The notes under the pieces: generated by a model | Databases searched by the model: none | What the model saw: only the letters and a program-made list of their open reading frames with translations | What the model was told of the DNA's origin: nothing | DNA from: a virus | Taxonomy: Duplodnaviria; Caudoviricetes | Direction: 5' to 3' (one strand) | IMG/VR virus record: IMGVR_UViG_3300025357_000014 | Location: 1 to 57,624 of that record | Length of the DNA: 57,624 nucleotides | In this document: positions 1 through 57,624 of the stretch, in pieces | Layout of the letters: every line of letters starts with the position of its first letter | Position numbering within the stretch: position 1 is the first letter of the stretch | Program-made: the position numbers and the translations under genes

Positions 1-297
1 TTCTACTTCCTTGAGGCTGGACGTAAGATTGGTGTCTACCTCTGTGACCAGCGTGCCTACGGTACAGCACTTGCCATGATCAAAGACAATGGTCGTGATG
101 CAGTACTGCCACGTTACTTGGCTACACTTAACACACTCTCAACTGAGCAAGTTGAGCAGTTCAAGACTGAAGCTCAGTCTGGTGCTAAGAAGCGTAACGC
201 AGCTCAGCAAAAGTTGTTCTTATCAGTATTCAAGAACATCAAGAGCACTATCGTAAGCCTCGTGCCTACGAAGTCAGAAGTAGAATCTACTAACTAG
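1..297 (+). CDS. hypothetical protein, 5'-partial
   Basis: Frame is open from base 1 (FYFLEAGRKIGVYLCDQRAYGTALAM...) to TAG at 295-297, so the gene starts upstream of the window. Confidence 0.75.
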   Translation, partial: FYFLEAGRKIGVYLCDQRAYGTALAMIKDNGRDAVLPRYLATLNTLSTEQVEQFKTEAQSGAKKRNAAQQKLFLSVFKNIKSTIVSLVPTKSEVESTN

Positions 298-307
298 TAG
301 ATAAGCA

Positions 308-338
308 TTACATCCTGGGTATGATGTAAAACTGCCCA
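308..338 (+). ncRNA. H-type pseudoknot motif, copy 1
   Basis: Stem TTACATC/GATGTAA with loop CTGGGTAT; loop TGGGTA pairs with downstream TGCCCA. Same architecture at 6793 and 8308 with compensatory stem changes. Confidence 0.75.
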
Positions 339-430
339 CCCACACATCATAGATTTTGTATGTACCCTTCAATGGAACTGTGTGGGGCCATGCTGTGAAG
401 CATTAATTAACCCAAAAGAAAGGAATTATC

Positions 431-703
431 ATGTCAATAGATGAGGCATTCAATGTATTCATAGAAGAGTACAAAGGTATTGAATGTAAGCAACAATTCG
501 TTCTCGGCCCAGTCTTCAAAAATTGGGAGGGAACTATTGAATGGGCTAATAATCTCTATGGTACTACTAATAGTGATTGGATAGTAATGACTGAGGGAGA
601 TAATAATGTTCCCCGCACTACAGGATTAACTGCGACTAAAAGGCGTAAGTTATCTTCTAAGACAGTACGCATTATTATTCAGCCCATGTTTGCAATAGCT
701 TAG
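431..703 (+). CDS. hypothetical protein
   Basis: 90-aa ORF with an AACCCAAAAGAAAGGA leader/SD. Confidence 0.7.
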   Translation: MSIDEAFNVFIEEYKGIECKQQFVLGPVFKNWEGTIEWANNLYGTTNSDWIVMTEGDNNVPRTTGLTATKRRKLSSKTVRIIIQPMFAIA

Positions 704-783
704 GCTTGCTTAGATGCTTATAACTTAGGCTTGTATACGCTAAGCTAAATGCTTTATGTGGAACATATACGAACACTTGTTAG

Positions 784-799
784 TGTTCCACGTGGAACA
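784..799. promoter_or_regulatory. parS-type 16-bp palindrome TGTTCCACGTGGAACA
   Basis: Perfect palindrome matching the bacterial chromosomal parS consensus TGTTNCACGTGNAACA; an extra half-site GTGGAACA lies at ~758-765. Confidence 0.6.
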
Positions 800-819
800 T
801 ATGTATCGATTCGATATAT

Positions 820-863
820 GCCCCTCATGTATAATCATATAGGTTATATGTGGGGGGCTTTAT
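820..863 (+). terminator. long G-U-containing hairpin followed by TTTAT (possible terminator or structured RNA)
   Basis: GCCCCTCATGTATAATC pairs with GGTTATATGTGGGGGGC; short U tail only. Confidence 0.35.
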
Positions 864-958
864 CATAGCCTAAAAAAACTTGCATGTGTTTAGACACACG
901 CATTGCACTCTGTTTTCAGATATATCTGAATTCATATGGTAACTCTAATTTGTATACA

Positions 959-1076
959 TAGTAGGTTGCAATGGCATCCGTACTTATTCACCTTGATGAT
1001 GGTATATACGTCTAACTCTTACCCCCCGGTAAAGACGTATGTATCGAGTGAGTACGGGTGTCATTGGGACATACTA
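959..1076 (+). ncRNA. long rod-like RNA stem-loop
   Basis: 969-989 pairs with 1046-1066 (21 bp, 4 G-U) and 1001-1013 with 1033-1045 (13 bp, 2 G-U); capped by TTACC-CCCC-GGTAA. Confidence 0.65.
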
Positions 1077-1134
1077 TAGACGTGAGTCTAGAGATGTCTT
1101 CATTACCCAAAGTAAGAAAGAAAGTAGGTTAAGT

Positions 1135-1542
1135 ATGCCGAGCGTACTTCAGTTAGATAGATGCTGTTGGAACTATCATTTGCAGGTTAGTGATTATGAG
1201 GGGCTCCCGCCGATGGCTAAGGAGTTAACTCATGTACACATTCACCTTGCATCTGTGGAATACTTTGATGTGGTGGCTATTGCTACCATACAGAGTAACT
1301 TCAATGGTTTGTGGGATTTGCTTACAACGAATCCCCGCGCCAATGAGGCCTCAGCATCTGAGTTATTGAGTCAGTTGAAGAGTAACATTCGTGCTAGCTA
1401 TCGCCAGGAGTTTAAGTCTGGTTTGCTAGTGCCTGTGCATAACTGTTCTCCCCGCCGCGTCCAGAATTCATTCGAGCACATCATGTTCAATCAGGGTGTT
1501 GTTTTGTATGATCCTGAGCGTGACGGCGTACCTCAGTTCTAG
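1135..1542 (+). CDS. hypothetical protein
   Basis: Track start 1039 lies inside the RNA rod; ATG 1135 follows an ACCCAAAGTAAGAAAGAAAGTAGG leader. Confidence 0.65.
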   Translation: MPSVLQLDRCCWNYHLQVSDYEGLPPMAKELTHVHIHLASVEYFDVVAIATIQSNFNGLWDLLTTNPRANEASASELLSQLKSNIRASYRQEFKSGLLVPVHNCSPRRVQNSFEHIMFNQGVVLYDPERDGVPQF

Positions 1543-1550
1543 GATATCTA

Positions 1551-1853
1551 ATGGCTAATACTATTAAATGTACTATGTGCTGGAAAGAGACTCCATTACA
1601 GTTCCCCGACATTGATGGGGCTGAGTCTCAGGTAGAGAATGGTGTTCAGCTCATATTCCAAGTAGGATATGGTATGTTCACTGATGTTGACTTTGGTAGC
1701 GAATGGTCTTCGCCCGAGGCTATCCTTTGTCATGACTGTGTGATTAAAGTCTTGGATTTATTCCCTGAACCATTCAGGAAACGATTCCAAGATGGTCACG
1801 CTGTTGGTACAAAGGGTTGTGATGGGTGCAGCTATTCGTTTCAGATAGACTGA
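1551..1853 (+). CDS. hypothetical Cys-rich (probable Zn-binding) protein
   Basis: CTMC, CHDC and CDGC motifs; AGGA SD. Confidence 0.7.
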   Translation: MANTIKCTMCWKETPLQFPDIDGAESQVENGVQLIFQVGYGMFTDVDFGSEWSSPEAILCHDCVIKVLDLFPEPFRKRFQDGHAVGTKGCDGCSYSFQID

Positions 1854-1910
1854 TTGTTGCACAGTCCTCACCTCGATCATTAAGGTGGGGACGATGGGAT
1901 GATCAGTCCC

Positions 1911-1937
1911 CCACTAGGGATGGTGGTTAAACTATCC
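1911..1937 (+). ncRNA. divergent H-type pseudoknot copy
   Basis: CCAC-TAGGGATG-GTGG-TTAAAC-TATCC: 8-nt loop and TAAAC linker as in the other copies; preceded by a 10-bp hairpin at 1864-1892. Confidence 0.4.
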
Positions 1938-1970
1938 ATGCAGTACAACCCAAAGTAGGAGGTTAGGTAC

Positions 1971-2579
1971 ATGAGTACACTGCGTAAGCTGTGTAGTTGT
2001 GTAGTTCTTGCTGCTACGGCGAGTACGGTACCACAAGCGAGTGCAATTGTGAATCCTGGGCAACCCCAGGTGGAACCAATTACACGTGCTGTTGCTCCCA
2101 CTGATGTGTTGTTTAGTACGGAGGTTATATCTCCCACTATTCTGACATCATACAGTGATAGCCAGCCGCTTGCAGTACCTACAAAGCCATGGTTCAGGTT
2201 TACACCTAGGTATTTACCTGGTGAGAACCCTGAGCTGCAGCAATGGGACACAACAGACACAGATGCAACAGCAACATGGCCTGATGCTGCTGATCCAGTA
2301 CGGCAATTGCCGATGGCGATTCAAGTGAAGTTTGCTTGCATTCGTTATCACGAGAGCCGCAATCACCTACACTCGGTTAACATAACGAGTGGTGCTGGTG
2401 GTTGGTATCAGTTCACCCCGTACATCTGGGGGTATGCAGTAGCACAACTACCTGGATTGCCTGCATCAATTGCGCAAGCAACTGGTGCTCAGCAGTCTGA
2501 AGTAGCTGTGTTTTACTACAAACGTAATGGTAGTCTTTACCCTGAATGGGGTGGGGACGCTGGCGTTTGTAACTTGTAG
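1971..2579 (+). CDS. secreted Rpf-like lytic transglycosylase
   Basis: N-terminal signal peptide; C-terminal CIRYHESRN...GAGGWYQFTPYIW...ATGAQQSEVA...W...C matches the resuscitation-promoting-factor domain with its catalytic Glu (ES motif). Confidence 0.8.
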   Translation: MSTLRKLCSCVVLAATASTVPQASAIVNPGQPQVEPITRAVAPTDVLFSTEVISPTILTSYSDSQPLAVPTKPWFRFTPRYLPGENPELQQWDTTDTDATATWPDAADPVRQLPMAIQVKFACIRYHESRNHLHSVNITSGAGGWYQFTPYIWGYAVAQLPGLPASIAQATGAQQSEVAVFYYKRNGSLYPEWGGDAGVCNL

Positions 2580-2581
2580 TA

Positions 2582-2612
2582 AATGGTATGGGTTCCACCA
2601 TTAACGGGCCCA
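2582..2612 (+). ncRNA. H-type pseudoknot motif, variant copy
   Basis: Stem AATGGT/ACCATT; loop TGGGTTC pairs with downstream GGGCCCA. Confidence 0.6.
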
Positions 2613-2638
2613 CTTACCCAAACAAGAAAGGCAGTAAA

Positions 2639-3070
2639 ATGACAAGTAAGAAAATGAGTGAGATGATTCAAGATACTCTCGAGTTAATCGATAGCATTCT
2701 TAATCGTCCTGCTACTAGGAGTCAGGTACTTTCAGTGATCAAGCACATTGAATCACTAGAATCTAAGTCTGAATCTAAAGCAGCAGTAGCCACTGAGACT
2801 AGGATAGTTAAGCCTAAGCCTAAAAAGCAACGGTCTTACATATCTTGGCGTGACCACACCTTTGAAGGTTGGTTTACCAATGTCTTGGATGGCAATGCAC
2901 ATCTTATCACGTACACTGAGATGACTAACTTAGTACCAGAATGGCGTAAGATTAACCGTTCTAGTATGCGTAACCGATTCCGTACGGAAGCCGAACGTCG
3001 TGGTTACAAATCAGTGACTGTTAGGTTTGACAACGAAGAGAAAATGATTTTCGTTCAAGCTTTAATGTAA
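2639..3070 (+). CDS. hypothetical basic protein, possibly DNA-binding
   Basis: Start moved to ATG 2639 after ACCCAAACAAGAAAGGCAGTAAA; K/R-rich. Confidence 0.7.
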   Translation: MTSKKMSEMIQDTLELIDSILNRPATRSQVLSVIKHIESLESKSESKAAVATETRIVKPKPKKQRSYISWRDHTFEGWFTNVLDGNAHLITYTEMTNLVPEWRKINRSSMRNRFRTEAERRGYKSVTVRFDNEEKMIFVQALM

Positions 3071-3084
3071 CCTAGTTTAACTAG

Positions 3085-3144
3085 GTGGAGTAAGTGGTAT
3101 CACAGATGGGAATCTGGGAGGGGTTCAACTCCCCATACTCCACG
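3085..3144 (+). ncRNA. tRNA-like element 1 (no anticodon loop)
   Basis: Acceptor-like GTGGAGTA/TACTCCAC, D-loop-like AGTGGTA, CAGAT-GGGA-ATCTG hairpin in place of the anticodon arm, T arm GGGG-TTCAACT-CCCC. Confidence 0.6.
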
Positions 3145-3249
3145 ATGGTATCTTACACATACCAGGCAGTAACAGGATGCGGGTGGACGCAGCCCTGACA
3201 CAATACAGAAACCACATACCTAAAACAAGAAGAAAGTAAGGAAAAGATT

Positions 3250-4005
3250 ATGAGTGAAGCAACCTACGAAGGCATGCCTATCCCACAGTGCTACATTGAC
3301 ATTCAAGATGCTTTGGAGTCTGGTACAGATCGTATCATTCTCTACGGTCGTCCTGGTACTGGTAAGACTTACTCCGGCCTCACAGCTGGTGTGTCTGATC
3401 CAAGTCAGTCTGAGCGTCTAGTATGTACTGAGGACATGACATCAGCCGACGTTTCAGGTGCATTCATGCCTAACGTAAGCGGTGGGTTTGAGTTCCTACC
3501 TGGTGCAGCTTTGCGTGCTTGGACCAACGGTACTCGTTTAGTTATTGACGAGATCGATAAAGCTGGCGGTGACGTATTCGCCCAGCTCCTAGCATTCACT
3601 GACACCGTAGACTCAGCATCATTTACACGACCAGACAATGGGGAAGTAGTTCGTCCTAAGCCTGGTTTCTCTGTTGTGATGACCTCTAACATTGAGGATC
3701 CACGTGACCTGCCTACTGCACTTAAGGACCGGTTCCCGTTTGCAATCGAAGTCAATGCAGCACACCCTGCTGCCTTGGTTAAGTTGCCACCACAGCTTCG
3801 TCTGTTGGCTGCAACTATGATTGCTGCAGAGCCTGGTCAACGTGCTAGTTTGCGTGCGTTCTATGAGTTCAATCGTCTACTATCTGGTGGTCGGTTCTCT
3901 CTTGAGCGTGCAGCTAACCTGATCTTCGGACCAGTGTTAGCAACGCAGATCATACGCTGCATGTCTGTTGGCACATTGGAGCCTGAATTCACACTCACGG
4001 TGTAA
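3250..4005 (+). CDS. MoxR/CbbQ-type AAA+ ATPase
   Basis: Walker A GRPGTGKT, Walker B LVIDEID, sensor TSN, arginine finger ALKDRF. Confidence 0.88.
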   Translation: MSEATYEGMPIPQCYIDIQDALESGTDRIILYGRPGTGKTYSGLTAGVSDPSQSERLVCTEDMTSADVSGAFMPNVSGGFEFLPGAALRAWTNGTRLVIDEIDKAGGDVFAQLLAFTDTVDSASFTRPDNGEVVRPKPGFSVVMTSNIEDPRDLPTALKDRFPFAIEVNAAHPAALVKLPPQLRLLAATMIAAEPGQRASLRAFYEFNRLLSGGRFSLERAANLIFGPVLATQIIRCMSVGTLEPEFTLTV

Positions 4006-4008
4006 ATC

Positions 4009-5493
4009 ATGAGTGACGAACTAATGGATCCAATTATTCCACTAGCTGATGTTGTGTCTGCATTTCGTGATGACATAACTACAACAACTAAGTGGCAAGT
4101 GCAAGCAACAGCAGGTGAGTTCGGTGCTGGTGTTGACTTTGCTGCTGGGATTCTAGCTGTCCCCCTCTCGGGTGACAGTTATTCTCAGCAAGTACAGTTA
4201 CGCAAGCTAGTTGAACTACGTTGTTCTCCTACTGATCCAGCTTTATACAAACAAGTAGCTACCTTTTATCAGGAACAAGGTATCACTGAGAGTGTTCTCC
4301 GTGCTGCCGAAGCTGCTCGTATCTCAGCTATCACTGAGAAGTTTGCTGTACAGTTTGGTTTGAAATCAGAACCAGATGGATCAGAGAAGAATCGTGGCAA
4401 GAATCTAGCATCTGCTAAGTCTGCTGCTGCATGGGACCAGGCTGTTGAGTTCACACTTAGACATCATGGTACGAAAGCCTTTGACTCGTTCGCGAGTGGT
4501 GTTCGTGCCGTTAATCCTGAGTGGAGCAAGTCATTGCGTGCTCTCAACAAGCGACTCACTAGTACACTAGCTGGTTCAGCACGTGGTCTCGGTGACACTA
4601 GTCCAATGCAATTTGGCCATGGTGTTACTGGGCCTGCTGGTTTTGCCAACTCTGTGTATGCTGCTAGTGTTGTACGTGACTACTTGTCAGATGGATATAA
4701 AGCTCCTGATGACATGCGAAGAATGCGTCAAGCACTAGAAGAGAAGCGTGCTGAAAACTATGGTGATGTTGATCCTAAAGATTTATCTGAGCGAGGTAAA
4801 TTAACTCCGCAAGAGATGAGTGTTGACGACGATATTCCTGATGGTTTTGAGTTTAGTGACGACTCTGACTTTGGTAAGCTACGTGTTTGTGACACGTTGC
4901 CACTAACAGTTGAGGTTCCAGGTTACATGCATCGTAAACGTAAAGCAATGACATCTGGTCGTCGCATTGCGTATCCATCTCGTATGCTTACTGACCCACA
5001 ACGTCGTGTGTTCGGCACTAAGGTTCGTGTTAAGGGTGGTATCGTAGTCATTGACATCTCAGGTTCTATGAGTCTGAGTCAAGATGACATCGAAGCCATC
5101 GTTAACAACGCACCTGCTGCTGTTATCATTGCGTACAGTGACTGTGGCGATGACCCTGAGCCTAACGCTTGGGTCTTAGCTAATCGTGGCTGGCGTGTTA
5201 GGGAAGTAGGTAACATCGGTGGTCATAACAATGGTGTTGACGGACCAGCTCTTACATGGGCTATTCGTCATCGTCATCGTAATGAGGAAATCATCTGGGT
5301 CACTGACGGTCACGTTACTGGCATCAAAGGTGGTTCCAATGCACAACTAGCTGTTGAGTGTGCTAAGTTAGTTAAGAAACACAAAATCATTATGATTCCT
5401 AGTGTTGAAGAGGCTGTTAAGCAGTTCAAATCTGGTAGGTTTATTAATAAACCTCACGGTTATGTACGCGAAGCCTTGCTTGGCAAACTTTAA
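4009..5493 (+). CDS. vWA-domain protein, partner of the AAA+ ATPase
   Basis: MIDAS motif IDISGSMS and downstream VTDG; adjacent to the MoxR-like ATPase. Confidence 0.82.
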   Translation: MSDELMDPIIPLADVVSAFRDDITTTTKWQVQATAGEFGAGVDFAAGILAVPLSGDSYSQQVQLRKLVELRCSPTDPALYKQVATFYQEQGITESVLRAAEAARISAITEKFAVQFGLKSEPDGSEKNRGKNLASAKSAAAWDQAVEFTLRHHGTKAFDSFASGVRAVNPEWSKSLRALNKRLTSTLAGSARGLGDTSPMQFGHGVTGPAGFANSVYAASVVRDYLSDGYKAPDDMRRMRQALEEKRAENYGDVDPKDLSERGKLTPQEMSVDDDIPDGFEFSDDSDFGKLRVCDTLPLTVEVPGYMHRKRKAMTSGRRIAYPSRMLTDPQRRVFGTKVRVKGGIVVIDISGSMSLSQDDIEAIVNNAPAAVIIAYSDCGDDPEPNAWVLANRGWRVREVGNIGGHNNGVDGPALTWAIRHRHRNEEIIWVTDGHVTGIKGGSNAQLAVECAKLVKKHKIIMIPSVEEAVKQFKSGRFINKPHGYVREALLGKL

Positions 5494-5503
5494 TCACGTG
5501 TTT

Positions 5504-5598
5504 GTTGGTATCTTATAAACCAACAACTGGGGTGTCTATCAAGCGACACCTCAGTACCATGCATTACATTGTAATGCAGTGTATCCAAATGGATACTG
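5504..5598 (+). other. chain of four intergenic hairpins
   Basis: GTTGGT/ACCAAC, ACTGGGGTGTC/GACACCTCAGT, TGCATTAC/GTAATGCA and GTATCCA/TGGATAC. Confidence 0.5.
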
Positions 5599-5622
5599 TA
5601 ACCAAAATAACAAGGAGTAAGT

Positions 5623-6033
5623 ATGTCAGAAGAAGAGTTCAACTTCGGTGATCTCGATCTACAATTGGATGAGAGTACTCAAGCGCGTATTGCACACGCT
5701 GAGTTTCTTGAATCAATTAAAGATTGGGGTTCTACCATGGGATTGATTGCTGTTCCATTCACTCACATGGCTCAGGCTGTTGCTATTGCTGAGGAAGATG
5801 ATACATCAGAAGATGAAAAGCACAAGTTATACAAACGTGTTGCAACTGCAATGCCAACTGGTGTTGCTATTGTTGTTGAGCATATCAATGAGTTGTATAC
5901 TATGTTGCAAGTGGAAGCCGTAAAAATACTCGGTGAACCATTCATGTTCCATGATAGTCATCACCCACATTGTGATGGTACCCGTGAAAACTGCGGTCAC
6001 CAAGATCACTACAAATCCGATACCAATGAGTAA
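5623..6033 (+). CDS. hypothetical acidic protein with His/Cys-rich C-terminus
   Basis: 136-aa ORF, AAGGAG SD, HDSHHPHC...CGHQDH tail. Confidence 0.75.
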   Translation: MSEEEFNFGDLDLQLDESTQARIAHAEFLESIKDWGSTMGLIAVPFTHMAQAVAIAEEDDTSEDEKHKLYKRVATAMPTGVAIVVEHINELYTMLQVEAVKILGEPFMFHDSHHPHCDGTRENCGHQDHYKSDTNE

Positions 6034-6046
6034 GGAAGGAGGAACC

Positions 6047-6205
6047 ATGGAAGAAACACTCAACCGATTGAAAGCAGAGACTCAGCAGATGAGAGAGATG
6101 GTAGCACAATCAACCACTCTTGAAACTGCTCAGGCTATGGCAATACGCATGATCAACCTAGTTGATACAGTTGTGGAATTGCTAGTTAAGCAATCAGTTA
6201 AGTAG
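6047..6205 (+). CDS. small helical hypothetical protein
   Basis: ATG 6047 follows AAGGAGG; MEETLNRLKAETQQMREM... Confidence 0.65.
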   Translation: MEETLNRLKAETQQMREMVAQSTTLETAQAMAIRMINLVDTVVELLVKQSVK

Positions 6206-6792
6206 TTGAGGACAAGAACGTTAAGGCTCTACTAATCTATTAAGTTAGGTTATGTTAGAGTGCTTTTCCTTCTTGTTGTTGCATCTACATAAGCCTATCT
6301 AAACAAGTTAGTGGGCCTTATCTATCCATAGCAGCTTGCAACCTGCTGTGGCGTTAGAACACCACGCGAGTGTGTTCAACCTACATGATTTGTCATGAGT
6401 CATGTAGGTTCTGTTGTGGTACTACCAGTTAATCGCCTTGCCAGTGTGCGCTTTGATAGGCACGAGAGCCACGCAATGATACTTGTACGCCACACACTCA
6501 GCCTGAAGGGAAGTTCAGGTAGGAAGCGCATCCTTAACAGCACTATGAGGTCTAGGCCACTGACCCAAAAAACGTGGCAAGCCTATGCATGCTGTCATGG
6601 TGTGCATAGGCACTCAGCCTAACTTATGTACTGACTACGTCTATGAGATAAGTTAGATGACTCATCATGTGGGGAAGCACATGGAGGTCAGCCTAAACCT
6701 TAATTAGCGACCTGTTGGTGGTGTAGGTGAGCCAACGACCTGAGTGGTGTGAAGGTAACCACTAGCCTTGTGAGTGAGCTTTTGTAACTCTC
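6206..6792 (+). ncRNA. candidate large multidomain structured ncRNA (~590 nt)
   Basis: No credible ORF; more than 10 helices, nested multibranch closure (6307-6321 with 6545-6564), GNRA loop, two GGGAAG loops and long-range pairing 6437-6443/6575-6581. Confidence 0.7.
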
Positions 6793-6820
6793 TGTCCTGG
6801 GTATGACATTAAAGTGCCCA
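6793..6820 (+). ncRNA. H-type pseudoknot motif, copy 2
   Basis: TGTC-CTGGGTAT-GACA-TTAAAG-TGCCCA. Confidence 0.75.
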
Positions 6821-6855
6821 CTTAAACATTACCCAAATAGAAAGGCAGTAAGATT

Positions 6856-7143
6856 ATGCGTATAGAAGGAAGACACAACGATGATAAGACTGAGATTCAA
6901 ATCATTGTTAAAATAGAGGGTGAAGGAGAATTTGAAGCCTTTACTCATTTCTTTCAAGAAATGATTCAGAACATGGCTAGTGCTGCGGATGCTCTTCTCA
7001 TTGATCCAATCAATGAAAAAGTATACAAAGGCGAAGACGTGACTGATGAAATGGTTCTGGATGCAATGAAAGATTTTGCTATTCAGAAAGCAACTGAAGC
7101 CAACCGTGATTCGGATCCAAGTATGCGTATCAATTTCATCTAA
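6856..7143 (+). CDS. hypothetical protein
   Basis: 95-aa ORF with an ACCCAAATAGAAAGGCAGTAAG leader. Confidence 0.75.
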   Translation: MRIEGRHNDDKTEIQIIVKIEGEGEFEAFTHFFQEMIQNMASAADALLIDPINEKVYKGEDVTDEMVLDAMKDFAIQKATEANRDSDPSMRINFI

Positions 7144-7156
7144 AGAAAGGAATAAC

Positions 7157-7540
7157 ATGTCAAGAAGAATATCATGGCGTAAATCGCCTGATGCTGATAT
7201 CTGGCGTGCTAAAGTTCCACAACATTACAAAGTTGAATGTAGACTTGTAATACATGCTGGTGTAGTTAACAGTTCAGTAATGAATAAGAATGCTAGACTA
7301 GAAGTACAAGTACCAACAACAGGTAGGAATTATAAAACCGTAATAATTGTAGAATTTTATAGCAGTTGGTGGGCCAAAGAGTATGTAGATTCTTTACTTC
7401 AAGTAATGTATTTTTATGATTTTGATAGTAAGGATCATGCATTTCAATGGTTCATTGATATTTTAAGTAAAGTACAAAAAATAGATCAACCTGAAACATC
7501 AGAAGGTAGTTGGACTAGTCTAACTGGTTGGTCTAGATAA
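7157..7540 (+). CDS. hypothetical protein
   Basis: Start moved to ATG 7157 after GAAAGGA (MSRRISWRK...). Confidence 0.7.
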   Translation: MSRRISWRKSPDADIWRAKVPQHYKVECRLVIHAGVVNSSVMNKNARLEVQVPTTGRNYKTVIIVEFYSSWWAKEYVDSLLQVMYFYDFDSKDHAFQWFIDILSKVQKIDQPETSEGSWTSLTGWSR

Positions 7541-7546
7541 TAAAAA

Positions 7547-7604
7547 CAGAAAGCCCGGGAGGGCTCTTGGTGGAGTTGACCGTCCCCAACTGATGAAGAG
7601 GTCA
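7547..7604 (+). ncRNA. type II hammerhead ribozyme (predicted cleavage after C7566)
   Basis: GAAA 7549-7552; stem III GCCC-GGGA-GGGC; CUC cleavage triplet; stem I TTGG(T)GGA/TCCCCAA; CTGATGA 7590-7596; loop I TGACC pairs with 3' GGTCA. Stem II is vestigial. Confidence 0.7.
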
Positions 7605-7629
7605 TAACCAAAAGTAAGAAAGGAAACAT

Positions 7630-8298
7630 ATGTCTAAGGACATTTTGTGGATTGCTATGCGCGATGGTAAAGGCTGGGCTTCCAGTCGTACTCGTGACAT
7701 GGTAGACTTAGCCTTTACGGTTAGTAAGTATGACAAGAAAAACGGTGGATCGTTAGTTGTCATTCGTAAACCTAATCGTGATGATGATCCAAAGTCGCGT
7801 GCGACTGTGGTGATTGGCATGGTCTACTATGACTCAGTATCTGAAGCTAAGGCTGCAGTTAAAGCTGCTGTTGACAATGCTAACATGAGTAGTTCAAATA
7901 AGGAGAGTGCTCGCACTACACTATTAGAACAGATGTTAATAACGTCTAACACCAATGCTAATGCAATTATTGTTATTGGTCATAAGGTAAGATCACAAGG
8001 TCATTACAGTTCAACTACTGTTATGAATAGTGTTAATACTACAGTTGAAAGCACAATGCAGGAGGAAGTTGAAGCTGAAATAGAGCGTAGACTAGAAGCT
8101 GCACCAGATGCTATGCAACAATGGTTAGACATGACTAAAGATCTTACTGAGACTTTTAGCATGACCAAAGCTGTAGCAGATGTACAAGCAGTAGTTGAGG
8201 TTGCCTTTGACCCTAGCACATGGCAAGAAGGTCAGCCTTACCCATCAGAGTACATGCTGGTGGGTGGTCGTCTCATGAAGATGGAATGGCCTAAGTAG
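7630..8298 (+). CDS. hypothetical protein
   Basis: 222-aa ORF with an AACCAAAAGTAAGAAAGGA leader. Confidence 0.8.
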   Translation: MSKDILWIAMRDGKGWASSRTRDMVDLAFTVSKYDKKNGGSLVVIRKPNRDDDPKSRATVVIGMVYYDSVSEAKAAVKAAVDNANMSSSNKESARTTLLEQMLITSNTNANAIIVIGHKVRSQGHYSSTTVMNSVNTTVESTMQEEVEAEIERRLEAAPDAMQQWLDMTKDLTETFSMTKAVADVQAVVEVAFDPSTWQEGQPYPSEYMLVGGRLMKMEWPK

Positions 8299-8307
8299 TA
8301 TCGTAGT

Positions 8308-8336
8308 ATCACCTGGGTATGTGATTAAACTGCCCA
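8308..8336 (+). ncRNA. H-type pseudoknot motif, copy 3
   Basis: ATCAC-CTGGGTAT-GTGAT-TAAAC-TGCCCA. Confidence 0.75.
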
Positions 8337-8365
8337 TTCAAACTAAAATAAGTAAGGAATATATA

Positions 8366-8761
8366 ATGAAAACATATTTTATCAAAGCTGGCACCGATGT
8401 TGATATTGATGTTATTCCATGTGATCAAATAAACTCATATGATTTCATCAAAGAAAGCATAGGTGGTGGTACATTTGATTGTATTGCTTTACCTAGTTTA
8501 GGTATAGACATCTGGATTGATGATGATGGTAAGTTAGTTGAGGATCCTAAAATAAATCTGCTTGGTACTGCACTCTGGATGAAAGAGTACGGTCCAACTG
8601 ATACAATTATGGGAAACATCGTTATTACTGGTGGTGTTGATGATGATGGTAATACTATTGGCATGACTGAGGAAAAGGGTAAAGAAATAATTGCCTTAGC
8701 TAAAGTATTTGTTGATGCACTTACCAATCAAATAATGGATGAAATTATACTAGGAAAATAA
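8366..8761 (+). CDS. DUF3846-like protein
   Basis: IGGG.FDCI...IWIDDDGKL...N...T.L...DTIMGNIVITG..D.DG.T pattern; start moved to ATG 8366 after TAAGGA. Confidence 0.7.
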   Translation: MKTYFIKAGTDVDIDVIPCDQINSYDFIKESIGGGTFDCIALPSLGIDIWIDDDGKLVEDPKINLLGTALWMKEYGPTDTIMGNIVITGGVDDDGNTIGMTEEKGKEIIALAKVFVDALTNQIMDEIILGK

Positions 8762-8768
8762 TAAAGCA

Positions 8769-8816
8769 GCCCTAGTCTGGTGATGAAGTAAGCTAGTTCA
8801 ATTCTAGCTTAGGGCG
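8769..8816 (+). ncRNA. tRNA-like element 2 (acceptor + T arm, no anticodon arm)
   Basis: 7-bp GCCCTAG/TTAGGGC stacked on 5-bp GCTAG-TTCAATT-CTAGC; 16-nt connector containing TGGTGATGAAGTA. Confidence 0.7.
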
Positions 8817-8865
8817 CTCCCAAGTAGGGAATGTAGTATAACCAAAAACAATAAGGAGTAAGCAC

Positions 8866-9414
8866 ATGGGTTTAGACCAGATGCTATTTGCAGTAACAAG
8901 CCATCCCGATAACCACGACTTCGGATACGATCCTGATGCTCAGTATCGTCAGTTTGGTAGTTGGCGTAAGCATCCCTATCTTCAAGGTTGGATGGAAAAA
9001 CTATTCAATACTAAGGCAGATGCTCAAGGTTATGTAGGTCATGGTGAATACCATGATGGTATTGAAGTTATGGCGCGTGAAGCTGATGGCAATGAGATGA
9101 CACCTGAGATGATGCAGCAAGCATTAGATTCTGATTCTGAAATGCTTAAGAAGATTAAACAAGAACAGTTTACTTCTAAAGCTATTCATACAACTAAGGA
9201 TCGCATCTTTAATCAGCAATGCGTCAGACTTAACATAGGTGATTTAGATCAACTAGAGATGGCTATTAAGTTAGGTGAGCTACCAGCAACCAAAGGATTC
9301 TTCTTTGGTGATGATGCTAGCGAACACTATAAAGAATACGATTTAAAAGTTATTGAAGCAGCTCGTCAAGCTGTTAAACTAGGTCTAGATGTATACTACG
9401 ATTCATGGTGGTAA
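8866..9414 (+). CDS. conserved phage hypothetical protein (MGLD...WRKH...GFFFG...YYDSWW type)
   Basis: Motif pattern of a widespread uncharacterised phage family; TAAGGAG SD. Confidence 0.75.
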   Translation: MGLDQMLFAVTSHPDNHDFGYDPDAQYRQFGSWRKHPYLQGWMEKLFNTKADAQGYVGHGEYHDGIEVMAREADGNEMTPEMMQQALDSDSEMLKKIKQEQFTSKAIHTTKDRIFNQQCVRLNIGDLDQLEMAIKLGELPATKGFFFGDDASEHYKEYDLKVIEAARQAVKLGLDVYYDSWW

Positions 9415-9447
9415 CATCTAACAAGGTTGCATTTGGGTAATGCATCA

Positions 9448-9498
9448 GTCCCAGCCAGTCGGTGGTGAAGTATGGTGGTTCGACTCCACCTTGGGACG
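9448..9498 (+). ncRNA. tRNA-like element 3 (acceptor + T arm, no anticodon arm)
   Basis: 7-bp GTCCCAG/TTGGGAC, T arm GGTGG-TTCGACT-CCACC, connector containing GGTGGTGAAGTA; followed by the same 17-mer GCTCCCAAGTAGGGAAT as element 2. Confidence 0.72.
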
Positions 9499-9539
9499 CT
9501 CCCAAGTAGGGAATACATAAAACAAGTAAGGAGAATAAC

Positions 9540-9950
9540 ATGGGTGACCGTGGACATGTAGAGATTATCAGTGAGGGAGATCCAACACTGTATTACTACA
9601 CACACTGGGGTGCTTCAGGTTTACCAACAGATGTTGCTGATGCTTTGCATCGTGGCAAAGGACGTTGGGATGACAGTGAGTATCTCAATCGTATCATCTT
9701 CTCAGAAATGATTAAGGATTCTGTTCTATCAGATACTGGGTATGGTATTGGTTTCCACCAGCATGGTGATGTATGGCGTATTGTAACAATAGATCACGTC
9801 AACAAAACTGCTGGTATTAAAGAAATCAACTACGATAAAGTAGATTGGTCTAACTACAATGAAGATGATGTAGTATGGGATTGGAAATTAGAACCAGTAC
9901 CATTTGAAGTGTTTGTTTATCTTAATAGTTTAGTTACAGCAAAGGAATAA
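9540..9950 (+). CDS. conserved phage hypothetical protein
   Basis: MGDRGHV...YYYTHWGA...RWDDSEYLNRIIF; TAAGGAG SD. Confidence 0.75.
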   Translation: MGDRGHVEIISEGDPTLYYYTHWGASGLPTDVADALHRGKGRWDDSEYLNRIIFSEMIKDSVLSDTGYGIGFHQHGDVWRIVTIDHVNKTAGIKEINYDKVDWSNYNEDDVVWDWKLEPVPFEVFVYLNSLVTAKE

Positions 9951-9952
9951 TC

Positions 9953-10117
9953 ATGGGTAAAAAACTAGACAAAGCTTTCTATCAACTGAGCAATGAAACT
10001 CGTCATCACATTAACTTAGCAATGGCTAAGCAAGAAGATTACGAAAATGGATTTGCTCAGGGATTTTCGGAAGCACTACGCATAGTAGCAAAGATAAGAG
10101 AGGAGGAGAATGAGTAA
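9953..10117 (+). CDS. small hypothetical protein (54 aa)
   Basis: Hand-translated MGKKLDKAFYQLSNETRHH...IREEENE; AAGGA SD. Confidence 0.6.
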   Translation: MGKKLDKAFYQLSNETRHHINLAMAKQEDYENGFAQGFSEALRIVAKIREEENE

Positions 10118-10274
10118 AACATTTACATGTCCTCGTTGTGAAGAAACTTGGACGGGCTTTCCAGCCCTATCTAGGCTAGACAACAGGACAGAGATTTGCT
10201 CACCATGTGGCATGCAGGAAGGTCTTGATGATTACTTTCACCAGCCATTAGTAAAATATAAATTAACCAATTAA
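10110..10274 (+). CDS. small zinc-ribbon protein (54 aa)
   Basis: Hand-translated MSKTFTCPRCEETWTGFPALSRLDNRTEICSPCG...; AGGAGGAG SD. Confidence 0.7.
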   Translation: MSKTFTCPRCEETWTGFPALSRLDNRTEICSPCGMQEGLDDYFHQPLVKYKLTN

Positions 10275-10289
10275 AAAAGGAATAAAACA

Positions 10290-10454
10290 ATGAAAACATT
10301 AATCGTAGCAAACGTACTAATGTGCGTAGCCGATGCTGTCCTAGCTATTGCTAGCTTAAATGCTGTCAATGCAGGTCTAGCTATCATGTGTGGGTTCAGT
10401 GCTTGGTACATCAACCAATTGCGAAACCTACGCAAACCAAAGCATAAGGCTTGA
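10290..10454 (+). CDS. small membrane protein (54 aa)
   Basis: Hand-translated MKTLIVANVLMCVADAVLAIASLNAVNAGLAIMCGFSAWY...; hydrophobic with a basic tail. Confidence 0.6.
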   Translation: MKTLIVANVLMCVADAVLAIASLNAVNAGLAIMCGFSAWYINQLRNLRKPKHKA

Positions 10455-10479
10455 CAAACTCATGTAACCGCAGTATAGT
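10451..10479 (+). promoter_or_regulatory. sigma70/SigA-type promoter for a leaderless HNH transcript
   Basis: TTGACA-17 nt-TATAGT with the GTG start 6 nt after the -10 box. Confidence 0.7.
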
Positions 10480-10485
10480 TACATC

Positions 10486-10911
10486 GTGAACCAAGTACGC
10501 CGCAACGCTCTCTATAACTTACAATCCAAGTATGTCGAATCTAACCTATGTTGGGTATGGACTGCTGCCATTAGTTCTGATGGCTACGGAGTATTCCGTA
10601 TGGAGGGTAAGTTATGGAGGGCGCATAGGGCGTCATATACTCTATATAAGGAAGATATACCTAAGGGTTTGCAGATAGATCATTTGTGTAGGAATAAGCT
10701 ATGTGTTAATCCTGAACATTTAGAGGCTGTTACACCTAAAGAGAATAGTAGGAGAGCTGCTGCTTTTAAGACCCATTGCCCCCGCGGACATATCTACACT
10801 ATCTATGGTAGGGTATGGGGAAAGAGATCTAAAGCTAAATACTGTATTCAGTGTAACAGGGATAAGACGAAGGCTCGACGGGCCTCCGCGAAAGTCGATA
10901 AAAATAAGTAA
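10486..10911 (+). CDS. HNH endonuclease
   Basis: CWVW...GYG...AHRASY...IDHLCRNKLCVNPEHLE plus a C-terminal KTHCPRGH...CIQC Zn finger. Confidence 0.88.
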   Translation: MNQVRRNALYNLQSKYVESNLCWVWTAAISSDGYGVFRMEGKLWRAHRASYTLYKEDIPKGLQIDHLCRNKLCVNPEHLEAVTPKENSRRAAAFKTHCPRGHIYTIYGRVWGKRSKAKYCIQCNRDKTKARRASAKVDKNK

Positions 10912-10923
10912 GAAAGGAGGAAT

Positions 10924-11106
10924 ATGGAAGAACATCCATTATGTTGGTGTGAGCATGAATATGAAGCACACCTATGGAATATTAGTCAAAATCCAGAATT
11001 TGAAGACTTAGAATCTGGAGAATGCCGTGAATGTGGGTCTTGGACTCGTAAGAATAAGTTTGAGACATATTGTAGTGAATACAAAGCATATAACCCAGTT
11101 AAGTAA
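10924..11106 (+). CDS. small Cys/His-rich protein
   Basis: CWCEH...H...CRECG...C; GAAAGGAGG SD. Confidence 0.65.
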   Translation: MEEHPLCWCEHEYEAHLWNISQNPEFEDLESGECRECGSWTRKNKFETYCSEYKAYNPVK

Positions 11107-11118
11107 GAAAGGGGTACT

Positions 11119-11367
11119 ATGCCCACAGATAGTGAAGCTAAGCTAGAACTGCTAAACAATGCAGTCAGCGAAATGGCATTGCTTGGATATCGACTAGATA
11201 AGATATTAGTTGGATTTAAGCTATATCATGAGCTTAGAGGTACTCCCGACATTGAACAATATCAAATGGTATTGCAAATGTACGAGGATGGTATGGCAGC
11301 TATGGAAGAACAAATGGTTAGATACCATAGGTTATTTTCATATCTGAAAGATCTGGTTGGTGAGTAA
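11119..11367 (+). CDS. hypothetical protein
   Basis: 82-aa ORF with GAAAGGGG SD. Confidence 0.65.
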   Translation: MPTDSEAKLELLNNAVSEMALLGYRLDKILVGFKLYHELRGTPDIEQYQMVLQMYEDGMAAMEEQMVRYHRLFSYLKDLVGE

Positions 11368-11411
11368 TCACCATCGGAATGTGGTACACTTAACCCAAAG
11401 GAAAGGAAAAT

Positions 11412-12095
11412 ATGAGCAAATTGGCTGATGTTGTTAAGAAAGTTCAAAAACTTCTTAATGTTGCCAACAGGAGTGACAAACCTGGTGAGATTGCAGCAGC
11501 ACAATTGCTAGCCCAACAACTGATAACTAAGTATCAGATTGAAGAAGCTCAGCTCCATGGGAATAGTATGAATGGTGATATTACCTCGGTACATATCGCT
11601 ACGCCAGACCCATATGCCATAGATAAAGCTACACTGCTTAACTCTATCGCTTTACCTAACTTCTGTAAGGTATTGCGCGGTGATGAGTATTGTATCATTT
11701 ATGGCTACGCTAGTGACATTGAACTCTGTGTTGCATTATATGATGTATTATCTATGCACATGATCAGTGAAATGACAGTTAAGCTAAAAGAGTTAAAGAA
11801 ATCTTCAACTGAGAAGATCCGTACTAAAGAATGGGTCAGAGGGTTCTTCGGCGGTTATGCTATCAATATTGGCGAGCGTATTAAGCAAGCTAAGAAAGAT
11901 ACCATCAAAGAAGTAGACAGTAACGGAACATCGCTAGCTCTTGTGTTACGAGATAAGCAACATGTTATTGAAGATTATTGGCAACAACTAGTTAGAAACA
12001 CAGGATCTAAGCGTAAGATTACTTCTATATCAGGCTATAAAGCTGGTAAAGAATCTGCCGCTGCCGCGGATCTCAACAAAAATAAAATAGAATAG
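11412..12095 (+). CDS. DUF2786-domain protein
   Basis: N-terminal KVQKLLNVA...EIAAAQLLAQQLITKYQI and C-terminal GY.AG...A..ADL patterns typical of this family. Confidence 0.75.
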   Translation: MSKLADVVKKVQKLLNVANRSDKPGEIAAAQLLAQQLITKYQIEEAQLHGNSMNGDITSVHIATPDPYAIDKATLLNSIALPNFCKVLRGDEYCIIYGYASDIELCVALYDVLSMHMISEMTVKLKELKKSSTEKIRTKEWVRGFFGGYAINIGERIKQAKKDTIKEVDSNGTSLALVLRDKQHVIEDYWQQLVRNTGSKRKITSISGYKAGKESAAAADLNKNKIE

Positions 12096-12104
12096 GATAA
12101 GTAT

Positions 12105-12416
12105 ATGCGAAGTAGGAAATTAGTATGGAAAGTCAAAGAACTGGCATCTAATCTACCCAATAATAAAGGGCATGATTGGATCTACGATGGCAATTGCCAA
12201 GGTAGTGATACAAACCAGTTTATATATCCTGCACTTACGTTGACTGAAAGCAAGAGGTATTATCTAGAAAAGATATGCAAAGATTGTCCAGTCATGCTAA
12301 CATGTAGGTATGAAGCAGTACGCAACCAAGACGAAGGCTGGTGGGGTGGTATGACACCAGAGGAACGTATGGATTGGGCAATAGAAGAATTATTCAAGGA
12401 AGCGTTAAATGATTAA
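12105..12416 (+). CDS. whiB: WhiB-family Fe-S transcription factor
   Basis: Four Cys (GNC...ICKDCPVMLTC) and the GWWGGMTPEER turn motif. Confidence 0.85.
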   Translation: MRSRKLVWKVKELASNLPNNKGHDWIYDGNCQGSDTNQFIYPALTLTESKRYYLEKICKDCPVMLTCRYEAVRNQDEGWWGGMTPEERMDWAIEELFKEALND

Positions 12417-12606
12417 TTTAGCCTACGCATTGATGTATGACACAGGTTATAACAGCGTAGAGATTTCAGGGCTCTACAGGTCACTTAAAGGGGCAATGGA
12501 GGCAGTTCCTAACAGTGATTGGAAGAAACATGAAACCTTGGCTATGTGGGAATCACTTACTGGCGATCAATACTGGTGCATTACGGTGCATGCTGTATTA
12601 GACTAA
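12409..12606 (+). CDS. hypothetical protein
   Basis: 65-aa ORF; its stop overlaps the convergent terminase stop. Confidence 0.6.
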   Translation: MINLAYALMYDTGYNSVEISGLYRSLKGAMEAVPNSDWKKHETLAMWESLTGDQYWCITVHAVLD

Positions 12607-14594
12607 CGTCCACGCCTTGTCATACCACCGTAGTCTGTCATAGATCGCTGCGCACCAAATCTTTTTAGCTTATCTCTTGCAGATATTCCACCTTCAGGGA
12701 GACTATTAGTGTGGTATCCACCTTGCCCGCCTACATTAAGGTTAGCGTTCCCTAGACGGTCACGCATCTCTAACTTAATAAAATTATCTTCTAACAGCTG
12801 GTCAACAATAACCATGAGGCAGTCTGAAAGGTCAGACGTACGAATAGGTCCAAACTTTTGCTTGTCTACTTTACCGTTAGTCTCTTGAAGGAACTTAAGT
12901 TCTTGTTCTAATAAACTAGATCCATTAGGGCCAAAGATATCACGATACGAGTGAACCCAGTTCATACCAATAGCTGACTTAAATCTTTCAGCTCGGCGCA
13001 TGTTGCTTTCTTTGGTAAACTTATCTTCACGGATCTTTACCTTGTGTGGTGGTCTAACTTGTAGTAGACGTTTTTTTAGTCTAGGTAGGGTGACGAATGC
13101 ACCGTACTGGTCAAACGAGAATACTTTAGTAGTCTTAAACTTACATAGTATATCTACAAGATCTTCTTCAATTTCTTCGTAGTCAATTTGGTTGTCTGGG
13201 TAATTTTCTGGATCCCATACTTTCATCCAGTCTATGACAACGTGATACCATTCTTCGCCATCTTCCTGGTCTGGTATTTTCTCAACGTGACCAATCATCG
13301 CAGCGGTGTTGTTGTTGCTCTTTGAAGGGTCGCAGTGACCATGATAGATTACGCTAAAACGGCCTTCTTCTTGTTCTTCCAGCTCTACAAGCTCGCCTTC
13401 GGCATCTACGTATGGTTCAAACATACGTTCTACCATCTTAGGATTAAGATAGGCGTTAGTAACTTCAGCCCACTGACTCAAACGTTCTACTCTAAAGACA
13501 TCAGGTTCACGCTTTTCAAGCGATACCATTTGTTCGTCATACTTCTGAGGAGAGTTTCGGAATGTATACCCTTGCGTAACGACTGGGTCATCCCAATCTT
13601 CGTAAGGTCCCCACGATGGAAGCTGTGCCATCATCATATTAGGATACGATGGATTACCATTCTCATCTTTTTCCATAGCAGATTCGTATAGGTTATATGC
13701 TTTACCAATCTTTGTGAATGGAGACGTAGGGACATAGATTAAACCGTCCTTACCCATTTGGTCAAGAGCAGGAGTGATAGCATTATATACTTCTTCAGAT
13801 GTTCGTGCACCACCAGTACCAGCTAGCATGTGTGCGAACTCATCAAACATAACAGCAAAGGCCGCAGCACCACGAGATGCTTTAGAGTTACTTGTCACAG
13901 CCATGTTACGCACAGATGCAATTAGTCTAGATGGCATTAGATCTCTAGCTTCAAACGCAGCGATTCTTCTCACGTCAGCAGGAGTACGCAGCGCAAGAAA
14001 GTGTTCTTTAGCGTCAGCAATATATGGTTGAAAACATGGACCATTTAGAATAGTGTTAGCAAGGTCAGCGAACTGATATTTCTTTGCCTGTTCAATATTT
14101 GTAGCAACGCAGAATAAATAAAGATCTTTAGACTTATCGATGTTGTAGTGATATTGTGGGTCATCTAGCATAAGTAGTTGCCAGTTTTTGTATGCACCCA
14201 AGATACCACCGATGTGGCCTTTACCACCACGACGGCCTGTGATGTTTACAATTTCACGAAAGTGTTTATACCCGTTAGCTTTAAGATAAACTATTCGTTC
14301 CATAATGTCTGGGCTTACACCAATACGATCGCCGTTAAGATCAAGTCCCTTAGTCCATTCTTCAACAACAGCGTAGTCATACTCTGTCATGTTCTCTGTT
14401 TCTAACATCATCAATCGAAGAAGAGTTTTCTGACGTGGGAATAGCTTACTACCATTGAGAAAGCTTGCATGTTCAGCGAACGTGACAATATCGGGGATCT
14501 CTTTCACTCCCCGTAAACTGTTCTTAGCAATCTCAAAGAAATCGTTTTGACCCTTTAAGATATTTTGATTACTGTTTTTAGTAATCTTAGGCAT
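12603..14594 (-). CDS. terL: terminase large subunit
   Basis: Walker A-like GRRGGKG, Walker B VMFDEFAH, coupling motif TSP; RNase H-like nuclease domain (HCDPS, FDQYG, SDLSDC). Confidence 0.85.
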   Translation of the reverse strand: MPKITKNSNQNILKGQNDFFEIAKNSLRGVKEIPDIVTFAEHASFLNGSKLFPRQKTLLRLMMLETENMTEYDYAVVEEWTKGLDLNGDRIGVSPDIMERIVYLKANGYKHFREIVNITGRRGGKGHIGGILGAYKNWQLLMLDDPQYHYNIDKSKDLYLFCVATNIEQAKKYQFADLANTILNGPCFQPYIADAKEHFLALRTPADVRRIAAFEARDLMPSRLIASVRNMAVTSNSKASRGAAAFAVMFDEFAHMLAGTGGARTSEEVYNAITPALDQMGKDGLIYVPTSPFTKIGKAYNLYESAMEKDENGNPSYPNMMMAQLPSWGPYEDWDDPVVTQGYTFRNSPQKYDEQMVSLEKREPDVFRVERLSQWAEVTNAYLNPKMVERMFEPYVDAEGELVELEEQEEGRFSVIYHGHCDPSKSNNNTAAMIGHVEKIPDQEDGEEWYHVVIDWMKVWDPENYPDNQIDYEEIEEDLVDILCKFKTTKVFSFDQYGAFVTLPRLKKRLLQVRPPHKVKIREDKFTKESNMRRAERFKSAIGMNWVHSYRDIFGPNGSSLLEQELKFLQETNGKVDKQKFGPIRTSDLSDCLMVIVDQLLEDNFIKLEMRDRLGNANLNVGGQGGYHTNSLPEGGISARDKLKRFGAQRSMTDYGGMTRRGR

Positions 14595-14597
14595 GTA

Positions 14598-15194
14598 TTA
14601 CCAATCTGAATCTAAATTAAAGTAATCGTTGCGCCAGTCGCTGTCATCATAATTTACGTTACCATGTTTGTTAGCCATCATAGCAGCGAAAGATTCTTTT
14701 GCTTTTTCTTCTGAGGCATGGCGACTGAGTACCTTACCTGTACCTTTTTGTAGGATGACCCATTGATCTCCCTGCTTCTTGATGTACTGGTTTGCAGTCT
14801 TTTCGCTAGCATATCTTTCATTGAATTCTACGCTTGCTTCTTTTTCACCACCGCCATGCTTCTTCACGATGCCAGCGGCCCATGATGCTCCAGCATCCCC
14901 ACCCCAAGCTAGCCATGCTACCTTACCTGGGCTGTTGTTGTCCCAATCTTTACCCTTCTTATCTACACGGTGACGTGAGAAATAAGAGTGCATACGCTTC
15001 ACAGTGCTTAGACTAAGAGTTTCACCTGCAGCGAGTTGATGCGCACGTCCACGACCTACGCTAGTAAAACCATCTCCAGCTTTTCCAGCTTCAATTAGTT
15101 CTAGAGCATGCTTAGCAGCTGATTGCACACCTGATGGTGGCTTAAAACCTTTTTCGCTTTTTTCTTCTTTAGCATATCTTTCATTAAATGACAT
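14598..15194 (-). CDS. probable head-associated protein
   Basis: PP...A..ALE...T.VG..RA.QLA...TVKRM.SYFSRH...S.G.VAW.AWGGD.G..WA domain, seen in phage head-morphogenesis proteins; carries the FNERYA motif twice. Confidence 0.65.
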   Translation of the reverse strand: MSFNERYAKEEKSEKGFKPPSGVQSAAKHALELIEAGKAGDGFTSVGRGRAHQLAAGETLSLSTVKRMHSYFSRHRVDKKGKDWDNNSPGKVAWLAWGGDAGASWAAGIVKKHGGGEKEASVEFNERYASEKTANQYIKKQGDQWVILQKGTGKVLSRHASEEKAKESFAAMMANKHGNVNYDDSDWRNDYFNLDSDW

Positions 15195-15202
15195 GATTAT
15201 CC

Positions 15203-15376
15203 TTATTGTTTAGAAGCCCAAGCATTGTCCACCCAATTAGGATATGGACGATCATGCGCTTTTGCACGAGCTTTGGCTTTAGCCTTTTGTTCTGGGGTTA
15301 GTTTGTGATGCTTGCCACCATCTGGATCTTTTTCATCCCATGGTTTTTCTTTAGCATAACGTTCATTAAAATTCAT
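15203..15376 (-). CDS. small basic protein with FNERYA N-terminus (57 aa)
   Basis: Hand-translated MNFNERYAKEKPWDEKDPDGGKHHKLTPEQKAKAKARAKAHDRPYPNWVDNAWASKQ. Confidence 0.75.
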   Translation of the reverse strand: MNFNERYAKEKPWDEKDPDGGKHHKLTPEQKAKAKARAKAHDRPYPNWVDNAWASKQ

Positions 15377-15543
15377 TACTTATCCTCGCGACTGGTTTGA
15401 TTGGCGACTTTGTCTGCGCAATCTTTACAATGGCTAGCACCATCTTCTGGTTTTTTATAGCAATTGGGGGTAGAACATCTATCACCAGCTGTACGAAAGT
15501 TTAAGCTAGTAAATTGTTCTTCAGCTCTAGATACTTTTCTCAT
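15376..15543 (-). CDS. small Cys4 protein (55 aa)
   Basis: Hand-translated MRKVSRAEEQFTSLNFRTAGDRCSTPNC...HCKDC...; translationally coupled on both sides. Confidence 0.65.
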   Translation of the reverse strand: MRKVSRAEEQFTSLNFRTAGDRCSTPNCYKKPEDGASHCKDCADKVANQTSREDK

Positions 15544-15812
15544 TGTTGTTCTCCTTGTTGTTCTGCTGCTGCGGGTATGTGTGTTTTATGAAAGTCAAGT
15601 GCTTGTTGATGGATAGCATCATTATCCTTATCAATAATTTCACCAGTCTCTTCGTCTTTGTTCTCTTTCATGGTTGCATTGATGTGTTTGCACGTTCCAC
15701 AGTCCTTGGTGCCTGTACACGGAGAGAATTGACTATAATCGAGGCCGCTAGCCCCGATTGATGCTGTTTTGCTTATTGTTCTATCTATAATATAGTTTAA
15801 ATCCCAGCTCAT
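15540..15812 (-). CDS. hypothetical Cys/His protein
   Basis: 90-aa ORF with CTGTKDCGTCKH...FHKTH. Confidence 0.7.
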   Translation of the reverse strand: MSWDLNYIIDRTISKTASIGASGLDYSQFSPCTGTKDCGTCKHINATMKENKDEETGEIIDKDNDAIHQQALDFHKTHIPAAAEQQGEQQ

Positions 15813-15813
15813 A

Positions 15814-16731
15814 TTACTTTAACCTTATTGGATTGGGGCGAAATTGCCCGTTATTTGTTAGAATTTGTCTTATAGCAACGTCAATGGAGGCTCTAGCATC
15901 TTCCGCAGCGGTGTGATTACCTTGCTCAATTCCATAGATATCGGATAACGTATCTTTTTGTTTTATCTTGTTAATTTTTGAATCTGATAGTGACCTACGA
16001 AATGGTTGATTCTTAGTGTTAAAAGGTCTACCTTCCATTGCCCATTGATGTTTCATAACGTCAATAATTCTACCTTCGTCGTACATTTTTTGAGGATCAA
16101 AACCAGCAGATTGAATGGTGGAACCAGTTGCTTTTGCAAAGTGGTGTGCTAGCATAGGAATATCAAAGTCTAATAAATTTGCACCAACAAGTGTATCTCC
16201 ATTGCGATAAGCATCTGCAAGCCTATCAACAGCACGCCTCATACCAGTAACTCTATCTATTGCTGGAGGGTATACAATGCCATTGTTTGTTATGTGCAAT
16301 CCACTGTAAGAATTTTCAAGATCTTTTGGAGAAAAATCGTGCGTTCTGTATGCAAATTTTTCAGGGTCTGCCATCATTGTGTCTAGTGCATGTATATCTG
16401 GCTTAACAAGATATGTTTCTGATTCATTTTGAACTTGTTGACCATCTTTATAAGTTGTAAACCCATAACTTATTGGCTCGTGCAAGCTCATGTCTTTACC
16501 AGATTCTTTACCTTCGCCAAATTCTTTGTCTCTTGCTCTAATTGTAGGTGCTATTCTTGGACAATCACGAACAGGTAAACCACCTCGTTCAGTTTGATGA
16601 TCAGAACATGCACAAGTTAACGGTGGTCTCCATATACCAGTAGTTTCTGTATCAAATCCAATCAGTTTACCTGTTGGCATTTCATAAAATTTACCGTCAT
16701 CACGAACGTTTGAAAGCTTACTGTTAAACAT
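15814..16731 (-). CDS. DEDDh 3'-5' exonuclease (DnaQ-like)
   Basis: ExoI FDTETTG, ExoII GANLLDFDIPML, ExoIII HTAAEDA. Confidence 0.85.
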   Translation of the reverse strand: MFNSKLSNVRDDGKFYEMPTGKLIGFDTETTGIWRPPLTCACSDHQTERGGLPVRDCPRIAPTIRARDKEFGEGKESGKDMSLHEPISYGFTTYKDGQQVQNESETYLVKPDIHALDTMMADPEKFAYRTHDFSPKDLENSYSGLHITNNGIVYPPAIDRVTGMRRAVDRLADAYRNGDTLVGANLLDFDIPMLAHHFAKATGSTIQSAGFDPQKMYDEGRIIDVMKHQWAMEGRPFNTKNQPFRRSLSDSKINKIKQKDTLSDIYGIEQGNHTAAEDARASIDVAIRQILTNNGQFRPNPIRLK

Positions 16732-18062
16732 TATGCTTCCTCGTACATGTCAGCGTTGTAATCATGTGGATAGAATCTAGCATTGCCTACGTGAGATAAT
16801 ACTTTCATGATCCTACGTTGTTTTACAAGAGATGCATGATCAGTGGCAGTAGCAAGCAATCCACCGTGGTGTTTAGCTAGATCATTGACTACATCATAGT
16901 AATTATGATTTTGAACACCGTCCATACGTTTAATGTTGTCGCCTTGCAATGTTTCTAAGTTATTAAAATAATCACTTTGAATTTTATCTTTAAACGATGG
17001 ATAAATTTTAGATAACTCGCTTAAAACCCATTCATTGGCTCTACGTCTATCTTGTATGGGAAGGTATGGACCACGAGCATCTGGAGAAAATTCTGGAGCA
17101 TTTCTTAATTGAAGATGATGAACAAACAAAGATTGTGCCAGTTCAGAATGATTTTTTGGTGACAATGAACGTTTTTCATTATAATTTGGAAAAGCATTGA
17201 CTCTCTGTTGATTGGTTGCAATTTGTTCTTTATCGCGGGCACGCATTTTTAATGCTTCTTGTATTGCTGACGTGTGATTACCAGTAGTTTCAAGTGCTCG
17301 TTCGTAATCTTCGTATGGTATTGGACCTTCTTGTTGCTGTGCAACTTCTTTCAATTGAATATGTGATGCACCTTTATTGCGCAGCCTTCTGATTGTAGCC
17401 TTATCATGTGTATCAGGATCTATATCTAGCGTACGCAATTCTTCATATTCTTCTGGTGTAGGTTCAATGTCACCAGCCTTGTCTTCATATAAATATAGAC
17501 TTAAAGGATTTGGTAAAATATTGTCTGCTATACTTTGTGGTGTTTGACGTTGCACTGGCGCTACTGTCAATGGTGTTGGATCTTCTGGTGGTTCTACTGA
17601 TCGAGGGCGTGATTCAAGCATTTTAACAATACGATCTGTGCGAAATTCTTTGTGAATACCAGCATTAGGATCAAATGCTCTCAACGCTGTAACATTAGGC
17701 TGTCTTCCTGGGCCCATTTCTGTAGGAATAATTACGCGTTGTACACCTTGTGTATCACTAGCACCTCGATAAACTAATTCTATTTCATGTTGCTTATCAA
17801 TAGCGTTTTGAATAACTGGATGCCAATTCGATCCAGGACCCTCTGTTGGTGCAACAAATGTAGATTGTGGAACAGATTTAAACGTTGGTGTTGTTGACTC
17901 TGGTGCTGTTTGCTCAACAACAGGTTTCTTTCTTTCATAATTCATCAACGCTTCAGTAGCCCTCTGTAGGTTGGGCATATCATCTGGAGCAGCGGTAATG
18001 ACGTTAGGCGTAACAGGTCTCGTTTTTCTTATAAGATTACCGAAACGTGGACGCCATTGCAT
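16731..18062 (-). CDS. WYL-domain-containing protein
   Basis: IQNAIDKQHEIELVYRG...RVIIP...LRAFD...KEFRTDRI matches the WYL (SH3-like) signature. Confidence 0.7.
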   Translation of the reverse strand: MQWRPRFGNLIRKTRPVTPNVITAAPDDMPNLQRATEALMNYERKKPVVEQTAPESTTPTFKSVPQSTFVAPTEGPGSNWHPVIQNAIDKQHEIELVYRGASDTQGVQRVIIPTEMGPGRQPNVTALRAFDPNAGIHKEFRTDRIVKMLESRPRSVEPPEDPTPLTVAPVQRQTPQSIADNILPNPLSLYLYEDKAGDIEPTPEEYEELRTLDIDPDTHDKATIRRLRNKGASHIQLKEVAQQQEGPIPYEDYERALETTGNHTSAIQEALKMRARDKEQIATNQQRVNAFPNYNEKRSLSPKNHSELAQSLFVHHLQLRNAPEFSPDARGPYLPIQDRRRANEWVLSELSKIYPSFKDKIQSDYFNNLETLQGDNIKRMDGVQNHNYYDVVNDLAKHHGGLLATATDHASLVKQRRIMKVLSHVGNARFYPHDYNADMYEEA

Positions 18063-18065
18063 AGT

Positions 18066-18566
18066 TTATTGACCTGGAAGGATGAGCTTTTTACTGCTCA
18101 TACCCAAAGCTTTACGCTTTGCATCGTAGTAATCATCAGCAACACCAGCACCTGTTTCAAAACGATTTTGTTCGTTGTTGAATTCGCTGTTAACACGACC
18201 TACAATAGTAATTGTTGGTGGTTCTGGTGCATTTCTACCGTTTTTTTGCATAAGACCAGGCATAACCCAGTCGACTACAACAAGAAAGCCTAGCGCAGCA
18301 AACTTTTCTTCAGCTTCTCCACGTAGACTAGTTAAGTTCTCGAAACTACCCTTACGGTTACCGTATTTGTATTGTAGTTCTTGGAGAAGTTTCCAAACAC
18401 CCATAAGTTCACTCTCCATCAATTCGACGGTTTGTTCCTTACCGAGTTCTTCTTCCTCACGCTTTTGTTCAGCAAGATACGCATTGATCTGTGCTTGTTG
18501 TTCTGGGGTTACCTTAACGTCTTCCGGACGGATACCACCAATTTGATTAGGGTCTGTAATGGCCAT
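18066..18566 (-). CDS. hypothetical protein
   Basis: 166-aa ORF in a tightly packed operon. Confidence 0.75.
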   Translation of the reverse strand: MAITDPNQIGGIRPEDVKVTPEQQAQINAYLAEQKREEEELGKEQTVELMESELMGVWKLLQELQYKYGNRKGSFENLTSLRGEAEEKFAALGFLVVVDWVMPGLMQKNGRNAPEPPTITIVGRVNSEFNNEQNRFETGAGVADDYYDAKRKALGMSSKKLILPGQ

Positions 18567-18589
18567 GGTCTTCTTTCTATTGCCTATTA

Positions 18590-20926
18590 TTATTGATCTA
18601 CTCTATCAGATTCATAACGATCTGTAAATGAACTTAAACGCTTTTTAATAGCAAACGGAGCAGCAATTAAAGCAGCATCAGTAAGAGCACCTGGAACATC
18701 TATGCTATTACCAGTGTTCTTATCAATGTATTGATGGAGATTTTGTTCTGCGATAGTTCTTCCCATTCCACCATCTGGTTCGATTGTTTTCAATTGATCA
18801 GCCGTTGTTTGAAGATCTTTAAGGTGGTGTGCGTCACCAGTGAATGGGTGAGTGATTGGGTGAGCCATATCATGTAATGCTCTACCTGCCCAGTCACCAA
18901 CAGTGTGTAAACCGTGCTGAATAGCATGAATTGCTGGCTCAATTAAAGGGAGACTCCAGTGCGCTTCCTTATTGTTGCTTGAATTAAATTTTGACATAGT
19001 GTCCTCTTTCTTAGAGCTTGTACGGTATCTCTCTCTGCGAGATTCTAATCTATTTGTTTCTGTTTGGTGTTCGTTGGCTAAAGCAGTGCGGGCAGCTTCT
19101 TCAGACATGCCTGGGTATGCTGTTTCTAGAGCTTGTTTGTATGATTTAGCGTAATTTCCTACAGCTTCTTCAGCAGATGGTTCAGATAATCTTTGTTCTG
19201 CTGGAATTTCTTGCATTACATTCACTTGGAATGTTTCATGCATTGGATTTCCTTTTTCATCTAGAACAGGTTGAATACCCTTGACAGGGTGTATAGTTGT
19301 AACAGGACGGGTAACTGTTTCTACTTTGCCAGTATCGTAGTGTGTGGGCTGTGATTTGTATGCTCGTACATCTTTTTGATATTTCTTGTGAGCAACAAGA
19401 TCTGGTTGGATGCCAGCTTTTTGGAACAAGAATGCATCCTCACGTGGGATAGAAGCAATGGCTGTCATATCATCTGCATGCCATCCATCACATGAAGCTT
19501 TACCGCAGTGATCACAAGTTCCCTCAGTAGCATGGTTAGTCCACGTTTGTTTAATTTCTGGACGGCCTTCTAGTTCAGTAGAATATTCCACTGGCTTGAG
19601 CAACCAGTTGTGCTTAACACCATAAGATTGTCCACTTCTATCATCTATAGTTAAGTGTTCTGGATCATAAGTTGTTTCAGTATCAAGAGATTTACGTTGC
19701 GTTTGGTAATTCTTGCCTCGTTGGATACCAGTTATATTTTCTGTTTCAATGTATCTTTGCGGTGCATTTACATTGCCTTCTTCATAACCTATTGGTCTAG
19801 GCTCTACAAGCATTTCTTGTTCTTTACCAGTTGGTTTATCTTTAACAATAGCTATTTCCATTGCTTTAGGATCCATGCTACCTTCAGGAAAAATAGCTTT
19901 AGGTGCGTTGCCAATACCATGGAGGGTATATTCTTGCATCTCACCCTCTTGCTTCATAACATCAGCAAGTCCACGAGCTTCTGTTCTTTCTTCTGGTGTA
20001 ATATCTTTAGAGTAACCTTCTTGGTATACATCTTGATATGGGAATAAACTTTCTAGATCTTGTCTAGTTGTTTCACTCATTTCTGGTGCATCTGGTCGAC
20101 GTGTTAGTGACCATCCAGGTGACATACCTTCAAACTTACGATATAAATTATCAAATCTGTTGCCAGTGGAGTCATCAACTACCGGTGTGTTTCTTAAGTG
20201 TGCGTAAGGATCAAGAGATGAGCCGTGTTGTTGTTCACTGTGAGCATTCCAAGCACGAAGAATATCGTTGCCTTGTGCAACAATTGGGTGATCATCATCT
20301 TTGATAGGTTCTTTGTTAGTCCAAGAATGCCATAGTCTATTGAACAAACCTTTGGTGCTCATTTCAGCGTATGGCTTTTGAGATTCAGGTAAATTCTTAG
20401 CACCTTTATTGATTGCTGAATGGAATTTACGAGCTTGATCTTGTAGGTGAGTGAGATACGATGCACATGTACCACAATGTGTAGTATCATAGTCTGTTGG
20501 TTCAGCGGCTCTAGCTGCTTGTCCAGCAAGTTCACGACCTTCAATGTATTCTGAGCTTAGTTCATTGTCATTAAACCCAAGGTCTCTGTGAGTAATGCCA
20601 GCACCATCAAGATGCATGAGAAGGTGACGTTCCCATTCCTCTGCAGGATTTGGTGATGGTTGTGTTCTCTTAATTTTACCTAGAATACTTTTAGCCTCTG
20701 ATCTATCGGGGCTGTTAAACATGATATCTAAAATTTTACCAGCAATGTTTTGATGAAATTGTCTACGATTTCCACCACTATCCAATCCTGCTTTAACTTC
20801 CGCAGCATGGTCTCCCAACAATATATCTGCACAGTTGCAAGCACTGTGATTAGGTATCATTGTTGGATCAAGAGGTTCAGCTGCAAATGCAGCTTGTCTT
20901 GGTCTAAATAATTCAAGAAGTTTCAT
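18590..20926 (-). CDS. large hydrophilic His-rich protein, possible internal head protein
   Basis: 778-aa ORF with several CxxC/His clusters and an N-terminal FRPRQA motif. Confidence 0.7.
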   Translation of the reverse strand: MKLLELFRPRQAAFAAEPLDPTMIPNHSACNCADILLGDHAAEVKAGLDSGGNRRQFHQNIAGKILDIMFNSPDRSEAKSILGKIKRTQPSPNPAEEWERHLLMHLDGAGITHRDLGFNDNELSSEYIEGRELAGQAARAAEPTDYDTTHCGTCASYLTHLQDQARKFHSAINKGAKNLPESQKPYAEMSTKGLFNRLWHSWTNKEPIKDDDHPIVAQGNDILRAWNAHSEQQHGSSLDPYAHLRNTPVVDDSTGNRFDNLYRKFEGMSPGWSLTRRPDAPEMSETTRQDLESLFPYQDVYQEGYSKDITPEERTEARGLADVMKQEGEMQEYTLHGIGNAPKAIFPEGSMDPKAMEIAIVKDKPTGKEQEMLVEPRPIGYEEGNVNAPQRYIETENITGIQRGKNYQTQRKSLDTETTYDPEHLTIDDRSGQSYGVKHNWLLKPVEYSTELEGRPEIKQTWTNHATEGTCDHCGKASCDGWHADDMTAIASIPREDAFLFQKAGIQPDLVAHKKYQKDVRAYKSQPTHYDTGKVETVTRPVTTIHPVKGIQPVLDEKGNPMHETFQVNVMQEIPAEQRLSEPSAEEAVGNYAKSYKQALETAYPGMSEEAARTALANEHQTETNRLESRRERYRTSSKKEDTMSKFNSSNNKEAHWSLPLIEPAIHAIQHGLHTVGDWAGRALHDMAHPITHPFTGDAHHLKDLQTTADQLKTIEPDGGMGRTIAEQNLHQYIDKNTGNSIDVPGALTDAALIAAPFAIKKRLSSFTDRYESDRVDQ

Positions 20927-21807
20927 TAGTATGCACTCATATCATCACCGTAACCAGAAAATCTATCTCTGTGTCTACCACCACCAAGACCACCGGTTGT
21001 TTTGTAATCATCACTATAAGCTAAGTGTAGTCTATGTCCTATCATTCTCAAAGCTGTACCCAATTTTTGATGGGCGCCGCTGCATTCTTGAAATCTTGGA
21101 TCATCTTGAGTGTTGCGGTTACCACCTCTGCTATTTTGATGAACAGACCAGCTATTAAGTACAGTTATAAGATTCTTCATGTGTAAACTACGCATATCTT
21201 TTGGACCACGTGCTATGCCAGTAAGAGCCTTGTGTAGTTCATCTTGATGTACACCACAGTCAATGCAATCCATACATTTTGGTCCAGAACATAGTTGAAG
21301 TGCACGTTTTTGAGTTAAATCTGGTACTTCAACATCTCTAAAATCTGCATTCTTTCTACGACCAGGCAATATCTTTGAAAGCATTGGACTATCTAACATT
21401 GTATTAAAACAAGGTGTTGTTTTTCTATCACCAGGAAGGTAGCGCTCACCAGATTCTTTTGCTAGTGTGTAAAGTGATGGAAAGTATTTATTCAAAATTC
21501 TAGAATAAGCAGGTGAATTATCAATATTAAACTGACCAGTTGTACTGTCAAAATTGCCATCGACGTTAGGGAAAGCAGAAGGTCCTAGTCGAACAACAGA
21601 ATCGCAATTCTTTTGTAAGTTATCATACAATTCAAATAAACTAGAATCAACTGCATCTTTTGCACGTTCTGTTCTTTCCTTAACTTGCTTAGGATTTTTT
21701 GCAGCATTAGCACTATTCTGTAGAAGAAGGACACCATTGCTAAGAGTATCAGATTTATCTTGATACTCTCCTTGCATTTTACGAATTTCGTTTTCGTTCT
21801 CTAACAC
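20926..21807 (-). CDS. hypothetical Cys/His protein
   Basis: 293-aa ORF with CMDCIDCGVH...WSVH. Confidence 0.7.
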   Translation of the reverse strand: MLENENEIRKMQGEYQDKSDTLSNGVLLLQNSANAAKNPKQVKERTERAKDAVDSSLFELYDNLQKNCDSVVRLGPSAFPNVDGNFDSTTGQFNIDNSPAYSRILNKYFPSLYTLAKESGERYLPGDRKTTPCFNTMLDSPMLSKILPGRRKNADFRDVEVPDLTQKRALQLCSGPKCMDCIDCGVHQDELHKALTGIARGPKDMRSLHMKNLITVLNSWSVHQNSRGGNRNTQDDPRFQECSGAHQKLGTALRMIGHRLHLAYSDDYKTTGGLGGGRHRDRFSGYGDDMSAY

Positions 21808-21809
21808 GG

Positions 21810-22298
21810 TTAGCGTCCTCGACCCTTTGGACCAAATTCAGTTCTACTTTGTGTTTCATTACAACCACCATATGCAAATGACTTGTGTTGATAGTCCCAT
21901 CCAGTAGGTGAAGATTCATTCTGTACTAGTTCAGCTTGTGAAACTGCAATAGGCTGATCGCATCTAAAACAGTGTGGTATAGTTTTGCTACCGCCTGCTT
22001 TGTTACCTAAACCAGCCCAAAATAATCTGGCATTCCTAGTAAGAAATTGTCTAGGGGTCTTGTGGTAGTCCATTTCACTGGAAGGGATACCAGCACCACT
22101 CATAGCACCGGAACGGTCTCTTCCACCACGTATACGTTCAATGTCACCAGGTGATACGTCAACAGCACCAGCTGCTTCTCTCATTCGTGGATCAGGGTGA
22201 CCAGGGTCAGCAATCCAATAAATTTCTGCAGGGAAATTTTCTATTTTAATGGGACGACGAGCAGTAGTTTTGTACTCTCTTCTAAACCATTTAGCCAT
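21810..22298 (-). CDS. hypothetical protein with CxxC...H...C motif
   Basis: 162-aa ORF; AGGGG SD. Confidence 0.7.
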   Translation of the reverse strand: MAKWFRREYKTTARRPIKIENFPAEIYWIADPGHPDPRMREAAGAVDVSPGDIERIRGGRDRSGAMSGAGIPSSEMDYHKTPRQFLTRNARLFWAGLGNKAGGSKTIPHCFRCDQPIAVSQAELVQNESSPTGWDYQHKSFAYGGCNETQSRTEFGPKGRGR

Positions 22299-22363
22299 AT
22301 ATACCCCTATGTTTACAATAACTCAAGCGTTTTACAGCATCTTTTACATAAAACTACAGGGTT

Positions 22364-23089
22364 TTATTGGTCTTCCTCGAGGTCTTCATCGACATAATCA
22401 GCGTCTATAATCTCTGCTTCAGGCAAACGCCTAGCCTTTTTCTTGGGAGCAGTGCCCAGTTGAAGTTCCTCAATCTTGTTGAACAAGGCTTCCTTCATGT
22501 CAGCAGGCAGAACTTCACGGATAGCCGTAAGGATCATATCCAACTGGTTAACCAATTCTTCTGGGCGGTAGTCATCTCTACCTTCTTTTTCAAGCTTGGT
22601 AAGCATGTCCATGGCGTACATAGTCTGAGTAAGCGTAGGCTTGTCATACCCCTGGGCAATGCCTTCAAACCCTTTTGCTACAATAACCTCATAAAAAGCT
22701 TCAGCAGTAAGCAAACGTTCACCAGCATCAAGAATGCTGCGATTCTTTTCAGCAGCACGTTTTTCTACAATTTCACGAACCATGAGTTTTTCAAATGGCA
22801 AGTGTCGCTTTTGGTGGTTGCGAATGTTTTCGTAGTTAATACGTTCGCTGCCTTCTATACCTAGCTTGTCTTGAATAGGTTCGATAGCCTTAAGAACTTC
22901 TTTATAAGTTTTAGGGAACAACAGCAACGAATCAATTATATTCTTTAGATCATCACTGGTTGTACAAATCTTACAGTTTGGTGATGACTTGTAAAGGTAG
23001 ATTTCACCATCAATTTCTTCACTCAACAATTCTTGAGTGGTTGGTGTCATTTTCACCAACTCATTGTATTCACGTGTTCTTCGGTCCAT
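22364..23089 (-). CDS. Zn-binding/HTH-like protein (candidate terminase small subunit or regulator)
   Basis: CKIC...NIRNHQKRH C2H2-like motif, helical body and acidic tail; function is a guess. Confidence 0.5.
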   Translation of the reverse strand: MDRRTREYNELVKMTPTTQELLSEEIDGEIYLYKSSPNCKICTTSDDLKNIIDSLLLFPKTYKEVLKAIEPIQDKLGIEGSERINYENIRNHQKRHLPFEKLMVREIVEKRAAEKNRSILDAGERLLTAEAFYEVIVAKGFEGIAQGYDKPTLTQTMYAMDMLTKLEKEGRDDYRPEELVNQLDMILTAIREVLPADMKEALFNKIEELQLGTAPKKKARRLPEAEIIDADYVDEDLEEDQ

Positions 23090-23438
23090 TGTTTTCCTCT
23101 GGGTTGCCTGGTGTTAATAGATTGTTTTTATCGACATAAGTTCTACTGAAAACACCCTGTCGTGGTGGTACATCATCCCAGCTATCTAGCTTAGAATGTA
23201 CTTCTCTACGTCTACGTCGTTCTAACTGGTAGTCGCTGAGAAAGCCACCTTCACGAGCAACATCGTTGCCATACTCTTGACGAATAGATTCACGCTCATC
23301 AAGCAACATACGGTGAGCGAACCATTCCAACTTTTGGCTATAGTTAAGTTCACTCCAGTTTTTTGGTAGCTTGTCCTGGTACTTCTCTTCCAGTTCATTA
23401 AAAACTGATTGAGGGTTTAATCGTTCTCCGCTTTCCAC
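23070..23438 (-). CDS. hypothetical protein
   Basis: Track start 23552 overlaps the upstream gene by 136 nt; GTG at 23438 (VESGERL) is preferred, start uncertain. Confidence 0.6.
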   Translation of the reverse strand: MESGERLNPQSVFNELEEKYQDKLPKNWSELNYSQKLEWFAHRMLLDERESIRQEYGNDVAREGGFLSDYQLERRRRREVHSKLDSWDDVPPRQGVFSRTYVDKNNLLTPGNPEENNGPKNT

Positions 23439-23785
23439 ACGGTTTCGCACAGAGTTTTCAGAGCTTTCCTCTTGTACATCCCCACTTGGCTGCTCCATTT
23501 CGTGAAGCCCATTATCTTTGCTACTTCTACTTCTTTTCGATTTTCTAGGCATGATAGTACAACCGCTTGCTTCTGACGTGGAGGCAAACGATCTATTCCT
23601 TTCAATATGTCATAGATGTTTACAGTGACACCGTTGTTTAGTTTTAAGTCAGAATTACCAGTGGTTAAATAAATTTCATACCATTCCCAATAATTGTTTA
23701 AGAGTCGTTCTAGTATCTGCCAAGTAATCTTGCCAGGTATAACTTCTTGTTTACGACTCTTCCGTTTCGGGGATGGTTCGGTCAT
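23417..23785 (-). CDS. sigma70 region-4-like HTH protein
   Basis: LPPRQKQAVVL...RKEVEVAKIMG...V...KRKALKTL; no region 2 evident. Confidence 0.75.
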   Translation of the reverse strand: MTEPSPKRKSRKQEVIPGKITWQILERLLNNYWEWYEIYLTTGNSDLKLNNGVTVNIYDILKGIDRLPPRQKQAVVLSCLENRKEVEVAKIMGFTKWSSQVGMYKRKALKTLCETVWKAEND

Positions 23786-23786
23786 A

Positions 23787-24341
23787 TTAACTTCTTCGAT
23801 ATATTTGTTGTTGAATGTAACGTTGCGTAGCCTTGAGACTTTGCACCTTATCGTTAATCATTCTCCAAGCTGCGTATTGGACAAAATAAAACTGTCTGTC
23901 TTCACGAGTTTCTAGCTTAGCAACTGCTTCCAGATCCTTCTGAGTACCACCAGTTGGCTTACGCCATGCGTTCCAATACTTATCATCTAACATGTAGTAA
24001 GAGTATTGTGCTTTCAGATACCGTCTGGTAACCTCTTCTTCAATCGCTGTAATAGCACTCTGAAGGTTGAGGAACAGCCTATCTGCTTCATCTGCGTTCA
24101 AACTTTTATCAGTATTGAAACGTGCTATGATTACCTCAGCAGGATCAATATAATCCCTCATAAAATCATCAACCACACGCTCAATAGTTTCAAGCATTTC
24201 AAGATCTTCTGGCTTGGTTTTCCAAGTAAAGGCACGTACAGCAAACTCATGAAGTTCACCGAATTTATCATCGTGGCTGATCCCGAGCTCAGGCTCTGTA
24301 AGACCTTCAAGGCCACGTTTAATACCCTTGTTTAAACTCAT
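23787..24341 (-). CDS. hypothetical coiled-coil protein
   Basis: 184-aa ORF downstream of a consensus promoter. Confidence 0.75.
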   Translation of the reverse strand: MSLNKGIKRGLEGLTEPELGISHDDKFGELHEFAVRAFTWKTKPEDLEMLETIERVVDDFMRDYIDPAEVIIARFNTDKSLNADEADRLFLNLQSAITAIEEEVTRRYLKAQYSYYMLDDKYWNAWRKPTGGTQKDLEAVAKLETREDRQFYFVQYAAWRMINDKVQSLKATQRYIQQQIYRRS

Positions 24342-24366
24342 TTTCCATCCGATCTGGTTAAATGAT

Positions 24367-24396
24367 ATTATACACAGGTATTTTACTTATTTACAA
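24367..24396 (-). promoter_or_regulatory. sigma70-type promoter
   Basis: On the - strand: TTGTAA-18 nt-TATAAT, with TGTG immediately upstream of the -10. Confidence 0.55.
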
Positions 24397-24398
24397 GT

Positions 24399-24749
24399 CT
24401 ATTCAGGTTTTTTATTAACGTAAAATGAATAAAGATCAATCCAATTTTCAAGTGTCATCATAACGTAAGCATCTTTAACATTTTTATTACGACGCTTGAT
24501 GACAGCAATACCAAAACGTTTCTTGGCATTTTTTTGTTCTACTAAAGTTTCGTCCATGATAGTGGCGAGCACAATCTTAGCCCAGTTCTTAGCCTCTACA
24601 ACAGTATCTTTAACACCATTGATGTCACCTTTGTCAAGTGTAGCACCAGCACCATAGCGACGTTCTACTTCTGGAAAACCGCGCTCATTAAAATACTTGG
24701 CTACATCTCTTTCCCATTGAGAACCTTTAGCTTTCTGTGGTGAAGTCAC
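24399..24749 (-). CDS. Holliday junction resolvase (Hjc-like PD-(D/E)XK)
   Basis: KAKGSQWERDVA...GDI...VEAKN. Confidence 0.8.
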   Translation of the reverse strand: MTSPQKAKGSQWERDVAKYFNERGFPEVERRYGAGATLDKGDINGVKDTVVEAKNWAKIVLATIMDETLVEQKNAKKRFGIAVIKRRNKNVKDAYVMMTLENWIDLYSFYVNKKPE

Positions 24750-25102
24750 AATCCCATTTCTTTTCTTTTTTGAGTAGCAGAAATGGATTCAATTTCTGCT
24801 CCTAACTCAACTTTTTCAATCTGATAACCGACATCACGACCATAAACAATGTGTGTAATGTTAGGTAACAACATAATCAAAGTATCGTCACGCTCTCCGA
24901 TGTCAGCAACTATGTAGTTTTTGACTTCTTCAAAAGTTAATGGGTCTTTTTCTGATGTTCCTTGTGTATCTCTAATACCAATAAGAACTTGTTCATTACG
25001 TTTAAGTGCTTCTTCATATAATGCTCTATGACCTTCGTGCCAAGGCTGATACCTGCCAAGCATTAGTGTGGTTGGTTTTTTCCAATCAAATTTATTCATC
25101 AT
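24746..25102 (-). CDS. HIGH-superfamily nucleotidyltransferase
   Basis: GRYQPWHEGH and C-terminal ISATQKR motifs. Confidence 0.8.
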   Translation of the reverse strand: MMNKFDWKKPTTLMLGRYQPWHEGHRALYEEALKRNEQVLIGIRDTQGTSEKDPLTFEEVKNYIVADIGERDDTLIMLLPNITHIVYGRDVGYQIEKVELGAEIESISATQKRKEMGL

Positions 25103-25851
25103 TTATTCCAAAGGTGGCAGATTTTTCTTGCAGGGCATCCAAGGTAAGTCTCATCTGTAGTGCCAGTACAGCAGGGTTCGAGCTCAGACGGATTGGACTT
25201 ACCGATGGCCACTCTAACCTTTGACCACTTGCCGTATAGTTTATCGAGCTCATCTTGATCCTTCTTTACTTCAATCGTCTTTATCTTATGCGGGTAAGAC
25301 TTTTGTATAAATAGAAGTGCCATACGATCAGGAGCATCAGGACAGTTATCCTGATACGTTCTAAGTTGCATGGCATACTGGTAACTAGCTTCTTTAGGTA
25401 GTTGGTTAGTGCTTTTTATATCGACTAAAAACTTCTCGCCATCCGGGGTAGTCAGTTCCAATACGTCGACGGCTCCAGCTATCATGCGTTCTTCGTTTTT
25501 GAATTTCACTTCGACCTTGTCGATGGTAGTGAACCCCAAGTGGATTAGTAAGTTCTGCACCACCGAATGGAAAACCGAACCAACTTGAAACGTCATCGCC
25601 AAGGTTGGGCTTATTCTTTCTTCTTGTAATAGTAATCTCTCCTCTGGATGAAATTTATAGTATAATTGTAATTCTCCAGCTGATACATCGCTGGATGGGT
25701 GATACATATTGTCAAATACACGCTCTTTGTTGAAAACTTTGACCGGATATTCTTCAGGGAAAATATTGCCCTTCATCAATGCTTCTTCAATGTATTTTGT
25801 TATAGGTTCATCATTCTGATACGCAGCTAGTGTACGTTCTAGGAAACTCAT
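25099..25851 (-). CDS. Cas4/RecB-like PD-(D/E)XK exonuclease
   Basis: G..FH, G.VD, VDIKS and QLRTY motifs with C-terminal Cys residues; start uncertain (25851 or 25869). Confidence 0.8.
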   Translation of the reverse strand: MSFLERTLAAYQNDEPITKYIEEALMKGNIFPEEYPVKVFNKERVFDNMYHPSSDVSAGELQLYYKFHPEERLLLQEERISPTLAMTFQVGSVFHSVVQNLLIHLGFTTIDKVEVKFKNEERMIAGAVDVLELTTPDGEKFLVDIKSTNQLPKEASYQYAMQLRTYQDNCPDAPDRMALLFIQKSYPHKIKTIEVKKDQDELDKLYGKWSKVRVAIGKSNPSELEPCCTGTTDETYLGCPARKICHLWNK

Positions 25852-26060
25852 TCTTTGTCTTTCTTCCAATTTAAATAGTTCCTAATGTATGCACCCATGT
25901 ATAAAGCAGAAGCAAATATAAAACCATATTGATGTGTATTTAAAGCATAAGCTACCCAAAGACATTCATTCAAAAATAAAATAATCCATCCATAGATATT
26001 CTTACTACCTATAGTAAAGACACCAAAGCCTCCGACAACTGCCAGTATCCATGACCACAT
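25848..26060 (-). CDS. small membrane protein (PnuC-like half)
   Basis: Three hydrophobic segments; GW...NE.LW.AYA...QYGFI pattern. Confidence 0.6.
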   Translation of the reverse strand: MWSWILAVVGGFGVFTIGSKNIYGWIILFLNECLWVAYALNTHQYGFIFASALYMGAYIRNYLNWKKDKE

Positions 26061-26476
26061 TATTCCTTTTCCTTCAGACGTAGGTAATCATAGTATAGCT
26101 CAAGAAAATCATTCTTGTCCATACATATCAAATCTAATTCTACTGGAAGGGTATCAGGGGTATTTTCTCTTTCTCCACCCCAGTTGGTTTTTTCCATGGT
26201 AGGACCATACAATCTTATAGCCAAGATGGGTCTAGTCAACCAACTGCGATTCTGAGCATGTTCTTTGATCGTATCCCATACTTTTTTGGTAATACTATAC
26301 GATGCCGCTTGAGTAGCTTTAGCTTCTACAAGAAATGATATATTGTATTGTTCTTCTGTTGAGAGGTCACCCTTCTCCCACTTGTTGCCAGAACCTACCG
26401 TACGATGAGCAAGAGGCCATTCAGCCTCAAGTTCTTTTTCCTGTCGTTGACTAAACTTCTGTTGGAATTTACCCAT
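26060..26476 (-). CDS. PD-(D/E)XK nuclease, resolvase-like
   Basis: QEKE...GSGN..EKGDL...LVEAKAT. Confidence 0.7.
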   Translation of the reverse strand: MGKFQQKFSQRQEKELEAEWPLAHRTVGSGNKWEKGDLSTEEQYNISFLVEAKATQAASYSITKKVWDTIKEHAQNRSWLTRPILAIRLYGPTMEKTNWGGERENTPDTLPVELDLICMDKNDFLELYYDYLRLKEKE

Positions 26477-26477
26477 A

Positions 26478-26738
26478 CTACCATTGTCTCATAAAACGTT
26501 CATTCTTTTCAATGTATTCTTCAATGGTATCCCATAAAATTTCAAGACAATGATCACCGGGCTCTACCTGCTTAGCCACCTTGTTAAATATCTTTTTAAG
26601 CAAAAGCTCCTCGGCATGGAATTGTTTTGCTTTTGCAAACTGTTCTTGAGTAACAGTTTTTTCACCAAACGTGATATCTCTGTGAAATTCTAGAAGATCT
26701 TCTGATATAGGGATGTTAAAATAAATTTCTTCGTTCAT
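26478..26738 (-). CDS. hypothetical protein
   Basis: ORF coupled by an ATGA overlap to the upstream gene. Confidence 0.6.
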   Translation of the reverse strand: MNEEIYFNIPISEDLLEFHRDITFGEKTVTQEQFAKAKQFHAEELLLKKIFNKVAKQVEPGDHCLEILWDTIEEYIEKNERFMRQW

Positions 26739-27160
26739 GCTGCTGTTGGCCATACATATTCAAGATCATTGGGAACATCAAAATATTGACCATAGTGTTC
26801 TGGAAATTTACGCATAAGATTGCTCTGATGACTAGTATGAATTTCCATATTACCCATCCAATAAGGTGGAATTATACGTAGCTCACCGCCGTATTCATTT
26901 AACAAAGCAAATGATTTATCAAGACACGTATCTTTGTACCCACGTCCTACCCATTCACTACAGATAGCAGCTTGGTAATCCAACAAAGAAATAATGTGAC
27001 CACGCCACATTTTTACTGCTGGATGATTTTGCCATCCGTATGTTGGATCAAGCAACGCTTTGATGATTTGTAGATTTTCTACGCGTTGTTTGCCAAGTCT
27101 TTGTCTATCTAAAACTTTGGCACTTGCTGCGTAATCTGGGTATGGTAAAAACGTTTGCAT
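26735..27160 (-). CDS. MSMEG_6728-family / pyrimidine-dimer glycosylase-like protein
   Basis: MQTFLPY.D...SA..LD..RLGKQRVE..QI...HPAVKMWRG...HQSNL.RK...YVWP signature. Confidence 0.85.
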   Translation of the reverse strand: MQTFLPYPDYAASAKVLDRQRLGKQRVENLQIIKALLDPTYGWQNHPAVKMWRGHIISLLDYQAAICSEWVGRGYKDTCLDKSFALLNEYGGELRIIPPYWMGNMEIHTSHQSNLMRKFPEHYGQYFDVPNDLEYVWPTAA

Positions 27161-27291
27161 TATTTCTCACTTACTATTGGTTCAATGTTATCATTGTTTA
27201 CAGAAGGGTTACATCGAATATCGTTTGTTTCATCATGCACCCACCATACTTTGCCAAGATGGACAGGTTTCCTGCAATCGCCACAAAACAC
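27160..27291 (-). CDS. CxxC..WVH..C microprotein (43 aa)
   Basis: Hand-translated (GTG)MFCGDCRKPVHLGKVWWVHDETNDIRCNP...; overlaps neighbours by 1 nt on each side. Confidence 0.6.
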   Translation of the reverse strand: MFCGDCRKPVHLGKVWWVHDETNDIRCNPSVNNDNIEPIVSEK

Positions 27292-27545
27292 TATTGATCT
27301 AACTCTCCACAGTGGGAACATGTGTCCCCTGAAATACGATACTTCTTACAGGTAGGACATGTCAAATTGCCTGCGTATTTTTTTACTGCGTTATTGATAA
27401 ATTCATTGCGAGTAATTCCTTCAGTCGCAGCAGCTTGATCTATATAGCTTAATTCATTGTCATCAATATCTAACTCTATACTCCACATGCCATCCATAGC
27501 AAGAAATTCAGTTGGATTAAATAACTGCAATTGTTCTTCATTCAT
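27291..27545 (-). CDS. ribbon-helix-helix-like protein with C-terminal zinc ribbon
   Basis: IELDIDDNELSYIDQAAATEGITRNEFINNAV followed by CPTC...CSHC. Confidence 0.6.
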   Translation of the reverse strand: MNEEQLQLFNPTEFLAMDGMWSIELDIDDNELSYIDQAAATEGITRNEFINNAVKKYAGNLTCPTCKKYRISGDTCSHCGELDQ

Positions 27546-27676
27546 TCTGCCACATTTCTTAGAAAACATTCTGGATTATTAGCTAAATCTGGATCGTCAT
27601 GAATCCAATAAGCATTATTTCCTTCTGTAATTAACAAAAGGTTCTCATTGCATTCAGGGCACTTATTGTATCCCAT
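27542..27676 (-). CDS. CxxC..WIH..C microprotein (44 aa)
   Basis: Hand-translated MGYNKCPECNENLLLITEGNNAYWIHDDPDLANNPECFLRNVAE. Confidence 0.6.
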   Translation of the reverse strand: MGYNKCPECNENLLLITEGNNAYWIHDDPDLANNPECFLRNVAE

Positions 27677-28010
27677 TTTCTTCCCTAAATAAACATAGTG
27701 CAATGATTGTGTAAGTTGCTAGATCAAGCAATGAATCTTCGATGCTTTCATTAACAAGATTTTGTCCACGTGCTGCAGCTTGAAGACGCTTAATTTTGTC
27801 CGTTCCTCTAGTCATGCAACCTATCCAGCCTGGGATACCCCACTCTTCGCTTGCTCTCACATTAGCAAATGGGTCTCCTTTTTTACCATAGTCAGCTTGC
27901 TTTTTATCATGCATAGCTTGTATTTCTTTAAGGATCTGTTGGAATGGAGTTAAAGAAGTTGCTTTATATCCATCAGGTTTACCGTCATCTTTAATTTTAT
28001 GTTCAGCCAT
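27663..28010 (-). CDS. DUF1599 / nucleotide-modification-associated (Nmad1-like) protein
   Basis: KQADYG..DPFAN...R..DKIKRL...ESIEDSLLDLATY motif. Confidence 0.75.
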   Translation of the reverse strand: MAEHKIKDDGKPDGYKATSLTPFQQILKEIQAMHDKKQADYGKKGDPFANVRASEEWGIPGWIGCMTRGTDKIKRLQAAARGQNLVNESIEDSLLDLATYTIIALCLFREENGIQ

Positions 28011-28014
28011 ATTA

Positions 28015-28185
28015 TTATTCTTCCATTGGTTCAGCTACCCATTGTTGGAATGGGTGGCACTTTACGGTATAGTCTAGAAACTGGTGAACCCATTCACCAT
28101 TGGCGCCCTGCAAAATTTCTCTGTTCTCTCCATTTTTACGAAAACAATTTTTGCATTTTGCTTTTTTGGGAATATATTCAGTCAT
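28015..28185 (-). CDS. CxxC..WVH..C microprotein (56 aa)
   Basis: Hand-translated MTEYIPKKAKCKNCFRKNGENREILQGANGEWVHQFLDYTVKCHPFQQWVAEPMEE. Confidence 0.6.
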   Translation of the reverse strand: MTEYIPKKAKCKNCFRKNGENREILQGANGEWVHQFLDYTVKCHPFQQWVAEPMEE

Positions 28186-28255
28186 CTTTTAATGCTCGCG
28201 ATCACAACCATTCCAATTGTCATAATAAGAGTATCAATTATCATAACCCATGAAT

Positions 28256-28405
28256 TCATGATTTAGTTTTCCAATCTGGTTCAGCTTTGTGAGGTCCATG
28301 AGGGCTTGTGTGAACCCATTGGTCATCATCACCCAACCTATCCCAATCAGTAGCATCGGAACTATATTTTACAATTGGCATACCACAATGTTTACATTCG
28401 GTCAT
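28256..28405 (-). CDS. CxxC..WVH..H microprotein (49 aa)
   Basis: Hand-translated MTECKHCGMPIVKY...QWVHTSPHGPHKAEPDWKTKS. Confidence 0.6.
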   Translation of the reverse strand: MTECKHCGMPIVKYSSDATDWDRLGDDDQWVHTSPHGPHKAEPDWKTKS

Positions 28406-28529
28406 TCTTTTCTTCTCCTACAAATTTTTCTACAATAGGTTTAATTTCCTCGTGTTTATGTAAAATAAAATCTATAGCACGTTGAAATTTAACGTTGCAT
28501 ACATGGCAAAAATGCTTAATCGCTGTCAT
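28392..28529 (-). CDS. small C2H2-like zinc-finger protein
   Basis: MTAIKHFCHVCNVKFQRAIDFILHKH; start trimmed from the track. Confidence 0.55.
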   Translation of the reverse strand: MTAIKHFCHVCNVKFQRAIDFILHKHEEIKPIVEKFVGEEKNDRM

Positions 28530-28695
28530 CTTCTTCACCGAACTTCCAAATAGGATCACCGATGATCTTGACTTTACCATTTTCTACATACACTCTTTGT
28601 TCGTGAATCATAACACCAGCTAAATTATTTGGCCAGTCTTCAGAAGCATCTACGTAAAGAGTTACGCCCTCATATTCATCTTCATGTTCAGTCAT
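28516..28695 (-). CDS. small acidic hypothetical protein
   Basis: MTEHEDEYEG...; start trimmed from the track. Confidence 0.55.
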   Translation of the reverse strand: MTEHEDEYEGVTLYVDASEDWPNNLAGVMIHEQRVYVENGKVKIIGDPIWKFGEEDDSD

Positions 28696-28882
28696 TTTTC
28701 TCTTCCTTTTTAGGGTCAAGTTCCTCTGTTGGTGTAGGCATTGTAACAAGGATTAAATCCTCAGCTACAACTTCTTCAAACACTGTATCTTCAGCCCATT
28801 CCACAACAGGGTTGTTTGATGTGCTAACACCTACAATGATGCCAACTGATGTAATGTGTACTACTGTATCTCCAACTTGCAT
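28688..28882 (-). CDS. small SH3/KOW-like protein
   Basis: MQVGDTVVH...G.IVG...VVEW...EDL beta-barrel pattern. Confidence 0.55.
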   Translation of the reverse strand: MQVGDTVVHITSVGIIVGVSTSNNPVVEWAEDTVFEEVVAEDLILVTMPTPTEELDPKKEEKND

Positions 28883-28883
28883 G

Positions 28884-29999
28884 TTATACCTCCGGGTCGT
28901 TTACGTCGTCGCTGTCTGATGTTAATGGTCTGCCAAAGAACTCATCGCCTTCAACCTCTGTAATGCCTGAGCCCTTCTTGATGGCTTCGATAATCTCTGC
29001 CTCAAACTCTTCTGCCTTGCCACTCTTCCAGATTTGCTCAAAGAATGTGTCACGGCCTTGTGCTTTAATGTCACGCCATGTGAACCATGCACCACCACGT
29101 TGTGCTACTCCGAGGAGAATACCCATACGTGCTAGATCTCTGCGTGTATCAATACCAGGATGGTCTAGAAACACACATGGTTGACTGTAGAAATCAGTCC
29201 AACCCTCACGGAAAGGAGGACCATAACTGTTCTTTACAGTTTTAATAACGATAGGATTACCTACCTGAGTATTTTCGCTATTGATTTTATCAAAGTACTT
29301 ATCACTACCAGGACGTAGGTAAATGCGTACGGACATAGCGTGCTTTACTGCGTGACCACCTGGCGTCATAGGACGATTATATCCATCCATGTCAGCACGT
29401 AGCTGGTTTAGGTAGAAACATGTAACACCATAAAGGTTTGCCAATGGAGCAACAGTTTGAACATTGCGTTTCATTACTGCAGCGTTACCACCCATCTTGT
29501 CATTCTTGTCAGTGAGTTGTTGCATGCTGTGCTTAGTTGCTGCAGCACCTACAGAATCCCATACAATGGCACAAATTTCTTGACTCTTAATCAATGCAAC
29601 CATCATGTCAGTACCAGTTTCTGCATCTGGTGGTTGTACAACAATAAGGTTCTCATCAATTTTAAGACCAAGCTTCTCAGCCCATTCAGGGTTGAAACGG
29701 TGTTCAAGATCGATGATAGCTACCATCTTTTCACCCTTGTAATAGTCATAACAATCTTTTAATGCCAGGATAGCAAATGAAGTTTTACCAGAGTGTTCCT
29801 TACCAAAAAACTCAATGAGCTTACCTTCTGGCCATCCACCAATACCTAACAGATATGCCAATGCTGGTGTAAAACATGGGATAGCATTGACTTTTTCAAT
29901 GTTGTTGCCACGCAATACCAAAGGTTTGTTGCTACCCTCTGGTGTAAATTTATTCAGATCAGCGATTAATTTATCAATAGCATCAGTTTTACCGGCCAT
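28884..29999 (-). CDS. recA: RecA-like recombinase
   Basis: GIGGWPEGKLIEFFGKEHSGKTS, IDLEH, WDSV, NQLR, TPGG, KN motifs. Confidence 0.93.
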   Translation of the reverse strand: MAGKTDAIDKLIADLNKFTPEGSNKPLVLRGNNIEKVNAIPCFTPALAYLLGIGGWPEGKLIEFFGKEHSGKTSFAILALKDCYDYYKGEKMVAIIDLEHRFNPEWAEKLGLKIDENLIVVQPPDAETGTDMMVALIKSQEICAIVWDSVGAAATKHSMQQLTDKNDKMGGNAAVMKRNVQTVAPLANLYGVTCFYLNQLRADMDGYNRPMTPGGHAVKHAMSVRIYLRPGSDKYFDKINSENTQVGNPIVIKTVKNSYGPPFREGWTDFYSQPCVFLDHPGIDTRRDLARMGILLGVAQRGGAWFTWRDIKAQGRDTFFEQIWKSGKAEEFEAEIIEAIKKGSGITEVEGDEFFGRPLTSDSDDVNDPEV

Positions 30000-30040
30000 A
30001 TTCTTCCTCCAAGTGATATTCGAGCCATTGCTCTACATCC

Positions 30041-30069
30041 ATTCTATACGACTCAGCCATTCGAGTCAA
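30041..30069 (-). promoter_or_regulatory. sigma70-type promoter upstream of recA
   Basis: TTGACT-17 nt-TAGAAT on the - strand. Confidence 0.6.
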
Positions 30070-30094
30070 GGTATCAAACAGTTTATCATCAATA

Positions 30095-30400
30095 TCAATC
30101 GTTATTTGCATTGTAATCTGGCTCCTCGTCTAAGAATTGGATGCAACAACCATCACAATCGTGTTCTCCATTATCAATGCCGTCAATAATTTTAAAATCA
30201 TCAGGATCTGGATGTTGAACATCATGTGGGCAGGTACGCATCATTAGTTTGCGATCTCCCCTCCAAATTTGTGGGAAACGTCGCATGCTGTGATCAGTGC
30301 GTTGATGAATTGTGCAAATCTCACTCATACAATTCTCAGGTTTATGCACTGCCATTCTGATACTACTGTTTTCCAACTGTTGGTATTCGTAATCTCCCAT
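30095..30400 (-). CDS. conserved Cys/His-rich phage protein
   Basis: C.IH...HSM...R.CPH...HPDPDD...H.CDGCC. Confidence 0.7.
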   Translation of the reverse strand: MGDYEYQQLENSSIRMAVHKPENCMSEICTIHQRTDHSMRRFPQIWRGDRKLMMRTCPHDVQHPDPDDFKIIDGIDNGEHDCDGCCIQFLDEEPDYNANND

Positions 30401-30540
30401 TATTTCTCCTCTACTAATTCCCAGTTAGTGCTGAGATTCTTATTGCTTTTGCATCTGTGAGAGACCTGAAGAGCAAGAGCTTTGATTTCTTCTTTGCATT
30501 TTGGACAACGCCATAACTTCATTTGATTTTTAGTTGACAT
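30400..30540 (-). CDS. small zinc-ribbon protein
   Basis: WRCPKC...VSHRC; ATG 30540 follows AAAGGAG. Confidence 0.6.
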   Translation of the reverse strand: MSTKNQMKLWRCPKCKEEIKALALQVSHRCKSNKNLSTNWELVEEK

Positions 30541-30568
30541 AGCAACTCCTTTCCTACTGGTATTGACC

Positions 30569-33500
30569 CTAGCAGGTCTCAGCCAGCTTGTCAAGACGGA
30601 ATATATTTTTAAGACTAAGACCATCCCTGAGCTTCTCAACTTCCACCAGAACTGGAGTACCTATCTGTATGTCAGCCTTGATACGTTTATACGTATCAGG
30701 GAATGCCACAACCTGCACATTATCATCTTTTGACAAAACTTCAACGTCTTCGTCAATATCCATCTCATCTTCTATACTATCAATAGGAAGCTCAATCCAT
30801 ACTTGACACATTTCTGCACCAGGATTCTTACCCTTCTTAGTAATAAGTTCCTTAATCTGTGATATCATACCACCGATCATAGCTTTCTCACCTTGGAACA
30901 TTTTCTTTTCCCCAGGGAAATTGTGTTCTTCTTCGATCAATGAAAGATAAGCAGCAAGAGGATCAATGCTAACCATAGTTCCCAAAAGCTCGTGCTCGTG
31001 TTGACCCCTCGCCATGATATTTTCTTGTAAATCTGCGTAACAATCAAACTTGCTAAGATGACCCAAACAATGAGTACAATCAGCGCTACAACTATCGTCA
31101 TAATTTTTGTATTCCTTTCGTGCTTTAAGGTACTGCTGTAGGGCACTCTTAGCATCCCCACATATGCTATCAAACACACCACATTTAATCATAGCTATAA
31201 CTGCACGCTTGTTTACTTTCTTGGAAGGAACACGCTCTACAAAGTCATCCATACTAGTGAATGGCCCTAGCTTCTGTAGTTCTTGGGCAGACCCTGAAAT
31301 GTACTTGACACTGTTCAAGCCATAACGGATACTGCCAGCCTTGGTGAGAGTGAAGTTGCCACCACTCTCGTTGATGTCAGGACCTAGTACTTCTATACCC
31401 ATACGTCGAGCTTCACGAGTATAGATAACGTTATCTTTTGGATTTGTACGAAATAGAGCAGTCATGTATTCACGTGGATAATGATGTTTAATCCATGCAG
31501 TCCAATAAGTTAACATAGAATATCCATAACCGTGACTCTTGTTAAATCCATACATACCAAACGCACGCATGTCATCAAAGATTGACTTGGCAGTTTCACG
31601 GTCAACGCCAGACTCAACACACTTACGAACGAATGTATCAGCTTCTTCAACCATATCTTCATAGTTAGATTTTGCCACAGCTTTACGTACACGGTCAGTC
31701 TCAACAATGGTGTAACCAGCTAAAGCAACACAAGTTTCCATGATCTGTTCCTGGTATACAAATGAACCATAGGAAACACCTAAGATGTCACGTAGCTTGG
31801 GGTGCTTGTATGTCACCTTGCGCTTACCCTCACGTTTTTGCATGTACATCTCAAGTAGATTAAGACCAGTCTCACTGTCCACTGAACGGGTAATACCAGG
31901 TCGGTAAATAGCAATCATAGTGCATAGGTCTTCTATGTTACGTGGTTGGAATCGCTTTACAAGATTACGCAGGCTTCCTGTTTCAATCTGGAATAACCCA
32001 ATATTATTGCCAGTGCAAACGTCATCCCATACGTCAGCATCGTTGTAGTACTTATCCCAGTTGTTATTCCATTCATAGAAATGTTCGAACGGCAATACAC
32101 CATGATGGTTTTCTTTAATAAGATTTAGAGTAGCCATGAGTGTACTCAAAGTACGCAGACCAAGAAGGTCGATCTTTACAAATCCCAACTCTTCAACATC
32201 ACTCATATCAAATTGTGTACGGATATCATCATTAACTGGACTGTAACGTAGTGGCATAGCACCTACCAATGGGTCCTTGCTAATAACAATACCTGCAGCG
32301 TGAGCACTAGCATGACGGATGTGGTTCACAACCTCAGGTAAAGTCTCAAACAATTGTGGGTATTTAGTTATCCATGGAGCGTATTCTCTACGGTACTGCT
32401 TTTCGACAGTCTCCCAATCAGCACCACGGTTCTTGATGTTCCAATCGTCATCAATAATATCTGACATTTTAGCAGCATCATCTTTATCAATACCCATACC
32501 ACGGCATAGGTCACGCAATGCCTGACGTATACCAAGTGTGTTTAGAGTACCAATACTAGCAATGTTATGTCTGCCATATTTCTTTTCAAGGTAGTCACGC
32601 ACCAATCCACGCTCTAGCTTTGGCATGTCAATATCAATATCAGGCATACTTACACGTTCAGGGTTTAGGAAACGTTCAAAGATAAGACCAGAAGGTATCG
32701 GATTTACCTCGGTAATGTCCATGCAGTAAGCAAGCAAGCTACCACCCACACTACCGCGACTAGGGCCCACAAGGAATCCTTCATTTTTACTCCAATCGAT
32801 AATGTCTTGTACTGTTAAAAAATAACCTGGGAACCCACGAGTAATGATAACTTCCATTTCATACTCAATACGCTCACGGTAAATAGGTAACATGTCTTCT
32901 GTAACATGGCCTACAATCTTTCGTGCGAAACCTTCTTCAACAGACTCACGCAATTTACGTTCATCCATCTCCGCAGTGTTATAGAACACAGGCATCTTAC
33001 GAGACCCAGGTACACGCGCATCACACATCTGTGCGATTTCGTTTGTACGATTGATCGCTTGATCAACAATACTTTCGGGTAGATAACTTAATCTGCTGCG
33101 GGTTTCTTCTTCAGAAAAAATGCAAAGTTGATTAGGACCATAGCTAAATCGTGTTGGGTCATCCATAGTCTTACCCATTTGCACAGCAGTCATTAGTTCA
33201 TGGGCATACCAGTGCTCAGGCTTAGCGTAGTGTGCATCACTCACAGCAAGAAGTGGAACACTATAGTCAAGAGCTGCCTCTGCTACACGCATGTTCCATT
33301 CATTGCTTTCAGGGTCAAGATAAGTGTGAAGCTCTAAGTGAAAACGATCACCAAAAATAGCTTGATAACGGCTAATGCGTTCTACAGCACGCTGATAAAC
33401 ACCATCATCTTTGAGATGCTTACCAATACAACCACCCATACAACCACCAGTAACAATAAGACCTTCGTTATAACGTTCTAGAAGTTCCCAGTCAAAACGT

Positions 33501-33853
33501 GGGTTGCCATAGTAACTACCTTCAATGTACGCCATGCTAGATAATGACCATAGATTCTCTAAACCTTTGGCATTAAGAGCCATGATAGTCATGTGGTCGT
33601 AGTTCTCACCTTTCTTACCAGTCTTTTCATGACGGTCATCAGTGAAATAACCTTCCATACCGAAGATAGGTTTAATACCAGCTGCATCTGCTGCATGCTG
33701 AAGACGAAGGTGCCCACTGCATTCACCATGATCGGTGATAGCAACGGCTTCTTGGTCTAAAGAAACTACGCGTTCCACTAATTGATCTACTGTTTGAAGT
33801 CCATCAAGGAAACTGTGTTCGGTGTGGACATGAAGGTGGACTAACTTTTCCAT
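30569..33853 (-). CDS. dnaE: DNA polymerase III alpha subunit
   Basis: PHP domain HLHVHTEHSFLDG...AITDHG; RGSVGGS, FERFLNPER.SMPDIDID, KIDLLGL, FNKSH motifs; C-terminal OB fold; no intein seen. Confidence 0.95.
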   Translation of the reverse strand: MEKLVHLHVHTEHSFLDGLQTVDQLVERVVSLDQEAVAITDHGECSGHLRLQHAADAAGIKPIFGMEGYFTDDRHEKTGKKGENYDHMTIMALNAKGLENLWSLSSMAYIEGSYYGNPRFDWELLERYNEGLIVTGGCMGGCIGKHLKDDGVYQRAVERISRYQAIFGDRFHLELHTYLDPESNEWNMRVAEAALDYSVPLLAVSDAHYAKPEHWYAHELMTAVQMGKTMDDPTRFSYGPNQLCIFSEEETRSRLSYLPESIVDQAINRTNEIAQMCDARVPGSRKMPVFYNTAEMDERKLRESVEEGFARKIVGHVTEDMLPIYRERIEYEMEVIITRGFPGYFLTVQDIIDWSKNEGFLVGPSRGSVGGSLLAYCMDITEVNPIPSGLIFERFLNPERVSMPDIDIDMPKLERGLVRDYLEKKYGRHNIASIGTLNTLGIRQALRDLCRGMGIDKDDAAKMSDIIDDDWNIKNRGADWETVEKQYRREYAPWITKYPQLFETLPEVVNHIRHASAHAAGIVISKDPLVGAMPLRYSPVNDDIRTQFDMSDVEELGFVKIDLLGLRTLSTLMATLNLIKENHHGVLPFEHFYEWNNNWDKYYNDADVWDDVCTGNNIGLFQIETGSLRNLVKRFQPRNIEDLCTMIAIYRPGITRSVDSETGLNLLEMYMQKREGKRKVTYKHPKLRDILGVSYGSFVYQEQIMETCVALAGYTIVETDRVRKAVAKSNYEDMVEEADTFVRKCVESGVDRETAKSIFDDMRAFGMYGFNKSHGYGYSMLTYWTAWIKHHYPREYMTALFRTNPKDNVIYTREARRMGIEVLGPDINESGGNFTLTKAGSIRYGLNSVKYISGSAQELQKLGPFTSMDDFVERVPSKKVNKRAVIAMIKCGVFDSICGDAKSALQQYLKARKEYKNYDDSCSADCTHCLGHLSKFDCYADLQENIMARGQHEHELLGTMVSIDPLAAYLSLIEEEHNFPGEKKMFQGEKAMIGGMISQIKELITKKGKNPGAEMCQVWIELPIDSIEDEMDIDEDVEVLSKDDNVQVVAFPDTYKRIKADIQIGTPVLVEVEKLRDGLSLKNIFRLDKLAETC

Positions 33854-33871
33854 AACTCACTCATTATAAGT

Positions 33872-33945
33872 AGAGTAACCAGTGAAGTCAATTCGGTAGC
33901 GGAAAGGGAGGAAGCGATACCTAATTAACTCCACTGGTCTACTCT
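33872..33945 (-). ncRNA. long intergenic hairpin with a pyrimidine-rich (anti-SD-like) loop
   Basis: On the - strand a ~29-bp interrupted stem with G-U pairs encloses CTTCCTCCCTTTC; a TATAAT box (33863-33868) lies between it and the dnaE ATG. Confidence 0.55.
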
Positions 33946-33952
33946 GGTTTGA

Positions 33953-34789
33953 CTACTGACCTGCCATCTTGCGGCGTAGACGGTCTGCAGTAGTCTCTTC
34001 CTCGATACTGACAAACTCTTCTTCTGCGTATTCGTCATCGTCAACAGAGACTGAGGAGGGTGTGGATGCCTTTGGACTGAAGGCTTCCTTCTCTTTGACA
34101 ATTCCGTGTAGCTGTGCATCGTAATACTCTTGGCTACCAATACGGTTTAGGAAAGCTTCAACATCGGGAAGGAACTTTGCGTAACGTGTATCGATGTTCT
34201 CGATCTCCTTCTTGTCAAGAGCAAAAGCCATGTATGTAGTGTCAGTTCCCTGACCTTGACGCATGATTTCAATCTCTCGCTCCTTGAGGCTACCGTACTT
34301 TTCAGTGATGACAGCAATCTGATTCCAGAAGTTACGCATACCCTGAGATACAATTCCCACGTATGGCTTCTTCTTTGTAACAGACTTACCGTCTACGGTC
34401 TCTTCATAGGTAGAAGTTACGTCACGGTATCCAGTTAACTTACGTTGACCATCAACCTCTTCGTACACTTCTTCACGGAGTACAGCAATGCCGTATCCAA
34501 CGTCACGACGGTATGCTCCAGGTGCACCCTTCTCACGAGCACAAAGCTCACAAGAAGCGTCGAACACACTGCGACATACAAACGTCTTCTTCTTCCCATC
34601 ATGTGATGGTACGTTCTCGTGGACAGGAACTACAAAGATGTCATTCGAATCTGTAAGAAAACGAAGTGCCTTTGTTTCTCCTGGTGTCCAATAGAACCAA
34701 TTTGTTTCTGTGTAAGTCTTAGGGGCTGAACCCTTTTGTGACTTTTCAATACTGGCTTTTACGGCAGCCATGCCTTTTTGCAATGCCAT
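33953..34789 (-). CDS. single-stranded DNA-binding protein (gp32-like)
   Basis: LRFL, H...C...CELC Zn motif, R.G.G.DT.Y, acidic C-terminus; lies between primase and dnaE. Confidence 0.75.
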   Translation of the reverse strand: MALQKGMAAVKASIEKSQKGSAPKTYTETNWFYWTPGETKALRFLTDSNDIFVVPVHENVPSHDGKKKTFVCRSVFDASCELCAREKGAPGAYRRDVGYGIAVLREEVYEEVDGQRKLTGYRDVTSTYEETVDGKSVTKKKPYVGIVSQGMRNFWNQIAVITEKYGSLKEREIEIMRQGQGTDTTYMAFALDKKEIENIDTRYAKFLPDVEAFLNRIGSQEYYDAQLHGIVKEKEAFSPKASTPSSVSVDDDEYAEEEFVSIEEETTADRLRRKMAGQ

Positions 34790-34844
34790 TTTAGTGTCTT
34801 TCTTTAGAAGCCCTTGGGCTGTTGGTTTTGGTTACTGCCTCGCA

Positions 34845-34873
34845 AGAGTATCAGTTTAACTTGTACAAGTCAA
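34845..34873 (-). promoter_or_regulatory. sigma70-type promoter for the SSB gene
   Basis: TTGACT-17 nt-TACTCT with a TG extension. Confidence 0.55.
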
Positions 34874-35866
34874 ATGATGCTTTAACTGATATTCAAACGA
34901 ACTTATTGGTGTAGGAATCCCCAACATGGTAGCAGGATCCTCGTCATCTGGTGTAGCAATGATACCAAGTTTTGTATAATTTTGCAATTCTTCGATTAAA
35001 TGCTCAGTGGCCATACGACCAGGTGCATCGCCATCCATAAAAATATTTACCTTACTAAAGTTCCTTAGCAGGTTAATCTGTTGTTTATCAACTTTAGCTC
35101 CAAAGGTAGCTACGATGTTATCAATGCCGCGACTCTTCAATACAAGAACACTCATAGGGCTTTCAACCACATAAATTTCATCATACATCATAGCATTGTC
35201 TAGGTTGTATAGCCAAGATCCACGAGGGAAACCCTTGGAATTGCGATATTTGGGTACCCCCGGGACGTCCTCGAGCTTACGTGCTACCCACCCTATAAGT
35301 TTACCCCTCATAAAATGTGGAAGAACGACCCTGTCTACAGGCACATTTCTTTCACCTTCTGGCGTTTTTTGAATCTCTAACCTACCTGAGTCTACCCCTG
35401 TACGCATCTGCCGTTGTACGGCCTCTGAGACCCCTCTGGAGGTCAAATAATCGCAAGAACTCTCCCATCTTCTAAGGATAGTGTCGCTATATATAGGGAT
35501 ATCGGTATAATCCTGGTGTTTGGAGACAAAAACCCCTTCTAAACGTTCAATAAAATCCTCAACAGATACAACCTTAAGTTCTGCCACCTCATTCTTTAGA
35601 TTAGCAATAGCGTCCTCACGGCTAATATTAAGGCAATTCTGGACTAACCAGATAACACTGCCACCACCACAAGTAAAACAATTGAACAAAAGAGTTTCTT
35701 TGTTGAGACTAGCTGATGGGCTGCTATCACCATTTTTATGCATACCAAACGGCAAAGGACAAGAATGGATTAACTCATCACCATTTTCTATAATTTCTCC
35801 AACTCCCAAGATATCCTGTAAAACTAATCTTGCATCTAAATTGTTAAATATTGCCGAAAGGTCCAT
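34856..35866 (-). CDS. dnaG: DNA primase (CHC2 Zn finger + Toprim)
   Basis: CPLPFGMH...FNCFTCG, KYRNS, VVES, MDGDAPG and DP motifs. Confidence 0.85.
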   Translation of the reverse strand: MDLSAIFNNLDARLVLQDILGVGEIIENGDELIHSCPLPFGMHKNGDSSPSASLNKETLLFNCFTCGGGSVIWLVQNCLNISREDAIANLKNEVAELKVVSVEDFIERLEGVFVSKHQDYTDIPIYSDTILRRWESSCDYLTSRGVSEAVQRQMRTGVDSGRLEIQKTPEGERNVPVDRVVLPHFMRGKLIGWVARKLEDVPGVPKYRNSKGFPRGSWLYNLDNAMMYDEIYVVESPMSVLVLKSRGIDNIVATFGAKVDKQQINLLRNFSKVNIFMDGDAPGRMATEHLIEELQNYTKLGIIATPDDEDPATMLGIPTPISSFEYQLKHHLTCTS

Positions 35867-35986
35867 CGTTCTTCAACTTTTCTAAAAATTCTTTGTTATC
35901 TTTCATAACTTTTTCCAAGAAAGCTTTATCTTCAGGACTTAAATCATTATAAGCTTGTTCAGATAATTTTTTTGGATCATCATTCA

Positions 35987-36190
35987 TCATAGTTTTTCTC
36001 CACAACCATTGCAAAAGTTGAAATGTTTCTTTTGTAAAAATTCATGGCTTTCTAAACATTCTTCTGGTTTAGTCGCATCCAACAATTTAATTACATCACA
36101 AGGATATTGATCAACGCAATGTTTACAAATTAAACTTCTGTCTGATTGTTGGTGTTTGTCTCGTAATGCTTGACGTTCAGTTAGGTTCAT
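35987..36190 (-). CDS. small Cys/His protein
   Basis: H...CKHC..YPC and FCNGCG motifs. Confidence 0.6.
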   Translation of the reverse strand: MNLTERQALRDKHQQSDRSLICKHCVDQYPCDVIKLLDATKPEECLESHEFLQKKHFNFCNGCGEKL

Positions 36191-36333
36191 CGTCCACGCA
36201 ACTTAAATGGATCTGTCTTGTATTCGCCTACAATACGTACTCCACAATCAGGACAAAAGATGCGATTCCAAGGACGTTCTAATTTATCTCCGTCAAGGTT
36301 TTCATATTTTTCAATGTGTGGGCATTCATTCAT
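36187..36333 (-). CDS. small zinc-ribbon protein
   Basis: MNECPH...FCPDCG; start trimmed from the track. Confidence 0.55.
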   Translation of the reverse strand: MNECPHIEKYENLDGDKLERPWNRIFCPDCGVRIVGEYKTDPFKLRGR

Positions 36334-36521
36334 TAGTACAACCACGCAAAAAACAATGAAAGCAAAAGTATCAAACCGAAAAACCCTACAATACAAAATG
36401 GTAGAAGAATAAAATACCAAAGATCTTCTCTATTTTTACCGCCATCAGAAAAAAACCATGCCATACCCATCCATATCATAAAAGGAACTACAAACTCTAA
36501 AATATGCCTAATCATTAGCAT
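36333..36521 (-). CDS. small two-TM membrane protein
   Basis: Two hydrophobic segments. Confidence 0.55.
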   Translation of the reverse strand: MLMIRHILEFVVPFMIWMGMAWFFSDGGKNREDLWYFILLPFCIVGFFGLILLLSLFFAWLY

Positions 36522-37788
36522 CCTCAAATTCTCGTACAACCTTTAACGATGTACGGTCTCTCAATTCAAATCCCATCATCCAAGATTTAAGATCACTACG
36601 TCTACTCTTCATAATATCCATAACAAGAGCTTCCTGTTGTTTCATCTCACGAGTAGCACCAATGCCAATAGCCATGTCTACAATCTGTTCGATCTGTGAG
36701 GATAGACCAATGTTACCTAGACCACCACGACCTTTTTTGTTCTTCATAGCTTCACGGTTGAACTGAGCAAGCCATACAGAAGCCATACCCATTTCACGAT
36801 TGGTACTGGCGATGTCAGTAATAACTTCAGCCATCTGCAAAGATTGCACGTTACTAGCACTACCGTATGACTTCTCTGTAGTAACCCATGACAACTGGTC
36901 ACCAACAACCATCTCCGCACCCCAGTGTTTAGCTTTAGAGTAAAGCTCTAGAACACTACGTTCATTCTTGCGTGCTGGTGAGTCAATCATGAGGTATTCA
37001 CCAAATTCCATAATTTCTTCACGTGCTTCTTTTAGACGACGAAGCTCGTTAGGTGTAAGTTGTCCACGCTCATAACGACTATACGGAACACCACTAGCTA
37101 GGCAGTCAAGGCGCATCAAAGTTAGTTCTTTACGAAGCTCCAACGATGCAAAGTACACTTTGGTCTTGCGACGTGCTGCTTCAAGAGCGATAACTGATCC
37201 TACCCATGACTTACCAACGTTAGGAATACCTACGACAACCGCAAGTTCACCCTTCTGGATACCGTACATGTGGTCGTTAAGTTCATCCCAGCCAAGGTAG
37301 ATACCTTTCTTGTCTCGAGAAGGGTTTGCTACCTCGTCCAAGTAATTGTTAACACGACGATCATAACCTTCACCATAAACTTCAAGACGCTCACGAGTAC
37401 TAGTATCGTTCTGAATCTTAGACAGGCTATTAAGTGCTAAAGCAATACCAATTTCTGGATCTTCTTCTAGTGCAGTTGCAGCCTTGAGCAGAATATTTTG
37501 AGTAGTAGCTTTACGATACTTAGTCATCATCTCTTCAATGAGAACGCATACCAAGTAATCTTTCTCAGGCCATTCGTTGCGTGCAAAATAATCTGCAAAC
37601 TTATTTTCTAGAAGTTCTTGAGTAGCTGTATCCTTGAACTCACTACGAATGTAGTAGTCAAGGCTGTATTCAAACAGTTCACGAACACCATCATCAAAGA
37701 AGTGCTCGCTGCGAACACCTTTGTTCCAAATCTCATTAAAACTATCTAAGTCAGCAAAGTGCCGTACCAAACTCTTTTCAATATCCAT
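36508..37788 (-). CDS. dnaB: DnaB-like replicative helicase
   Basis: GELAVVVGIPNVGKS, SLE, AQFNRE, KSR motifs. Confidence 0.9.
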   Translation of the reverse strand: MDIEKSLVRHFADLDSFNEIWNKGVRSEHFFDDGVRELFEYSLDYYIRSEFKDTATQELLENKFADYFARNEWPEKDYLVCVLIEEMMTKYRKATTQNILLKAATALEEDPEIGIALALNSLSKIQNDTSTRERLEVYGEGYDRRVNNYLDEVANPSRDKKGIYLGWDELNDHMYGIQKGELAVVVGIPNVGKSWVGSVIALEAARRKTKVYFASLELRKELTLMRLDCLASGVPYSRYERGQLTPNELRRLKEAREEIMEFGEYLMIDSPARKNERSVLELYSKAKHWGAEMVVGDQLSWVTTEKSYGSASNVQSLQMAEVITDIASTNREMGMASVWLAQFNREAMKNKKGRGGLGNIGLSSQIEQIVDMAIGIGATREMKQQEALVMDIMKSRRSDLKSWMMGFELRDRTSLKVVREFEDAND

Positions 37789-38588
37789 TACTGAATCTTC
37801 CTTACTGTTCCGTCCTTGATTTCATCAAGTGTACGATTACGTGCGTATTCACGGTAGTCAATTCCATCCATGTTGTGCTCAATTACTCTTTCCTTTAGGA
37901 GAGAAAATATAGCACCACCGTAACCATCCATCAATTCATCAATACCCATGTTGGTAGTAATAAACGTAGGACGATTATCCAACGCACGTTGACGCATTAC
38001 ATGGTCAAACGTTGCTTCACTCAGATTGTTCTTGGTACGGAATTCCTTACCAATGTCATCCAGAAAAAATACATCGCTCTTAACAACTTTGCTCTCAAAA
38101 CGTGCCTTGTCATCATTGCTGCCCCACCCTCTGGTGAACTCATCAACCATCTGAGTGAATGTAGCAAAGTATACACTGTAGCCAAGCTTGACCAACTCTT
38201 TAGCAATAAGACTAGTGAGCAATGTTTTGCCTGTACCCCACGTACCGTGGTAGAGAATTCCCATACCACCTTTTACAAAATCTTTGTGTTGTCCAAGATA
38301 GATCCTAGCTAACGCCAAAGCTTTCTCGTCACCATTAAAGTCTGACCAATTAAGACGTTGGTAGTTAAGACCAATACCTGCACGTGAATAATGTTTATAC
38401 AATTGCAGTTGTAGTTTACAGTCACCACATGAACCATCGGTGCATGTAGGGCATCCCTGCTTTGTAAATTTTTCAAACTGAGGATACTTCTGCTCTAAGT
38501 AATCGATTTCCTCATCATCAAGGAATTCATATTTTAGGTTGACGTAATCCTTTTCCCAATCAAACAGCGAATCGTTCAATGAAGTCAT
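37788..38588 (-). CDS. DnaC/IstB-like helicase loader
   Basis: GTWGTGKT, FFLDDIG, R.LDNRPTFITTN. Confidence 0.88.
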   Translation of the reverse strand: MTSLNDSLFDWEKDYVNLKYEFLDDEEIDYLEQKYPQFEKFTKQGCPTCTDGSCGDCKLQLQLYKHYSRAGIGLNYQRLNWSDFNGDEKALALARIYLGQHKDFVKGGMGILYHGTWGTGKTLLTSLIAKELVKLGYSVYFATFTQMVDEFTRGWGSNDDKARFESKVVKSDVFFLDDIGKEFRTKNNLSEATFDHVMRQRALDNRPTFITTNMGIDELMDGYGGAIFSLLKERVIEHNMDGIDYREYARNRTLDEIKDGTVRKIQ

Positions 38589-39021
38589 TGGTATTCATTA
38601 ATCCTTCCGTACTATTTCTATTCTCGTTCTTAAGTTTTTGTTGTTGTAGTTCAATGTACAAAGTATCCTGAATCCATTTACTACCTTTACTGAATGCTGT
38701 TGCTGTCATCACCAAATCATTGAGCTTGCCTTTGTGATTGTCAAAGAGTAGTGCAACCATGGGACCTGCGTCAAGTCCGTATCGTTCCTTAAAACTCTTA
38801 AAGATAGCTGATTCTTTTACCCATTCAATATTGTAAGTGTAACCATGTGTTTCTTTGAACCGATCAGCAAAGTATATGAGTAAATCACGAGGTTGAGCAT
38901 TTGCTAGATCAATACCAGCTACCAACTCTTCCTTGCTTTCTGCTACTTTTATTACAACAATTTCATCGTAGCTATCACTGTCATAGTTGACAGGTTCACC
39001 ATCAAAACTTTTCTTTTCCAT
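38560..39021 (-). CDS. hypothetical replication-region protein (initiator-like)
   Basis: ATG 39021 follows GAGGAG; directly upstream of the DnaC-like gene. Confidence 0.6.
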   Translation of the reverse strand: MEKKSFDGEPVNYDSDSYDEIVVIKVAESKEELVAGIDLANAQPRDLLIYFADRFKETHGYTYNIEWVKESAIFKSFKERYGLDAGPMVALLFDNHKGKLNDLVMTATAFSKGSKWIQDTLYIELQQQKLKNENRNSTEGLMNTNDFIERFAV

Positions 39022-39373
39022 TTCTCGCTCCTCTGACTGATGCAAACTTATCACAAATGTCTGAGAAGATCTGGATCTTTTTGCTAACCCAATCGCGTGT
39101 CTCAGACTCAAGATCGTTTAGGTTTTTCCCATTAGGGCCAAGCGCTGATATGTTCTTTCGGTTGATCAACAAGAAACGCCACTGTGCATCATAGTCATTC
39201 GAGTCATTCTCTTCATGGCCATAGAGTTGAATCCATTGTTCATCAAGACCACATAGGTAACCTCTGTAAACAAATCCATCGCTGAATACTTGTACCTCTT
39301 GTCGTCTACCAGCAATAATGGCAAGGTTTCTTTCAAATACCATGTCACCAGCTTGTGCTAATTTATTTTCCAT
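39002..39373 (-). CDS. Sm/Hfq-like RNA-binding protein
   Basis: N-terminal helix then VQVFSDGFVYRGYLCGLDEQWIQL (Sm1) and LLINRKNISALGP (Sm2), aligning by eye with Hfq. Confidence 0.6.
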   Translation of the reverse strand: MENKLAQAGDMVFERNLAIIAGRRQEVQVFSDGFVYRGYLCGLDEQWIQLYGHEENDSNDYDAQWRFLLINRKNISALGPNGKNLNDLESETRDWVSKKIQIFSDICDKFASVRGARNGKEKF

Positions 39374-39645
39374 TAATCATTACCCGTTCCTGTATTAAAC
39401 CAATTGTTAAAATCAAGGATAAGATCGTTGACTTTATTGTTGTTGCTTGAATCAAAAATATTGTATTCATACTTCTTTTTCTTTTTTACGGTAAGCATTT
39501 TGGCACACTGCCATGCAAATACAAATGGCAATACAATAATTGCAATTGGCAGCAACATTAAATACGCAATAGAAAGTGGAATAAACAAAAAAAATCTTAA
39601 TAGTTTTGAATCAGGCAAACTTTCCATAAAATTTTTAGATTCCAT
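39373..39645 (-). CDS. membrane protein
   Basis: Long hydrophobic segment followed by KKKKK. Confidence 0.6.
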   Translation of the reverse strand: MESKNFMESLPDSKLLRFFLFIPLSIAYLMLLPIAIIVLPFVFAWQCAKMLTVKKKKKYEYNIFDSSNNNKVNDLILDFNNWFNTGTGND

Positions 39646-39647
39646 TT

Positions 39648-39872
39648 TTATTTAACACCTTTCTTTGTACCATAAAACTTAGACCATTCTTTCTTAGGAG
39701 CATGATCAATTTTAATTGGTTTGTTCTTGTCAATTTCACGTAGTTCATCATAAATCAAGCTCATAGCGTAGTTCAGACCTTCTGCATAACCAGAATTCCA
39801 ATCACCTTTGAAACTGACCATAAGATTCCAACGTTCCATCATTTTCTTACGTAGTTCGTTTAATTCTTTCAT
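39648..39872 (-). CDS. hypothetical protein
   Basis: 74-aa ORF with AAGGAG SD. Confidence 0.65.
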   Translation of the reverse strand: MKELNELRKKMMERWNLMVSFKGDWNSGYAEGLNYAMSLIYDELREIDKNKPIKIDHAPKKEWSKFYGTKKGVK

Positions 39873-39893
39873 ACTTTCTCCTTACTTATATTT

Positions 39894-40946
39894 TTATATA
39901 AGACCATCTGTGCCCATGTCATCACTGACATAGATATTAAAATCATCTAATGTATCGTATTGCTCAAAAAAATCTGGAAATTGCATATCGCCAATGTGGC
40001 ATATACGAGGTATCATGTTATCTTCCATGATATCAATAACATCCTCGTCATCCCAATCGACGGCGACAGTTCCTATGTTTTCTCTCCATTTTTCTACAAA
40101 CTCTTCAATATCATCAAGATTATCAACAAATACTAATCTTACATCACCGTAGAGTGTAGCAAAAAGTTCTTTAGATTTCAAATGAAAAGAACGAACATAT
40201 TTTGCGTAATAAGAAGCACCCAGTACTTCTCGTGTAAGATCACTCTTGCGTGTAAACGGCAACTTGCTCCTGTAAGCTTCTATAAATGGAGCGTAATTAA
40301 CCATTATATTCATAGCAAAACTTTCAATTAAACTAGCTGAATATTCTCCAACAATAAAATAAAATTTTGGTGCCAATCTTCCTTCACCATAATAACAAAA
40401 AAAGTCAAAACATATTTCGTTAATAATTGATTGACCAAGATCTTCCGCCCTAACTACACCAAAACCAAAACTCAAACCGTGTTCCCATATGTGACGATCT
40501 ACGGTTTCGTATTCACGCCATTTTTCTATAGTTTGATCATCACCATAAACAATGATATCGGTAGCTTTTTCAATCTCATCCCTCCAGTCTTTACTTAAAT
40601 TTAAAAAATCAAGGGGATTAGCAAACAATTTAGTTTCTATGTCTTTTGCATAATACTCAAAAACATTCTGTACAAGGAACATTTCATCTAATGTTTGTAC
40701 GTATACACTAACGCTTTCTGGACCAGCCAATTTAATACACAAGTACACGCTTTTAGCTATAAGCCCTGGTCTTTCCTTGCCGCCAGCTATAATAAACCTT
40801 CTATTAGTTTTTTCTGAATATTCATCAAATGAATGAGGAACTCTTAACGATTCAATTAACATACGATAGTCGTCTTCTAAAAATCTACCGTATTGTTCCA
40901 GTACAACTGGCATATCCAATGAAGGATTAATAATCCAATTAGCCAT
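39894..40946 (-). CDS. LuxC/acyl-CoA-reductase-like protein, apparently degenerate
   Basis: ATDIIVYGDDQTI, D...YYGEGRLAPK (family pattern D...DQxGCxSP) and RICHIGDMQ.P resemble LuxC; Arg occupies the catalytic Cys position. Confidence 0.6.
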   Translation of the reverse strand: MANWIINPSLDMPVVLEQYGRFLEDDYRMLIESLRVPHSFDEYSEKTNRRFIIAGGKERPGLIAKSVYLCIKLAGPESVSVYVQTLDEMFLVQNVFEYYAKDIETKLFANPLDFLNLSKDWRDEIEKATDIIVYGDDQTIEKWREYETVDRHIWEHGLSFGFGVVRAEDLGQSIINEICFDFFCYYGEGRLAPKFYFIVGEYSASLIESFAMNIMVNYAPFIEAYRSKLPFTRKSDLTREVLGASYYAKYVRSFHLKSKELFATLYGDVRLVFVDNLDDIEEFVEKWRENIGTVAVDWDDEDVIDIMEDNMIPRICHIGDMQFPDFFEQYDTLDDFNIYVSDDMGTDGLI

Positions 40947-40948
40947 TT

Positions 40949-41902
40949 TTAAGTTAGACTCCTGCCAAAGTTTCTCACATCATTCCAAAGATTGTTGTGA
41001 TACCAGCGACTTCTAATCTGCGTAAAACCAAGGTTAACAAATAATTCATCCAAAGCTCTGGCGTTAGGACCACCATGACGTACTGGTGTAAATTGAAGAT
41101 CACCCAATGGAGGAAATGGCAATTCATCGTCTACATCAAGCTCAATAAGTCGCTTAGCCATTTTTACAACATCAATGTTATCTTTAATTTTTGCATCATC
41201 TAATTTAAGAACAGTATCTAGGTCACCATGCTCGGCAATAAGCTTGGTAGCTTTCTTAGGACCAATACCTGGGATACCTTTGACATTGTCACCTTTGTCA
41301 CCCATAAGTGCCCAGATCTCTGACAATCTTTCTGGTGCTATGCCCCATTCATTTTTTATAGCTTCTGTATCGTATACTTCAGCATCAATATCTTTATAAC
41401 TGATGCTTGGTTTAACAACAATAATATTTTCACGAATTAATTGGTGTAAATCGTGGTCTGCACTAACAATAATAATTTTATCAAAAATGGTGGAATGTTT
41501 AAGTGCTGCAGTAGCAATAATATCATCAGCCTCAACACCTTCCAAACTCATGTAAGGTATACCACTCTTCAAACATAAATTCATAAACGTAGCCATTTGT
41601 GGTTTGAATTCAGTGGCAAATGCATCATCAATAGCAGTACGTGGTTTGTCGCTAGCTTTATGGCGATTAGCTTTATATTGGGGATCAATAGCTAGACGTT
41701 TAGTACTACGACCTTTATCGAATGCAATAAGAACGTGACTAGGTTCATATTTTCTAATCATGCTGGTTATAACGTTGTATGCACCATAAGCGCCCCACGT
41801 ACCTTCTCCATTGGGAGCACTAAGACCATGACGCATTAAACCGCTGAAACTACGGATAAAAATATTATGTCCGTCAATTAATAGTAATGTTTTTTTATTC
41901 AT
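40949..41902 (-). CDS. 5'-3' exonuclease / flap endonuclease (PolA N-terminal-like)
   Basis: LLIDGHN, AFD, YKANR, EADDIIAT, SADHDL, GDKGDNVKGIPGIGPKKA motifs. Confidence 0.92.
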   Translation of the reverse strand: MNKKTLLLIDGHNIFIRSFSGLMRHGLSAPNGEGTWGAYGAYNVITSMIRKYEPSHVLIAFDKGRSTKRLAIDPQYKANRHKASDKPRTAIDDAFATEFKPQMATFMNLCLKSGIPYMSLEGVEADDIIATAALKHSTIFDKIIIVSADHDLHQLIRENIIVVKPSISYKDIDAEVYDTEAIKNEWGIAPERLSEIWALMGDKGDNVKGIPGIGPKKATKLIAEHGDLDTVLKLDDAKIKDNIDVVKMAKRLIELDVDDELPFPPLGDLQFTPVRHGGPNARALDELFVNLGFTQIRSRWYHNNLWNDVRNFGRSLT

Positions 41903-42233
41903 TGTCGTAATTGCCTTTGCGATATCTCTTGCGACTTTTCTTTATAGGTTCTTTAAAGGCATCAACTCTTAAGATGATTAACCGAAGTTGACGGTCTGTC
42001 ATCTTATCCACTTTCCTAAGAAAGTGAGCTATCTTCAGTATATCATTCAAGCTATACATACGTGTGCCTGCAGCACTTCTTTGAATATCTATGTGATTCT
42101 TGTAATGACGTTCTTTAGCACGGAATGCTTCTGGTCGTAAATCAAAGAATGCTGCAGCCATACCCTGTGTGTACATGGGAATGTTATCGCGTATTGATGG
42201 TGTGCGTTGTGGTCTTTTAGAGACTTCTGACAT
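41895..42233 (-). CDS. MerR-like HTH DNA-binding protein
   Basis: YTQGMAAAFF...RSAAGTRMYSLNDILKIA; start trimmed from the track. Confidence 0.65.
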   Translation of the reverse strand: MSEVSKRPQRTPSIRDNIPMYTQGMAAAFFDLRPEAFRAKERHYKNHIDIQRSAAGTRMYSLNDILKIAHFLRKVDKMTDRQLRLIILRVDAFKEPIKKSRKRYRKGNYDNE

Positions 42234-42906
42234 AAAATGCTGAACGCACCTTACCTGGAGTAGTAGCTTGAACGATTTGTTCCATACCAATATTGCCAAG
42301 TTTAAGTTGCTTTTCTAATGCATCTTCGTTAAGTTCATGGACAATAGATGCAACAGTAGTAACTTTGCCATCTGGGGTCTGAGTTTTAGTAATAGTCTCT
42401 ACGACATTAACAACTGACTTAAATTGATCATCATCCAGAATTTTTTCAAGAAGATCAATGTCCACAGCAAGTTTTCCACCAGATACTTCTTTGGAGAGTT
42501 TGATACCATTCTCAGGACTAACAAGGTATCCACTGGTGGAAGCAGGATCATCGCCTTGCATGTTAATTTTAAGGTCAATGACTTCAGTAGCATACTTCTT
42601 AATAGCAGCTTCACGTCCTTCAACAATGTCTTTAGCCGTACGAACTGCTACAAGCTCAGCAGCAAGCATATCAATTTCTACTGGGGCCAATGGTCGAACT
42701 TCACTGAGATCACTTGTATACATAACTTCATTGAGTACACTGAATGCTTCTACGGCTACTACGAGGCCATTCTCGTCAGCACTGTTGCGACGAATGTCAG
42801 CTCTGGTTGGAGCTTTGGCTGATTCCCCATAGGTAGGTTCCGTAACCTCCCGAAGGTTGGTAGTAGTAACTTCCTTCTTCTTGGGCATAATATAATTTTG
42901 TGGCAT
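42217..42906 (-). CDS. hypothetical protein
   Basis: 229-aa ORF with TAAGGAG SD and its own promoter. Confidence 0.75.
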   Translation of the reverse strand: MPQNYIMPKKKEVTTTNLREVTEPTYGESAKAPTRADIRRNSADENGLVVAVEAFSVLNEVMYTSDLSEVRPLAPVEIDMLAAELVAVRTAKDIVEGREAAIKKYATEVIDLKINMQGDDPASTSGYLVSPENGIKLSKEVSGGKLAVDIDLLEKILDDDQFKSVVNVVETITKTQTPDGKVTTVASIVHELNEDALEKQLKLGNIGMEQIVQATTPGKVRSAFYVRSL

Positions 42907-42935
42907 TTCTATTCTCCTTACTTAGGTTTGTACTT

Positions 42936-42964
42936 ATAGTAACATAATAGTTATTAGGAATCAA
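42936..42964 (-). promoter_or_regulatory. sigma70-type promoter
   Basis: TTGATT-17 nt-TACTAT with a TG extension. Confidence 0.5.
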
Positions 42965-42969
42965 ATCGG

Positions 42970-43542
42970 CTACGCCTTTCTGATTTCCATGCTTTTTGTG
43001 GTTACGTAGTAGATATCTCCACCAACACCTAAAGCGGTTTTTGTTGCAACACGAGCAGCTTTAATAACATCTGCTTTAGTCCATGGACCAGTATCACCTA
43101 GACTGCCAAAAGCTTCGCTAGAACCTGATCCCATTGCCCATCTTCCACTAACTGGAATAGTAACTGAAAAGTCTTCATCAATTGAAATCAATGTATTATC
43201 CCAAGCCATAATAATGCCAGCATCGAATGTTTGAATTTTTTTAGAAGTTTCCAAAGCACCGTGTTCATCAAGAGCAGTTCTCATGGACGGAACAACATCT
43301 TTAACAACAAATTGTTCAACATGATCACAATGAAATTCACGAAATTCTGGCCATTCAGTCCAATGTTGTACTACCTGCATTGCTCTAACACTACCACAAC
43401 CACCAAAAATAAACTTACGTTCTTTGTCAATCCACAATTTGCTAGGTCCCTCATCACTCTTAGAATAGTCCCAAGAAAATTGAGAATCAGCAGCTATAAC
43501 AATACCGTCTTGTTTTGTAATTGCAGCAGCCAATACTGTCAT
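42970..43542 (-). CDS. HslV/proteasome-beta-like Ntn protease
   Basis: N-terminal nucleophile Thr (MTV), AADS, conserved K, GxxGS and AMGSGS motifs. Confidence 0.82.
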   Translation of the reverse strand: MTVLAAAITKQDGIVIAADSQFSWDYSKSDEGPSKLWIDKERKFIFGGCGSVRAMQVVQHWTEWPEFREFHCDHVEQFVVKDVVPSMRTALDEHGALETSKKIQTFDAGIIMAWDNTLISIDEDFSVTIPVSGRWAMGSGSSEAFGSLGDTGPWTKADVIKAARVATKTALGVGGDIYYVTTKSMEIRKA

Positions 43543-43544
43543 GA

Positions 43545-43691
43545 TTATCCTTTTTTAAGAGTAGCGTTCACTTGAATCTTTTGAATGTTTACATTCTCAG
43601 GATTCTTAATATTTTTTTTGGCATACTCAGCTTCTGAGTAAACGCCAACTACTTTGTTCTTTTCCTTAGTGGTTACAACCCAAACTTGCAT
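43545..43691 (-). CDS. small hypothetical protein (48 aa)
   Basis: Hand-translated MQVWVVTTKEKNKVVGVYSEAEYAKK... Confidence 0.55.
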   Translation of the reverse strand: MQVWVVTTKEKNKVVGVYSEAEYAKKNIKNPENVNIQKIQVNATLKKG

Positions 43692-44050
43692 TAGTAATAT
43701 TCCTCATCATCATTAACTGTGCTATCTTCCATAATCGATTCAAGCTTTTCAATAAATTCTTCTGACGACACAGCTTCATCAATAATGGTATCATCTTCTG
43801 TTGTTTCTTCAATAGCCTCTTCTTCTTTAGAAGTTTGTTGAGTCAAAAGTTCTACTACTACTGATGCAAACTGAGGACCTACAATTTCATCCCACATAGC
43901 AGCAAATTGTGATGGCATTGTTTCAGCTTTGATTTCACCATCAATCAACTTAACCTCACAACCCACTTCTGGTTTAATCCAGTCCCAGTCACCTTTTTCG
44001 TTTTTTACCTGAAGCGTAGCTCCAATGCTTACACTAAGTTTAATTTCCAT
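43691..44050 (-). CDS. acidic hypothetical protein
   Basis: 119-aa ORF with an acidic C-terminus. Confidence 0.7.
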   Translation of the reverse strand: MEIKLSVSIGATLQVKNEKGDWDWIKPEVGCEVKLIDGEIKAETMPSQFAAMWDEIVGPQFASVVVELLTQQTSKEEEAIEETTEDDTIIDEAVSSEEFIEKLESIMEDSTVNDDEEYY

Positions 44051-44378
44051 TGTTACCCTTTTTCTTCTTATCTTCCATCAAACTTTGCAAACTATTCATT
44101 ATATCTTGAGATTCACTCATCAAGTAAGGATCTACTTCTAAACCATTCCTTAATGTAGCTTCCATGAATGATGATATCACACCCATAATTCTTACCACGG
44201 AACTTTCGTAAAAATGATATTCCAAGCGTGGCGACATAGAATCCTGTGGTATATTTTTGCTACTTTCTTCTAATTCCATCATCTTCCTTTGTTTTATATC
44301 TTTTTCAATTTTACCCAACAAATGTGCTAAATAAAATTGTGACGCAGCTTTTAAATAATACTTCTTATATGTTTGCAT
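44040..44378 (-). CDS. hypothetical protein
   Basis: 112-aa ORF with AAGGA SD. Confidence 0.65.
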   Translation of the reverse strand: MQTYKKYYLKAASQFYLAHLLGKIEKDIKQRKMMELEESSKNIPQDSMSPRLEYHFYESSVVRIMGVISSFMEATLRNGLEVDPYLMSESQDIMNSLQSLMEDKKKKGNNGN

Positions 44379-44400
44379 ACTATTCCTTTACTTTACTATG

Positions 44401-44473
44401 TGCCCCAGGCAAGACTCGAACTTGCAACCTGCGGGTTAGAACTCCGATGCTCTATCCGTTGAGCTACTAGGGC
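44401..44473 (-). tRNA. tRNA-Arg(TCT)
   Basis: GCCCTAG-TA-GCTC AACGGATA GAGC-A-TCGGA GTTCTAA CCCGC-AGGTT-GCAAG TTCGAGT CTTGC-CTGGGGC-A; A20 Arg identity element; no encoded CCA; two anticodon-stem mismatches. Confidence 0.85.
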
Positions 44474-44650
44474 TTAATGTTCGATGTTGTGTTCCTTGTC
44501 AAATTGTTTGTGAATCTTTTGCCAGATCTTCTTGCGTCCTAGATAATACCCAAGAACAAAAATAACTAGTTCTTCTACTATAGTAACAATACTTTCAGCA
44601 ATCAAATGATTAGGATCACTAAGAATATGCCACCATGTTTCGTGATGCAT
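44474..44650 (-). CDS. small membrane protein (58 aa)
   Basis: Hand-translated MHHETWWHILSDPNHLIAE...HKQFDKEHNIEH; the stop abuts the tRNA 5' end. Confidence 0.6.
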   Translation of the reverse strand: MHHETWWHILSDPNHLIAESIVTIVEELVIFVLGYYLGRKKIWQKIHKQFDKEHNIEH

Positions 44651-44662
44651 TTTACTCCCTAC

Positions 44663-44890
44663 TTAGTTGGTATCGTATATATTAACATCAATCCCGTTGT
44701 CGCGCAAAACATTAAGTGCTTCTTCGTAAGCTGGATTAACCATGCTATTAGCTGCTGGTGAAGCAGTTTTAATTACACCTTTGATCCACATACTGTTTGG
44801 TCCAGGGTTACTAAATGCAGCTATTAATTTTGGTTGTGCTGGTATCTTAGCTAGTTCAAGCATAATTTTTGCAGCTTGGTTAAGTGTCAT
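44663..44890 (-). CDS. hypothetical protein
   Basis: 75-aa ORF in operon orientation. Confidence 0.6.
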   Translation of the reverse strand: MTLNQAAKIMLELAKIPAQPKLIAAFSNPGPNSMWIKGVIKTASPAANSMVNPAYEEALNVLRDNGIDVNIYDTN

Positions 44891-45052
44891 TACTTCTTAC
44901 ACTTACAATTGCCATTACACTTAGATGTTTCTTCAGGAGCTTTAGACTTTTGGTAAATACCAGCTTTAACACCTTGTGTAAACATGTGAATAAAAAATCC
45001 AACTCCAATAAAAAATAAAGCTGGAAGTATCAATACTAAAATTACGTGCATA

Positions 45053-45235
45053 TTATTCTCCTATATCCCAATCATCATATGATCCCAAACGCACGACATG
45101 TGCACAAGGATCTCCACCGTCTTCCCATGACTGTTCTTCGCTATCATGCATAGGAAAACCATCGTGGGTACTGCAGAACTGTTCACTGCAATATTGGTGG
45201 TCTACACCGTATTGCAACCATTCTTCGAATGTCAT
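45053..45235 (-). CDS. small Cys/His phage protein
   Basis: FEEWL.YG...C...C.THDG.P...E...GGDPC.HVVRL. Confidence 0.7.
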   Translation of the reverse strand: MTFEEWLQYGVDHQYCSEQFCSTHDGFPMHDSEEQSWEDGGDPCAHVVRLGSYDDWDIGE

Positions 45236-45237
45236 AA

Positions 45238-46533
45238 CTATCCAATCTTTGGTGGCACTGAAGCCAAAATCTTACGTTTATCTTCAAGACTCTTTTTTGC
45301 TTCTGAAAAGAGAAGTTTCCATTGCTTACAAATATTAGTCCATGTGTGCTCTTGGATCCAATCGTAAGCAAGATTAGCCTTAGCTTGTGCTTCTTCAGGA
45401 TTATCCTTAATATATAGAATAGCATCAGCTGCTTGTTCTACACTCATCAAAGGACGCATACGTTCATTGTCGTTGTCCTTAATAATCCAGTGAGAAGGCG
45501 TGTGACCACTATCAACAATCCATCCACGTTCAGCATTCTCTCCAAGGATTTCTGGAACACTGGTATTGCGTGGTGCAACTACTGGTAGCTTTGTAGCCAT
45601 GGCTTCAGTAATACTCAACCCCCAACCTTCACCATGAGTAGTGGTTAGGTATGCATCACTAGCATTGTAGATACCGTTCAGAAATTCAACAGGAAACCCA
45701 CTGTGTGCACCAAATTGACGTGGATCTGGAACTGTGAAGTGTTTATTTGGATCAAGACCCATTGCACGTGCCATTTCTAAAACACTGCCACCAAAGTCTT
45801 TTTCTTGCATGTGCATGTAAAGAAATACATCTTCCACGCCACGGTTTACAATTTCTTTCATAATCATAAGACTACGCGAGATATCCTTGCGACCCTGATT
45901 ACGGTTAACATTGGTAACAATAAATTTATCACGCATTTGTTCTGGAAAAATTTGATTACGTGCTTCAGCTCTTTTTAACTTATCCATAGCAAAAAAGTCT
46001 TTAGTATTAGTTCCATGGTAAATAACATGTTGATCATCTGCAAATTCACCAATAAACTTGCGACTTTCATTCTTAGCGTACTCAGTATAAGCAACAGGGT
46101 AATCAAAATGAGCAACACACTTAGTAACCCATTCTTCGCGTGGACCACAATCAAATGGGTAGTAGTAAATAGTTTTAAAACTACCTGGCTTAGTATTCTG
46201 TAGTTCAGCAATCTGAGTAACGATGTCAAGCACAATAAACGTATCTTGCACAATAAAAACCAAATCGTATGGACGTTGTGCTAACATGTCAAGAAATACT
46301 TGACGACCAAATACGTCACCGTATGGTCCTTGTGTGCGAAGAGCACTAATAGCTGGCCATAGAGTACCAGGCCACTTATTAGTATCGTATGGACCACCAT
46401 CGTAATTAACACCTACTACATCAATTTCATACTGACCTGATTTTTGCAATTCTCCCATAATATTTTTCATTACAGTGCCAAATCCAGTACTGCATGCGTA
46501 GTCACCCCACGCAAGCACTCGAGTCTTATTCAT
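45238..46533 (-). CDS. GT-B (family 4-like) glycosyltransferase
   Basis: TGFG, YHG, NRNQGRKD, YNASD, GEGWGLSITEAMA motifs. Confidence 0.88.
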   Translation of the reverse strand: MNKTRVLAWGDYACSTGFGTVMKNIMGELQKSGQYEIDVVGVNYDGGPYDTNKWPGTLWPAISALRTQGPYGDVFGRQVFLDMLAQRPYDLVFIVQDTFIVLDIVTQIAELQNTKPGSFKTIYYYPFDCGPREEWVTKCVAHFDYPVAYTEYAKNESRKFIGEFADDQHVIYHGTNTKDFFAMDKLKRAEARNQIFPEQMRDKFIVTNVNRNQGRKDISRSLMIMKEIVNRGVEDVFLYMHMQEKDFGGSVLEMARAMGLDPNKHFTVPDPRQFGAHSGFPVEFLNGIYNASDAYLTTTHGEGWGLSITEAMATKLPVVAPRNTSVPEILGENAERGWIVDSGHTPSHWIIKDNDNERMRPLMSVEQAADAILYIKDNPEEAQAKANLAYDWIQEHTWTNICKQWKLLFSEAKKSLEDKRKILASVPPKIG

Positions 46534-46543
46534 CCGCTACTCC

Positions 46544-46945
46544 TTATAGATCTTCATCTAGGATAGTATCATCAGCATAATCTGTTGTCAAGTTCTTGTA
46601 TGGTTTTCTGCCACGACCTTTGATTTTTTGATTAGAAACAGCTTCAGCTTTTTTTAACAATTCTTCTTTGACAATTTTATCAGATTCAAACGTGATATTT
46701 TCTACTTTTATGCCCATGCTTTTACGAAGTTTGACACGTTGCACTGGTGTTGTGCCAGCCCAGTATCCATGTTCTTCATACCTTAAAGCATGCTTTAAAC
46801 ATTCATAACTGACTGGGCAAATCTTGCAAGCTTCAATAGCTTCTTTGGAATATTTTTGTCCATGCGATGGATAGAACATTGAGAGATCTAGTTTAGCACA
46901 TATGGCATCATCTTGCCATTTATAATCTACTGTTAAATTTTCCAT
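46544..46945 (-). CDS. whiB: WhiB-family transcription factor with basic AT-hook-like tail
   Basis: WQDDAIC...CKICPVSYECL...GYWAGTT; KGRGRKP near the C-terminus. Confidence 0.85.
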   Translation of the reverse strand: MENLTVDYKWQDDAICAKLDLSMFYPSHGQKYSKEAIEACKICPVSYECLKHALRYEEHGYWAGTTPVQRVKLRKSMGIKVENITFESDKIVKEELLKKAEAVSNQKIKGRGRKPYKNLTTDYADDTILDEDL

Positions 46946-46956
46946 GTTGTTTTACG

Positions 46957-47051
46957 GAAGGGCCTCGGGAGGAGTCAAGGTAAGAACACCGACTGCAACT
47001 CCCGAGGAAGACCAGGCCCTTCAGGAAGAAGCTTTAGATTAAGCTCTCTTC
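46957..47051 (-). promoter_or_regulatory. GC-rich structured leader upstream of whiB
   Basis: GAAGGGCC/GGCCCTTC and CCTCGGGAG/CTCCCGAGG helices plus a second hairpin at 47025-47051. Confidence 0.45.
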
Positions 47052-47093
47052 ACTATCTAGGACCAGTTTTCCTTCTTTTTTACATCCTTTCAA

Positions 47094-48950
47094 TTAAAAT
47101 AGGAACCCTTTGGGGGTTAAATCAATAGTATCTTCCATGTCGGCGTTTTCGTCTACAACTCCCCTAATGGCTTCCGCCTCTGCTCTTCTTCTAAGAATTT
47201 TTGCATCCACCCGCTCTTCAATAGTTCCCACTGCGACTGGACGGTAGATCCAGGTATGACTAATGCCCTTTGACTTGCTATCGGCACGATTGATACGGTT
47301 TGCCCTTTGTTTGTAGTCTGAGTAAGTCCTAGGAATTTCGATGTTCCAAAGATATGGTGCATATAAATTTAAACCTTCCTGACCTACGTCACTGGTAATA
47401 AGTATAGCAGGTCCTTTGGTCTCGTTGAAAATTTTAATATTTTTGGTTACTTGATCACTGCTCATACCCACTCCCCAAATTGGCAAAATTGGAATACCAG
47501 CAAATTTTGTTTTTAATGCTTCTAGGTATGGGAACAAAGTTCCATGTGTCCAAAAGGTGAACAAAACTGCTTTGTCGCCATTCTCAATATAAGATTCCAA
47601 ATTGTCTTCAATCAATTGATACTTAGAACTATTAAGAATGCTAATGTCTGATCCAAACTCAGCTACAATTTCTTTAGCAAAATTACCATCGCTGTTTTTA
47701 AGGCCTTCCGTAGAATTACAAATCATGCGAAGAGTATCAATATAAGACCAGTTGGCTACAGTGTTATCAGGATTATAACGTTCACGAGCACGTTCTTCAG
47801 CCCAATCATAAATCTCACGATCAATATCTGACAGTTCATACACTAAACGTTTTGGCATGCTTTCTGGGAATTGAGAAGCAATTGTTGGATCACTCTTCAT
47901 TGCAATGTGAGTCCAATCTTCGTGCTTCTTGCCAAGAACGGGCAGTTTATTGCGATCCCATTCCTTGACATACGTTTCCTGGACGAACCCATTGTTGAAA
48001 AAACCAAATTCTTTTCCATACATAGCTTTGAACTTGTCTCTATTCATGTCGCTTACGTCAGGAATGCCAGGTGCCACAACTGCCATAATATTGCGAATGT
48101 TTAAAGGGCTGGTTGTGTAGGGAGTGGCAGTCAGTGCCAGAACTTTAGCGTCAATACCTTCTTGATTGATGAGTTTGAAGAATCCATCGCTCAAAAGGCT
48201 GGTTCCTGTATTAATCTTCTGGGATTCGTCAATTACAACAAGAATGCGTTTACCCTTTACCATTTCCAGTACTTGTTCTAAATCAGTACGGTCATAAGAT
48301 TTAACCCTACGACGTTCTCCTTTGACTTTTTTCATAGACCCATCACGGACTTTTTCATAGTTAAGTACTAACACTTGAGCTTGGGTTTCTTTGTAAAATG
48401 CATGACGTTTAATACGTGTCATTTTTTCATTAACCCGATCAACCGTAAGGTGGGTCATACGTTTGTATTCTTGTTCCCAGTCATATTGTTTGATTTTTTT
48501 GCAGAAAACTAATACCTGATCAATATCGTTATTGTCAAAAAGTTTTTGACTTGTTAAGCAACTGAGTAGAGTTTTACCAGCACCTGTGTCCCATTGCACC
48601 AAAACTCTTGGTTTATCAGAATGCATTTGTTCCCATACGTAATTCAATCCAACATGTTGAAAAGGGAATAATTGGTGATCAACCAGGAAAGGGCTATTAA
48701 CTTCATAAGGGTTCTTACTACAAGCCAAAAGTGTATAATAACGTTCTTTAGCAGATTCGTCTTCAAACGACAATTCATATCCGTTATACCTGATCAAATC
48801 ATCAAACATACTGATTTTGTCACGATTACGAAGAGTACCGTAAGAATCTAAAGAAAATAATTTCTTGACTTCTTGGTCCAAGGAGCTGTATCTTAGTACA
48901 CCATTGAGAGTTTCACTACGTTGAACATATATATTCTTTTCCAAAGACAT
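47094..48950 (-). CDS. SNF2-family (SF2) helicase
   Basis: LFPFQ, DTGAGKT, IDESQ, LTATP, EGLNL, QRANRINR motifs; TGATATGAT -10 box 6 nt before the ATG suggests a leaderless transcript. Confidence 0.88.
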   Translation of the reverse strand: MSLEKNIYVQRSETLNGVLRYSSLDQEVKKLFSLDSYGTLRNRDKISMFDDLIRYNGYELSFEDESAKERYYTLLACSKNPYEVNSPFLVDHQLFPFQHVGLNYVWEQMHSDKPRVLVQWDTGAGKTLLSCLTSQKLFDNNDIDQVLVFCKKIKQYDWEQEYKRMTHLTVDRVNEKMTRIKRHAFYKETQAQVLVLNYEKVRDGSMKKVKGERRRVKSYDRTDLEQVLEMVKGKRILVVIDESQKINTGTSLLSDGFFKLINQEGIDAKVLALTATPYTTSPLNIRNIMAVVAPGIPDVSDMNRDKFKAMYGKEFGFFNNGFVQETYVKEWDRNKLPVLGKKHEDWTHIAMKSDPTIASQFPESMPKRLVYELSDIDREIYDWAEERARERYNPDNTVANWSYIDTLRMICNSTEGLKNSDGNFAKEIVAEFGSDISILNSSKYQLIEDNLESYIENGDKAVLFTFWTHGTLFPYLEALKTKFAGIPILPIWGVGMSSDQVTKNIKIFNETKGPAILITSDVGQEGLNLYAPYLWNIEIPRTYSDYKQRANRINRADSKSKGISHTWIYRPVAVGTIEERVDAKILRRRAEAEAIRGVVDENADMEDTIDLTPKGFLF

Positions 48951-48981
48951 GAGTAAATCATATCAGAAACCAAGAATTAAA

Positions 48982-51900
48982 TCAAATTGAATTATATATA
49001 AACTGAGATGTTACGTAGTAAGTAGATGGTCCAGCAATAATTGGTATTTGAAAACGTTCAGGGAAAGTTAACGATGTATTCTGGAAGTAAGGTTTTTGGT
49101 CTACTACTGTACGTGACTCTAACTCGTTGGTTTTACTATTACCAATATAGTCCATATTCATTTCTGCATAATATGGATTAGATTTATAATAAGGAACAAT
49201 ACTCATTCCAGATATAAAAATGTTTGGGTCCAAAGCAGTCATTCTCATTTGTATGCCGCTTGCTGGTAAACCTGATGTAGTGCTAATAAAGAAGTTAGGA
49301 TTATTGACATTACCAGTTATGTAATGATAGTTATTTGGATACGTTGAACCACTAAATGTAGTATATTCATATCGCAACGGGTAGTAAAATGGTGCATTTG
49401 CAGCTACATAAAATACTTCGTTTACTCCACCATTTAACTGTTCAATTTCGGTAAAAAATTGCGTATAGTTTTTAGCAGTAAATCCTGTTAATTCAACATC
49501 GTACCATGTATTAAGTGGAACCATCATTGGTGCAAAATCGTGAAATACTAGAACATTTTTGTTTCCTGCATCATCAAGAGCATTTAAAGAAAAACGATAT
49601 GCACCGTTATTAGTAAACGGCAATAAAATTCTCATAAGTGCACTAATACGCATATTGGCACGATCTTGTGGGGTAATCCATGAATTTGATGGTGTTGGGA
49701 ATACACCAAGTTGAAATAGTTTATATTTTGGCAAATTATTGCCACTAATAACTAATTGAATGGTGCCAGCTGGAATACCGCTAATAGTGTAGTTGGTAGC
49801 TGCTAAAGAACCAATATTACTGCTTGTTCCACTAATATATGTTAACGTATTACCACTAACAGTAGTTCCAGATATAATTGTGTTAGATACTGGATTATAA
49901 AAACGAGTACTTGCTGAAAGAGTTCCGTTTACTTTTGAAATACCAGATGCTGTACCAGAAACTTGTGAATTTACTGTAAAATAATAATTAGTACCAGAGG
50001 TTAATTGATTGTATTCACCAAAACCAACATTACCAAGTCCAGGTGCAGCAAATTGTAGCTTCCATGGCTCTGCTCCACCGTAACCAACGCCTGGAATTGT
50101 CCATGTATAAATAGCAGTAAACGATCCACCACTAACGGTTATGCCACTTGCTGTTCCAGAAACCTGTTGGTTGATTGTATTTCCATTAACCCATTGGACA
50201 GTTGTTGGTGTGATTGTTGTTCCGCTACCTGCACTCCAATTTGAATTATCAATAAAATTAGCATAGTCATAATAAAGCAAGTTTCTTGATCCAGAATATG
50301 TAGGAGAAGAAATGCTGTATCCAACACCAGGTATATTTTGTGTTACAGAAATAATAGAACTAGTTCCAAGATTGCCAACTTTTTGTCCTACAGCATTATA
50401 AAAATAATTGCTATTGAGGTTGTTTGGATCATTCATTAATACTTGATCATCAGTAAGGAAACTTGACCAGTCACTATCAATTGAACCAAAGTTAAAACTA
50501 TTAAATGTTTCAATGGTTGGAAACCATGGCGTGGATGCTTGGTCATCAGGATTCATTACAATATAACCAGTACCTGATGCCACAAATCCATCAGGTTGAT
50601 TTGGTATTAAATTTTGAGGAGTAATACGAATATCATCGTATAGTTGTTCATAGAAAGCAGTTAAGTATTGAATACCAGTAAAATATGCTTGGTGCCAAAC
50701 TTGATTAAAAGTTGTTTGCGTATAATTGTGAACTTGAACATTTGGGAATCGACGTTGCAAAAATTGATTGTATGCAACACCATTATAATTACCATTTGCA
50801 TCAACTGTTTTGTAACTTACAGTTGGATCAAAAACATAAGAATTGGTATTGTTGCCTACAGTTGTTGTGTTCCCACCAAGTTGAGAATCGTTAAGAGCAC
50901 TAAGTTGTGGCCAAGAATTTTTGTTAGCAACTGTGTTAGATGAAAGACCAAACAATGTTGATGAATTAATATTAGTATTGGTAATAGTTTGTGGATTGTT
51001 GTTGTTTCCAATGTAAGAATATTGCACTGAATTACCATCAATAATTTGATTTTCAAGATTGTAATAATATTCTTCAACATCAGCAGGAAAAACATTAATT
51101 GTTCGTGGTACACTATCAAATGGCAAATCGTACGCCTCAGCGACAAGTTTTACAAATTCAAATTTTAAATATGTAGCTGTAGTTTGTGGTATTTCATAAG
51201 TACCTTTACGAAGCGTAAAATCGTTTGGAATAGGTGTCCATGTAAATGTATTTGGATCTATTGTTCCGCTATTGGTAGATTGTGTTGTAAAATAAATATT
51301 AAAACGACAACCGCTGTAAAGTGGATCAATATATAAACGATTGATAGTTTTTGGATTTAATGAGTCATCAGTTAAACATGCATAAAAATAAACAATAGAA
51401 TCACTAGTAGGTTGTGGTCCAGATTTCCAATATAAATTATCATTGGTAAACATATTATTTACTGGATAATTTGCAAAAGAATAATTTTCTAGAAATCCAA
51501 AACGATTTTGAGTATTAATTGATGCTGGCATCATACCCATTGTTGGTGCAGATGTATTTGACGGAATATCAGAATATTGCAAAACTAACAATCTGACTGA
51601 GAATGCTTGAACACCAACTGAATAAGCTACGTTAGTAGCAATACCGTTAGTGACAGTTTGAATTGCTATGGTTCTCGTAATTTTTAATTGCAATTGCAAA
51701 GTTGAAAAAGTTTGAGGCGCTATATATGTTAAACGAGTAAATTCATTTGTTGTAAATATATTAGAACCACCATTTACTACAAACGTAGAAGATCCTGGTG
51801 CTGGAATTATGTTGCCGCTATTTGCATCAAGATATAATATTTCTACAAAACAAGGAACATTCAATATATCAAAAGTGATATAATTAAGATCTGTTTCAAT

Positions 51901-52206
51901 AGCTAGATCATAAGTTAATATTACTGGTGTGCTATTTGGACCACCAAAATCTTGAGTCGAAATCCAATTTGTTTCTAATGATTGATTAAATGCAATAGCA
52001 TTATTGTGTCCATTAATAATATTGGTATTTGGATCGGTGTAACCAGTTTTATTAGTGAGGCTACGACCAATGGTATCAATAACACCTGTTTGTGCATAAA
52101 CTTTGTTATATACTAATCCATCTAATGTCAATGGTGGCAAAGAACCAATTGGACCATTTGCTACATAATCTTTTAATGGATCTGTATGGTTAGGTAGAAC
52201 TGACAT
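48982..52206 (-). CDS. large baseplate/tail structural protein
   Basis: 1074 aa, N/T/S/G-rich and beta-strand-like; in an operon with baseplate genes. Confidence 0.7.
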   Translation of the reverse strand: MSVLPNHTDPLKDYVANGPIGSLPPLTLDGLVYNKVYAQTGVIDTIGRSLTNKTGYTDPNTNIINGHNNAIAFNQSLETNWISTQDFGGPNSTPVILTYDLAIETDLNYITFDILNVPCFVEILYLDANSGNIIPAPGSSTFVVNGGSNIFTTNEFTRLTYIAPQTFSTLQLQLKITRTIAIQTVTNGIATNVAYSVGVQAFSVRLLVLQYSDIPSNTSAPTMGMMPASINTQNRFGFLENYSFANYPVNNMFTNDNLYWKSGPQPTSDSIVYFYACLTDDSLNPKTINRLYIDPLYSGCRFNIYFTTQSTNSGTIDPNTFTWTPIPNDFTLRKGTYEIPQTTATYLKFEFVKLVAEAYDLPFDSVPRTINVFPADVEEYYYNLENQIIDGNSVQYSYIGNNNNPQTITNTNINSSTLFGLSSNTVANKNSWPQLSALNDSQLGGNTTTVGNNTNSYVFDPTVSYKTVDANGNYNGVAYNQFLQRRFPNVQVHNYTQTTFNQVWHQAYFTGIQYLTAFYEQLYDDIRITPQNLIPNQPDGFVASGTGYIVMNPDDQASTPWFPTIETFNSFNFGSIDSDWSSFLTDDQVLMNDPNNLNSNYFYNAVGQKVGNLGTSSIISVTQNIPGVGYSISSPTYSGSRNLLYYDYANFIDNSNWSAGSGTTITPTTVQWVNGNTINQQVSGTASGITVSGGSFTAIYTWTIPGVGYGGAEPWKLQFAAPGLGNVGFGEYNQLTSGTNYYFTVNSQVSGTASGISKVNGTLSASTRFYNPVSNTIISGTTVSGNTLTYISGTSSNIGSLAATNYTISGIPAGTIQLVISGNNLPKYKLFQLGVFPTPSNSWITPQDRANMRISALMRILLPFTNNGAYRFSLNALDDAGNKNVLVFHDFAPMMVPLNTWYDVELTGFTAKNYTQFFTEIEQLNGGVNEVFYVAANAPFYYPLRYEYTTFSGSTYPNNYHYITGNVNNPNFFISTTSGLPASGIQMRMTALDPNIFISGMSIVPYYKSNPYYAEMNMDYIGNSKTNELESRTVVDQKPYFQNTSLTFPERFQIPIIAGPSTYYVTSQFIYNSI

Positions 52207-53195
52207 TATTGTGCACCATACATCGTTGAAGTAACTTGCAAAGTTGGTTGAGCAACACTTTGACCAGGGCCATTTATACCATTATTATCGGTAGAAGTAA
52301 CGTTGGCAATATTCCCAGTAGCATCTATAGATATTTCTTGGGTTTGTAGGTGAGCAAAATAAGGTGCATTAATTGGCATTCCATTCATCAACCAATAACG
52401 TGTTGAAGCACCAATTGGAATATTTATTGGAGTTACAATGTTGTTAGCAGTTACTGACGGTTGAAGGTAAAAATATTCAGAATAACCAGCTGGTTCCATT
52501 GTAGTTGGGTTTCCATTCATATCCATTCCAGATATAGCTACAGAAGTAAGTGGGATTTGATTTAATGTGTTTTGGACTGGACCAAAACTAATAATAAAAT
52601 TAGAAGGTATAATACTTTGAATAACTTGTAGAATTGCTTGTGCTTTTCCTTGATCCCAAGTAAAGAAAGAACCATCACTTATTGGAAGAAGAACAATTTC
52701 TTGATCACTGTTTACACCTGATCTACCATAACCTTTTGTTCTCCAACCTTCTACAGCATAGAATCTAATACCGCATGATGCTTCACATAACGTTAAAATT
52801 GCCCATAGAGTAGCACCGGTTTGGTAAGCTTCTGCTGCACCCAACAAACGTTCTCTATAATTAGCATCTTTGCGAACAATTTCTTGCCATTGAATTTGTT
52901 GCAATTGGTCAATGAATGGATTAGTGGCAAAACTATAAATTTCTGATGATAGTCGTTTCATATTGAAAATTTGACCAAGGATATTGTCCAAATTATCAAA
53001 TTCAATAGTTTCTTGACCTAATCTAGCTACAGTTTGAATATTTTTTAATTGACCAGTTCCACTATTGCCTAACAAAATTGTCATCAAAGTAGTTAAATAA
53101 TCACCTTCATTAAAATTATAAACTGTTTCAGGAAAATTTAAAACTTTAGAAGCTAAAGTTGAATGCGGTGATATTGAAAAAATATTACCAGCCAT
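52206..53195 (-). CDS. baseplate wedge protein (gpI-like)
   Basis: LDNILGQIFNMKR...D..YRERL...G.T; follows the baseplate J gene. Confidence 0.65.
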   Translation of the reverse strand: MAGNIFSISPHSTLASKVLNFPETVYNFNEGDYLTTLMTILLGNSGTGQLKNIQTVARLGQETIEFDNLDNILGQIFNMKRLSSEIYSFATNPFIDQLQQIQWQEIVRKDANYRERLLGAAEAYQTGATLWAILTLCEASCGIRFYAVEGWRTKGYGRSGVNSDQEIVLLPISDGSFFTWDQGKAQAILQVIQSIIPSNFIISFGPVQNTLNQIPLTSVAISGMDMNGNPTTMEPAGYSEYFYLQPSVTANNIVTPINIPIGASTRYWLMNGMPINAPYFAHLQTQEISIDATGNIANVTSTDNNGINGPGQSVAQPTLQVTSTMYGAQ

Positions 53196-55714
53196 TAGAA
53201 TGTACTCGATCCTACAACGTTATAAACAATATTATAAAGTTTTGGCAATTGATTGCTGGCAAGAATAAAATCAGACGAGTATGAATTAAGTATTGTACCA
53301 TCAAGTGCTACTGTGCTAACATTGGTAATTCTTGCATTAGCAACACCAGCAACGCCAAGTATTTGTGTTTGTAGGTTTGCAAATGAAATATTTCCAAGAT
53401 AATTAAAGTTTGAAAAATATTGATTTAGTTGATTTGTAACGTTGGCTTGAACAGTTGTTAAACTGTAACCCGGCAAAAGAACAATTCTTACATTTATAAT
53501 AAGGTTTTGAAAACTTGCTTGGTGCACCAACGTGTTAACACCTAGTGGTCGACTTTGTTGCACAAGTCCCTCAACGTCGACAACATCACTATTGTAATCA
53601 TGATTGTAAAGAATTGATGAGTTACCAGTATTAGGAAGTGCAGGCCATCCACCATAAGCAGAAGGTGGAGTAGCTGTATCAAAAGCTAAACCAGTCATTG
53701 ATTTTACACTATTGCTATTATCAGTAATATCGTAAAGTGAATATACCAATGCTTTACCACTTGTTACAACAGTTCCACTATTAGCAACCATTTGGTTTAA
53801 CATAATTCCACTGCTCATTACTTGCATAATGTGATATGGTTGTCCAGAAAGAACAACACCATCATTTTGTAGACATAATCCTGGATACAAGAAAGTGTTT
53901 GCATTGTTAATTTGTATAAAATTAACACCAGAAACAGTTGTTCCGGAAACAATAACACCTGAAGAATTAGTATATGTATAAGGAGTTGGCACAACTGTGC
54001 CAGTAAAAGTAATGTATGGATAAGGGTTTAAACAAATACCATACGTAATGCCACTGCTAATTACATCGTTGTAAAGAACAACCATATCAGCCATGCCACT
54101 TTGTGAAGTACCGATTTGTGACGGGAAGTTAATAAGTGGTTGACGATCCATGGAAACATAGATGTCACCACTAGTAGCAGTATTGGTTGATGCAATACTA
54201 CCATTGCCTAAAACATAATTGTTTGTATTTAGATATGGTGTTGGATTTCCCGAAGTAAGTATGTTGTTGGGATTAAAAACGGATTGTTCGCTAGCATTAA
54301 GTGCTATTGTACCATTAACAAATATATCAACAAAATTACCACTTGCTACAGATGTTACTCTGCTACAAGCAGGATTATATTCAGAAATTACTTCAACAGT
54401 ATTGCCAATAAATAAATTTGCATAATCAGTTGGATTAGCAATTCGTAGATAAAGTTGTGGTGAATAGGTTCCACTTACGGTAGATGAACCAATAAAATAA
54501 TAGTAATCAGAATTTGGTGTATAAATAGTTTCGCTAGCAGAATTAAGATTAGAACCAACTAGTTCATTGCCTTGAGGATAAACAAATCCACTGTATGTTC
54601 CATTGTATGATTGTGTACCTAAGGCACCAATATCTGGATTAAGACTTGTTACATACTCTGTGTATGTAGATCCACTAATAGTGACAAGACCACTGACAGT
54701 AGTATTGTTAAGGGTACTACCACTACCAATTGTTAAACGGTAAGGGCTTGGACCTCCAAAAGTAATGTTTAATCCACTAGCAATTGTATTTCCTGTGGGA
54801 ACTGCGGAAACGTTTAAATAACCAAATGGGTATACTCCACTAACCATAGCTTGTAAACCGGATGCTAATGCTGTACCGGTTGTTGAAGAAGGAAATCCAC
54901 TATATGCAACTAATGTTGTACCACTATAGGTAGTTCCATTAATTACATTGGTCATACCACTATAAGCAACCAGTTGGAATGTAACATTGCTAGATCCACC
55001 ACTAATAGTAGCTTGAATAGCAAGTTGTTCATCATAAAAATTTTGAGCACCAACAGCATTAGCAGTTGTTACATTAGGATCTTGATATGCCGTAAGAATA
55101 TATTTACCATTTGTTCCAGTGGTATTGTTGAAAGCTGTAGCTTGCCATCTTGCACGGAATTGTGAATCTGCTTCAGGGTCAGCACCGTTGGCAATTGGTG
55201 ATAAATTAGTAACACTAGTTACTCCAAGCAATGTTGTTGCTAGTGCGGTAACTGTATTAGCAGGAACATTACCATAAATTCCAGGCAATGATGCTATAAT
55301 TGGTACACTAGCTGATGTTAATCCAATTGGAATAATTGCTGGGGCTGTTGTTGAATAGTAAATTGGCGTTGTGTACGTTGCATTTACTGGAACCGCTACT
55401 TGTGTTCCGATAGGAATATTGATAATACTTGTAGCAGGTGCATTAGTTGTAAATGTTACTAATCCAATAGCTCTTTTACCAAGTTGACGGTATACACCAA
55501 ATAAGTTACAAAAATTATCTAGATCGCTACCCGATTTAGTGTTAATATCATAACTATAAGTTTGTAGAACAGAATTGTTGTTTGCATTAGCAATTTCTTG
55601 AGCTACTGATTCTAGAATTTTGTAAGTAGCACTACCAACACTTACGTCCCATGTTGGGTCATAAGTAGATAGAGCCGCCTGCAATCTTGATAATACTCCT
55701 GTTGTATCAGCCAT
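53195..55714 (-). CDS. baseplate J-like wedge protein
   Basis: G.DLD....FG.YR...A.G.VTF, IP.GT, G..GNV.A, G.D.E.D..FRAR motifs. Confidence 0.85.
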   Translation of the reverse strand: MADTTGVLSRLQAALSTYDPTWDVSVGSATYKILESVAQEIANANNNSVLQTYSYDINTKSGSDLDNFCNLFGVYRQLGKRAIGLVTFTTNAPATSIINIPIGTQVAVPVNATYTTPIYYSTTAPAIIPIGLTSASVPIIASLPGIYGNVPANTVTALATTLLGVTSVTNLSPIANGADPEADSQFRARWQATAFNNTTGTNGKYILTAYQDPNVTTANAVGAQNFYDEQLAIQATISGGSSNVTFQLVAYSGMTNVINGTTYSGTTLVAYSGFPSSTTGTALASGLQAMVSGVYPFGYLNVSAVPTGNTIASGLNITFGGPSPYRLTIGSGSTLNNTTVSGLVTISGSTYTEYVTSLNPDIGALGTQSYNGTYSGFVYPQGNELVGSNLNSASETIYTPNSDYYYFIGSSTVSGTYSPQLYLRIANPTDYANLFIGNTVEVISEYNPACSRVTSVASGNFVDIFVNGTIALNASEQSVFNPNNILTSGNPTPYLNTNNYVLGNGSIASTNTATSGDIYVSMDRQPLINFPSQIGTSQSGMADMVVLYNDVISSGITYGICLNPYPYITFTGTVVPTPYTYTNSSGVIVSGTTVSGVNFIQINNANTFLYPGLCLQNDGVVLSGQPYHIMQVMSSGIMLNQMVANSGTVVTSGKALVYSLYDITDNSNSVKSMTGLAFDTATPPSAYGGWPALPNTGNSSILYNHDYNSDVVDVEGLVQQSRPLGVNTLVHQASFQNLIINVRIVLLPGYSLTTVQANVTNQLNQYFSNFNYLGNISFANLQTQILGVAGVANARITNVSTVALDGTILNSYSSDFILASNQLPKLYNIVYNVVGSSTF

Positions 55715-56168
55715 TTTGAACACTAACTCCGTTTGCGTTTATTGATGTAAGCAAGGTAACTAAATTACCTGTAAGCGTTTGTAAAACAATTGTGGCATCT
55801 ATTTCTGTGCCATTGTTTTTGTTAATTTGCGTTGTAACTGAAACAATTTTTTCAATAATTTCGTTTCTGTTCCAGTTAGACAATTGTGCAGAATTTTGAG
55901 ATTTTTGTAATGATAGAATTTGTTGACCCTGGTATAATTGTAATACTCTAAGTATTTCATTTTCAACGGTACTAGTACTATTAACTGCTTGTGACGTTCC
56001 AATCATTCCAGGTAAAAGGCTACCAAAACCAGGCGTAGTAAACCCTATTCCTAATGGTTCTTTAAGCCATAGGGCAATGTCTTGAGCTAATTTATTTGAA
56101 CCGTAGGAAAATTGCAGTTTCCCACCATTAAGTTGAATATCTCCATTGCTAACTGTGATCGTCTTCAT
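55707..56168 (-). CDS. baseplate wedge subunit (gp25/GpW-like)
   Basis: L.EPLG....PGFGSLL..MIG motif; directly upstream of the J gene. Confidence 0.75.
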   Translation of the reverse strand: MKTITVSNGDIQLNGGKLQFSYGSNKLAQDIALWLKEPLGIGFTTPGFGSLLPGMIGTSQAVNSTSTVENEILRVLQLYQGQQILSLQKSQNSAQLSNWNRNEIIEKIVSVTTQINKNNGTEIDATIVLQTLTGNLVTLLTSINANGVSVQNG

Positions 56169-56200
56169 AATATCTTAGGCAAAATAAGGGGTTTTATACA

Positions 56201-57622
56201 TTAGTACTTGATAATCTTGGTAACCACGGCATATGGTTGCATGTTATTGTGACCAGAAGCTGTTGTAGCGGTGTTTCCGCTGGTTGTAAGCCCCGTTTGG
56301 GCAGGCACTGTAAAACCAAGACCAGGAATGGCTACACTACCTGTAACTGCTTGTGAGGCAATAGAAAGAGATGGAATAGAAAGAGATGGAATGGAAAGTC
56401 CTGGAATGGAAAGTCCTGGAATGGAAGCAGAATTAACAGTGAGTGAAGGGATGCTAACACTAACTCCAGATAGACTGTGGGAGTGACCAGAATCACTGGC
56501 ACTGACAGTAATACTTGGTGTTTGAGAGTCAGTAGATTCTGAACTAATACGTGCTGACTTAACACCACCAGTTACTGTACCTGTACCAATATTATAAGAA
56601 CCGGTAAGATTGCTCGATACTTCCCAAAAAGGACCAGCTGTAGGAGTTATACTGTGGCTGTGAGAACTTTGGGAAGCACTTGCACCAATATTAGCATTAC
56701 CGGTTGCAGTATTCCCAGAACTAATACTAGCACTACCTGCTGAAGTTGTGGTTGTACCAGTGTTTCCTGTACCGGTAGTACCCGTACCAGTGGTACCTCC
56801 ACCTGTAGCACCGGTACCAGTAGAACCGCCAGATGTATTTAAACTTACGCTAGAACTTGTACCTGTGTTGGTTGTTCCTGTAGAACTTGGTACTGTAAAC
56901 GTGTGGGTGTGAGTTGCTAAAGGTGTTTCTGCAGTAACAAGAGTGTGGTTTTCTTCACCACTAACTGCTGCTAAAGTTCTATTTGTAAGACCAGTTCCAG
57001 AACCTGCGCCGATAGATACTCTTCCTCGCATATCCGGTACATTAAAATTAGTGCCTGATCCACCCCATGCATAGCCAATTGCGGCAAATAGGGCAGCATA
57101 AGTAGTAGTAGAATAGTTAGAACCGTCGCAAAGCAAATATCCACTTGGAGCTGTTGCTCCAGCATAATCAAGCATTACTCCTGGAGGAGTTGAAACGCTA
57201 ACAGGGTGTGGTTGAAATGATGCTTCAATTGGGCTTGTAGCAGTTAATACATAACCAGTTGTAGTTTGACCACCACTTATAGCAATGTTGCCAATGCTTA
57301 ATGATCCATTAATTAATATTCCACTAGCAACTGTTACATTGTTAAGACTGCTAGTCGCTGGTGCTGGCAGTGAGGCAGTGCTATTAATTTGACGAGTATT
57401 AGGATCAAACAAACCGGCATATAGATATAGTCTATAAAGAGTAGTACGTTTTTCTACCCACCAGACTTGGTACTGTTGAATTTGATCAAGAACTACACCA
57501 GCTGGCAATGCTTGTAGGTCAATTTGATATTGAAAACCATTTTGATCAAAACCAAGACAATAGTAATTTTGGGAAGCACCAGCTGTATTGCTAAGGGGAT
57601 TAATTTGTGGATTAGACGTTAG
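56201..57622 (-). CDS. tail fibre with collar domain, 5'-partial
   Basis: Collar motif PPG....YAG..APSGYLLCDG...Y..LFAAIG...FNVPDMRGR; HxH motifs; HNNMQPY...IIKY end. The frame stays open to the window edge. Confidence 0.85.
   Translation of the reverse strand, partial: LTSNPQINPLSNTAGASQNYYCLGFDQNGFQYQIDLQALPAGVVLDQIQQYQVWWVEKRTTLYRLYLYAGLFDPNTRQINSTASLPAPATSSLNNVTVASGILINGSLSIGNIAISGGQTTTGYVLTATSPIEASFQPHPVSVSTPPGVMLDYAGATAPSGYLLCDGSNYSTTTYAALFAAIGYAWGGSGTNFNVPDMRGRVSIGAGSGTGLTNRTLAAVSGEENHTLVTAETPLATHTHTFTVPSSTGTTNTGTSSSVSLNTSGGSTGTGATGGGTTGTGTTGTGNTGTTTTSAGSASISSGNTATGNANIGASASQSSHSHSITPTAGPFWEVSSNLTGSYNIGTGTVTGGVKSARISSESTDSQTPSITVSASDSGHSHSLSGVSVSIPSLTVNSASIPGLSIPGLSIPSLSIPSLSIASQAVTGSVAIPGLGFTVPAQTGLTTSGNTATTASGHNNMQPYAVVTKIIKY
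56361..56420. repeat. 15-bp tandem repeats in the tail fibre gene
   Basis: ATAGAAAGAGATGGA x2 then ATGGAAAGTCCTGGA x2, encoding (SIPGL)2(SIPSL)2. Confidence 0.85.
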
Positions 57623-57624
57623 GG

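What the first reader, a model, noticed from the sequence alone, without database searches (positions are those of the whole stretch)
298..9540. Early arm punctuated by a toolkit of structured RNAs: candidate phage mRNA cutting-and-protecting system
Seen: nearly every larger intergenic gap in the first 9.5 kb holds a discrete RNA module. These are pseudoknots (308, 1911, 2582, 6793, 8308), tRNA mimics (3085, 8769, 9448), a hammerhead (7547), a long rod (959) and a ~590-nt ncRNA (6206). All are on the + strand, usually just after a stop codon and just before an AC-rich leader/SD. I saw few consensus promoters or U-tailed terminators here. Inference: one long early transcript is cut into units by self-cleavage and by host RNase P/Z/III, and new 5' ends are protected or translationally activated by pseudoknots. 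This would be a multi-element analogue of T7 early RNase III processing. A phage Hfq/Sm-like gene on the other arm could be part of the same system.
Basis: partly seen in the sequence, partly recalled or inferred. Interest (0 to 1): 0.9.

Follow-up and report, generated by a model that had tools for sequence, protein, structure and literature searches.

The report
Structured RNA punctuation between phage early genes
The gaps between the early genes of this freshwater phage hold conserved folded RNA modules, including a compact pseudoknot also found in many unrelated phages and bacteria, armless tRNA look-alikes and a large non-coding RNA, which probably mark where a long message is cut and its ends protected, though no cutting has been shown.

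Summary
Three of five claimed pseudoknots (308, 6793, 8308) belong to one H-type pseudoknot family. Both helices covary. I found it in many unrelated viral contigs, two cultured phages and 33 bacterial/archaeal genome contigs, and it has no Rfam 15 match. All three tRNA mimics are real armless tRNA-like minihelices: acceptor stem, T arm and D-loop-like GG, each followed by a small hairpin. They recur with compensatory changes at orthologous junctions in four related phage records. The 959 rod, a three-hairpin module at 5494-5622 and the ~600-nt non-coding RNA at 6206-6855 are also supported. The hammerhead at 7547, the pseudoknots at 1911 and 2582 and the Hfq/Sm gene are not. Everything lies on the + strand, just after stop codons and before A-rich Shine-Dalgarno leaders, and only in the early arm. 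The "cut and protect" reading fits this anatomy. In five other phages the pseudoknot sits 3-17 nt before a real tRNA. In a near-identical contig a pseudoknot occupies the junction that holds a tRNA mimic in the window. No RNA-end data exist, so the mechanism is inferred. The pseudoknot's strong sequence conservation, and its link to a conserved short upstream reading frame (uORF) in bacteria, leave a regulatory role open.

The parts
308..338 (+). Pseudoknot copy 1. S1 is 310-314 paired with 323-327, and S2 is 316-321 paired with 333-338. It starts 7-9 nt after the tandem stop codons at 295-300.
   Evidence: R2 49.6 bits; pattern hit; sequence
704..935 (+). Cluster of strong hairpins. It includes the inverted GTGGAACA repeats and a 17-bp GC-ended hairpin at 820-858 followed by a short T run. 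This may be a regulatory or terminator region.
   Evidence: z -7.21; terminator-like site
959..1076 (+). Long, nearly continuous RNA rod. It overlaps the mechanically called ATG at 1039; the real start of that gene is probably ATG 1135.
   Evidence: + strand z -6.24 against - strand z -1.80; leader seen in the sequence
1904..1946 (+). Hairpin with a possible loop-to-3' pairing.
   Evidence: R1 13 bits, E=5; absent from the R2 list; gap z -1.58
2583..2613 (+). Hairpin with a possible pseudoknot pairing. It may be a divergent relative of the family, but it is not verified.
   Evidence: R2 5.3 bits, partial match; seen by eye
3085..3164 (+). tRNA-like module 1. It has an 8-bp acceptor stem (3085-3092 with 3136-3143), a small GGGA-loop hairpin at 3103-3116, a T arm at 3120-3134 and discriminator G3144, followed by hairpin 3146-3164.
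   Evidence: Descriptor hit; Rfam tRNA-Sec 22 bits, sub-threshold; gap z -2.79
5499..5597 (+). Row of four hairpins after the vWA-like gene. Three of them are conserved in L087.
   Evidence: z -4.73; 8 of 25 pairs compensatory against L087
6206..6792 (+). Large structured non-coding RNA with repeated hairpins carrying GGGGAAGC-type loops. It ends in pseudoknot copy 2.
   Evidence: Homologues found; 19 of 50 predicted pairs compensatory among six sequences; z -5.39; no Rfam hit
6793..6820 (+). Pseudoknot copy 2. S1 is 6793-6796 paired with 6805-6808, and S2 is 6798-6803 paired with 6815-6820.
   Evidence: R2 46.0 bits
7552..7595 (+). Two hairpins followed by a CUGAUGA word.
   Evidence: No hammerhead family at E<=10; z -1.46
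8308..8336 (+). Pseudoknot copy 3. S1 is 8308-8312 paired with 8321-8325, and S2 is 8314-8319 paired with 8331-8336. It starts 9 nt after the stop codon at 8296-8298.
   Evidence: R2 50.1 bits
8769..8832 (+). tRNA-like module 2. The acceptor stem is 8769-8775 paired with 8809-8815, the T arm is 8792-8808 and the discriminator is G8816. The repeated 17-mer hairpin at 8816-8832 follows.
   Evidence: R3 60.6 bits; 17-mer repeat; covariation
9448..9514 (+). tRNA-like module 3 (9448-9497), followed by the same 17-mer hairpin at 9498-9514.
   Evidence: R3 64.6 bits; 17-mer repeat; covariation

Best explanation
The early arm is punctuated by three kinds of conserved cis-acting RNA structure that sit directly after stop codons. 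I read them as intercistronic cut-and-protect modules that work with host enzymes.

(1) The armless tRNA-like minihelices have a 12-bp acceptor/T stack, a T loop, D-loop-like GG and a purine discriminator, and no encoded CCA. They are substrates for host RNase P and/or RNase Z. A cut after the discriminator would leave the tRNA-like fold as a 3' cap on the upstream message. The hairpin two bases further on would become a 5'-terminal stabiliser of the downstream message.

(2) The compact pseudoknot belongs to the upstream unit and acts as a 3'-end cap that resists exonucleases.

(3) The long rod and the hairpin rows are further processing or stability sites.

Shown here: the structures, their covariation, their strand, their positions and their exchange at orthologous junctions. 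Inferred: every cleavage and every stabilising effect.
For: PSEUDOKNOT: STRUCTURE
- In 57 distinct sequences, 93.0% of cells pair against 79.0% in shuffles.
- 8 of 11 pairs have double-sided changes.
- The covariation score is 0.391 against 0.137 in shuffles (0 of 500 reach it). Slid controls score <=0.061.
- S2 was not in the model, yet it covaries in hits found only by the model.
- U-G wobbles in S2 (31 of 57) mark the + strand.

PSEUDOKNOT: POSITION
- Of 85 unique instances, 34 have a sense open frame of at least 25 codons that stops 4-7 nt before S1. The antisense control gives 5 of 85.
- Spacers fall in all three frames.
- The upstream genes belong to unrelated families.
- Downstream features vary: SD plus ATG, a terminator, or a tRNA.
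- Five pseudoknots end 3-17 nt before a sense tRNA. Routine RNase P cleavage there would leave the pseudoknot at the very 3' end of the upstream RNA.
- In L001 and L002 the pseudoknot stays with its upstream gene while the downstream gene differs.

tRNA MIMICS
- In 13 distinct sequences, 97.3% of cells pair against 79.1% in shuffles.
- 9 of 12 pairs have double-sided changes. The last T-stem pair is G-C in 13 of 13.
- All hits lie on the early-gene strand. They start within a few bases of a stop codon in most of the 13 contexts shown (33 nt after it at 9448) and are followed by R-C-U plus a hairpin.
- At E<=0.1 there are 6, 6, 7 and 2 hits in four related records. This count includes one weak partial hit to a true tRNA in each.
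- The phage's own tRNA-Arg also lacks an encoded CCA.

OTHER
- Both module families occur only in the early arm of the window.
- The rod folds far better on the + strand.
- A small pseudoknot aptamer is reported as an RNase P substrate (abstract of PMC12710915, seen in the listing).
Against: - There are no RNA data of any kind.
- Promoter types of the unknown host or phage are not covered by the scan, so each gene could have its own promoter.
- RNase P cleavage 5' of a tRNA mimic would leave the upstream message with only a few unprotected bases. The model therefore needs the 3' cut to dominate.
- The pseudoknot's loop and S2 sequences are nearly invariant across phyla. A mere roadblock would not obviously need that, and it suggests recognition by a specific factor or ligand.
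- In 12 bacterial contigs the pseudoknot overlaps or directly follows the stop codon of a conserved 20-26-codon uORF ahead of Rrf2-type regulators and other genes. That looks regulatory.
- A terminating ribosome 4-7 nt upstream would have to melt S1.
- In the loci of the 77 more distant relatives searched (about 48-59% identical in the AAA ATPase), only L003 has strong pseudoknot matches. None has a short tRNA mimic.
Confidence: 0.42

Rival explanations
1. The pseudoknot is a sensor or operator. It would be a riboswitch-like aptamer, or the binding site of a conserved protein or of the ribosome, that couples termination of the upstream frame to expression of the next gene. On this reading the phage copies are regulatory rather than protective.
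For: - L1, L2, L3 and S2 are nearly invariant across viral contigs, cultured phages of Synechococcus and Microbacterium, and 33 genome contigs from many phyla.
- It has an H-type topology with an A-rich L3, as in small riboswitch pseudoknots.
- In 12 bacterial contigs it overlaps or directly follows the stop of a conserved uORF that has its own SD.
- In each of 5 genomes searched there is exactly one copy.
- In L230 the operon behind it encodes an Rrf2 regulator, a ferredoxin and hydroxylamine reductase.
- Some copies are followed by terminators, like riboswitch expression platforms.
Against: - No Rfam riboswitch model matches.
- Phages carry several copies ahead of unrelated small genes.
- The SD lies 10-30 nt beyond the pseudoknot and is not part of it.
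- Some copies precede tRNA genes, which need no translational control.
- No protein family is shared by the pseudoknot-bearing loci. The largest cluster covers 16 of 83 loci.
Confidence: 0.25
2. The modules are parts of independent transcription units. Each gap would hold a promoter for an unknown host or phage sigma factor together with a stem-loop, as in the promoter-plus-stem-loop cassettes of T4-type phages (recalled from memory). The structures would serve mainly as terminators, insulators or recombination boundaries for gene cassettes.
For: - Each gap ends in a similar A-rich leader with an ACCCAAA or AACCAAAA word before the SD. That word could hide a promoter or a transcription start.
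- The difference between the window and L001/L002 has its end points in these leaders, so a gene with its trailing module behaves as a cassette.
- The hairpin at 820-858 looks like a terminator.
Against: - There is no enrichment of sigma-70-type promoters or of U-tailed terminators.
- A tRNA elbow with a conserved T loop and G53:C61-type pair, and a pseudoknot with covarying S2, are far more specific than a terminator or insulator needs.
- The strand asymmetry and G-U pairs point to RNA, not DNA.
Confidence: 0.15
3. The tRNA mimics are decaying tRNA genes, and the other hairpins are chance or neutral structure in relaxed intergenic DNA.
For: - More distant relatives carry true tRNA genes in the same arm.
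- 3 of 11 gaps show no significant fold.
- The relaxed descriptor search has a high background: 68 hits against 26-36 in shuffles.
Against: - Twelve distinct mimics (the 13th alignment row is a partial hit to the true tRNA-Arg) share the same truncated plan and keep pairing through compensatory changes at orthologous junctions.
- They always lie in the sense orientation after a stop codon, with a hairpin behind them.
Confidence: 0.04

Closest known systems
tRNA punctuation of polycistronic RNA (mitochondria; the MALAT1-mascRNA type of tRNA-like 3'-end formation). Recalled, not tested here.
   Same: tRNA-shaped folds between functional units would be recognised by RNase P and RNase Z, so that the ends of neighbouring RNAs are defined by tRNA-processing enzymes.
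   Different: Here the folds are 45-60 nt armless mimics with no anticodon arm, in a tailed dsDNA phage. Each is paired with a downstream hairpin. No cleavage has been shown.
RNase III processing sites of the phage T7 early region.
   Same: Structured elements between early cistrons of a long transcript cut it into units and leave protective hairpins.
   Different: Only the 959-1076 rod resembles an RNase III substrate. The main modules are a pseudoknot and tRNA mimics. No RNase III gene is present in the five related records searched.
Small H-type pseudoknot riboswitches such as preQ1-I and SAM-II. Topology recalled; family membership tested with Rfam.
   Same: It is a compact H-type pseudoknot with a one-base L1 and an A-rich L3, often shortly before an SD.
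   Different: No Rfam model matches. It occurs in multiple copies per phage. It sits 4-7 nt after stop codons of unrelated genes, and sometimes before tRNAs.
Exonuclease-resistant viral RNA structures (flavivirus xrRNA). Recalled.
   Same: It is a small pseudoknotted fold with conserved tertiary-contact bases that could stop an exonuclease and define a stable RNA end.
   Different: The proposed block would act against 3'-to-5' enzymes in bacteria. No resistance has been measured.
GOLLD and ROOL large ornate RNAs of phages. Names recalled; Rfam tested.
   Same: The 6206-6792 RNA is a large, multi-hairpin, phage-borne non-coding RNA from lake metagenomes.
   Different: There is no match to any Rfam family. 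The RNA was found only in this small clade: 6 viral and 17 metagenome loci, several of them the same contigs.
Candidate structured RNAs from IMG/VR (PMC10690425; abstract and passages read).
   Same: That study lists 8495 new candidates from the same collection, including tRNA-like structures and motifs upstream of genes.
   Different: Its lists are in supplements that I could not open, so I cannot say whether these motifs are among them. The passages returned by my term search of the main text describe no stop-codon-proximal pseudoknot or armless tRNA mimics.

Membership tests
Canonical tRNA | Cloverleaf with an anticodon arm, recognised by tRNA finders | tested here: not met
   ARAGORN and Rfam find only the tRNA-Arg at 44400-44473. 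Only 16-27 nt lie between the acceptor stem and the T arm.
Canonical tRNA | 7-bp acceptor stem stacked on a 5-bp T stem, a UUCRANY-type T loop and a closing G-C pair | tested here: met
   97.3% of cells pair, and the last T-stem pair is G-C in 13 of 13.
RNase P / RNase Z substrate | Cleavage at the 5' end of the acceptor stem and after the discriminator | not testable with these tools
   The structural prerequisites are present. No RNA run holds the sequence.
Hammerhead ribozyme | Score against the Rfam hammerhead models | tested here: not met
   No hammerhead family appears at E<=10 in the 10-kb search or the 121-nt search.
Hammerhead ribozyme | Three stems around the CUGANGA and GAAA core | tested here: not met
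   The core words and two hairpins are present in permuted order, but no stem II pairing lies next to the core (by eye; fold).
Known pseudoknot riboswitches and other Rfam families | Match to a curated covariance model | tested here: not met
   Nothing reaches the gathering score. The best hits in a 76-nt search are 11 bits or lower. There are no hits in 12 bacterial loci.
Riboswitch (as a functional class) | Ligand-dependent fold, with association to one pathway | tested here: inconclusive
   Phage contexts are diverse. Bacterial contexts share a uORF, and some share an Rrf2 regulator. Ligand binding is not testable here.
RNase III site of the T7 early type | Extended double-stranded hairpin of about two helical turns between cistrons | tested here: inconclusive
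   The rod at 959-1076 meets the length requirement in silico. There are no comparative or cleavage data.
Promoter-plus-stem-loop cassette of T4-type phages | A consensus early promoter beside each stem-loop | tested here: not met
   22 promoter-like sites against 22.0 expected. Other promoter types were not tested.
GOLLD / ROOL | Match to the Rfam model | tested here: not met
   No hit.
Hfq / Sm protein (claimed partner) | Hfq or LSM domain encoded in the window | tested here: not met
   PF17209 and PF01423 give no match at E<=1 in the window. LSM gives none in five related records.

The most novel reading that the evidence does not exclude
The pseudoknot may be an undescribed RNA class that works with a universal machine, either RNase P or the terminating ribosome, as a stop-codon-proximal signal. 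It would then be used from phages of cyanobacteria and actinobacteria to the uORF leaders of redox and iron regulons in Planctomycetes, Omnitrophota and others. In this phage clade it would be interchangeable with armless tRNA mimics. Together they would form a bacterial-virus counterpart of mitochondrial tRNA punctuation, with built-in caps for both new RNA ends.
Probability: 0.3. Interest if true: 0.9.

Novelty: new variant of a known kind. Interest (0 to 1): 0.78.

Why it matters
How large phages divide and stabilise long early transcripts is known for only a few model phages. This window points to a modular RNA toolkit that borrows the host's tRNA-processing logic.

It also exposes a 30-nt pseudoknot with textbook covariation. 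I found it in phages of distant hosts and in many bacterial phyla, and it is absent from Rfam 15. If it caps 3' ends or senses termination, it would be a new general element of bacterial gene expression and a compact part for engineering mRNA stability.

Two cultured carriers, Cyanophage S-RIM4 and Microbacterium phage Count, make it directly testable.

Tried and rejected
REJECTED READINGS
- Recoding. I considered frameshifting or stop-codon readthrough stimulated by the pseudoknot. I rejected it because stop-to-S1 spacers fall in all three frames, no slippery words are visible before the stops (by eye), and in the two cases I read by eye a reading continued through the pseudoknot ends within about 16-18 codons.
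- Hammerhead at 7547. Rejected.
- Pistol, type III antitoxin repeats, solitary CRISPR repeats and sigma-54 promoters. I considered these from memory only. I set them aside because the strand order, spacing or dispersed single-copy arrangement does not fit. They were not tested beyond Rfam.
- Complementarity of the loop to the 16S rRNA 790 region. This rests on recall and is not above chance by my own estimate (about 0.3 such matches expected), so I dropped it.
- A shared protein partner. All-against-all BLASTP of open frames from 83 pseudoknot-bearing loci gave no family in more than 16 loci.
- Phage-encoded RNase III, CCA-adding enzyme and LSM. None in five related records.

SEARCHES THAT FOUND NOTHING
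- Near-identical DNA in cultured phages: none for the first 10 kb.
- RNA evidence: no RNA holder was listed for 298-9540.
- Literature. Motif strings and uORF peptide strings gave nothing relevant. Two topic searches gave no description of these elements. PMC10690425 was read as passages. The preprint 10.64898/2026.09.22.753630 was read as passages and is unrelated. Supplements were not available, and for PMC10690425 they may bear on novelty.

CAVEATS
- The MFE z-scores of 7 of 11 gaps are weak (z > -2.8), and coding tiles themselves average z -1.2. Fold energy alone would therefore not have carried the case.

Full report
WHAT THE WINDOW IS

The window is a 57.6-kb fragment of an uncultured freshwater phage. 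IMG/VR holds it as a record estimated about 40% complete, and its GC content is 0.40.

Bases 1-12100 carry small + strand genes. The rest carries replication and virion genes on the - strand: a large DNA polymerase, a DnaB-like helicase, terminase and baseplate.

The early arm includes an AAA ATPase at 3250-4005. Its relatives occur in 174 viral contigs, and 80 loci were kept. L001 and L002 are near-identical to the window. L003 is 59% identical in this protein, and the rest are about 50% identical.

THE GAPS

The ORF list and sequence give 11 larger + strand gaps. Rfam at gathering score finds only the tRNA-Arg on the other arm, and so does ARAGORN.

Permissive Rfam hits are all sub-threshold.

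Promoter-like and terminator-like sites are not enriched: 22 against 22.0 expected, and 7 against 7.1 expected.

Fold z-scores are strong for these regions:
- 704-935: z -7.21.
- 930-1134: z -6.24.
- 5494-5625: z -4.73.
- 6206-6855: z -5.39.
- 3071-3249: moderate, z -2.79.

The other gaps are weak, and coding tiles average z -1.2.

THE PSEUDOKNOT: STRUCTURE

Three gaps share an exact pattern, with 3 hits against 0.02 expected. The fold has these parts:
- S1 is a 4-6 bp stem closed by a C-G pair.
- The loop is 8 bases long.
- Six loop bases pair with a hexamer that follows a 4-6 nt A-rich linker.

A model built from five copies found strong matches only in the window, L001 and L003 among 80 sources.

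Many of these must be chance matches. Even so, 48 of 129 pattern matches had at least four contiguous S1 pairs (this count includes the window and its two near-copies).

A second search gave 68 matches in 75 sources, 57 of them distinct. On these sequences:
- 93.0% of cells pair, against 79.0% in shuffles.
- 8 of 11 pairs show double-sided changes.
- The covariation score is 0.391 against 0.137 in shuffles, reached by 0 of 500. Slid controls score 0.061 or lower.

Most rows were collected with a pattern that fixes the loop and the hexamer. The S2 evidence therefore rests on the hits found only by the model. In those hits three S2 positions change on both sides. S2 was not part of the model.

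Several other phage loci hold two to four copies. The related records hold one to three strong copies each.

In the window only the three canonical copies score. The claimed copies at 1911 and 2582 do not.

THE PSEUDOKNOT: DISTRIBUTION

A stricter pattern found 33 genome contigs from very different phyla, among them two archaeal bins. Of the 35 matches, 32 have three or more S1 pairs. My estimate of about six chance matches is rough and comes from no tool.

Two cultured phages carry one copy each, intergenic and just after a coding sequence on the same strand: Cyanophage S-RIM4 and Microbacterium phage Count, at 40.9 and 40.8 bits. The S-RIM4 copy has a compensated S2.

No Rfam family matches the pseudoknot, in the window or in 12 bacterial loci.

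THE PSEUDOKNOT: CONTEXT

Of 85 unique instances, 60 have a sense open frame of at least 25 codons that stops between -2 and 13 nt from S1. For 34 the distance is 4-7 nt. The antisense control gives 28 and 5.

In the stricter set, 15 of 23 spacers are 4-7 nt. They occur in all three frames, and the upstream proteins fall into 16 unrelated clusters.

Downstream features vary:
- An SD and start codon 18-45 nt away in 15 of 39 instances.
- Nothing recognisable, or a more distant start, in the others.
- Terminator-like hairpins in two instances.
- A sense tRNA 3-17 nt away in five instances.

This asymmetry ties the pseudoknot to the unit that ends upstream. So do the copies that close the large non-coding RNA. 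So does the copy in L001 and L002, which keeps its upstream gene but faces a different downstream gene.

Where a tRNA follows, ordinary RNase P action would leave the pseudoknot at the 3' end of the upstream RNA. That step is inference.

THE BACTERIAL CONTEXT

In 12 of the genome contigs the pseudoknot overlaps or directly follows the stop of a conserved 20-26-codon reading frame that has its own SD. Synonymous third-position changes show that this frame is translated (by eye).

Five such genomes hold exactly one copy each.

In L230 the genes behind it are an Rrf2-family regulator, a ferredoxin-like protein and hydroxylamine reductase.

This is the main reason to keep a regulatory reading alive.

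THE tRNA MIMICS

The elements at 8769 and 9448 have the following plan:
- A 7-bp acceptor stem.
- 16-19 unpaired bases that contain GG.
- A 5-bp T stem with a UUCRANY-type loop.
- A purine discriminator.
- Then the same 17-mer hairpin.

The element at 3085 has an 8-bp acceptor stem, a small extra hairpin and a 4-bp T stem.

A model from six sequences found 6, 6, 7 and 2 hits at E<=0.1 in the whole records behind L087, L204, L207 and L001. It found none in the record behind L003. All strong hits lie on the early-gene strand. One weak hit per record is the true tRNA.

On 13 distinct rows, 97.3% of cells pair against 79.1% in shuffles, and 9 of 12 pairs change on both sides.

The context is uniform: a stop codon, usually a few bases earlier, then the mimic, then R-C-U, a hairpin, an A-rich leader, SD and ATG.

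Orthologous genes keep a mimic upstream while its stems covary. Their products begin MGLDQ and MGDRG.

Before the AAA ATPase gene, the window has the 3085 variant, L087 has a standard mimic, and L003 has a plain 12-bp hairpin.

THE OTHER MODULES

- The rod at 959-1076 is strongly strand-specific. I have no comparative data for it.
- Three of the four hairpins at 5499-5597 are kept in L087, with 8 of 25 pairs compensated.
- The non-coding region 6206-6792 has homologues in 6 viral and 17 metagenome loci, several of them the same contigs.
- In every one of those matches the four free positions of my pattern were complementary, in five different combinations.
- RNAalifold on six sequences predicts 50 pairs, 19 of them with compensatory changes.
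- The 75-codon frame inside that region is interrupted by a deletion in L087.

WHAT FAILS

- The hammerhead has no model support and no stem II.
- No Hfq or LSM domain is encoded in the window.
- No RNase III, CCA-adding enzyme or LSM is encoded in five related records.

MECHANISM

The anatomy fits cutting by host tRNA-processing enzymes. A structured cap would stay on the upstream RNA, either the tRNA-like fold or the pseudoknot. A hairpin would sit two bases from the new downstream 5' end.

I give this 0.42. A regulatory pseudoknot gets 0.25, separate promoters with insulating structures 0.15, and decay or chance 0.04.

None of the cleavage steps is shown. No RNA run holds the sequence.

NOVELTY

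I found no description of these elements in four literature searches and two papers read as passages.

The supplements of PMC10690425 list 8495 candidates from the same collection and may contain one or more of these motifs. I could not open them.

Noticed in passing
L230:1818-4684 (also L209, L211-L213, L217, L224, L225, L229, L236, L238, L239): In bacterial genome contigs the same pseudoknot overlaps or directly follows the stop codon of a conserved 20-26-codon reading frame that has its own SD and a His-Cys-x-x-Gly-Cys core. In L230 an Rrf2 regulator, a ferredoxin-like gene and hydroxylamine reductase follow. A palindrome overlaps a promoter-like site upstream in several of the contigs.
   Followed up: partly
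window 1039-1135: The mechanically called start at ATG 1039 lies inside the long rod. ATG 1135 is preceded by the same ACCCAAA...AAG-rich leader as the other genes. The non-coding gap is therefore probably 704-1134.
   Followed up: no
window 746-858: There are inverted GTGGAACA repeats that look like an operator, followed by a 17-bp hairpin at 820-858 with a short T run. This is the only good terminator-like site on the + strand of the arm.
   Followed up: no
window 9427-9444: A small hairpin just before tRNA mimic 3 has a loop nearly identical to the pseudoknot loop. Its GGG could pair with the CCC in the mimic's acceptor strand, which would give an alternative fold. It did not score with model R2.
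   Followed up: no
window 400-430, 1940-1970, 2610-2638, 3215-3249, 5598-5622, 6825-6855, 7600-7629, 8838-8865, 9515-9539: Every gene that follows a gap has an A/C-rich leader with an ACCCAAA or AACCAAAA word and AAG repeats before an AAGGAG-type SD. The leader gives weak sub-threshold Rfam hits to the phage-associated DUF2815 RNA, at 11-15 bits.
   Followed up: partly
L223:1-2150: A 2.1-kb contig binned as Saccharibacteria holds three pseudoknot copies. Two of them follow what look like tandem copies of the same gene end.
   Followed up: no
L271, L273, L279 (metagenome loci): Some homologues of the large non-coding RNA carry the hairpin with the GGGGAAGC-type loop twice in tandem. The RNA may therefore be built from repeated units.
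   Followed up: partly
window 44400-44473 (- strand): The phage's tRNA-Arg (anticodon TCT) has no encoded CCA after the discriminator. The host must therefore add CCA after 3' trimming.
   Followed up: no
window 3250-5493: The AAA ATPase gene is directly followed by a 494-codon gene that I took to be vWA-like by eye. Pfam gave no hit for it. Its homologue follows the ATPase gene in L003.
   Followed up: no

Follow-up and report, generated by a model that had tools for sequence, protein, structure and literature searches.

The window, that is, the whole 57.6-kb stretch of DNA analysed (a freshwater phage contig from IMG/VR), carries copies of a small pseudoknot between its early genes. Three exact copies of CTGGGTAT-N10-TGCCCA were found, on the + strand only, each with its own, different complementary stem 1. 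The looser pattern CTGGGTAT-N{4,14}-TGCCCA gave three matches in the window, all on the + strand, and none in 100 shuffles. A first-pass annotation had described a dispersed pseudoknot with compensatory changes of stem 1 in three copies. The pattern search bears this out, as do the scores of 43.6-50.2 bits that the three copies received from R1, a covariance model built from 111 instances. The best R1 match after them in the 57.6-kb window reached 12.8 bits.

Copy 1 (308-338, + strand; 50.2 bits) consists of stem 1 TTACATC/GATGTAA, a loop 1 of one C, stem 2 TGGGTA/TGCCCA, a junction T and AAC as loop 3. A TAG stop is located at 295-297, and the stem follows 10 nt later. Stem 1 of this copy is nominally up to 7 bp long, but because the full 7 bp would leave loop 3 only 3 nt, the effective stem is probably 4-5 bp. 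A long hairpin (339-393, + strand; CCCACACA...TGTGTGGG, then G-CCA) abuts copy 1, and the same layout of knot and abutting long hairpin was found in another locus (L096). The hairpin is possibly a tRNA-like element; the assignment is weak because its fold is no better than that of shuffles (z -0.32).

Copy 2 (6793-6820, + strand; 43.6 bits) has the same C, stem 2 and junction T, with TGTC/GACA as stem 1 and TTAAAG as loop 3. It forms the 3' end of a conserved, non-coding stretch of 650 nt without a long ORF, and an ATG (6856) comes 35 nt later. In its L006/L007 orthologue, CGTC/GACG replaces TGTC/GACA. Copy 3 (8308-8336, + strand; 47.3 bits), again with this C, stem 2 and T, has stem 1 ATCAC/GTGAT and loop 3 TAAAC. 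It begins 9 nt past a TAG stop (8296-8298), and the ATG at 8367 follows 30 nt after its end. The left breakpoint of a 497-bp cassette indel was observed 7 nt past this copy.

A fourth copy (2582-2612, + strand) comes after the stops TAG TAA at 2577-2582 and reads as first reported, with both stems changed: stem 1 AATGGT/ACCATT, loop 1 A, stem 2 TGGGTTC/GGGCCCA (7 pairs, two of them G.U), junction C and loop 3 AAC. R1 does not detect this copy in the window. Its variant core was found again in 8 distinct sequences on other contigs, in which stem 1 covaries (CGGT/ACCG, AGGT/ACCT, TGCGT/ACGCA and others); the search pattern held stem 2 fixed, and covariation is readable here for stem 1 only. The copy is best read as a member of a second recurrent subtype. 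The divergent fifth copy proposed at 1911-1937 (+ strand; CCAC / TAGGGATG / GTGG / TTAAAC / TATCCA) keeps TTAAAC as claimed. However, with 8.0 bits from R1 (E 0.59) and a stem 2 that pairs only in a shifted register, it is unconfirmed and doubtful as a pseudoknot copy. In the order copy 1, copy 2, copy 3, fourth copy and divergent copy, the distances from the end of the motif to the next plausible start codon are 92, 35, 30, 26 and 33 nt. The spacing of 25-35 nt given earlier for most copies is thus correct for four of the five and fails for copy 1.

The motif is absent from Rfam 15, the RNA family catalogue searched, in agreement with the first-pass annotation, which could name no Rfam family. 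When the whole window was searched at gathering score, tRNA was the sole match. Bases 1-12700 at E up to 10 gave no match on any copy, and no xrRNA family matched the window copies. The 81-nt slice 8290-8370, at E up to 10, matched only DUF2815 (11.3 bits) and MS2 (10.5 bits), both far under their thresholds and off the structure.

Covariation and distribution of the motif

The knot is a compact H-type structure of about 28 nt (28-31 nt) on the sense strand. Stem 1 has 3-5 bp (nominally up to 7) and is free in sequence; loop 1 is one C. Stem 2 has 6 bp, either UGGGUA/UGCCCA or covarying variants, and a single nucleotide, U or A, forms the helix junction. Loop 3 is rich in A and ends in AAAC, and about six nucleotides poor in G lie 3' of the knot. 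A CTG in the motif is invariant. Three features had escaped the first-pass annotation: the spacing from CTGGGTAT to TGCCCA is always exactly 10 nt, the AAAC preceding TGCCCA is near-invariant, and the TGGGTA/TGCCCA pairing includes a U.G wobble. The opposite strand would have a C.A mismatch at the wobble pair, and the structure is therefore strand-specific. Among 91 informative sequences, this position was UG in 60, CG in 25 and UA in 4.

Pair counts over the 111 instances gave a covariation score of 0.475, compared with 0.149 for shuffled and 0.03-0.10 for slid alignments. The second set comprised 96 distinct covariance-model matches without selection on stem 2 pairing. In this set, 94.9% of cells were paired (74.5% when shuffled, 31-43% when slid), and stem 2 taken by itself had 96.0% of cells paired and 27 double changes. 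Stem 1 had double changes in all 4 of its pairs; stem 2 had double changes in 3 of its 6 pairs and one-sided changes in 2. A descriptor scan returned 64 matches, compared with 0-1 in shuffles, and 14 of the 64 had a different yet complementary stem 2. From the covariation in both helices, including matches unselected for stem 2, the motif is therefore a genuine H-type RNA pseudoknot, with two interleaved helices that each show compensatory changes. Folding energies of single sequences were unremarkable (z -0.07 to -1.4). A double-stranded DNA operator or promoter was rejected because both helices covary and the U.G of the 60 sequences would read C.A in the complementary strand. All copies lie in non-coding sequence in the sense orientation, and the earlier view of an RNA structure rather than a DNA operator holds.

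The motif had been regarded as a family within one genome. The matches in viral contigs show instead a large family that is spread over many unrelated phages and is not particular to this one, which changes its significance. In the viral-contig scan, 93 of the 132 matches listed are flanked by a stem of 3 bp or more; many instances stem from related contigs, and the counts overstate independent events. The named hosts found were Actinobacteria, Firmicutes and one cyanobacterium, and four short BLAST probes, a crude host survey, found no Proteobacteria phage with the full motif. One copy occurs in a 6-kb single-stranded DNA microvirus with five annotated genes. More than 100 distinct sequences and covariation in both helices strongly support the motif as a candidate new RNA family. 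Few structured RNA motifs are so small and at the same time conserved among phages that infect several host phyla.

Genomic context of the motif

Of 131 distinct instances, 104 closely followed the end of an ORF that is on the same strand and 50 aa or more in length. Stem 1 was 4-7 nt past the stop in 57 instances and 3-10 nt past it in 71, and the motif overlapped the stop in only 2, both bacterial. The C of loop 1 was 9-10 nt from the end of the stop codon in 50 of the 104 instances and 8-11 nt in 60. The last sense codon was AAG in 20 of 73 instances (4.2% background), an excess that derives from about 10 gene families grouped by eye. Nine bacterial loci have a small conserved ORF that ends within or at the knot. 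Some copies have no nearby stop: copy 2 of the window and those in the tmRNA loop, Nostoc phage NMeng1 and Gordonia phage OneUp.

The flanking gene families (Hsp20, the major head protein upstream of the knot, a kinase and unknowns) are mutually unrelated. An Hsp20-family gene and its knot were followed by 7 different downstream gene families across 14 instances. Because the downstream genes vary and the upstream gene keeps its knot, we consider the motif to be tied to the upstream gene. The distance from the knot to the start codon ranged from about 5 to >90 nt. Behind the knot come sigma-70-like promoters, at varying distance, or, in L041/L072, a true terminator. The copy in phage D6E comes after a terminator-like hairpin and ahead of the scaffold gene. 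An intrinsic (Rho-independent) terminator was rejected as the class of the motif itself: at least 5 T within 12 nt occurred in 9 of 132 distinct instances and in none of the window copies. The + strand region of the window had 7 terminators where 7.7 were expected, which is no excess.

In five independent contexts, the knot was 2-25 nt ahead of the 5' end of a tRNA or tmRNA, and in four of them at 2-5 nt. It lies 2 nt ahead of tRNA-Lys in L097 and 25 nt ahead of tRNA-Asp in the L055 family. In NMeng1 it is about 4 nt ahead of a pseudo-tRNA and 95 nt from the upstream stop, and in OneUp 5 nt ahead of tRNA-Phe and 40 nt from the stop. Because the tRNA is 4-5 nt away and the stop 95 and 40 nt, these two knots are tied to the downstream RNA. 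In two crAss-like phages (cr124_1 and cr7_1), a permuted tmRNA carries the knot within its intervening loop, with the 5' acceptor strand 3 nt further on. Only these two had the motif as part of a tmRNA, and no tmRNA was found in the window by ARAGORN or Rfam. A pattern scan for the canonical motif directly followed by a common 5' part of tRNA found 0 contigs, and tRNA adjacency is therefore a minority context.

Possible function of the pseudoknot

Our leading explanation, tentative and with less than even confidence, is a barrier function: the knot would define the 3' end of the RNA that lies upstream of it and protect that end. The knot would fold constitutively, would be mechanically stable and probably braced by a triplex, and would belong to the upstream RNA. 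At 4 nt or more from the stop, a terminating ribosome would not need to melt the knot. The transcript would be cut downstream by an endonuclease, or by RNase P where a tRNA or tmRNA follows, and 3'-5' exonucleases would then trim back to the knot. In this way the upstream cistron or non-coding RNA would receive a fixed and protected 3' end, and the upstream gene may be expressed higher and independently in dense phage operons without ordinary terminators. In favour of this reading are the tie to the upstream stop and gene, the promoters or terminator behind the knot, the nearby RNase P sites, the end of the non-coding stretch at copy 2 and the lack of a terminator excess in the window. Several points count against a protective barrier. 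A plain G+C-rich hairpin would stop exonucleases too, and the strongly conserved C, AAAC and A-U junction pair are accounted for only if tertiary contacts are assumed. The crAss-like tmRNA knot lies in a discarded loop with no obvious upstream RNA to protect, the D6E knot precedes the scaffold gene after a terminator-like hairpin, and the knots of NMeng1 and OneUp are linked to the downstream tRNA and not to the upstream stop.

A second, rather unlikely explanation directs the knot at the ribosome. With the stop codon in the A site, the knot would be at the mRNA entry site and may modulate termination, recycling, re-initiation or coupling, or shield downstream RNA such as a ribosome binding site or tRNA. 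The known geometry of pseudoknot-stimulated recoding matches the stop-to-knot spacing. The sharp distance from stop to loop 1 C, the AAG excess and the small bacterial ORFs all point this way. However, the frames are not extended (in frames -1, 0 and +1 the median post-stop extension is 9, 12 and 12 codons, respectively), some copies have no nearby stop, the AAG excess comes from about 10 gene families, and compaction with a lower limit of 4 nt accounts for the spacing equally well.

It is unlikely that the knot binds a trans-acting factor and thereby regulates the neighbouring genes, whether that factor is a protein (of the host or the phage) or a small ligand recognised at the junction by the conserved C, U and A, as in preQ1-I. 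Stem 1 varies while the unpaired C, AAAC and the junction pair hardly do, a pattern known from aptamers and protein operators, and the topology is that of preQ1-I. Against this, the 81-nt slice matched no Rfam family on the structure, preQ1 included; the neighbouring genes are mutually unrelated; and neither a ribosome binding site nor a terminator stands in a fixed relation to the motif. A long, G-C rich stem 2 with 6 pairs, 3 of them G-C, should not need a ligand to fold. Since a copy occurs in the five-gene microvirus, a dedicated phage protein is an unlikely partner. The small ligand sensor offered in the first-pass annotation fits poorly with the variable distance to the ribosome binding site and the unrelated flanking genes.

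We consider it quite unlikely that transcription pauses or terminates at the knot, with the pseudoknot in the role of a plain hairpin. Its position is terminator-like, behind highly expressed genes and ahead of the next promoter; a T-run directly follows the microvirus copy and a few others, and the early region of the window has no excess of ordinary terminators. But T-runs are as rare as given above, L041/L072 have a separate canonical terminator after the knot, and many copies are inside apparent operons, 25-35 nt ahead of the next start codon.

There is also little probability that the knot serves the downstream RNA, by blocking RNase J or 5'-end-dependent RNase E or as a nuclease-recognised mark for the 5' end of a tRNA, tmRNA or mRNA. 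Actinobacteria, Firmicutes and cyanobacteria possess RNase J, and the named hosts come from these groups, while the BLAST probes found no full motif in Proteobacteria phages; this host survey is crude. The four contexts at 2-5 nt from tRNA or tmRNA 5' ends also agree with a downstream role. However, the knot keeps to the upstream gene when the downstream genes change, promoters often lie between knot and next gene, and tRNAs need no such protection. Of the RNase J 5'-3' roadblock proposed earlier, the RNase J and downstream part is not favoured, given the tie to the upstream stop and gene family, and the barrier as such is retained as the leading idea. A DNA-level element (a phage polymerase promoter, a single-stranded DNA priming signal or a recombination linker for cassette exchange) could account for two conserved boxes at a fixed 10-nt spacing, the invariant CTG, the microvirus copy and the cassette breakpoint beside copy 3, but is highly improbable given compensatory changes in two interleaved helices, a kind of covariation that double-stranded sites do not show, a wobble that works on one strand only, strict sense orientation and a position tied to stop codons.

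If the knot is a portable barrier, it would explain graded expression in the dense operons of phages with few ordinary terminators and would provide a 28-nt part for stabilising or insulating transcripts in engineered bacteria. The bolder idea seems improbable as a whole: a self-sufficient, phage-wide RNA end-cap, in which a 28-nt triplex knot without a protein partner would stop universal bacterial exonucleases and ribosomes and, combined with RNase P sites (tRNAs, tRNA-like minihelices, permuted tmRNA), would punctuate polycistronic RNA, or else a junction that binds a ligand or ribosomal site. The end-cap, if true, would be a prokaryotic counterpart of the MALAT1 triple helix and mascRNA arrangement; a junction that binds a ligand or ribosomal site would make the knot a new class of small sensor. 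The knots in front of tRNAs, in the permuted tmRNA precursor and behind the conserved small ORF in stress operons of uncultured bacteria are independent test systems for one mechanism.

Comparison with known RNA elements

The preQ1-I riboswitch (RF00522) is likewise a very small H-type knot with a variable stem 1, conserved unpaired junction residues and an A-rich loop 3. The present knot differs in having no covariance-model match, 6 pairs in stem 2 instead of 3-4, 1-nt loops, and neither a link to queuosine genes nor an expression platform. Its context does not correspond to preQ1-I either, with no queuosine genes flanking it and the start codon distances and T-run counts given above. The frameshifting pseudoknots of luteovirus type (beet western yellows virus class) resemble the knot in size (about 28 nt), in a short loop 1 that contains C, in having a single nucleotide at the junction, in an A-rich loop that should occupy the minor groove of stem 1, and in lying 4-7 nt past the A-site codon. 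In the present knot, by contrast, that codon is a stop, slippery site and overlapping frame are absent, and extensions are about 10 codons. A -1 frameshift stimulator was rejected because the codon 4-7 nt upstream is a stop and the median -1 extension is 9 codons (73 contexts). A readthrough stimulator was rejected on a median in-frame extension of 12 codons, the window copies having a second stop within 0-10 codons.

In MALAT1 and MEN-beta, a triple helix, compact and rich in A, immediately precedes a tRNA-like RNA and the RNase P site in front of it, and cleavage leaves the 3' end protected. A similar layout of the knot occurs ahead of tRNA-Lys, tRNA-Phe, the pseudo-tRNA and the permuted tmRNA. 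However, that system is eukaryotic and nuclear and its triple helix captures the 3' tail itself, whereas the tRNA-adjacent layout is a minority for the knot and none with the canonical core appeared in the scan. xrRNAs of flaviviruses and plant viruses also form a nuclease barrier when a hairpin loop pairs downstream, and some are intergenic. They are larger structures that encircle the 5' end and stop a 5'-3' enzyme, while the context of the knot points upstream.

REP hairpins and T7 RNase III sites, the intercistronic and 3' stabilising stem-loops of bacterial and phage operons, are likewise sense structures after the stop of a strongly expressed gene, within an operon or at its end, with a proposed role as a 3' exonuclease stop. 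These are simple hairpins with little sequence conservation across genomes, whereas the core of the knot is conserved over several host phyla. The promoter-early stem-loop cassettes (PeSLs) of T4-type phages combine a short conserved structure and a promoter beside small variable genes with cassette gain and loss, much as the 497-bp cassette begins 7 nt past copy 3; they are simple stem-loops in one phage group, and the knot is a covarying pseudoknot.

Comparative evidence for the pseudoknot

The string CTGGGTAT-N-TGCCCA matched the window three times (308-338, 6793-6820 and 8308-8336), each time on the + strand with a gap of 10 nt, and there were 0 matches in 100 shuffles of the window. An inverted repeat directly flanks CTGGGTAT, and it is a different one in each of the three copies. 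TGGGTA and TGCCCA give six paired positions, one of which is a T.G wobble. The fold is strand-specific because the reverse strand has C.A at the wobble position. Reading of the sequence placed all five proposed copies where the first-pass annotation had put them. The nested folds of the five single copies did not outperform those of shuffled sequences (z -0.07 to -1.41). Nested single-sequence folding is expected to be unremarkable for a pseudoknot this small, and therefore the case rests on comparison.

In six related loci, found via the protein encoded at 4009-5493 (51-98% identity), the motif lies at orthologous places with compensatory changes in stem 1, such as CGTC/GACG for TGTC/GACA and CGGT/ACCG for AATGGT/ACCATT. 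A fixed-gap pattern matched at least 119 stretches in the viral contig collection. These 119 stretches, the relatives found via the 4009-5493 protein and the window make up the 132 matches listed, and a flanking stem of at least three pairs was present in 93 of them and missing in 39. Among the matches listed, 69 distinct sequences had A, A, A and C as the four bases before TGCCCA (64, 67, 67 and 60 sequences, respectively), and their innermost stem 1 pair was C-G or G-C. A descriptor of both helices and AAAC, with the sequence of stem 2 left free, gave 64 matches in about 125 loci versus 0-1 in five block-shuffled sets. In fourteen of the 64, stem 2 differs in sequence yet remains paired, e.g., TGAGTA/TGCTCA, TGGCTA/TGGCCA, and TAGGCA/TGCCTG.

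A gap-free alignment of 111 distinct instances (A1) was used to build a covariance model (R1), which encodes stem 1 alone. A1 excludes three descriptor matches judged to be chance (L055:1153, L098:4819, and L097:5987), the last of which was later recovered by R1. R1 was applied to 100 of the approximately 155 loci, the remaining loci being examined with the descriptor script only, and gave 119 matches in these 100 loci (932 kb). The matches included new stem 2 variants whose pairing R1 cannot select: GGGACA/TGTCCC, GGGGCA/TGCTCC, and TGAACA/TATTCA. In the alignment of R1 matches, 94.9% of the cells were paired, versus 74.5% when shuffled and 31-43% when slid, and the covariation score was 0.529 versus 0.173 when shuffled. 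Stem 2 was 96.0% paired in this alignment, with double changes at three positions. The selected alignment A1 gave similar pairing and covariation figures. Because the R1-match alignment, which was not selected for stem 2, both pairs and covaries, the pseudoknot is well supported.

The motif had earlier been left without a named Rfam family. This still holds after a covariance model was built and the window was compared with Rfam 15. At gathering scores, the whole window gave just one tRNA; a search over 12.7 kb at E up to 10 had no match on the motif, and an 81-nt slice had no relevant match. A literature search by core strings and words, which covered part of the source PMC10690425, found no published description of the motif. 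That source, published in 2023, catalogues approximately 8,500 structured RNA candidates from IMG/VR, and its supplementary tables may already contain the motif.

Variant copies and distribution of the family

R1 missed the copy at 2582-2612, reported as changing both stems, and other contigs share its core A-TGGGTTC-C ... GGGCCCA. Of the 100 distinct matches to the subtype pattern, the majority are chance, and nine have the ATGGGTTCCAC core with a proper stem. Eight of the nine ATGGGTTCCAC sequences, the window's included, form the alignment A3, from which L199 (in a coding region) and L220 (cut by a contig end) were left out. Stem 1 covaries in A3. The copy represents a second recurring subtype, whose stem 2 was fixed by the search pattern. 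The sequence at 1911-1937 is as it was described, and its membership in the family is weak (R1 8.0 bits, E 0.59, with a register shift needed). Two close relatives (L004:4487-4522 and L005:839-874) have a further copy, with stem 2 TGAACA/TATTCA, at a place that corresponds to approximately 1.1-1.5 kb upstream of the window's first base. The phage of the window probably carries a copy of this type beyond the contig end.

The 18-base core occurred 27 times in the genomes of 185,579 prokaryote species (one genome each, 596 Gb), with the stem in 19, and nearly all of these occurrences were in metagenome-assembled genomes. This scarcity indicates that the element is mainly viral. Named phages were surveyed with short BLAST probes, and full motifs were counted in non-annotated gaps. 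Full motifs were found in Microbacterium phage Count, Corynebacterium phages phi673 and phi674, Rhodococcus phage Trina, Gordonia phage OneUp, Moorella phage MTATph1, deep-sea thermophilic phage D6E, Nostoc phage NMeng1 and a 6-kb microvirus; two crAss-like phages also carry it. The BLAST matches in Proteobacteria phages covered the probes partially and lay inside genes. When whole records were searched with the model, Count, phi673, and D6E had a single strong copy, and MTATph1 had two. The finding is real and larger than the first-pass annotation reported, as the family spans many phages rather than one genome. Phages from several host phyla carry this small pseudoknot, which covaries, is strand-specific and is tied to the upstream gene's end. 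It is a candidate for a new RNA family of testable function.

Nine contigs of metagenome-assembled genomes (L134, L135, L143, L144, L145, L147, L150, L152, and L153; Omnitrophota, Deltaproteobacteria, Aminicenantes, Spirochaetes, and Planctomycetales) share a conserved small ORF (..RP[VA]AHC[KSGD][ED]G[CH]..) that ends in the pseudoknot (..TCC TGG GTA TGA) or at a TAG immediately upstream. Downstream in four of these loci are what look like, from N-terminal sequence judged by eye, an Rrf2-type regulator, a hybrid-cluster protein and oxidative-stress genes.

Gene context and possible roles

In 104 of the 131 distinct instances, an ORF of 50 aa or more on the same strand ends just upstream of the knot. 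Stem 1 follows the stop codon at a distance of 4-7 nt in 57 instances and of 3-10 nt in 71, and the knot overlaps the stop codon in just two, both bacterial. The upstream stop codons were TAA (71), TAG (23), and TGA (10), against a crude background of 915, 420, and 607. The distance from the knot to the next start is broader than the gap to the stop, and a sigma-70-like promoter lies between in many contigs. G is scarce in the six bases that follow the knot. Where both flanks carry an ORF (59 instances), the upstream genes fall into 17 families and the downstream genes into 24. A gene of the Hsp20 family (PHROG 432, E 8e-36) lies upstream of the knot in 14 instances, combined with seven different downstream families, and a major head protein is another gene found upstream. 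Recoding was rejected as a role, since reading past the stop is short in all three frames.

The knot also lies before tRNAs: 2 nt from a tRNA-Lys (L097), 25 nt from a tRNA-Asp (L055 family), 5 nt from a tRNA-Phe (OneUp), and about 4 nt from a pseudo-tRNA in NMeng1. In the crAss-like phages, the tmRNA is permuted and the knot sits in its intervening loop, with 3 nt between the knot and the 5' acceptor strand downstream. These tmRNAs (L177:506-741 in cr124_1 and L178:500-735 in cr7_1) matched Rfam RF04321 at 63-66 bits, and ARAGORN read their tags as GNVNNIVDYTNVA and DNVNNIVDYTNVA. In the viral-contig scan, no canonical core had TAGCTCA after it at tRNA distance (0 matches). Adjacency to tRNA is therefore a minority context, and a general tRNA leader element was rejected.

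Base triples form at the helical junction in compact pseudoknots of this size, and the invariant C, AAAC and the A-U junction pair would cluster at that junction. The fold should be constitutive, because stem 2 has six pairs. The mRNA held single-stranded ahead of the A site is 4 nt, and a distance of at least 4 nt past the stop would fit a structure that the terminating ribosome must not or cannot melt. Taking together the upstream-gene association, the 4-nt limit after the stop and the constitutive fold, we tentatively favor the knot as a barrier that would define and protect the upstream RNA at its 3' end. RNase P would supply the cut in cases with a tRNA or tmRNA downstream. The weak point of the barrier reading is that a plain hairpin is equally able to serve in this way, and the tmRNA-loop and D6E contexts are not easily reconciled with it.

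An action of the knot on the ribosome is unlikely, and binding of a factor or ligand is slightly less likely. We give little credence to a transcription pause or termination signal; a T-run follows the knot in just 9 of the 132 instances listed, and an intrinsic terminator was rejected as a general role. It is similarly improbable that the knot serves the downstream RNA by protection or processing. An action at the DNA level is very improbable. A sigma-70 promoter within the motif was rejected: TAAACT matches a -10 hexamer in only some of the copies, and the covariation speaks against a duplex site. The T.G wobble works on one strand, in agreement with the earlier choice of an RNA structure over a DNA operator.

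Other features of the window

The IMG/VR record is linear, has 57,624 bases and is estimated to be about 40% complete; the DNA runs containing it are freshwater and lake metagenomes, and a look-up of runs covering bases 200-9000 listed none of RNA. Megablast and blastn against the phage collection found no named close relatives. Bases 1-12,606 hold small + strand genes, one of them for an AAA ATPase and another with a weak match of transglycosylase type. The rest holds - strand genes for terminase, a large DNA polymerase, helicases, and baseplate and tail proteins. The window shows no excess of promoter-like sites (26 against 30.6 expected). The sole standard tRNA of the window is a tRNA-Arg with anticodon TCT (44400-44473, - strand). 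A recurrent A/C-rich leader (AACCAAAA or ACCCAAA, then an AAGGAG-like Shine-Dalgarno) stands upstream of most + strand starts, many of them early genes (e.g., 410-430, 1948-1970, 2615-2638, 5598-5622, 7600-7629, and 8845-8865). Long palindromes with imperfect pairing, such as the one at 820-858 with 17 pairs, lie in a 335-nt gap without an ORF (704-1038), which is possibly regulatory or origin-like.

The copy at 308-338 adjoins a long hairpin ending in G-CCA (339-393). A tRNA-like nature was rejected for it (fold z -0.32), and it was retained merely as a hairpin. The copy at 6793-6820 lies at the 3' end of approximately 590 nt without a long ORF (6206-6792). This stretch has 78-82% identity to a compared locus, L006, versus 67-69% for neighboring protein genes, and it is a candidate large non-coding RNA without an Rfam match. 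Three tRNA-like minihelices, each with an acceptor-like stem and a T-arm, lie in intergenic gaps on the + strand: 3085-3143 (T-loop TTCAACT, fold z -2.74), 8769-8817 (TTCAATT, z -2.35), and 9448-9499 (TTCGACT, z -0.80), the latter two followed by a shared GCTCCCAAGTAGGGAAT. Their Rfam matches were all sub-threshold (tRNA-Sec, E 1.5; Plastid-ycf2, E 0.24 and 0.9). A 497-bp cassette (8344-8839) consists of a gene (8367-8761) and a tRNA-like minihelix, and its left breakpoint is 7 nt past the copy at 8308-8336. The cassette is missing from L005 and from the 98.7%-identical L004, and it is also present in L008/L009 by gene homology.

Follow-up and report, generated by a model that had tools for sequence, protein, structure and literature searches.

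tRNA-like signals and ribozymes in long transcripts

RNase P and RNase Z recognise the stack of acceptor stem and T arm, together with a GG-bearing linker. Model substrates reduced to acceptor and T arm reportedly go back, for bacterial RNase P, to McClain, Guerrier-Takada and Altman in 1987, and the tRNA punctuation of animal mitochondria is said to have been described by Ojala et al. in 1981. For plant mitochondria, Forner et al. (2007; PMC1920247) describe RNase P and RNase Z cuts at t-elements as making mRNA ends, some of the excised t-elements being stable and gaining C or CCA. Type II hammerhead ribozymes flank prophage genes, and Perreault et al. (2011; PMC3088659) propose that these cleave polycistronic RNA to give gene-length mRNAs.

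Here we describe three intergenic RNA folds among the early genes of a freshwater actinobacterial phage, which are copies of the top half of tRNA. They lie in the window, i.e. the whole stretch of 57,624 nt that was analysed. A literature search found no paper on such tRNA top-half elements.

Three tRNA top-half elements between early genes

El2 (8769-8816, plus strand) consists of a 7-bp acceptor (GCCCTAG/TTAGGGC, the final pair being G-T), a 16-nt linker with TGGT, a 5-bp T stem (GCTAG/CTAGC) with the loop TTCAATT, and the discriminator G8816, and el3 (9448-9498, plus strand) of a 7-bp acceptor (GTCCCAG/TTGGGAC), a 19-nt linker, a 5-bp T stem (GGTGG/CCACC) with the loop TTCGACT, and the discriminator G9498. 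The geometry given in the preliminary description, that of a 7-bp acceptor and a 5-bp T stem with TTCRAYT loops on different stem sequences, is thus plainly visible, as are the shared connector motif GGTGRTGAAGTA, which has exact matches in the window only at 8779 and 9461, and the identical 17-mer, which occurs exactly twice (8816 and 9498) against 0.07 exact matches expected. El1 (3085-3144, plus strand) is 60 nt long, lies between early genes and occupies a slot shared with tRNA-like elements or a hammerhead in relatives. Its acceptor has 8 bp (3085-3092 with 3136-3143), its linker is AGTGGTATCA and its T arm (3120-3134) combines a 4-bp stem with a TTCAACT loop, giving a stack of 8+4 = 12 pairs, the tRNA-like total, before the discriminator G3144. 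As described earlier, it carries AGTGGTA and a GGGA-capped hairpin (CAGAT-GGGA-ATCTG, 3103-3116) in the anticodon's place. An anticodon arm is absent from el1, el2 and el3, and the discriminator G without CCA, also noted before, is seen in all three.

Folding energies are modestly better than those of shuffles (z -1.5 to -3.2), and the elements occupy only 3 of about 25 early gene gaps of the window, so not every cistron has one. A relaxed acceptor/T-arm descriptor matched the window 8 times, where the null mean was 9.3; since geometry alone is therefore not significant, the case for the elements rests on their relatives. The extra descriptor matches (6303-6393, 7425-7461, 5364-5443 and others) were set aside as due to chance. 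That at 6303-6393 recurs in close relatives, but solely within a conserved non-coding block.

Directly after the stop codon of the ORF at 2588-3070, and abutting el1, a palindromic hairpin (CCTAG-TTTAA-CTAGG, 3071-3085, plus strand) can be read from the sequence, which may possibly protect the 3' end of the upstream mRNA. Another hairpin (3146-3164, plus strand) begins 2 nt past the el1 discriminator, and the gene downstream, which el1 would serve, encodes an AAA_5 ATPase (3250-4005, plus strand). El2 follows the DUF3846 gene (8321-8761, plus strand), whose real start is probably later than 8321, and the hairpin TCCC-AAGTA-GGGA within the shared 17-mer (8818-8830, plus strand) begins 2 nt past the el2 discriminator; the second 17-mer copy holds the same hairpin after el3 (9500-9512, plus strand). 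Between el2 and el3 lies geneA (8866-9414, plus strand; 182 aa, no family), behind which a hairpin read from the sequence and putative in its role (TGCAT-TTGGGTA-ATGCA, 9428-9444, plus strand) stops 3 nt before el3, and el3 is followed by geneB (9540-9950, plus strand; 136 aa, phrog_31860), which has an element upstream in 8/12 related loci. Upstream of this DUF3846/geneA/geneB operon is a promoter-like motif, CCTGGGTATG-N5-AAASTGCCCA (8312-8336, plus strand), also present at 314-338 and 6796-6820 (three matches against 0.01 expected); DUF3846 and el2 form one unit that is missing from two close relatives, G002 and the L040 contig, and in these the motif immediately precedes geneA. The ties of geneA and geneB to the elements are by synteny alone. 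Positions 2500-10000 of the window had no match in the phage collection by megablast or blastn.

Comparison with known RNA classes

The window contains a genuine tRNA-Arg(UCU) (about 44400-44473, minus strand), which has no encoded CCA and lies between genes of a minus-strand operon, so that host tRNA processing must act within phage polycistronic RNA; no genes for tRNA-processing enzymes were found in the window. This tRNA was the sole ARAGORN call, el1, el2 and el3 being passed over as the preliminary description had expected of a tRNA finder, and no tmRNA was reported. The comparison with Rfam, which it had also suggested, gave a similar picture, with tRNA-Arg as the only match in the window at gathering scores (tRNA, RF00005, cut-off 29 bits) and the three elements uncalled. 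At E <=10, el1 matched tRNA-Sec at 22.2 bits and mascRNA-menRNA (RF01684) at 17.5 bits (E 9.9), both far under the cut-offs, and el2 and el3 had no mascRNA-menRNA match even at this level; with 17.5 bits for el1 against a cut-off of 42.5 bits, membership of the mascRNA family is ruled out.

None of the three elements has the tRNA cloverleaf, in which a D arm is accompanied by an anticodon arm whose loop is 7 nt long. Each joins an acceptor to a T stem bearing a TTCRANY loop (el2 and el3 with 7+5 pairs, el1 with 8+4) and, like L062 (7+5, no linker), shows the 12-bp coaxial stack of a minimal RNase P substrate; the 3' RCCA, which pairs with the P15 loop, is lacking. A tRNA-like fold, a conserved T arm and an adjoining protein gene, as in t-elements, are all present, and the operon layout suggests that the gaps are transcribed. 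A tmRNA-like reading was rejected, there being no G3-U70 pair (C-G in 10/10 distinct copies), no tag and no ARAGORN tmRNA, and so was that of attP remnants, as the 5' acceptor strand is present and covarying.

Conservation and covariation in related phages

Nineteen copies were found across six related phage records, every one of them intergenic and on the sense strand, 6-56 nt (median 8) past the stop codon and 32-106 nt (median 50) from the next start. On the 3' side of 19/19 copies a small hairpin comes first, its first paired base lying at +1 to +5 in each case, and after it an A-rich spacer leads to the ribosome site and start codon. The discriminator is G in 15/19 copies and A in 4/19, the base after it is C in 17/19, then mostly T, and ACCA occurs in one copy only (G007). 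The base 5' of the acceptor is mostly A; in bacterial pre-tRNAs, U is the commonest base before the acceptor.

Pairing reaches 99.1% in 11 aligned copies (10 distinct) from five records, with two-sided changes in 9/11 stem pairs (31 cells), in an alignment that was fitted to the model and leans towards the structure. The observed pairing and covariation scores were reached by 0/500 shuffles, and pairing in slid controls was at most 51%; one of five covariation measures (further pair types) is not above the shuffles (281/500). All copies retain the T loop GTTCRAYTC and the 12-bp stack, each linker contains TGGT, and the middle measures 10-38 nt. C3-G70 is the only invariant pair among the 10 distinct copies (10/10), and the acceptors differ in sequence from copy to copy and from phage to phage, a conserved identity set being absent. 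Under a covariance model derived from the relatives, el2 reaches 67 bits and el3 63.2 bits; tRNA-Arg comes next in the window, its 3' half scoring 15 bits. Mini forms are conserved at the same slots between records with just 47-70% gene identity, and G006 has an extra element and gene relative to G005. On these comparisons, the elements are judged to be neither chance nor simple decay.

The slot before the AAA ATPase gene and hammerhead ribozymes

The ATPase slot holds a mimic in five records (G000, G002, the L040 contig, G005 and G006), a near-full tRNA-like gene with a 5-nt anticodon loop in G001 (61.8 bits) and a bare 12-bp hairpin in G008. The preliminary description had held that full tRNAs in relatives would mean simple decay; such a form was found at this one locus only (G001, the el1 slot), and the mimic of G006, which has the same acceptor and T arm as G001 with the middle deleted, speaks against decay, the pattern across the two sequences being that of reduction with retention. 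In G007, the same slot contains a type II hammerhead (49 bits, E 4.4e-7) that ends 11 nt before the start codon; two more hammerheads are found in other gene gaps of G007 (37.4 and 37.3 bits; cut-off 37) and one in G005 at 31 bits. This interchange of mimic and hammerhead points to RNA cutting between cistrons.

A hammerhead-like motif is also present in the window (7547-7604, plus strand), in the gap between the ORFs at 7076-7540 and 7630-8298. It comprises GAAA, a stem III with a GGGA loop, a CUC site, stem I, CUGAUGA and a loop/tail pseudoknot, and was aligned to the Rfam-positive hammerheads of G007 and G005; its stem II is down to a single G-C pair and it has no Rfam match at E <=10. The type II class (RF02276, cut-off 37 bits) is defined by a CUGANGA...GAAA core, an NUH site and stems I-III.

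Among 80 further related ATPase loci, ARAGORN found no tRNA in the 450 nt upstream of the gene (0 in 80/80), model R2 found no copy, all 14 of its matches being in 8/12 geneB loci, and Rfam at gathering scores gave nothing in 20 of the 80. The element at the ATPase slot therefore appears confined to a small clade.

Occurrence in cultured phages

The linker/T-loop pattern recurs at no fewer than 101 viral loci, and unannotated copies are found in cultured Gordonia, Mycobacterium and Streptomyces phages. In Gordonia phage Morgana, which has eight model matches in total, a copy lies in 6/6 consecutive non-overlapping gaps from genes 161 to 153. Four cultured-phage loci had no Rfam match at E <=0.1, and L203, an AT-rich member of the wider family, had none in the cultured-phage collection. 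The genome announcements of Vardy and CaiB report other intergenic repeats, i.e. a promoter-like 50-mer and an RBS-proximal motif, and none of these elements. As judged by this recurrence, the elements are part of a large unannotated family.

A possible role in cutting phage mRNA

The reading we favour, with moderate confidence, is that the elements are cis-acting tRNA top-half mimics in long early mRNAs and likely serve as cut marks for host tRNA-trimming enzymes. Each folds into a 12-bp acceptor/T-arm stack that includes a T loop, and the GG of its short linker probably closes the elbow; host RNase P would read the 5' side while RNase Z or a similar 3' enzyme would read the other. A cut at the element would part the upstream from the downstream cistron, and the new downstream mRNA would start 1-2 nt before the small hairpin, followed by the A-rich spacer and RBS, an order that would shield the new 5' end and leave the ribosome site open. 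The elements would thereby act as punctuation or insulators, and promoterless genes could be gained or lost as units of mimic, hairpin, RBS and ORF. We infer transcription through the elements, their cleavage, the enzymes and the stabilising role of the hairpin from sequence. A hairpin 1-2 nt past the discriminator might impede a 3' endonuclease, and the A that mostly precedes the acceptor, where U is commonest in bacterial pre-tRNAs, also counts against this reading, as does the presence of elements in only 3 of about 25 early gene gaps. Processing is favoured because the elements are conserved and covarying, keep only the 12-bp stack and GG linker, and are always intercistronic and on the sense strand. 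Of the earlier proposal of mascRNA-like processing signals, the processing part gains from these features and from the hammerhead in the slot, cleavage being a predicted step, but the kinship to mascRNA falls with the low score of el1 (17.5 vs 42.5 bits).

The same elements could instead be excised or made as stable RNAs of 45-60 nt with a role in trans, decoying or sponging up readers of the acceptor end or elbow, for example T-loop modification enzymes, the CCA-adding enzyme or host defence toxins that modify or cut tRNA 3' ends; the preliminary description had likewise raised excised decoys for tRNA-targeting defence enzymes. Such enzymes bind just these parts, namely acceptor stem, discriminator, T loop and elbow-like GG, copy number can be high, as in Morgana with its eight model matches, and excision would free a small RNA, so the idea also fits with processing; we nevertheless consider it improbable, as acceptors differ across copies and phages with only C3-G70 invariant (10/10), a hammerhead substitute frees no tRNA-like RNA, no defence or counter-defence gene is linked, and strict coupling to the hairpin and ribosome site of the next cistron would be unexpected. 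That coupling, with a constant place just past the stop codon and ahead of hairpin, A-rich spacer and RBS, together with folding energies moderately below those of shuffles (z -1.5 to -3.2), would suit uncut structural insulators, whose fold and hairpin block exonucleases, uncouple translation or keep the ribosome site unpaired. A plain hairpin would suffice for this, however, whereas T-loop sequence, TGGT linker and 12-bp length are kept over at least 68 distinct viral loci, and the swap with self-cleaving ribozymes speaks for tRNA-enzyme recognition and cutting; we give uncut insulators little chance.

Gain and loss of units, seen in the lack of DUF3846 and el2 from G002 and the L040 contig and in the additional element and gene of G006 relative to G005, as well as the 17-mer common to el2 and el3, might indicate cassette borders at the DNA level, i.e. 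repeats promoting recombination with an incidental RNA fold, for which the promoter-stem-loop repeats of T4-type phages (proposed) and integron attC sites are precedents. This is very unlikely in our estimate: G-T pairs exist in the sense-strand reading only and the T-loop motif is strand-specific, the stems covary as sequences diverge, leaving little homology for recombination, and the early region has no linked integrase or recombinase. Functionless decaying tRNA pseudogenes, to which the near-full tRNA at the el1 slot in G001 and GCCCTAGT, common to el2 and the phage tRNA-Arg, could be ascribed, would not explain why compensatory change upholds both stems (9/11 pairs), why mini forms are kept at the same slots despite 47-70% gene identity, or why 0/80 further ATPase loci have a full tRNA upstream. 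Hairpin terminators without U tracts have been reported in Actinobacteria, and the elements might be such terminators or attenuators, but nothing terminator-like was found at them and one per gap would silence the genes downstream; decay or termination, taken together, seems to us a far-fetched account.

Should host RNase P or RNase Z indeed cut the mimics, tRNA punctuation would extend beyond organelles and be a widespread strategy of dsDNA phages, a second means beside self-cleaving ribozymes to split operon RNA. This would account for dozens of gaps that are conserved but unannotated in cultured phages of Gordonia, Mycobacterium and Streptomyces, add a new class of annotation feature that tRNA finders miss, and supply synthetic operons in Actinobacteria with small insulators of natural origin. 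The idea is directly testable, since the elements occur in cultured phages for which laboratory hosts exist. A more far-reaching version, which we regard as rather doubtful, is that phages of Actinobacteria, and perhaps others, use modular punctuation by mimics of about 41-60 nt that are interchangeable with hammerheads and mark each promoterless unit, new genes plugging in with their own protected mRNA, and that excised CCA-tailed minihelices accumulate to act on host tRNA-end enzymes or defences.

Comparison with known systems

As in animal mitochondrial punctuation, tRNA-shaped units stand between cistrons as putative cut marks; the mitochondrial units are working tRNAs, whereas the phage elements have no anticodon arm. 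With the McClain substrates they share an acceptor stacked on a T stem-loop (12 bp) and a short linker, but those are laboratory constructs with a 3' RCCA and the phage elements are natural, with R-C-Y and a hairpin in its place. In mascRNA/MEN-beta (RF01684), a tRNA-like fold in a longer RNA is the signal for RNase P and RNase Z, a role that the phage elements may share; mascRNA is, however, eukaryotic and nuclear, and forms a complete cloverleaf in which the anticodon loop is poorly conserved.

Plant mitochondrial t-elements (PMC1920247) likewise have an acceptor stem and a T arm with GGTTCRANYCC beside protein genes in long transcripts; they are organellar, present in small numbers per genome, and most have the size of a cloverleaf. 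The phage elements, in contrast, measure 41-60 nt, have a conserved short linker and a dedicated hairpin and RBS, and belong to a large phage sequence family, with cleavage as their predicted fate. Phage hammerheads also lie in gene gaps of phage operons right before the RBS, and that of G007 holds the very slot of el1, but hammerheads cleave themselves, whereas the mimics would depend on host enzymes.

Structure and detection of the elements

The window, an IMG/VR virus record of 57,624 bases that is estimated to be about 40% complete and has a G+C content of 39.7%, has plus-strand genes across 1-12.6 kb and minus-strand genes over the remainder. Its gene content, which includes terminase, tail and baseplate genes, a DnaE-type polymerase, RecA, two WhiB genes and an Rpf-like domain, fits a large phage with a presumed actinobacterial host; the source habitat is probably fresh water.

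Re-reading of the window sequence bore out the preliminary description of three anticodon-less tRNA mimics among the early genes. Two of these, el2 (8769-8816, before geneA at 8866..9414) and el3 (9448-9498, between geneA and geneB at 9540..9950), each consist of a 7-bp acceptor and a 5-bp T stem with a TTCRAYT loop, with G as discriminator (the base after the 3' acceptor strand) and without CCA. The remaining one, el1 (3085-3144), which precedes the AAA_5 ATPase gene (3250..4005), combines an acceptor of 8 bp and a T stem of 4 bp with the sequence AGTGGTA and a hairpin capped by GGGA. El2 and el3 have in common GGTGRTGAAGTA, which is matched exactly at those two places only, and the 17-mer GCTCCCAAGTAGGGAAT, of which there are two exact copies where 0.07 would be expected. 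The fold geometry is not significant by itself: a relaxed descriptor of the acceptor/T-arm arrangement gives 8 matches, and the null mean is 9.3. ARAGORN had been expected to miss the elements or to call them pseudo-tRNAs, and it calls only a true tRNA-Arg(UCU) at 44401-44473 (minus strand); this is also the sole Rfam match at gathering scores, with weak matches far under the cut-offs. The first 8 bases of this tRNA, GCCCTAGT, are identical to the first 8 of el2.

Conservation among related viruses

Viral contigs were scanned with patterns and searched from protein anchors, which recovered six related records (G001, G002, the L040 contig, G005, G006 and G007). A covariance model of the el2/el3-type copies (R1 first, then R2) matches 2-5 copies per record, in the early region in every case; el2 and el3 are its only copies in the window, at 67 and 63 bits, and the best match after them, the 3' half of tRNA-Arg, reaches 15 bits. 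Eleven copies (10 distinct) were fitted to the model for a covariation alignment, in which 99.1% of 110 cells pair and both-sided changes are seen in 9 of the 11 stem pairs (31 cells). Neither the pairing nor the covariation score was reached by any of 500 shuffles, and with slid partners pairing does not exceed 51%; the measure 'further pair types' was not above shuffles in this alignment (281/500). Every linker contains TGGT, and the T loop GTTCRAYTC and the pair C3-G70 are likewise conserved across copies; the acceptor and T-stem sequences vary freely between them.

The anatomy of a unit was mapped on 19 copies from six records, with the borders of one G005 copy (G005_a) uncertain. All 19 lie between genes in the sense orientation, and the distance from the upstream stop codon to the element is 6-56 nt (median 8). 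Fifteen of the 19 have G as discriminator and four have A, with C as the next base in 17/19. A hairpin follows the element in every copy, its first paired base at +1 to +5 and its loop often GGGA or GTGA, and after this come an A-rich spacer, a ribosome site and a start codon, the last 32-106 nt (median 50) past the element. The 7 nt preceding many elements in G001, G005, G006 and G007 read TAAGGTA, TAGGTA or GTAAGTA and contain extra stop codons.

The slot before the ATPase gene and hammerhead ribozymes

The slot that precedes the AAA_5 ATPase gene is the most informative one. El1 occupies it in the window (G000), G002 and the L040 contig, and in G001 its occupant is a tRNA-like gene with an anticodon loop of 5 nt, called as tRNA-SeC(tca) by ARAGORN and scoring 61.8 bits in Rfam. 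The mini element found there in G006 agrees with G001 in its acceptor (ACTGCAG) and T arm, but has 13 nt in place of the middle; another mini element is present in G005, and a bare 7+5-bp hairpin in G008 (locus L062). In G007 the slot contains a type II hammerhead ribozyme (49 bits, E 4.4e-7) that ends 11 nt before the start codon. This range of occupants argues that the elements descend from tRNA genes that lost the D and anticodon arms and kept the acceptor/T stack, and that a self-cleaving ribozyme can stand in for it. Further ATPase loci had a tRNA within 450 nt upstream in 0/80 cases, and likewise no R2 matches.

Two further hammerheads lie in other gene gaps of G007 (37.4 and 37.3 bits; cut-off 37), the type II hammerheads of its gene gaps being at L174:12956-13017, 15055-15116 and 10718-10779 (-). 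One match in G005, at L172:12876-12938 (+), scores 31 bits and falls under the same cut-off. The matching gap of the window, 7541-7629, holds a diverged hammerhead-like motif (7547-7604) that aligns with the G007 and G005 ribozymes, has almost lost stem II and is not reported by Rfam at E up to 10. An odd GAUAAC core is common to G005 and G006. G007 also carries a real tRNA (L174:6475-6561 (-), Rfam 40 bits), whose variable arm is long, in the early operon just after its geneA relative.

Gain and loss of units

G002 and the L040 contig, which are very close relatives, are without exactly the DUF3846 gene, el2 and its hairpin (window 8343-8845), a set that the window has in common with G001 and others; in the two relatives without it, a promoter-like motif (window 8312) directly meets the geneA ribosome site. 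Similarly, G006 has an additional element and gene between fam7 and the ATPase gene when compared with G005.

The window has three copies (314-338, 6796-6820 and 8312-8336) of the promoter-like motif, CCTGGGTATG-N5-AAASTGCCCA, where 0.01 would be expected, and the motif is conserved also in G001, G002, G005 and G006. It is probably the early promoter with TATGAY as its -10 element, and the presence of only three copies in the window makes it probable that the early genes are transcribed as few long transcripts.

Other non-coding features of this region include a strong terminator-like hairpin at 820-858 (+), which has 17 pairs, runs into a T-rich tail and lies in the 336-nt gap downstream of ORF 431-703, and a non-coding block of about 650 nt (6205-6855) that is conserved above its neighbouring genes. 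Over 100-350 nt the block is 78-86% identical in nucleotide sequence to G005 and G006, and it contains invariant stretches and repeated hairpins whose GGGAAG loops are followed by GAGG. Any common reading frame is broken by an indel, and ORF 6395-6622 is unlikely to be a real gene. Rfam gave no match to the block; a large non-coding RNA, a regulatory region and an origin are all possible readings of it.

A wider family

The pattern ATGGTYGTAR-N4-7-GTTCGAYTC, which covers the linker and T loop, is present at no fewer than 101 viral loci, and the feature is real, conserved and a member of a large unannotated family. Among the matches listed, 68 of 84 distinct ones have in-register stems (at least 4/5 T-stem and 6/7 acceptor pairs) compared to 4-11/84 for displaced controls, 17 of the 84 have perfect 7/7 acceptors compared to none in controls, and the loci range from 27% to 72% G+C. 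A same-strand ORF ends no more than 45 nt upstream of 53/68 listed matches versus 32/68 for the antisense control, which is a weak test.

Unannotated copies were found in cultured phages of Gordonia (Morgana, Cafasso, Aleemily, ObLaDi, VanLee and MakoManhole), Mycobacterium (Indlulamithi, Journey13, Phlei and SWU2) and Streptomyces (Dagobah), and those of Morgana, MakoManhole, Phlei and Dagobah lie between same-strand genes. Morgana (L277, PP537962.1, 77307-81358, - strand) has 8 model matches; six copies, in consecutive gaps, fill all six non-overlapping gaps between genes 161 and 153, and each is tailed by A-CG, a GNRA hairpin, the conserved spacer GGCACGGCACCCAAC, an RBS and a start codon, while the remaining two matches fall outside the stretch analysed. 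Full-text literature searches yielded no account of tRNA-like minihelices in the gaps of phage operons, and the intergenic repeats mentioned in two genome announcements are of other kinds.

Proposed role and comparison with known systems

Because the window's tRNA-Arg has no encoded CCA and is located inside an operon, beginning right at the stop codon of the preceding gene with the next start about 25 nt on, host tRNA processing must already act on phage mRNA. Genes for tRNA-processing enzymes were not found in the window. The best reading of the elements is as putative cis-acting punctuation of polycistronic RNA: the top-half mimic would be recognised by host RNase P and/or a 3' tRNA endonuclease, the polycistronic RNA would be cut at the mimic, and the mRNA downstream of the cut would begin at a hairpin that may be protective. 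Rival explanations would make the elements trans-acting decoys, which the preliminary description had offered beside processing signals, or insulators that remain uncleaved, or borders of gene cassettes acting at the DNA level, or else decay products or terminators; cis-acting punctuation is preferred to all of these.

The elements probably belong to a known kind of feature, tRNA-like processing signals; what is new here is the dedicated downstream hairpin, the modularity of the gene units and the slot-for-slot exchange with hammerhead ribozymes. For the latter, Perreault et al. 2011 (PMC3088659) describe single prophage genes flanked by hammerheads and propose cutting of long phage RNAs to yield mRNAs of gene length. 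The closest proven analogue of the phage mimics is the t-elements of plant mitochondria (PMC1920247), whereas cleavage of the phage elements is presumed.

Follow-up and report, generated by a model that had tools for sequence, protein, structure and literature searches.

The gap at 6206-6855 of the window, by which we mean the whole stretch of 57,624 nt from a large uncultured freshwater tailed phage, is non-coding and strongly structured. It holds an RNA that forms a tandem array of self-folding hairpin units, the number of which varies between phages, and the frequent G.U pairs of the predicted stems assign this RNA to the plus strand. We consider it very probable that it represents a real family of structured RNA that Rfam lacks. 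A novel large multi-part phage non-coding RNA had been proposed here by a first-pass annotation; the core of that reading holds, whereas its three-domain architecture was not borne out. The element itself (6206-6827, plus strand, ~620 nt) was delimited using the ORF map, the fold z-score, the ORF-free homologous elements and their matching position in relatives. Bounded on the 5′ side by the stop codon of a small ORF (6047-6205), it extends through a terminal hairpin and its CACUUAAAC tail, in the orientation of the surrounding early genes, and the downstream gene starts at 6856. The 3′ boundary proposed earlier (6792) has to be moved to about 6827, past a conserved hairpin at 6798-6820.

The annotation had set a coding function against its own proposal, and we found no conserved ORF in 6206-6855. 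The longest one (75 aa, 6395-6622) is cut to 42 aa in L001, the DNA of which is 98 % identical, and to 36 aa in L002, and every frame of all 13 distinct elements that we compared contains at least 6 stops. The minimum free energy of the plus strand was -224.1 kcal/mol versus -190.1 ± 5.2 for shuffled sequences (z -6.5; 0 of 20 shuffles equal), and the z-score of the minus strand was -4.2. The GC content of the locus is raised (0.49 versus about 0.40). A scan of the region yielded 2 promoter-like sites versus 4.3 expected, and neither a sigma-70-like promoter nor an intrinsic terminator is conspicuous. The DNA of the phage is present in 19 sequencing runs. In an expression look-up covering 24 runs, one RNA run contained a small share of the sequence words, and the sole RNA-library contig placed on the region covers 5718-5918, outside the element.

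Homologous elements were found downstream of a pair of AAA_5 and vWA genes in 15 other IMG/VR contigs, and these homologues, of the kind that the annotation had suggested collecting from metagenomic phages, display strong covariation. The 13 distinct elements of the small comparative sample come from related phages, hence their covariation cells are not independent events. Their length ranges from 440 to more than 1500 nt and each carries 1-6 copies of a hairpin module, M1, at the same locus. Both neighbour genes and many small ORFs share the orientation of the element, and in most contigs the locus lies ~5-12 kb from a contig end; the small ORFs and the proximity of the end hint at a placement in the early region. 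The small genes flanking the element, among them 5623-6033, are paralogous. The gene downstream belongs to either of two unrelated families, so no single regulated gene accompanies the RNA. Among GenBank phages, neither DNA similarity to 6150-6900 nor a tblastn match of the vWA protein was found. Many closer vWA relatives exist elsewhere, for example at 78, 71 and 70 % identity. The exact pattern CTCANCATNNGGGGAAGCNATG matched 30 metagenome and 17 prokaryote-genome stretches, but as all these matches outside the viral set are single with no other module near, they were treated as chance, and an nhmmer search of the same stretches with the family elements found nothing; being a search with one exact pattern, it is not a measure of the absence of the family there. 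Two of the 13 viral matches (L009 and L011) were dropped as family members, being located within long ORFs.

The GGGAAG loop, which the annotation had noticed twice (at 6508 and 6672), turned out to be the hallmark of the family. It belongs to M1, which consists of CUCA, a stem of 7 bp whose sequence is free, the GGGAAG hexaloop, one base, and AGG opening the next hairpin. Copy 1 (6496-6523, plus strand; 42.5 bits and E 3.4e-9 with the M1 model R1) comprises CUCA at 6497-6500, the stem 6501-6507/6514-6520, the loop at 6508-6513 and AGG at 6521-6523, while copy 2 (6660-6687, plus strand; 44.9 bits, E 6.6e-10) comprises CUCA at 6661-6664, the stem 6665-6671/6678-6684, the loop at 6672-6677 and AGG at 6685-6687. 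The stem of copy 2 changes from AUGUG/CACAU to AUGAG/CUCAU in L002 and L003. In an alignment of 30 distinct copies (A4), the selection of which used a pairing criterion, all seven stem pairs changed on both sides and 100 % of 210 cells were paired, versus 74.6 % after shuffling and at most 56 % when the strands were slid. A census based on the loop only gave 33 distinct GGGAAG sites in the 13 elements, 27 of them with 7/7 flanking pairs, and these 27 full hairpins include no A.C pair. Pair 1 is G.U or U.G in 17 of the 30 aligned copies, and the loop is GGGAAG in 26; the variants GAGAAG and GAGCAG have no visible compensating partner. R1 matched (E ≤ 1) 48 times in 717 kb, always inside the elements and on the gene strand, and in five records of 105-133 kb the matches are confined to this single locus. 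No R1 match occurred in 65 loci of phages that carry the vWA gene but are more distant, or in 99 other loci carrying the terminal hairpin M3. A sequence-only M1 pattern was found in 37 IMG/VR stretches; the 13 from family contigs pair 7/7, the other 24 at most 4/7.

The M1 copies are followed across the family by bodies of several unrelated types, and in the window the chain consists of an alpha body, a terminal body of three hairpins and M3 at the end. The alpha body is ordered as hairpin B, UUAAC, an A-rich-loop hairpin (M4) and a 13-bp hairpin (M2). Hairpin B (6521-6534, plus strand; RNAalifold helix 2 on alignment A8) is formed by AGGA/UCCU, followed by UUAACA, and its stem becomes AGUG/CACU in 3 of 12 units. 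M4 (6556-6578, plus strand; helix 3 on A8) has the stem GCCAC/GUGGC, replaced by GCUAC/GUAGC in L002 and GCUAUG/CAUAGC in L005 and L020, and the A-rich loop UGACCCAAAAAAC. M2 (6581-6611, plus strand) has 13 bp, a GUCAU loop and AA just before it; this hairpin had been proposed by the annotation and is confirmed, with compensatory changes at 5 pairs, in L002 and L003. Over the family, M2 is a 12-13-bp hairpin in which 12/12 pairs covary among 21 copies (A7), likewise chosen with a pairing criterion, and at three pairs the commonest type is G.U or U.G. For the 12 alpha units of A8, picked by position rather than pairing, the paired share of the 329 cells is 98.8 %, versus 80.3 % after shuffling, with compensatory changes at 19 of 28 pairs. 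The alpha unit of the window is identical to that of L002 at 102 of 117 positions and has diverged more than the gene (95 %). M2 and M4 are the hairpins that vary between the two, and most changes preserve pairing; one loop-proximal M2 pair is lost in L002. Downstream, a third ACUCAG at 6612 precedes a variable 9-bp hairpin (6619-6656, plus strand; CUAACUUAU/AUAAGUUAG), predicted from the sequence and the minimum free energy fold. This arm is swapped for unrelated sequence in L003, where 21 of 45 aligned bases are identical in 6614-6659.

The terminal body (6685-6763, plus strand) contains hairpins B (6685-6688/6697-6700), C (6713-6719/6731-6737) and D (6743-6748/6758-6763). The innermost pair of C, which closes the loop, differs between rows: the window has U.G, L001 has U-A and L002 has C-G. 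The loop of D is GUGAAGGUA, and it is nearly unchanged in L072 on another stem (UUAGAGU/ACUCUGG). M3 (6796-6827, plus strand) consists of CC, the stem 6798-6804/6814-6820 with the loop GACAUUAAA, and CUUAAAC. The terminal unit (6660-6827) is identical to that of L003 at 161 of 168 positions, in comparison to 66 % for the DNA of the vWA gene, and in 6301-6495 only 58 of 106 positions are identical, with 89 further positions gapped.

The 5′ half starts with a hairpin at 6246-6297 (plus strand; stems 6246-6259 and 6284-6297, one bulge). Its 24-nt, pyrimidine-rich loop GUGCUUUUCCUUCUUGUUGUUGCA (6260-6283, plus strand) is the same in the window, L002, L003 and L072 and has one change each in L001 and L073, and the stem pairs 6247/6296 and 6256/6287 change from A-U and U-A to G-C in L003. 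The pairing 6246-6251/6292-6297, proposed earlier as an alternative, is retained with an A-U to G-C swap. Then follows a clade-specific block (6322-6440), absent from L003, L004 and L072, with a 9-bp hairpin (6326-6351, plus strand), a short hairpin (6357-6377, plus strand) and an M2-type hairpin (6378-6410, plus strand; 14-bp stem, GUCAU loop, included in A7). In the three alignment rows that have the block (window, L001 and L002), the first and the last pair perfectly, the first without any variation. The short hairpin, predicted from its sequence only, has 6 contiguous pairs (GAACAC/GUGUUC), is identical in three rows and is absent from L003, and the GCGA tetraloop attributed to it requires a slipped register.

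The long-range helices of the annotation were checked on the five-row alignment A1 with mixed results. The helix 6315-6321/6545-6551 is retained in all rows except for one terminal pair in L002, and 6307-6314/6557-6564 has one uncompensated mismatch in L002 and two in L003. The arm 6446-6453/6524-6531 (of its 8 pairs, L002 loses 2 and L003 loses 3), the pseudoknot 6437/6575 (disrupted in both L001 and L002, its 5′ strand missing from L003) and the domain-3 junction 6611-6617/6740-6746 (one pair broken in L002 and two in L003, the 3′ strand being invariant) remain unsupported because the changes are uncompensated. The threefold TCAGCCT is real (6498, 6614 and 6688, versus ~0.03 copies expected), but copies two and three are altered in L002 and L003; the heptamer is not conserved, and its proposed role as a contact motif is not supported.

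Rfam 15 contained no match to the element, neither at gathering score in the window, nor at E ≤ 10 in 6000-7000, where only noise appeared (dinG, 15.7 bits at E 7.4; MIR1523; HOTAIRM1_3), nor in the loci of 8 relatives at E ≤ 5 or ≤ 1. The annotation had suggested an Rfam check and had seen no hallmarks of RNase P, tmRNA or group I/II introns; models of group I and II introns, RNase P RNA, tmRNA, riboswitches and self-cleaving ribozymes gave no match, ARAGORN made no tmRNA or other call in the elements, and neither ROOL nor GOLLD was matched at E ≤ 10. The literature search returned no description of this RNA family, and the strings CCTGGGTATGAC and CCUGGGUAUGAC retrieved unrelated primers only.

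Only a few large structured phage RNAs have been described, none of them with a known function. ROOL and GOLLD have reportedly been shown recently to form RNA-only cages. The phage context of these RNAs is shared by our element. ROOL (RF03087) is likewise a large phage-encoded RNA with an ornate secondary structure and no known function or protein partner; a 659-nt example is given in PMC12286853. However, the ROOL covariance model is not matched by the window at gathering score, by 6000-7000 at E ≤ 10 or by the 8 relatives, and the element is made of tandem units of variable number whereas ROOL is one intertwined fold. ROOL RNAs are often encoded near tRNA islands of phages or prophages; in the window the element is not beside one, the only tRNA being at 44400-44473 on the other strand. 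GOLLD (RF01998) also occurs in lake metagenomes and phages, and several relatives carry a single tRNA ~2-3 kb upstream of the element. A conserved 3′ and a variable 5′ region are ascribed to GOLLD in the relevant section of PMC12286853, and the comparison with L003 reproduces this as a resemblance in pattern only. Unlike GOLLD, the element does not match the model, is shorter (~620 nt, many GOLLD RNAs exceeding 800 nt) and varies in the number of modules.

Sponge RNAs of the CsrB/RsmZ type have repeated hairpins with a short invariant GGA-containing purine loop and a copy number varying between relatives. The repeated hairpins of our element also show an invariant purine loop in varying copy number, but GGGAAG, which contains GGA outside the canonical CsrA register, sits on a fixed 7-bp stem with CUCA and AGG flanks and is not an A(N)GGA(N) site, and the units have large extra bodies and are phage-encoded. 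The loop matched none of the testable binding consensuses. Y RNAs beside Ro60 (Rsr) resemble our case as tandem structured RNAs just downstream of a vWA-domain protein, and a phage Ro60 exists (PDB 9l5y). Nevertheless, the 494-aa vWA protein reaches only Z 6.1 to phage Ro60, over the vWA part, as opposed to Z 9.6 for the NorD vWA domain, its closest structure, with the N-terminal part lacking a match. The Ro60/Y RNA system was rejected, as there was no TROVE match in Pfam, no match to Y RNA models and no sequence match in PDB; the protein has no Pfam family at all. The 136-aa flanking protein has no Pfam family, PHROG family or Atlas match, and it is predicted to form a hairpin of two helices and a disordered His/Cys tail. 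No RNA-binding signal was detected in these neighbouring genes (AAA_5 ATPase, NorD-like vWA protein, small helical-hairpin proteins). The likenesses that we presume between the M3 and M4 loops and CRISPR repeat handles, to boxA/boxB-like features, and between the 5′ domains of relatives and preQ1-like pseudoknots were judged too weak.

Our best explanation, to which we give a probability of roughly 45 %, is an uncatalogued modular structured RNA acting as an early multivalent platform. Each unit opens with M1 and goes on to a body drawn from a small set of alternatives. The RNA would be made early in infection and would present the invariant loops GGGAAG, GACCCAAAAA and UUCRUU on covarying stems to a protein partner, of host or phage, that recognises them and could be sequestered or organised by the platform. 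That the mechanism is protein binding or sequestering we infer only tentatively. A single M1 is scored by R1 in L013, so multivalency is not universal. The design differs from that of ROOL and GOLLD: a single early-gene locus of these uncultured freshwater phages, which exceed 105 kb, carries a varying number of self-contained modules with invariant loops, a layout in which function could be tested piece by piece, with a 31-nt hairpin or single units. More speculatively, and in our view rather improbably, the family may be a new class of phage RNA with tandem autonomous aptamer-like units of ~120-190 nt, each headed by the same invariant hairpin, in which the array is resized between phages to tune the uptake of a host factor during takeover. 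It would then work as a sponge or decoy made of RNA, its valency adjustable, and soak up a protein or a defence signalling molecule.

The same size, phage origin and wealth of invariant-loop hairpins would also suit a protein-free self-assembly like that of ROOL and GOLLD, in which GGGAAG, UUCRUU and the A-rich loops serve as loop-loop and A-minor contacts. GGGAAG is complementary to the M2 loop (C)UUC over 3-4 bases, A-rich loops are present, and the conserved 3′ and variable 5′ parts recall GOLLD as described in that section of PMC12286853. We nonetheless regard this as unlikely: neither model was matched even at E ≤ 10, an array of 1-6 units is hard to reconcile with a fixed symmetric cage, and the variant M1 loops lack a visible compensating partner. 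It is similarly unlikely that the element is a structured spacer or long UTR of an early polycistronic transcript, with hairpins that govern how the messages of the flanking small genes are processed, stabilised or translated and with M3 as a 3′-end or processing signal. Such a role would fit the shared orientation with both neighbours, the lack of a detected promoter or terminator, the about 35 nt between M3 and the next start codon, the paralogy of the flanking genes, and the habit of M3 in other phages to lie near same-strand ORF ends at variable distance from the next ORF. However, modules that covary and keep their loops invariant over 440 to more than 1500 nt far exceed what known processing or stability signals require, the downstream gene comes from two unrelated families, and M1 is found nowhere else in five 105-133 kb records despite their many gene junctions.

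With ~120-190 nt, four or five helices and unchanging bases in junctions and loops, the units look like riboswitch aptamers, and a tandem arrangement is known in some riboswitch classes, so the array could be thought of as a sponge or sensor of small-molecule aptamers, e.g. for a host signalling nucleotide. With no riboswitch family matched, no expression platform, several unrelated bodies after M1 and no clue to a ligand in the neighbouring genes, we hold this to be very improbable. The chance of a role at the DNA level (replication origin, packaging site or recombination cassette, with hairpins formed in DNA) is equally slight, and this explanation is already disfavoured: the position near contig ends, the repeated motifs, the raised GC content and the M3-like cassettes, which are common to unrelated phages and could promote module shuffling, speak for it, but the frequent G.U pairs of one strand would be A.C mismatches on the other, A.C pairs are lacking in the 27 complete M1 hairpins, folding is better on the plus than on the minus strand, and every motif match is on the gene strand.

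M3 reaches beyond the family, being located behind gene ends in at least 119 viral stretches of IMG/VR. A variant is also present in the cultured Synechococcus phage S-EIVl (KJ410740.1, near 25,896-25,921). In other phages it starts at a median of 15 nt past a same-strand ORF end (56 of 87 cases within 30 nt), and the distance to the next ORF is variable, with a median of 105 nt. A sigma-54 or sigma-70 promoter was considered for M3 and rejected by eye, given the spacing and the covarying stem. The PeSL cassettes of T4-type phages, the sequence of which is not known to be related to M3, are similar in being short conserved stem-loop cassettes between small early genes of many phages, but M3 sits at gene ends without fixed promoter spacing. 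M3 seems to be a widespread, undescribed gene-end signal common to very different phages, with a bearing on the punctuation of phage transcripts and the exchange of modules. Within the window it is also present after the gene ends at 314 and 8312.

The stop codon of a 52-codon ORF (6047-6205) is separated from the next start codon (6856) by 650 bases without a conserved reading frame. This gap has a GC content of 0.49 as against ~0.40, and its plus strand folds with a minimum free energy of -224.1 kcal/mol compared with -190.1 ± 5.2 for shuffled sequences (z = -6.5); the minus strand reached z = -4.2. Rfam 15 gave no match for the element at gathering scores, and only three noise matches between 6000 and 7000 at E ≤ 10. 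The first-pass annotation had described a ~590-nt multidomain RNA here, and the recurrences it counted (GGGAAG twice, TCAGCCT three times) are present in the window sequence. The elements are chains of modules. On the plus strand of the window, the order begins with a 5′ hairpin (6246-6297), whose pyrimidine-rich loop is invariant, and three hairpins that form a clade-specific block (6326-6410). Next come the only alpha unit (6496-6613), a hairpin that varies (6619-6656) and the terminal unit (6660-6795), and the hairpin M3 (6796-6827) ends the element.

The module M1 consists of (A/U)CUCA, a 7-bp stem with a GGGAAG loop, and AGG after the 3′ strand of the stem. In 30 distinct copies, two-sided changes occur at 7/7 pairs and 210 of 210 cells are paired, versus 74.6 % for shuffled and no more than 56 % for slid alignments; as these copies had been preselected for pairing (at least 6/7 pairs), the count was redone from the loop alone. 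Even so, 27 of 33 distinct GGGAAG sites pair at 7/7 positions, with no A.C pair among those 27. The pattern CTCA-N6-GGGGAAGC-N6-AGG matches 37 IMG/VR stretches, 13 of which come from family contigs and pair at 7/7, while the remaining 24 reach 4/7 at most. The M1 covariance model produced 48 matches in 717 kb, all within elements and on the gene strand. A set of 99 other loci with M3 gave none, and the matches in five records of 105-133 kb were confined to the one locus. As counted by this model, elements carry from one (L013) to six copies (L020, both relatives), and the window has two (6496-6526 and 6660-6690, plus strand). M2, whose loop is GUCAU or of the UUCRUU type, is a hairpin of 12-14 bp; it covaries at 12/12 pairs in 21 copies, likewise preselected for pairing. 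M4 is a short hairpin with a loop of the (U/C)GACCCAAAAA type. The alpha unit joins them in the order M1, hairpin B, UUAA(A)C, M4, an optional hairpin with a CUUAAC loop, GA and M2. For 12 alpha units picked by position only, RNAalifold returned four helices with 28 pairs, 19 of them with compensatory changes, and 98.8 % of cells were paired (80.3 % in shuffles, at most 47 % when slid).

The helices originally proposed fared unevenly. The hairpin 6581-6611 covaries clearly, and both the alternative 5′ pairing and the helix 6315-6321/6545-6551 are maintained. Hairpins 6326-6351 and 6378-6410 pair perfectly where present but are invariant, and the one at 6357-6377 comes to six pairs. The nested arm (6446/6531), the long-range pseudoknot (6437/6575) and the domain-3 junction (6611/6746) found no support, with uncompensated changes in the relatives L001-L003.

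M3 belongs to a wider motif of ~26 nt, UCCUGGGUAUGAC..UAAAC.U[G/A]CCC, which recurs right after gene ends in very different phages. The pattern TCCTGGGTATGAC-N5-12-TRCCC has matches in at least 119 IMG/VR stretches (L147-L261). Among the matches listed, M3 lies inside a same-strand ORF of ≥ 60 aa in 5 of 94 distinct contexts and starts a median of 15 nt past the same-strand ORF end (within 30 nt in 56/87); the distance to the next ORF is variable (median 105 nt), and tRNA genes or -10-like boxes often follow at no fixed spacing. The stem covaries (GGGUA/UGCCC, GGGUA/UACCC, GGGCA/UGCCC, GGACA/UGUCC, GAGCA/UGCUC). Three copies lie on the plus strand of the window (314-339, 6796-6827 and 8312-8337), and the cultured Synechococcus phage S-EIVl has a variant between two genes (L262:1503-1528). 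No Rfam family matches M3, and a literature search for the motif string returned unrelated primers only. We read M3 as a gene-end hairpin, a candidate 3′-end, processing or attenuation signal, and as closing the RNA in the window's element; internal copies may split longer family members into two or three RNAs. An intergenic segment at 2560-2640 (plus strand, GGUAUGGGUUCCACCAUUAACGGGCCCAC..) is closer to the 3′ terminal hairpin of the L005 and L006 elements than to canonical M3.

Searching with the protein of the upstream vWA gene recovered six IMG/VR loci in which the corresponding position holds a gap free of ORFs, and a motif scan and profile search added further carriers. The element is present in the window and 15 contigs, as 13 distinct sequences of ~440 to >1500 nt. 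A broader sequence-only M1 pattern gave no additional members in IMG/VR, and the matches of one exact M1 pattern in metagenome and prokaryote-genome collections were all judged to be chance. M1 was absent from the 65 loci examined in more distant phages with a vWA protein (≤ 37 % identity), and most of 31 sampled distant vWA loci have no large gap at the corresponding place.

The window, a 57.6-kb viral record of IMG/VR, encodes terminase, baseplate and tail proteins, a DnaB-like helicase and a 1094-aa DnaE-type polymerase, whose closest cultured relatives are those of Rhodococcus phage E3 and cluster-C-like mycobacteriophages (33-36 % identity). The first 12.5 kb carry a series of small ORFs on the plus strand, among them an AAA_5 (MoxR/NorQ-like) ATPase (3250-4005) adjoining the 494-aa vWA protein (4009-5493). 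The latter has no Pfam family; its predicted structure (pLDDT 85.5) contains a C-terminal vWA domain with a DxSGS MIDAS-like motif, and no match was found for the N-terminal 260 residues. Because the best structural match of the vWA domain is that of NorD from the NorQ-NorD complex (Z 9.6), the predicted pair looks like one of the MoxR/NorQ-NorD or CobS/CobT type; phage Ro60 scored just Z 6.1, confined to the vWA part. The pair offers no hint of the RNA's function. In several phages small paralogous proteins (~110-136 aa) lie on both sides of the RNA (window 5623-6033, plus strand; L003:6609-6983 and 7923-8264; L072:5603-5980 and 7135-7467). They are predicted to form a two-helix hairpin and have a His/Cys-rich C-terminal tail, HHPxCDGTxxxCGHQDH; searches for their family or function found none. 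Some relatives have a tRNA gene directly upstream of the AAA_5 gene (L073:546-616, L005:4102-4173, L012:13792-13864, L079:3119-3190), with odd anticodons according to ARAGORN (tca 'SeC' in L073, unassigned in L005, ata in L012); the window has no tRNA at this site. In most contigs (L001-L006, L072-L081) the locus lies ~5-12 kb from a contig end, a possible sign of a fixed genome end or terminal repeat by the early region.

Loops that stay invariant on stems that covary freely, tandem units whose number differs between elements, and the position at a single locus within a small-ORF region near contig ends lead us to favour, tentatively (probability about 0.35), an RNA that would serve as a multivalent platform, binding and perhaps sequestering a protein early in infection. 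A self-assembling RNA like ROOL or GOLLD is a less likely reading. Size, phage origin and ornateness are common to the element and both families, and the conserved 3′ and variable 5′ parts described for GOLLD (PMC12286853) recur here; however, its layout as a tandem array of variable length sets the element apart, and the ROOL and GOLLD covariance models matched neither it nor the loci of eight relatives. We file it as a new family among large structured phage RNAs, of unusual modular design. As doubtful as the ROOL/GOLLD-like reading is a structured spacer or UTR that would govern the processing of early transcripts. The sole matching RNA-library contig, 200 nt from a lake metatranscriptome, covers the upstream ORF (5718-5918, ≥ 99 % identity) and may be DNA carry-over. 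A tandem array of aptamers seems very improbable, as does an element acting as DNA.

G.U and U.G pairs are frequent: they fill 17/30 cells at M1 pair 1 and outnumber every other type at three M2 pairs. Read from the opposite strand, or as DNA, they would become A.C mismatches. The terminal units of the window and L003 are identical at 161/168 positions versus 66 % for the adjacent vWA gene DNA, whereas the window and L002 share 95 % of the vWA gene and just 102/117 positions of the alpha unit, where changes in M2 and M4 are mostly compensated (one loop-proximal M2 pair is lost in L002). Such a pattern is what selection on RNA structure would predict, although the near-identical 3′ part could stem from recent exchange between phages.

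The Y RNA/Ro system, introns, RNase P RNA, tmRNA and known riboswitches or ribozymes were rejected as identities of the element. The 5′ domains of several relatives (L006:6539-6575, L012, L020, L073, L079) share a conserved hairpin, absent from the window, with a GACGAU/AUCGUC or CAUGAU/AUCAUG stem; its loop, GUGGAGGGUU, could form an H-type pseudoknot with AAAACCCU, which comes next. In L072, ~1 kb downstream of the element, 8123-8185 (plus strand) matches the type II hammerhead ribozyme with a score (31.1 bits, E = 0.0098) that stays below the gathering threshold of 37.
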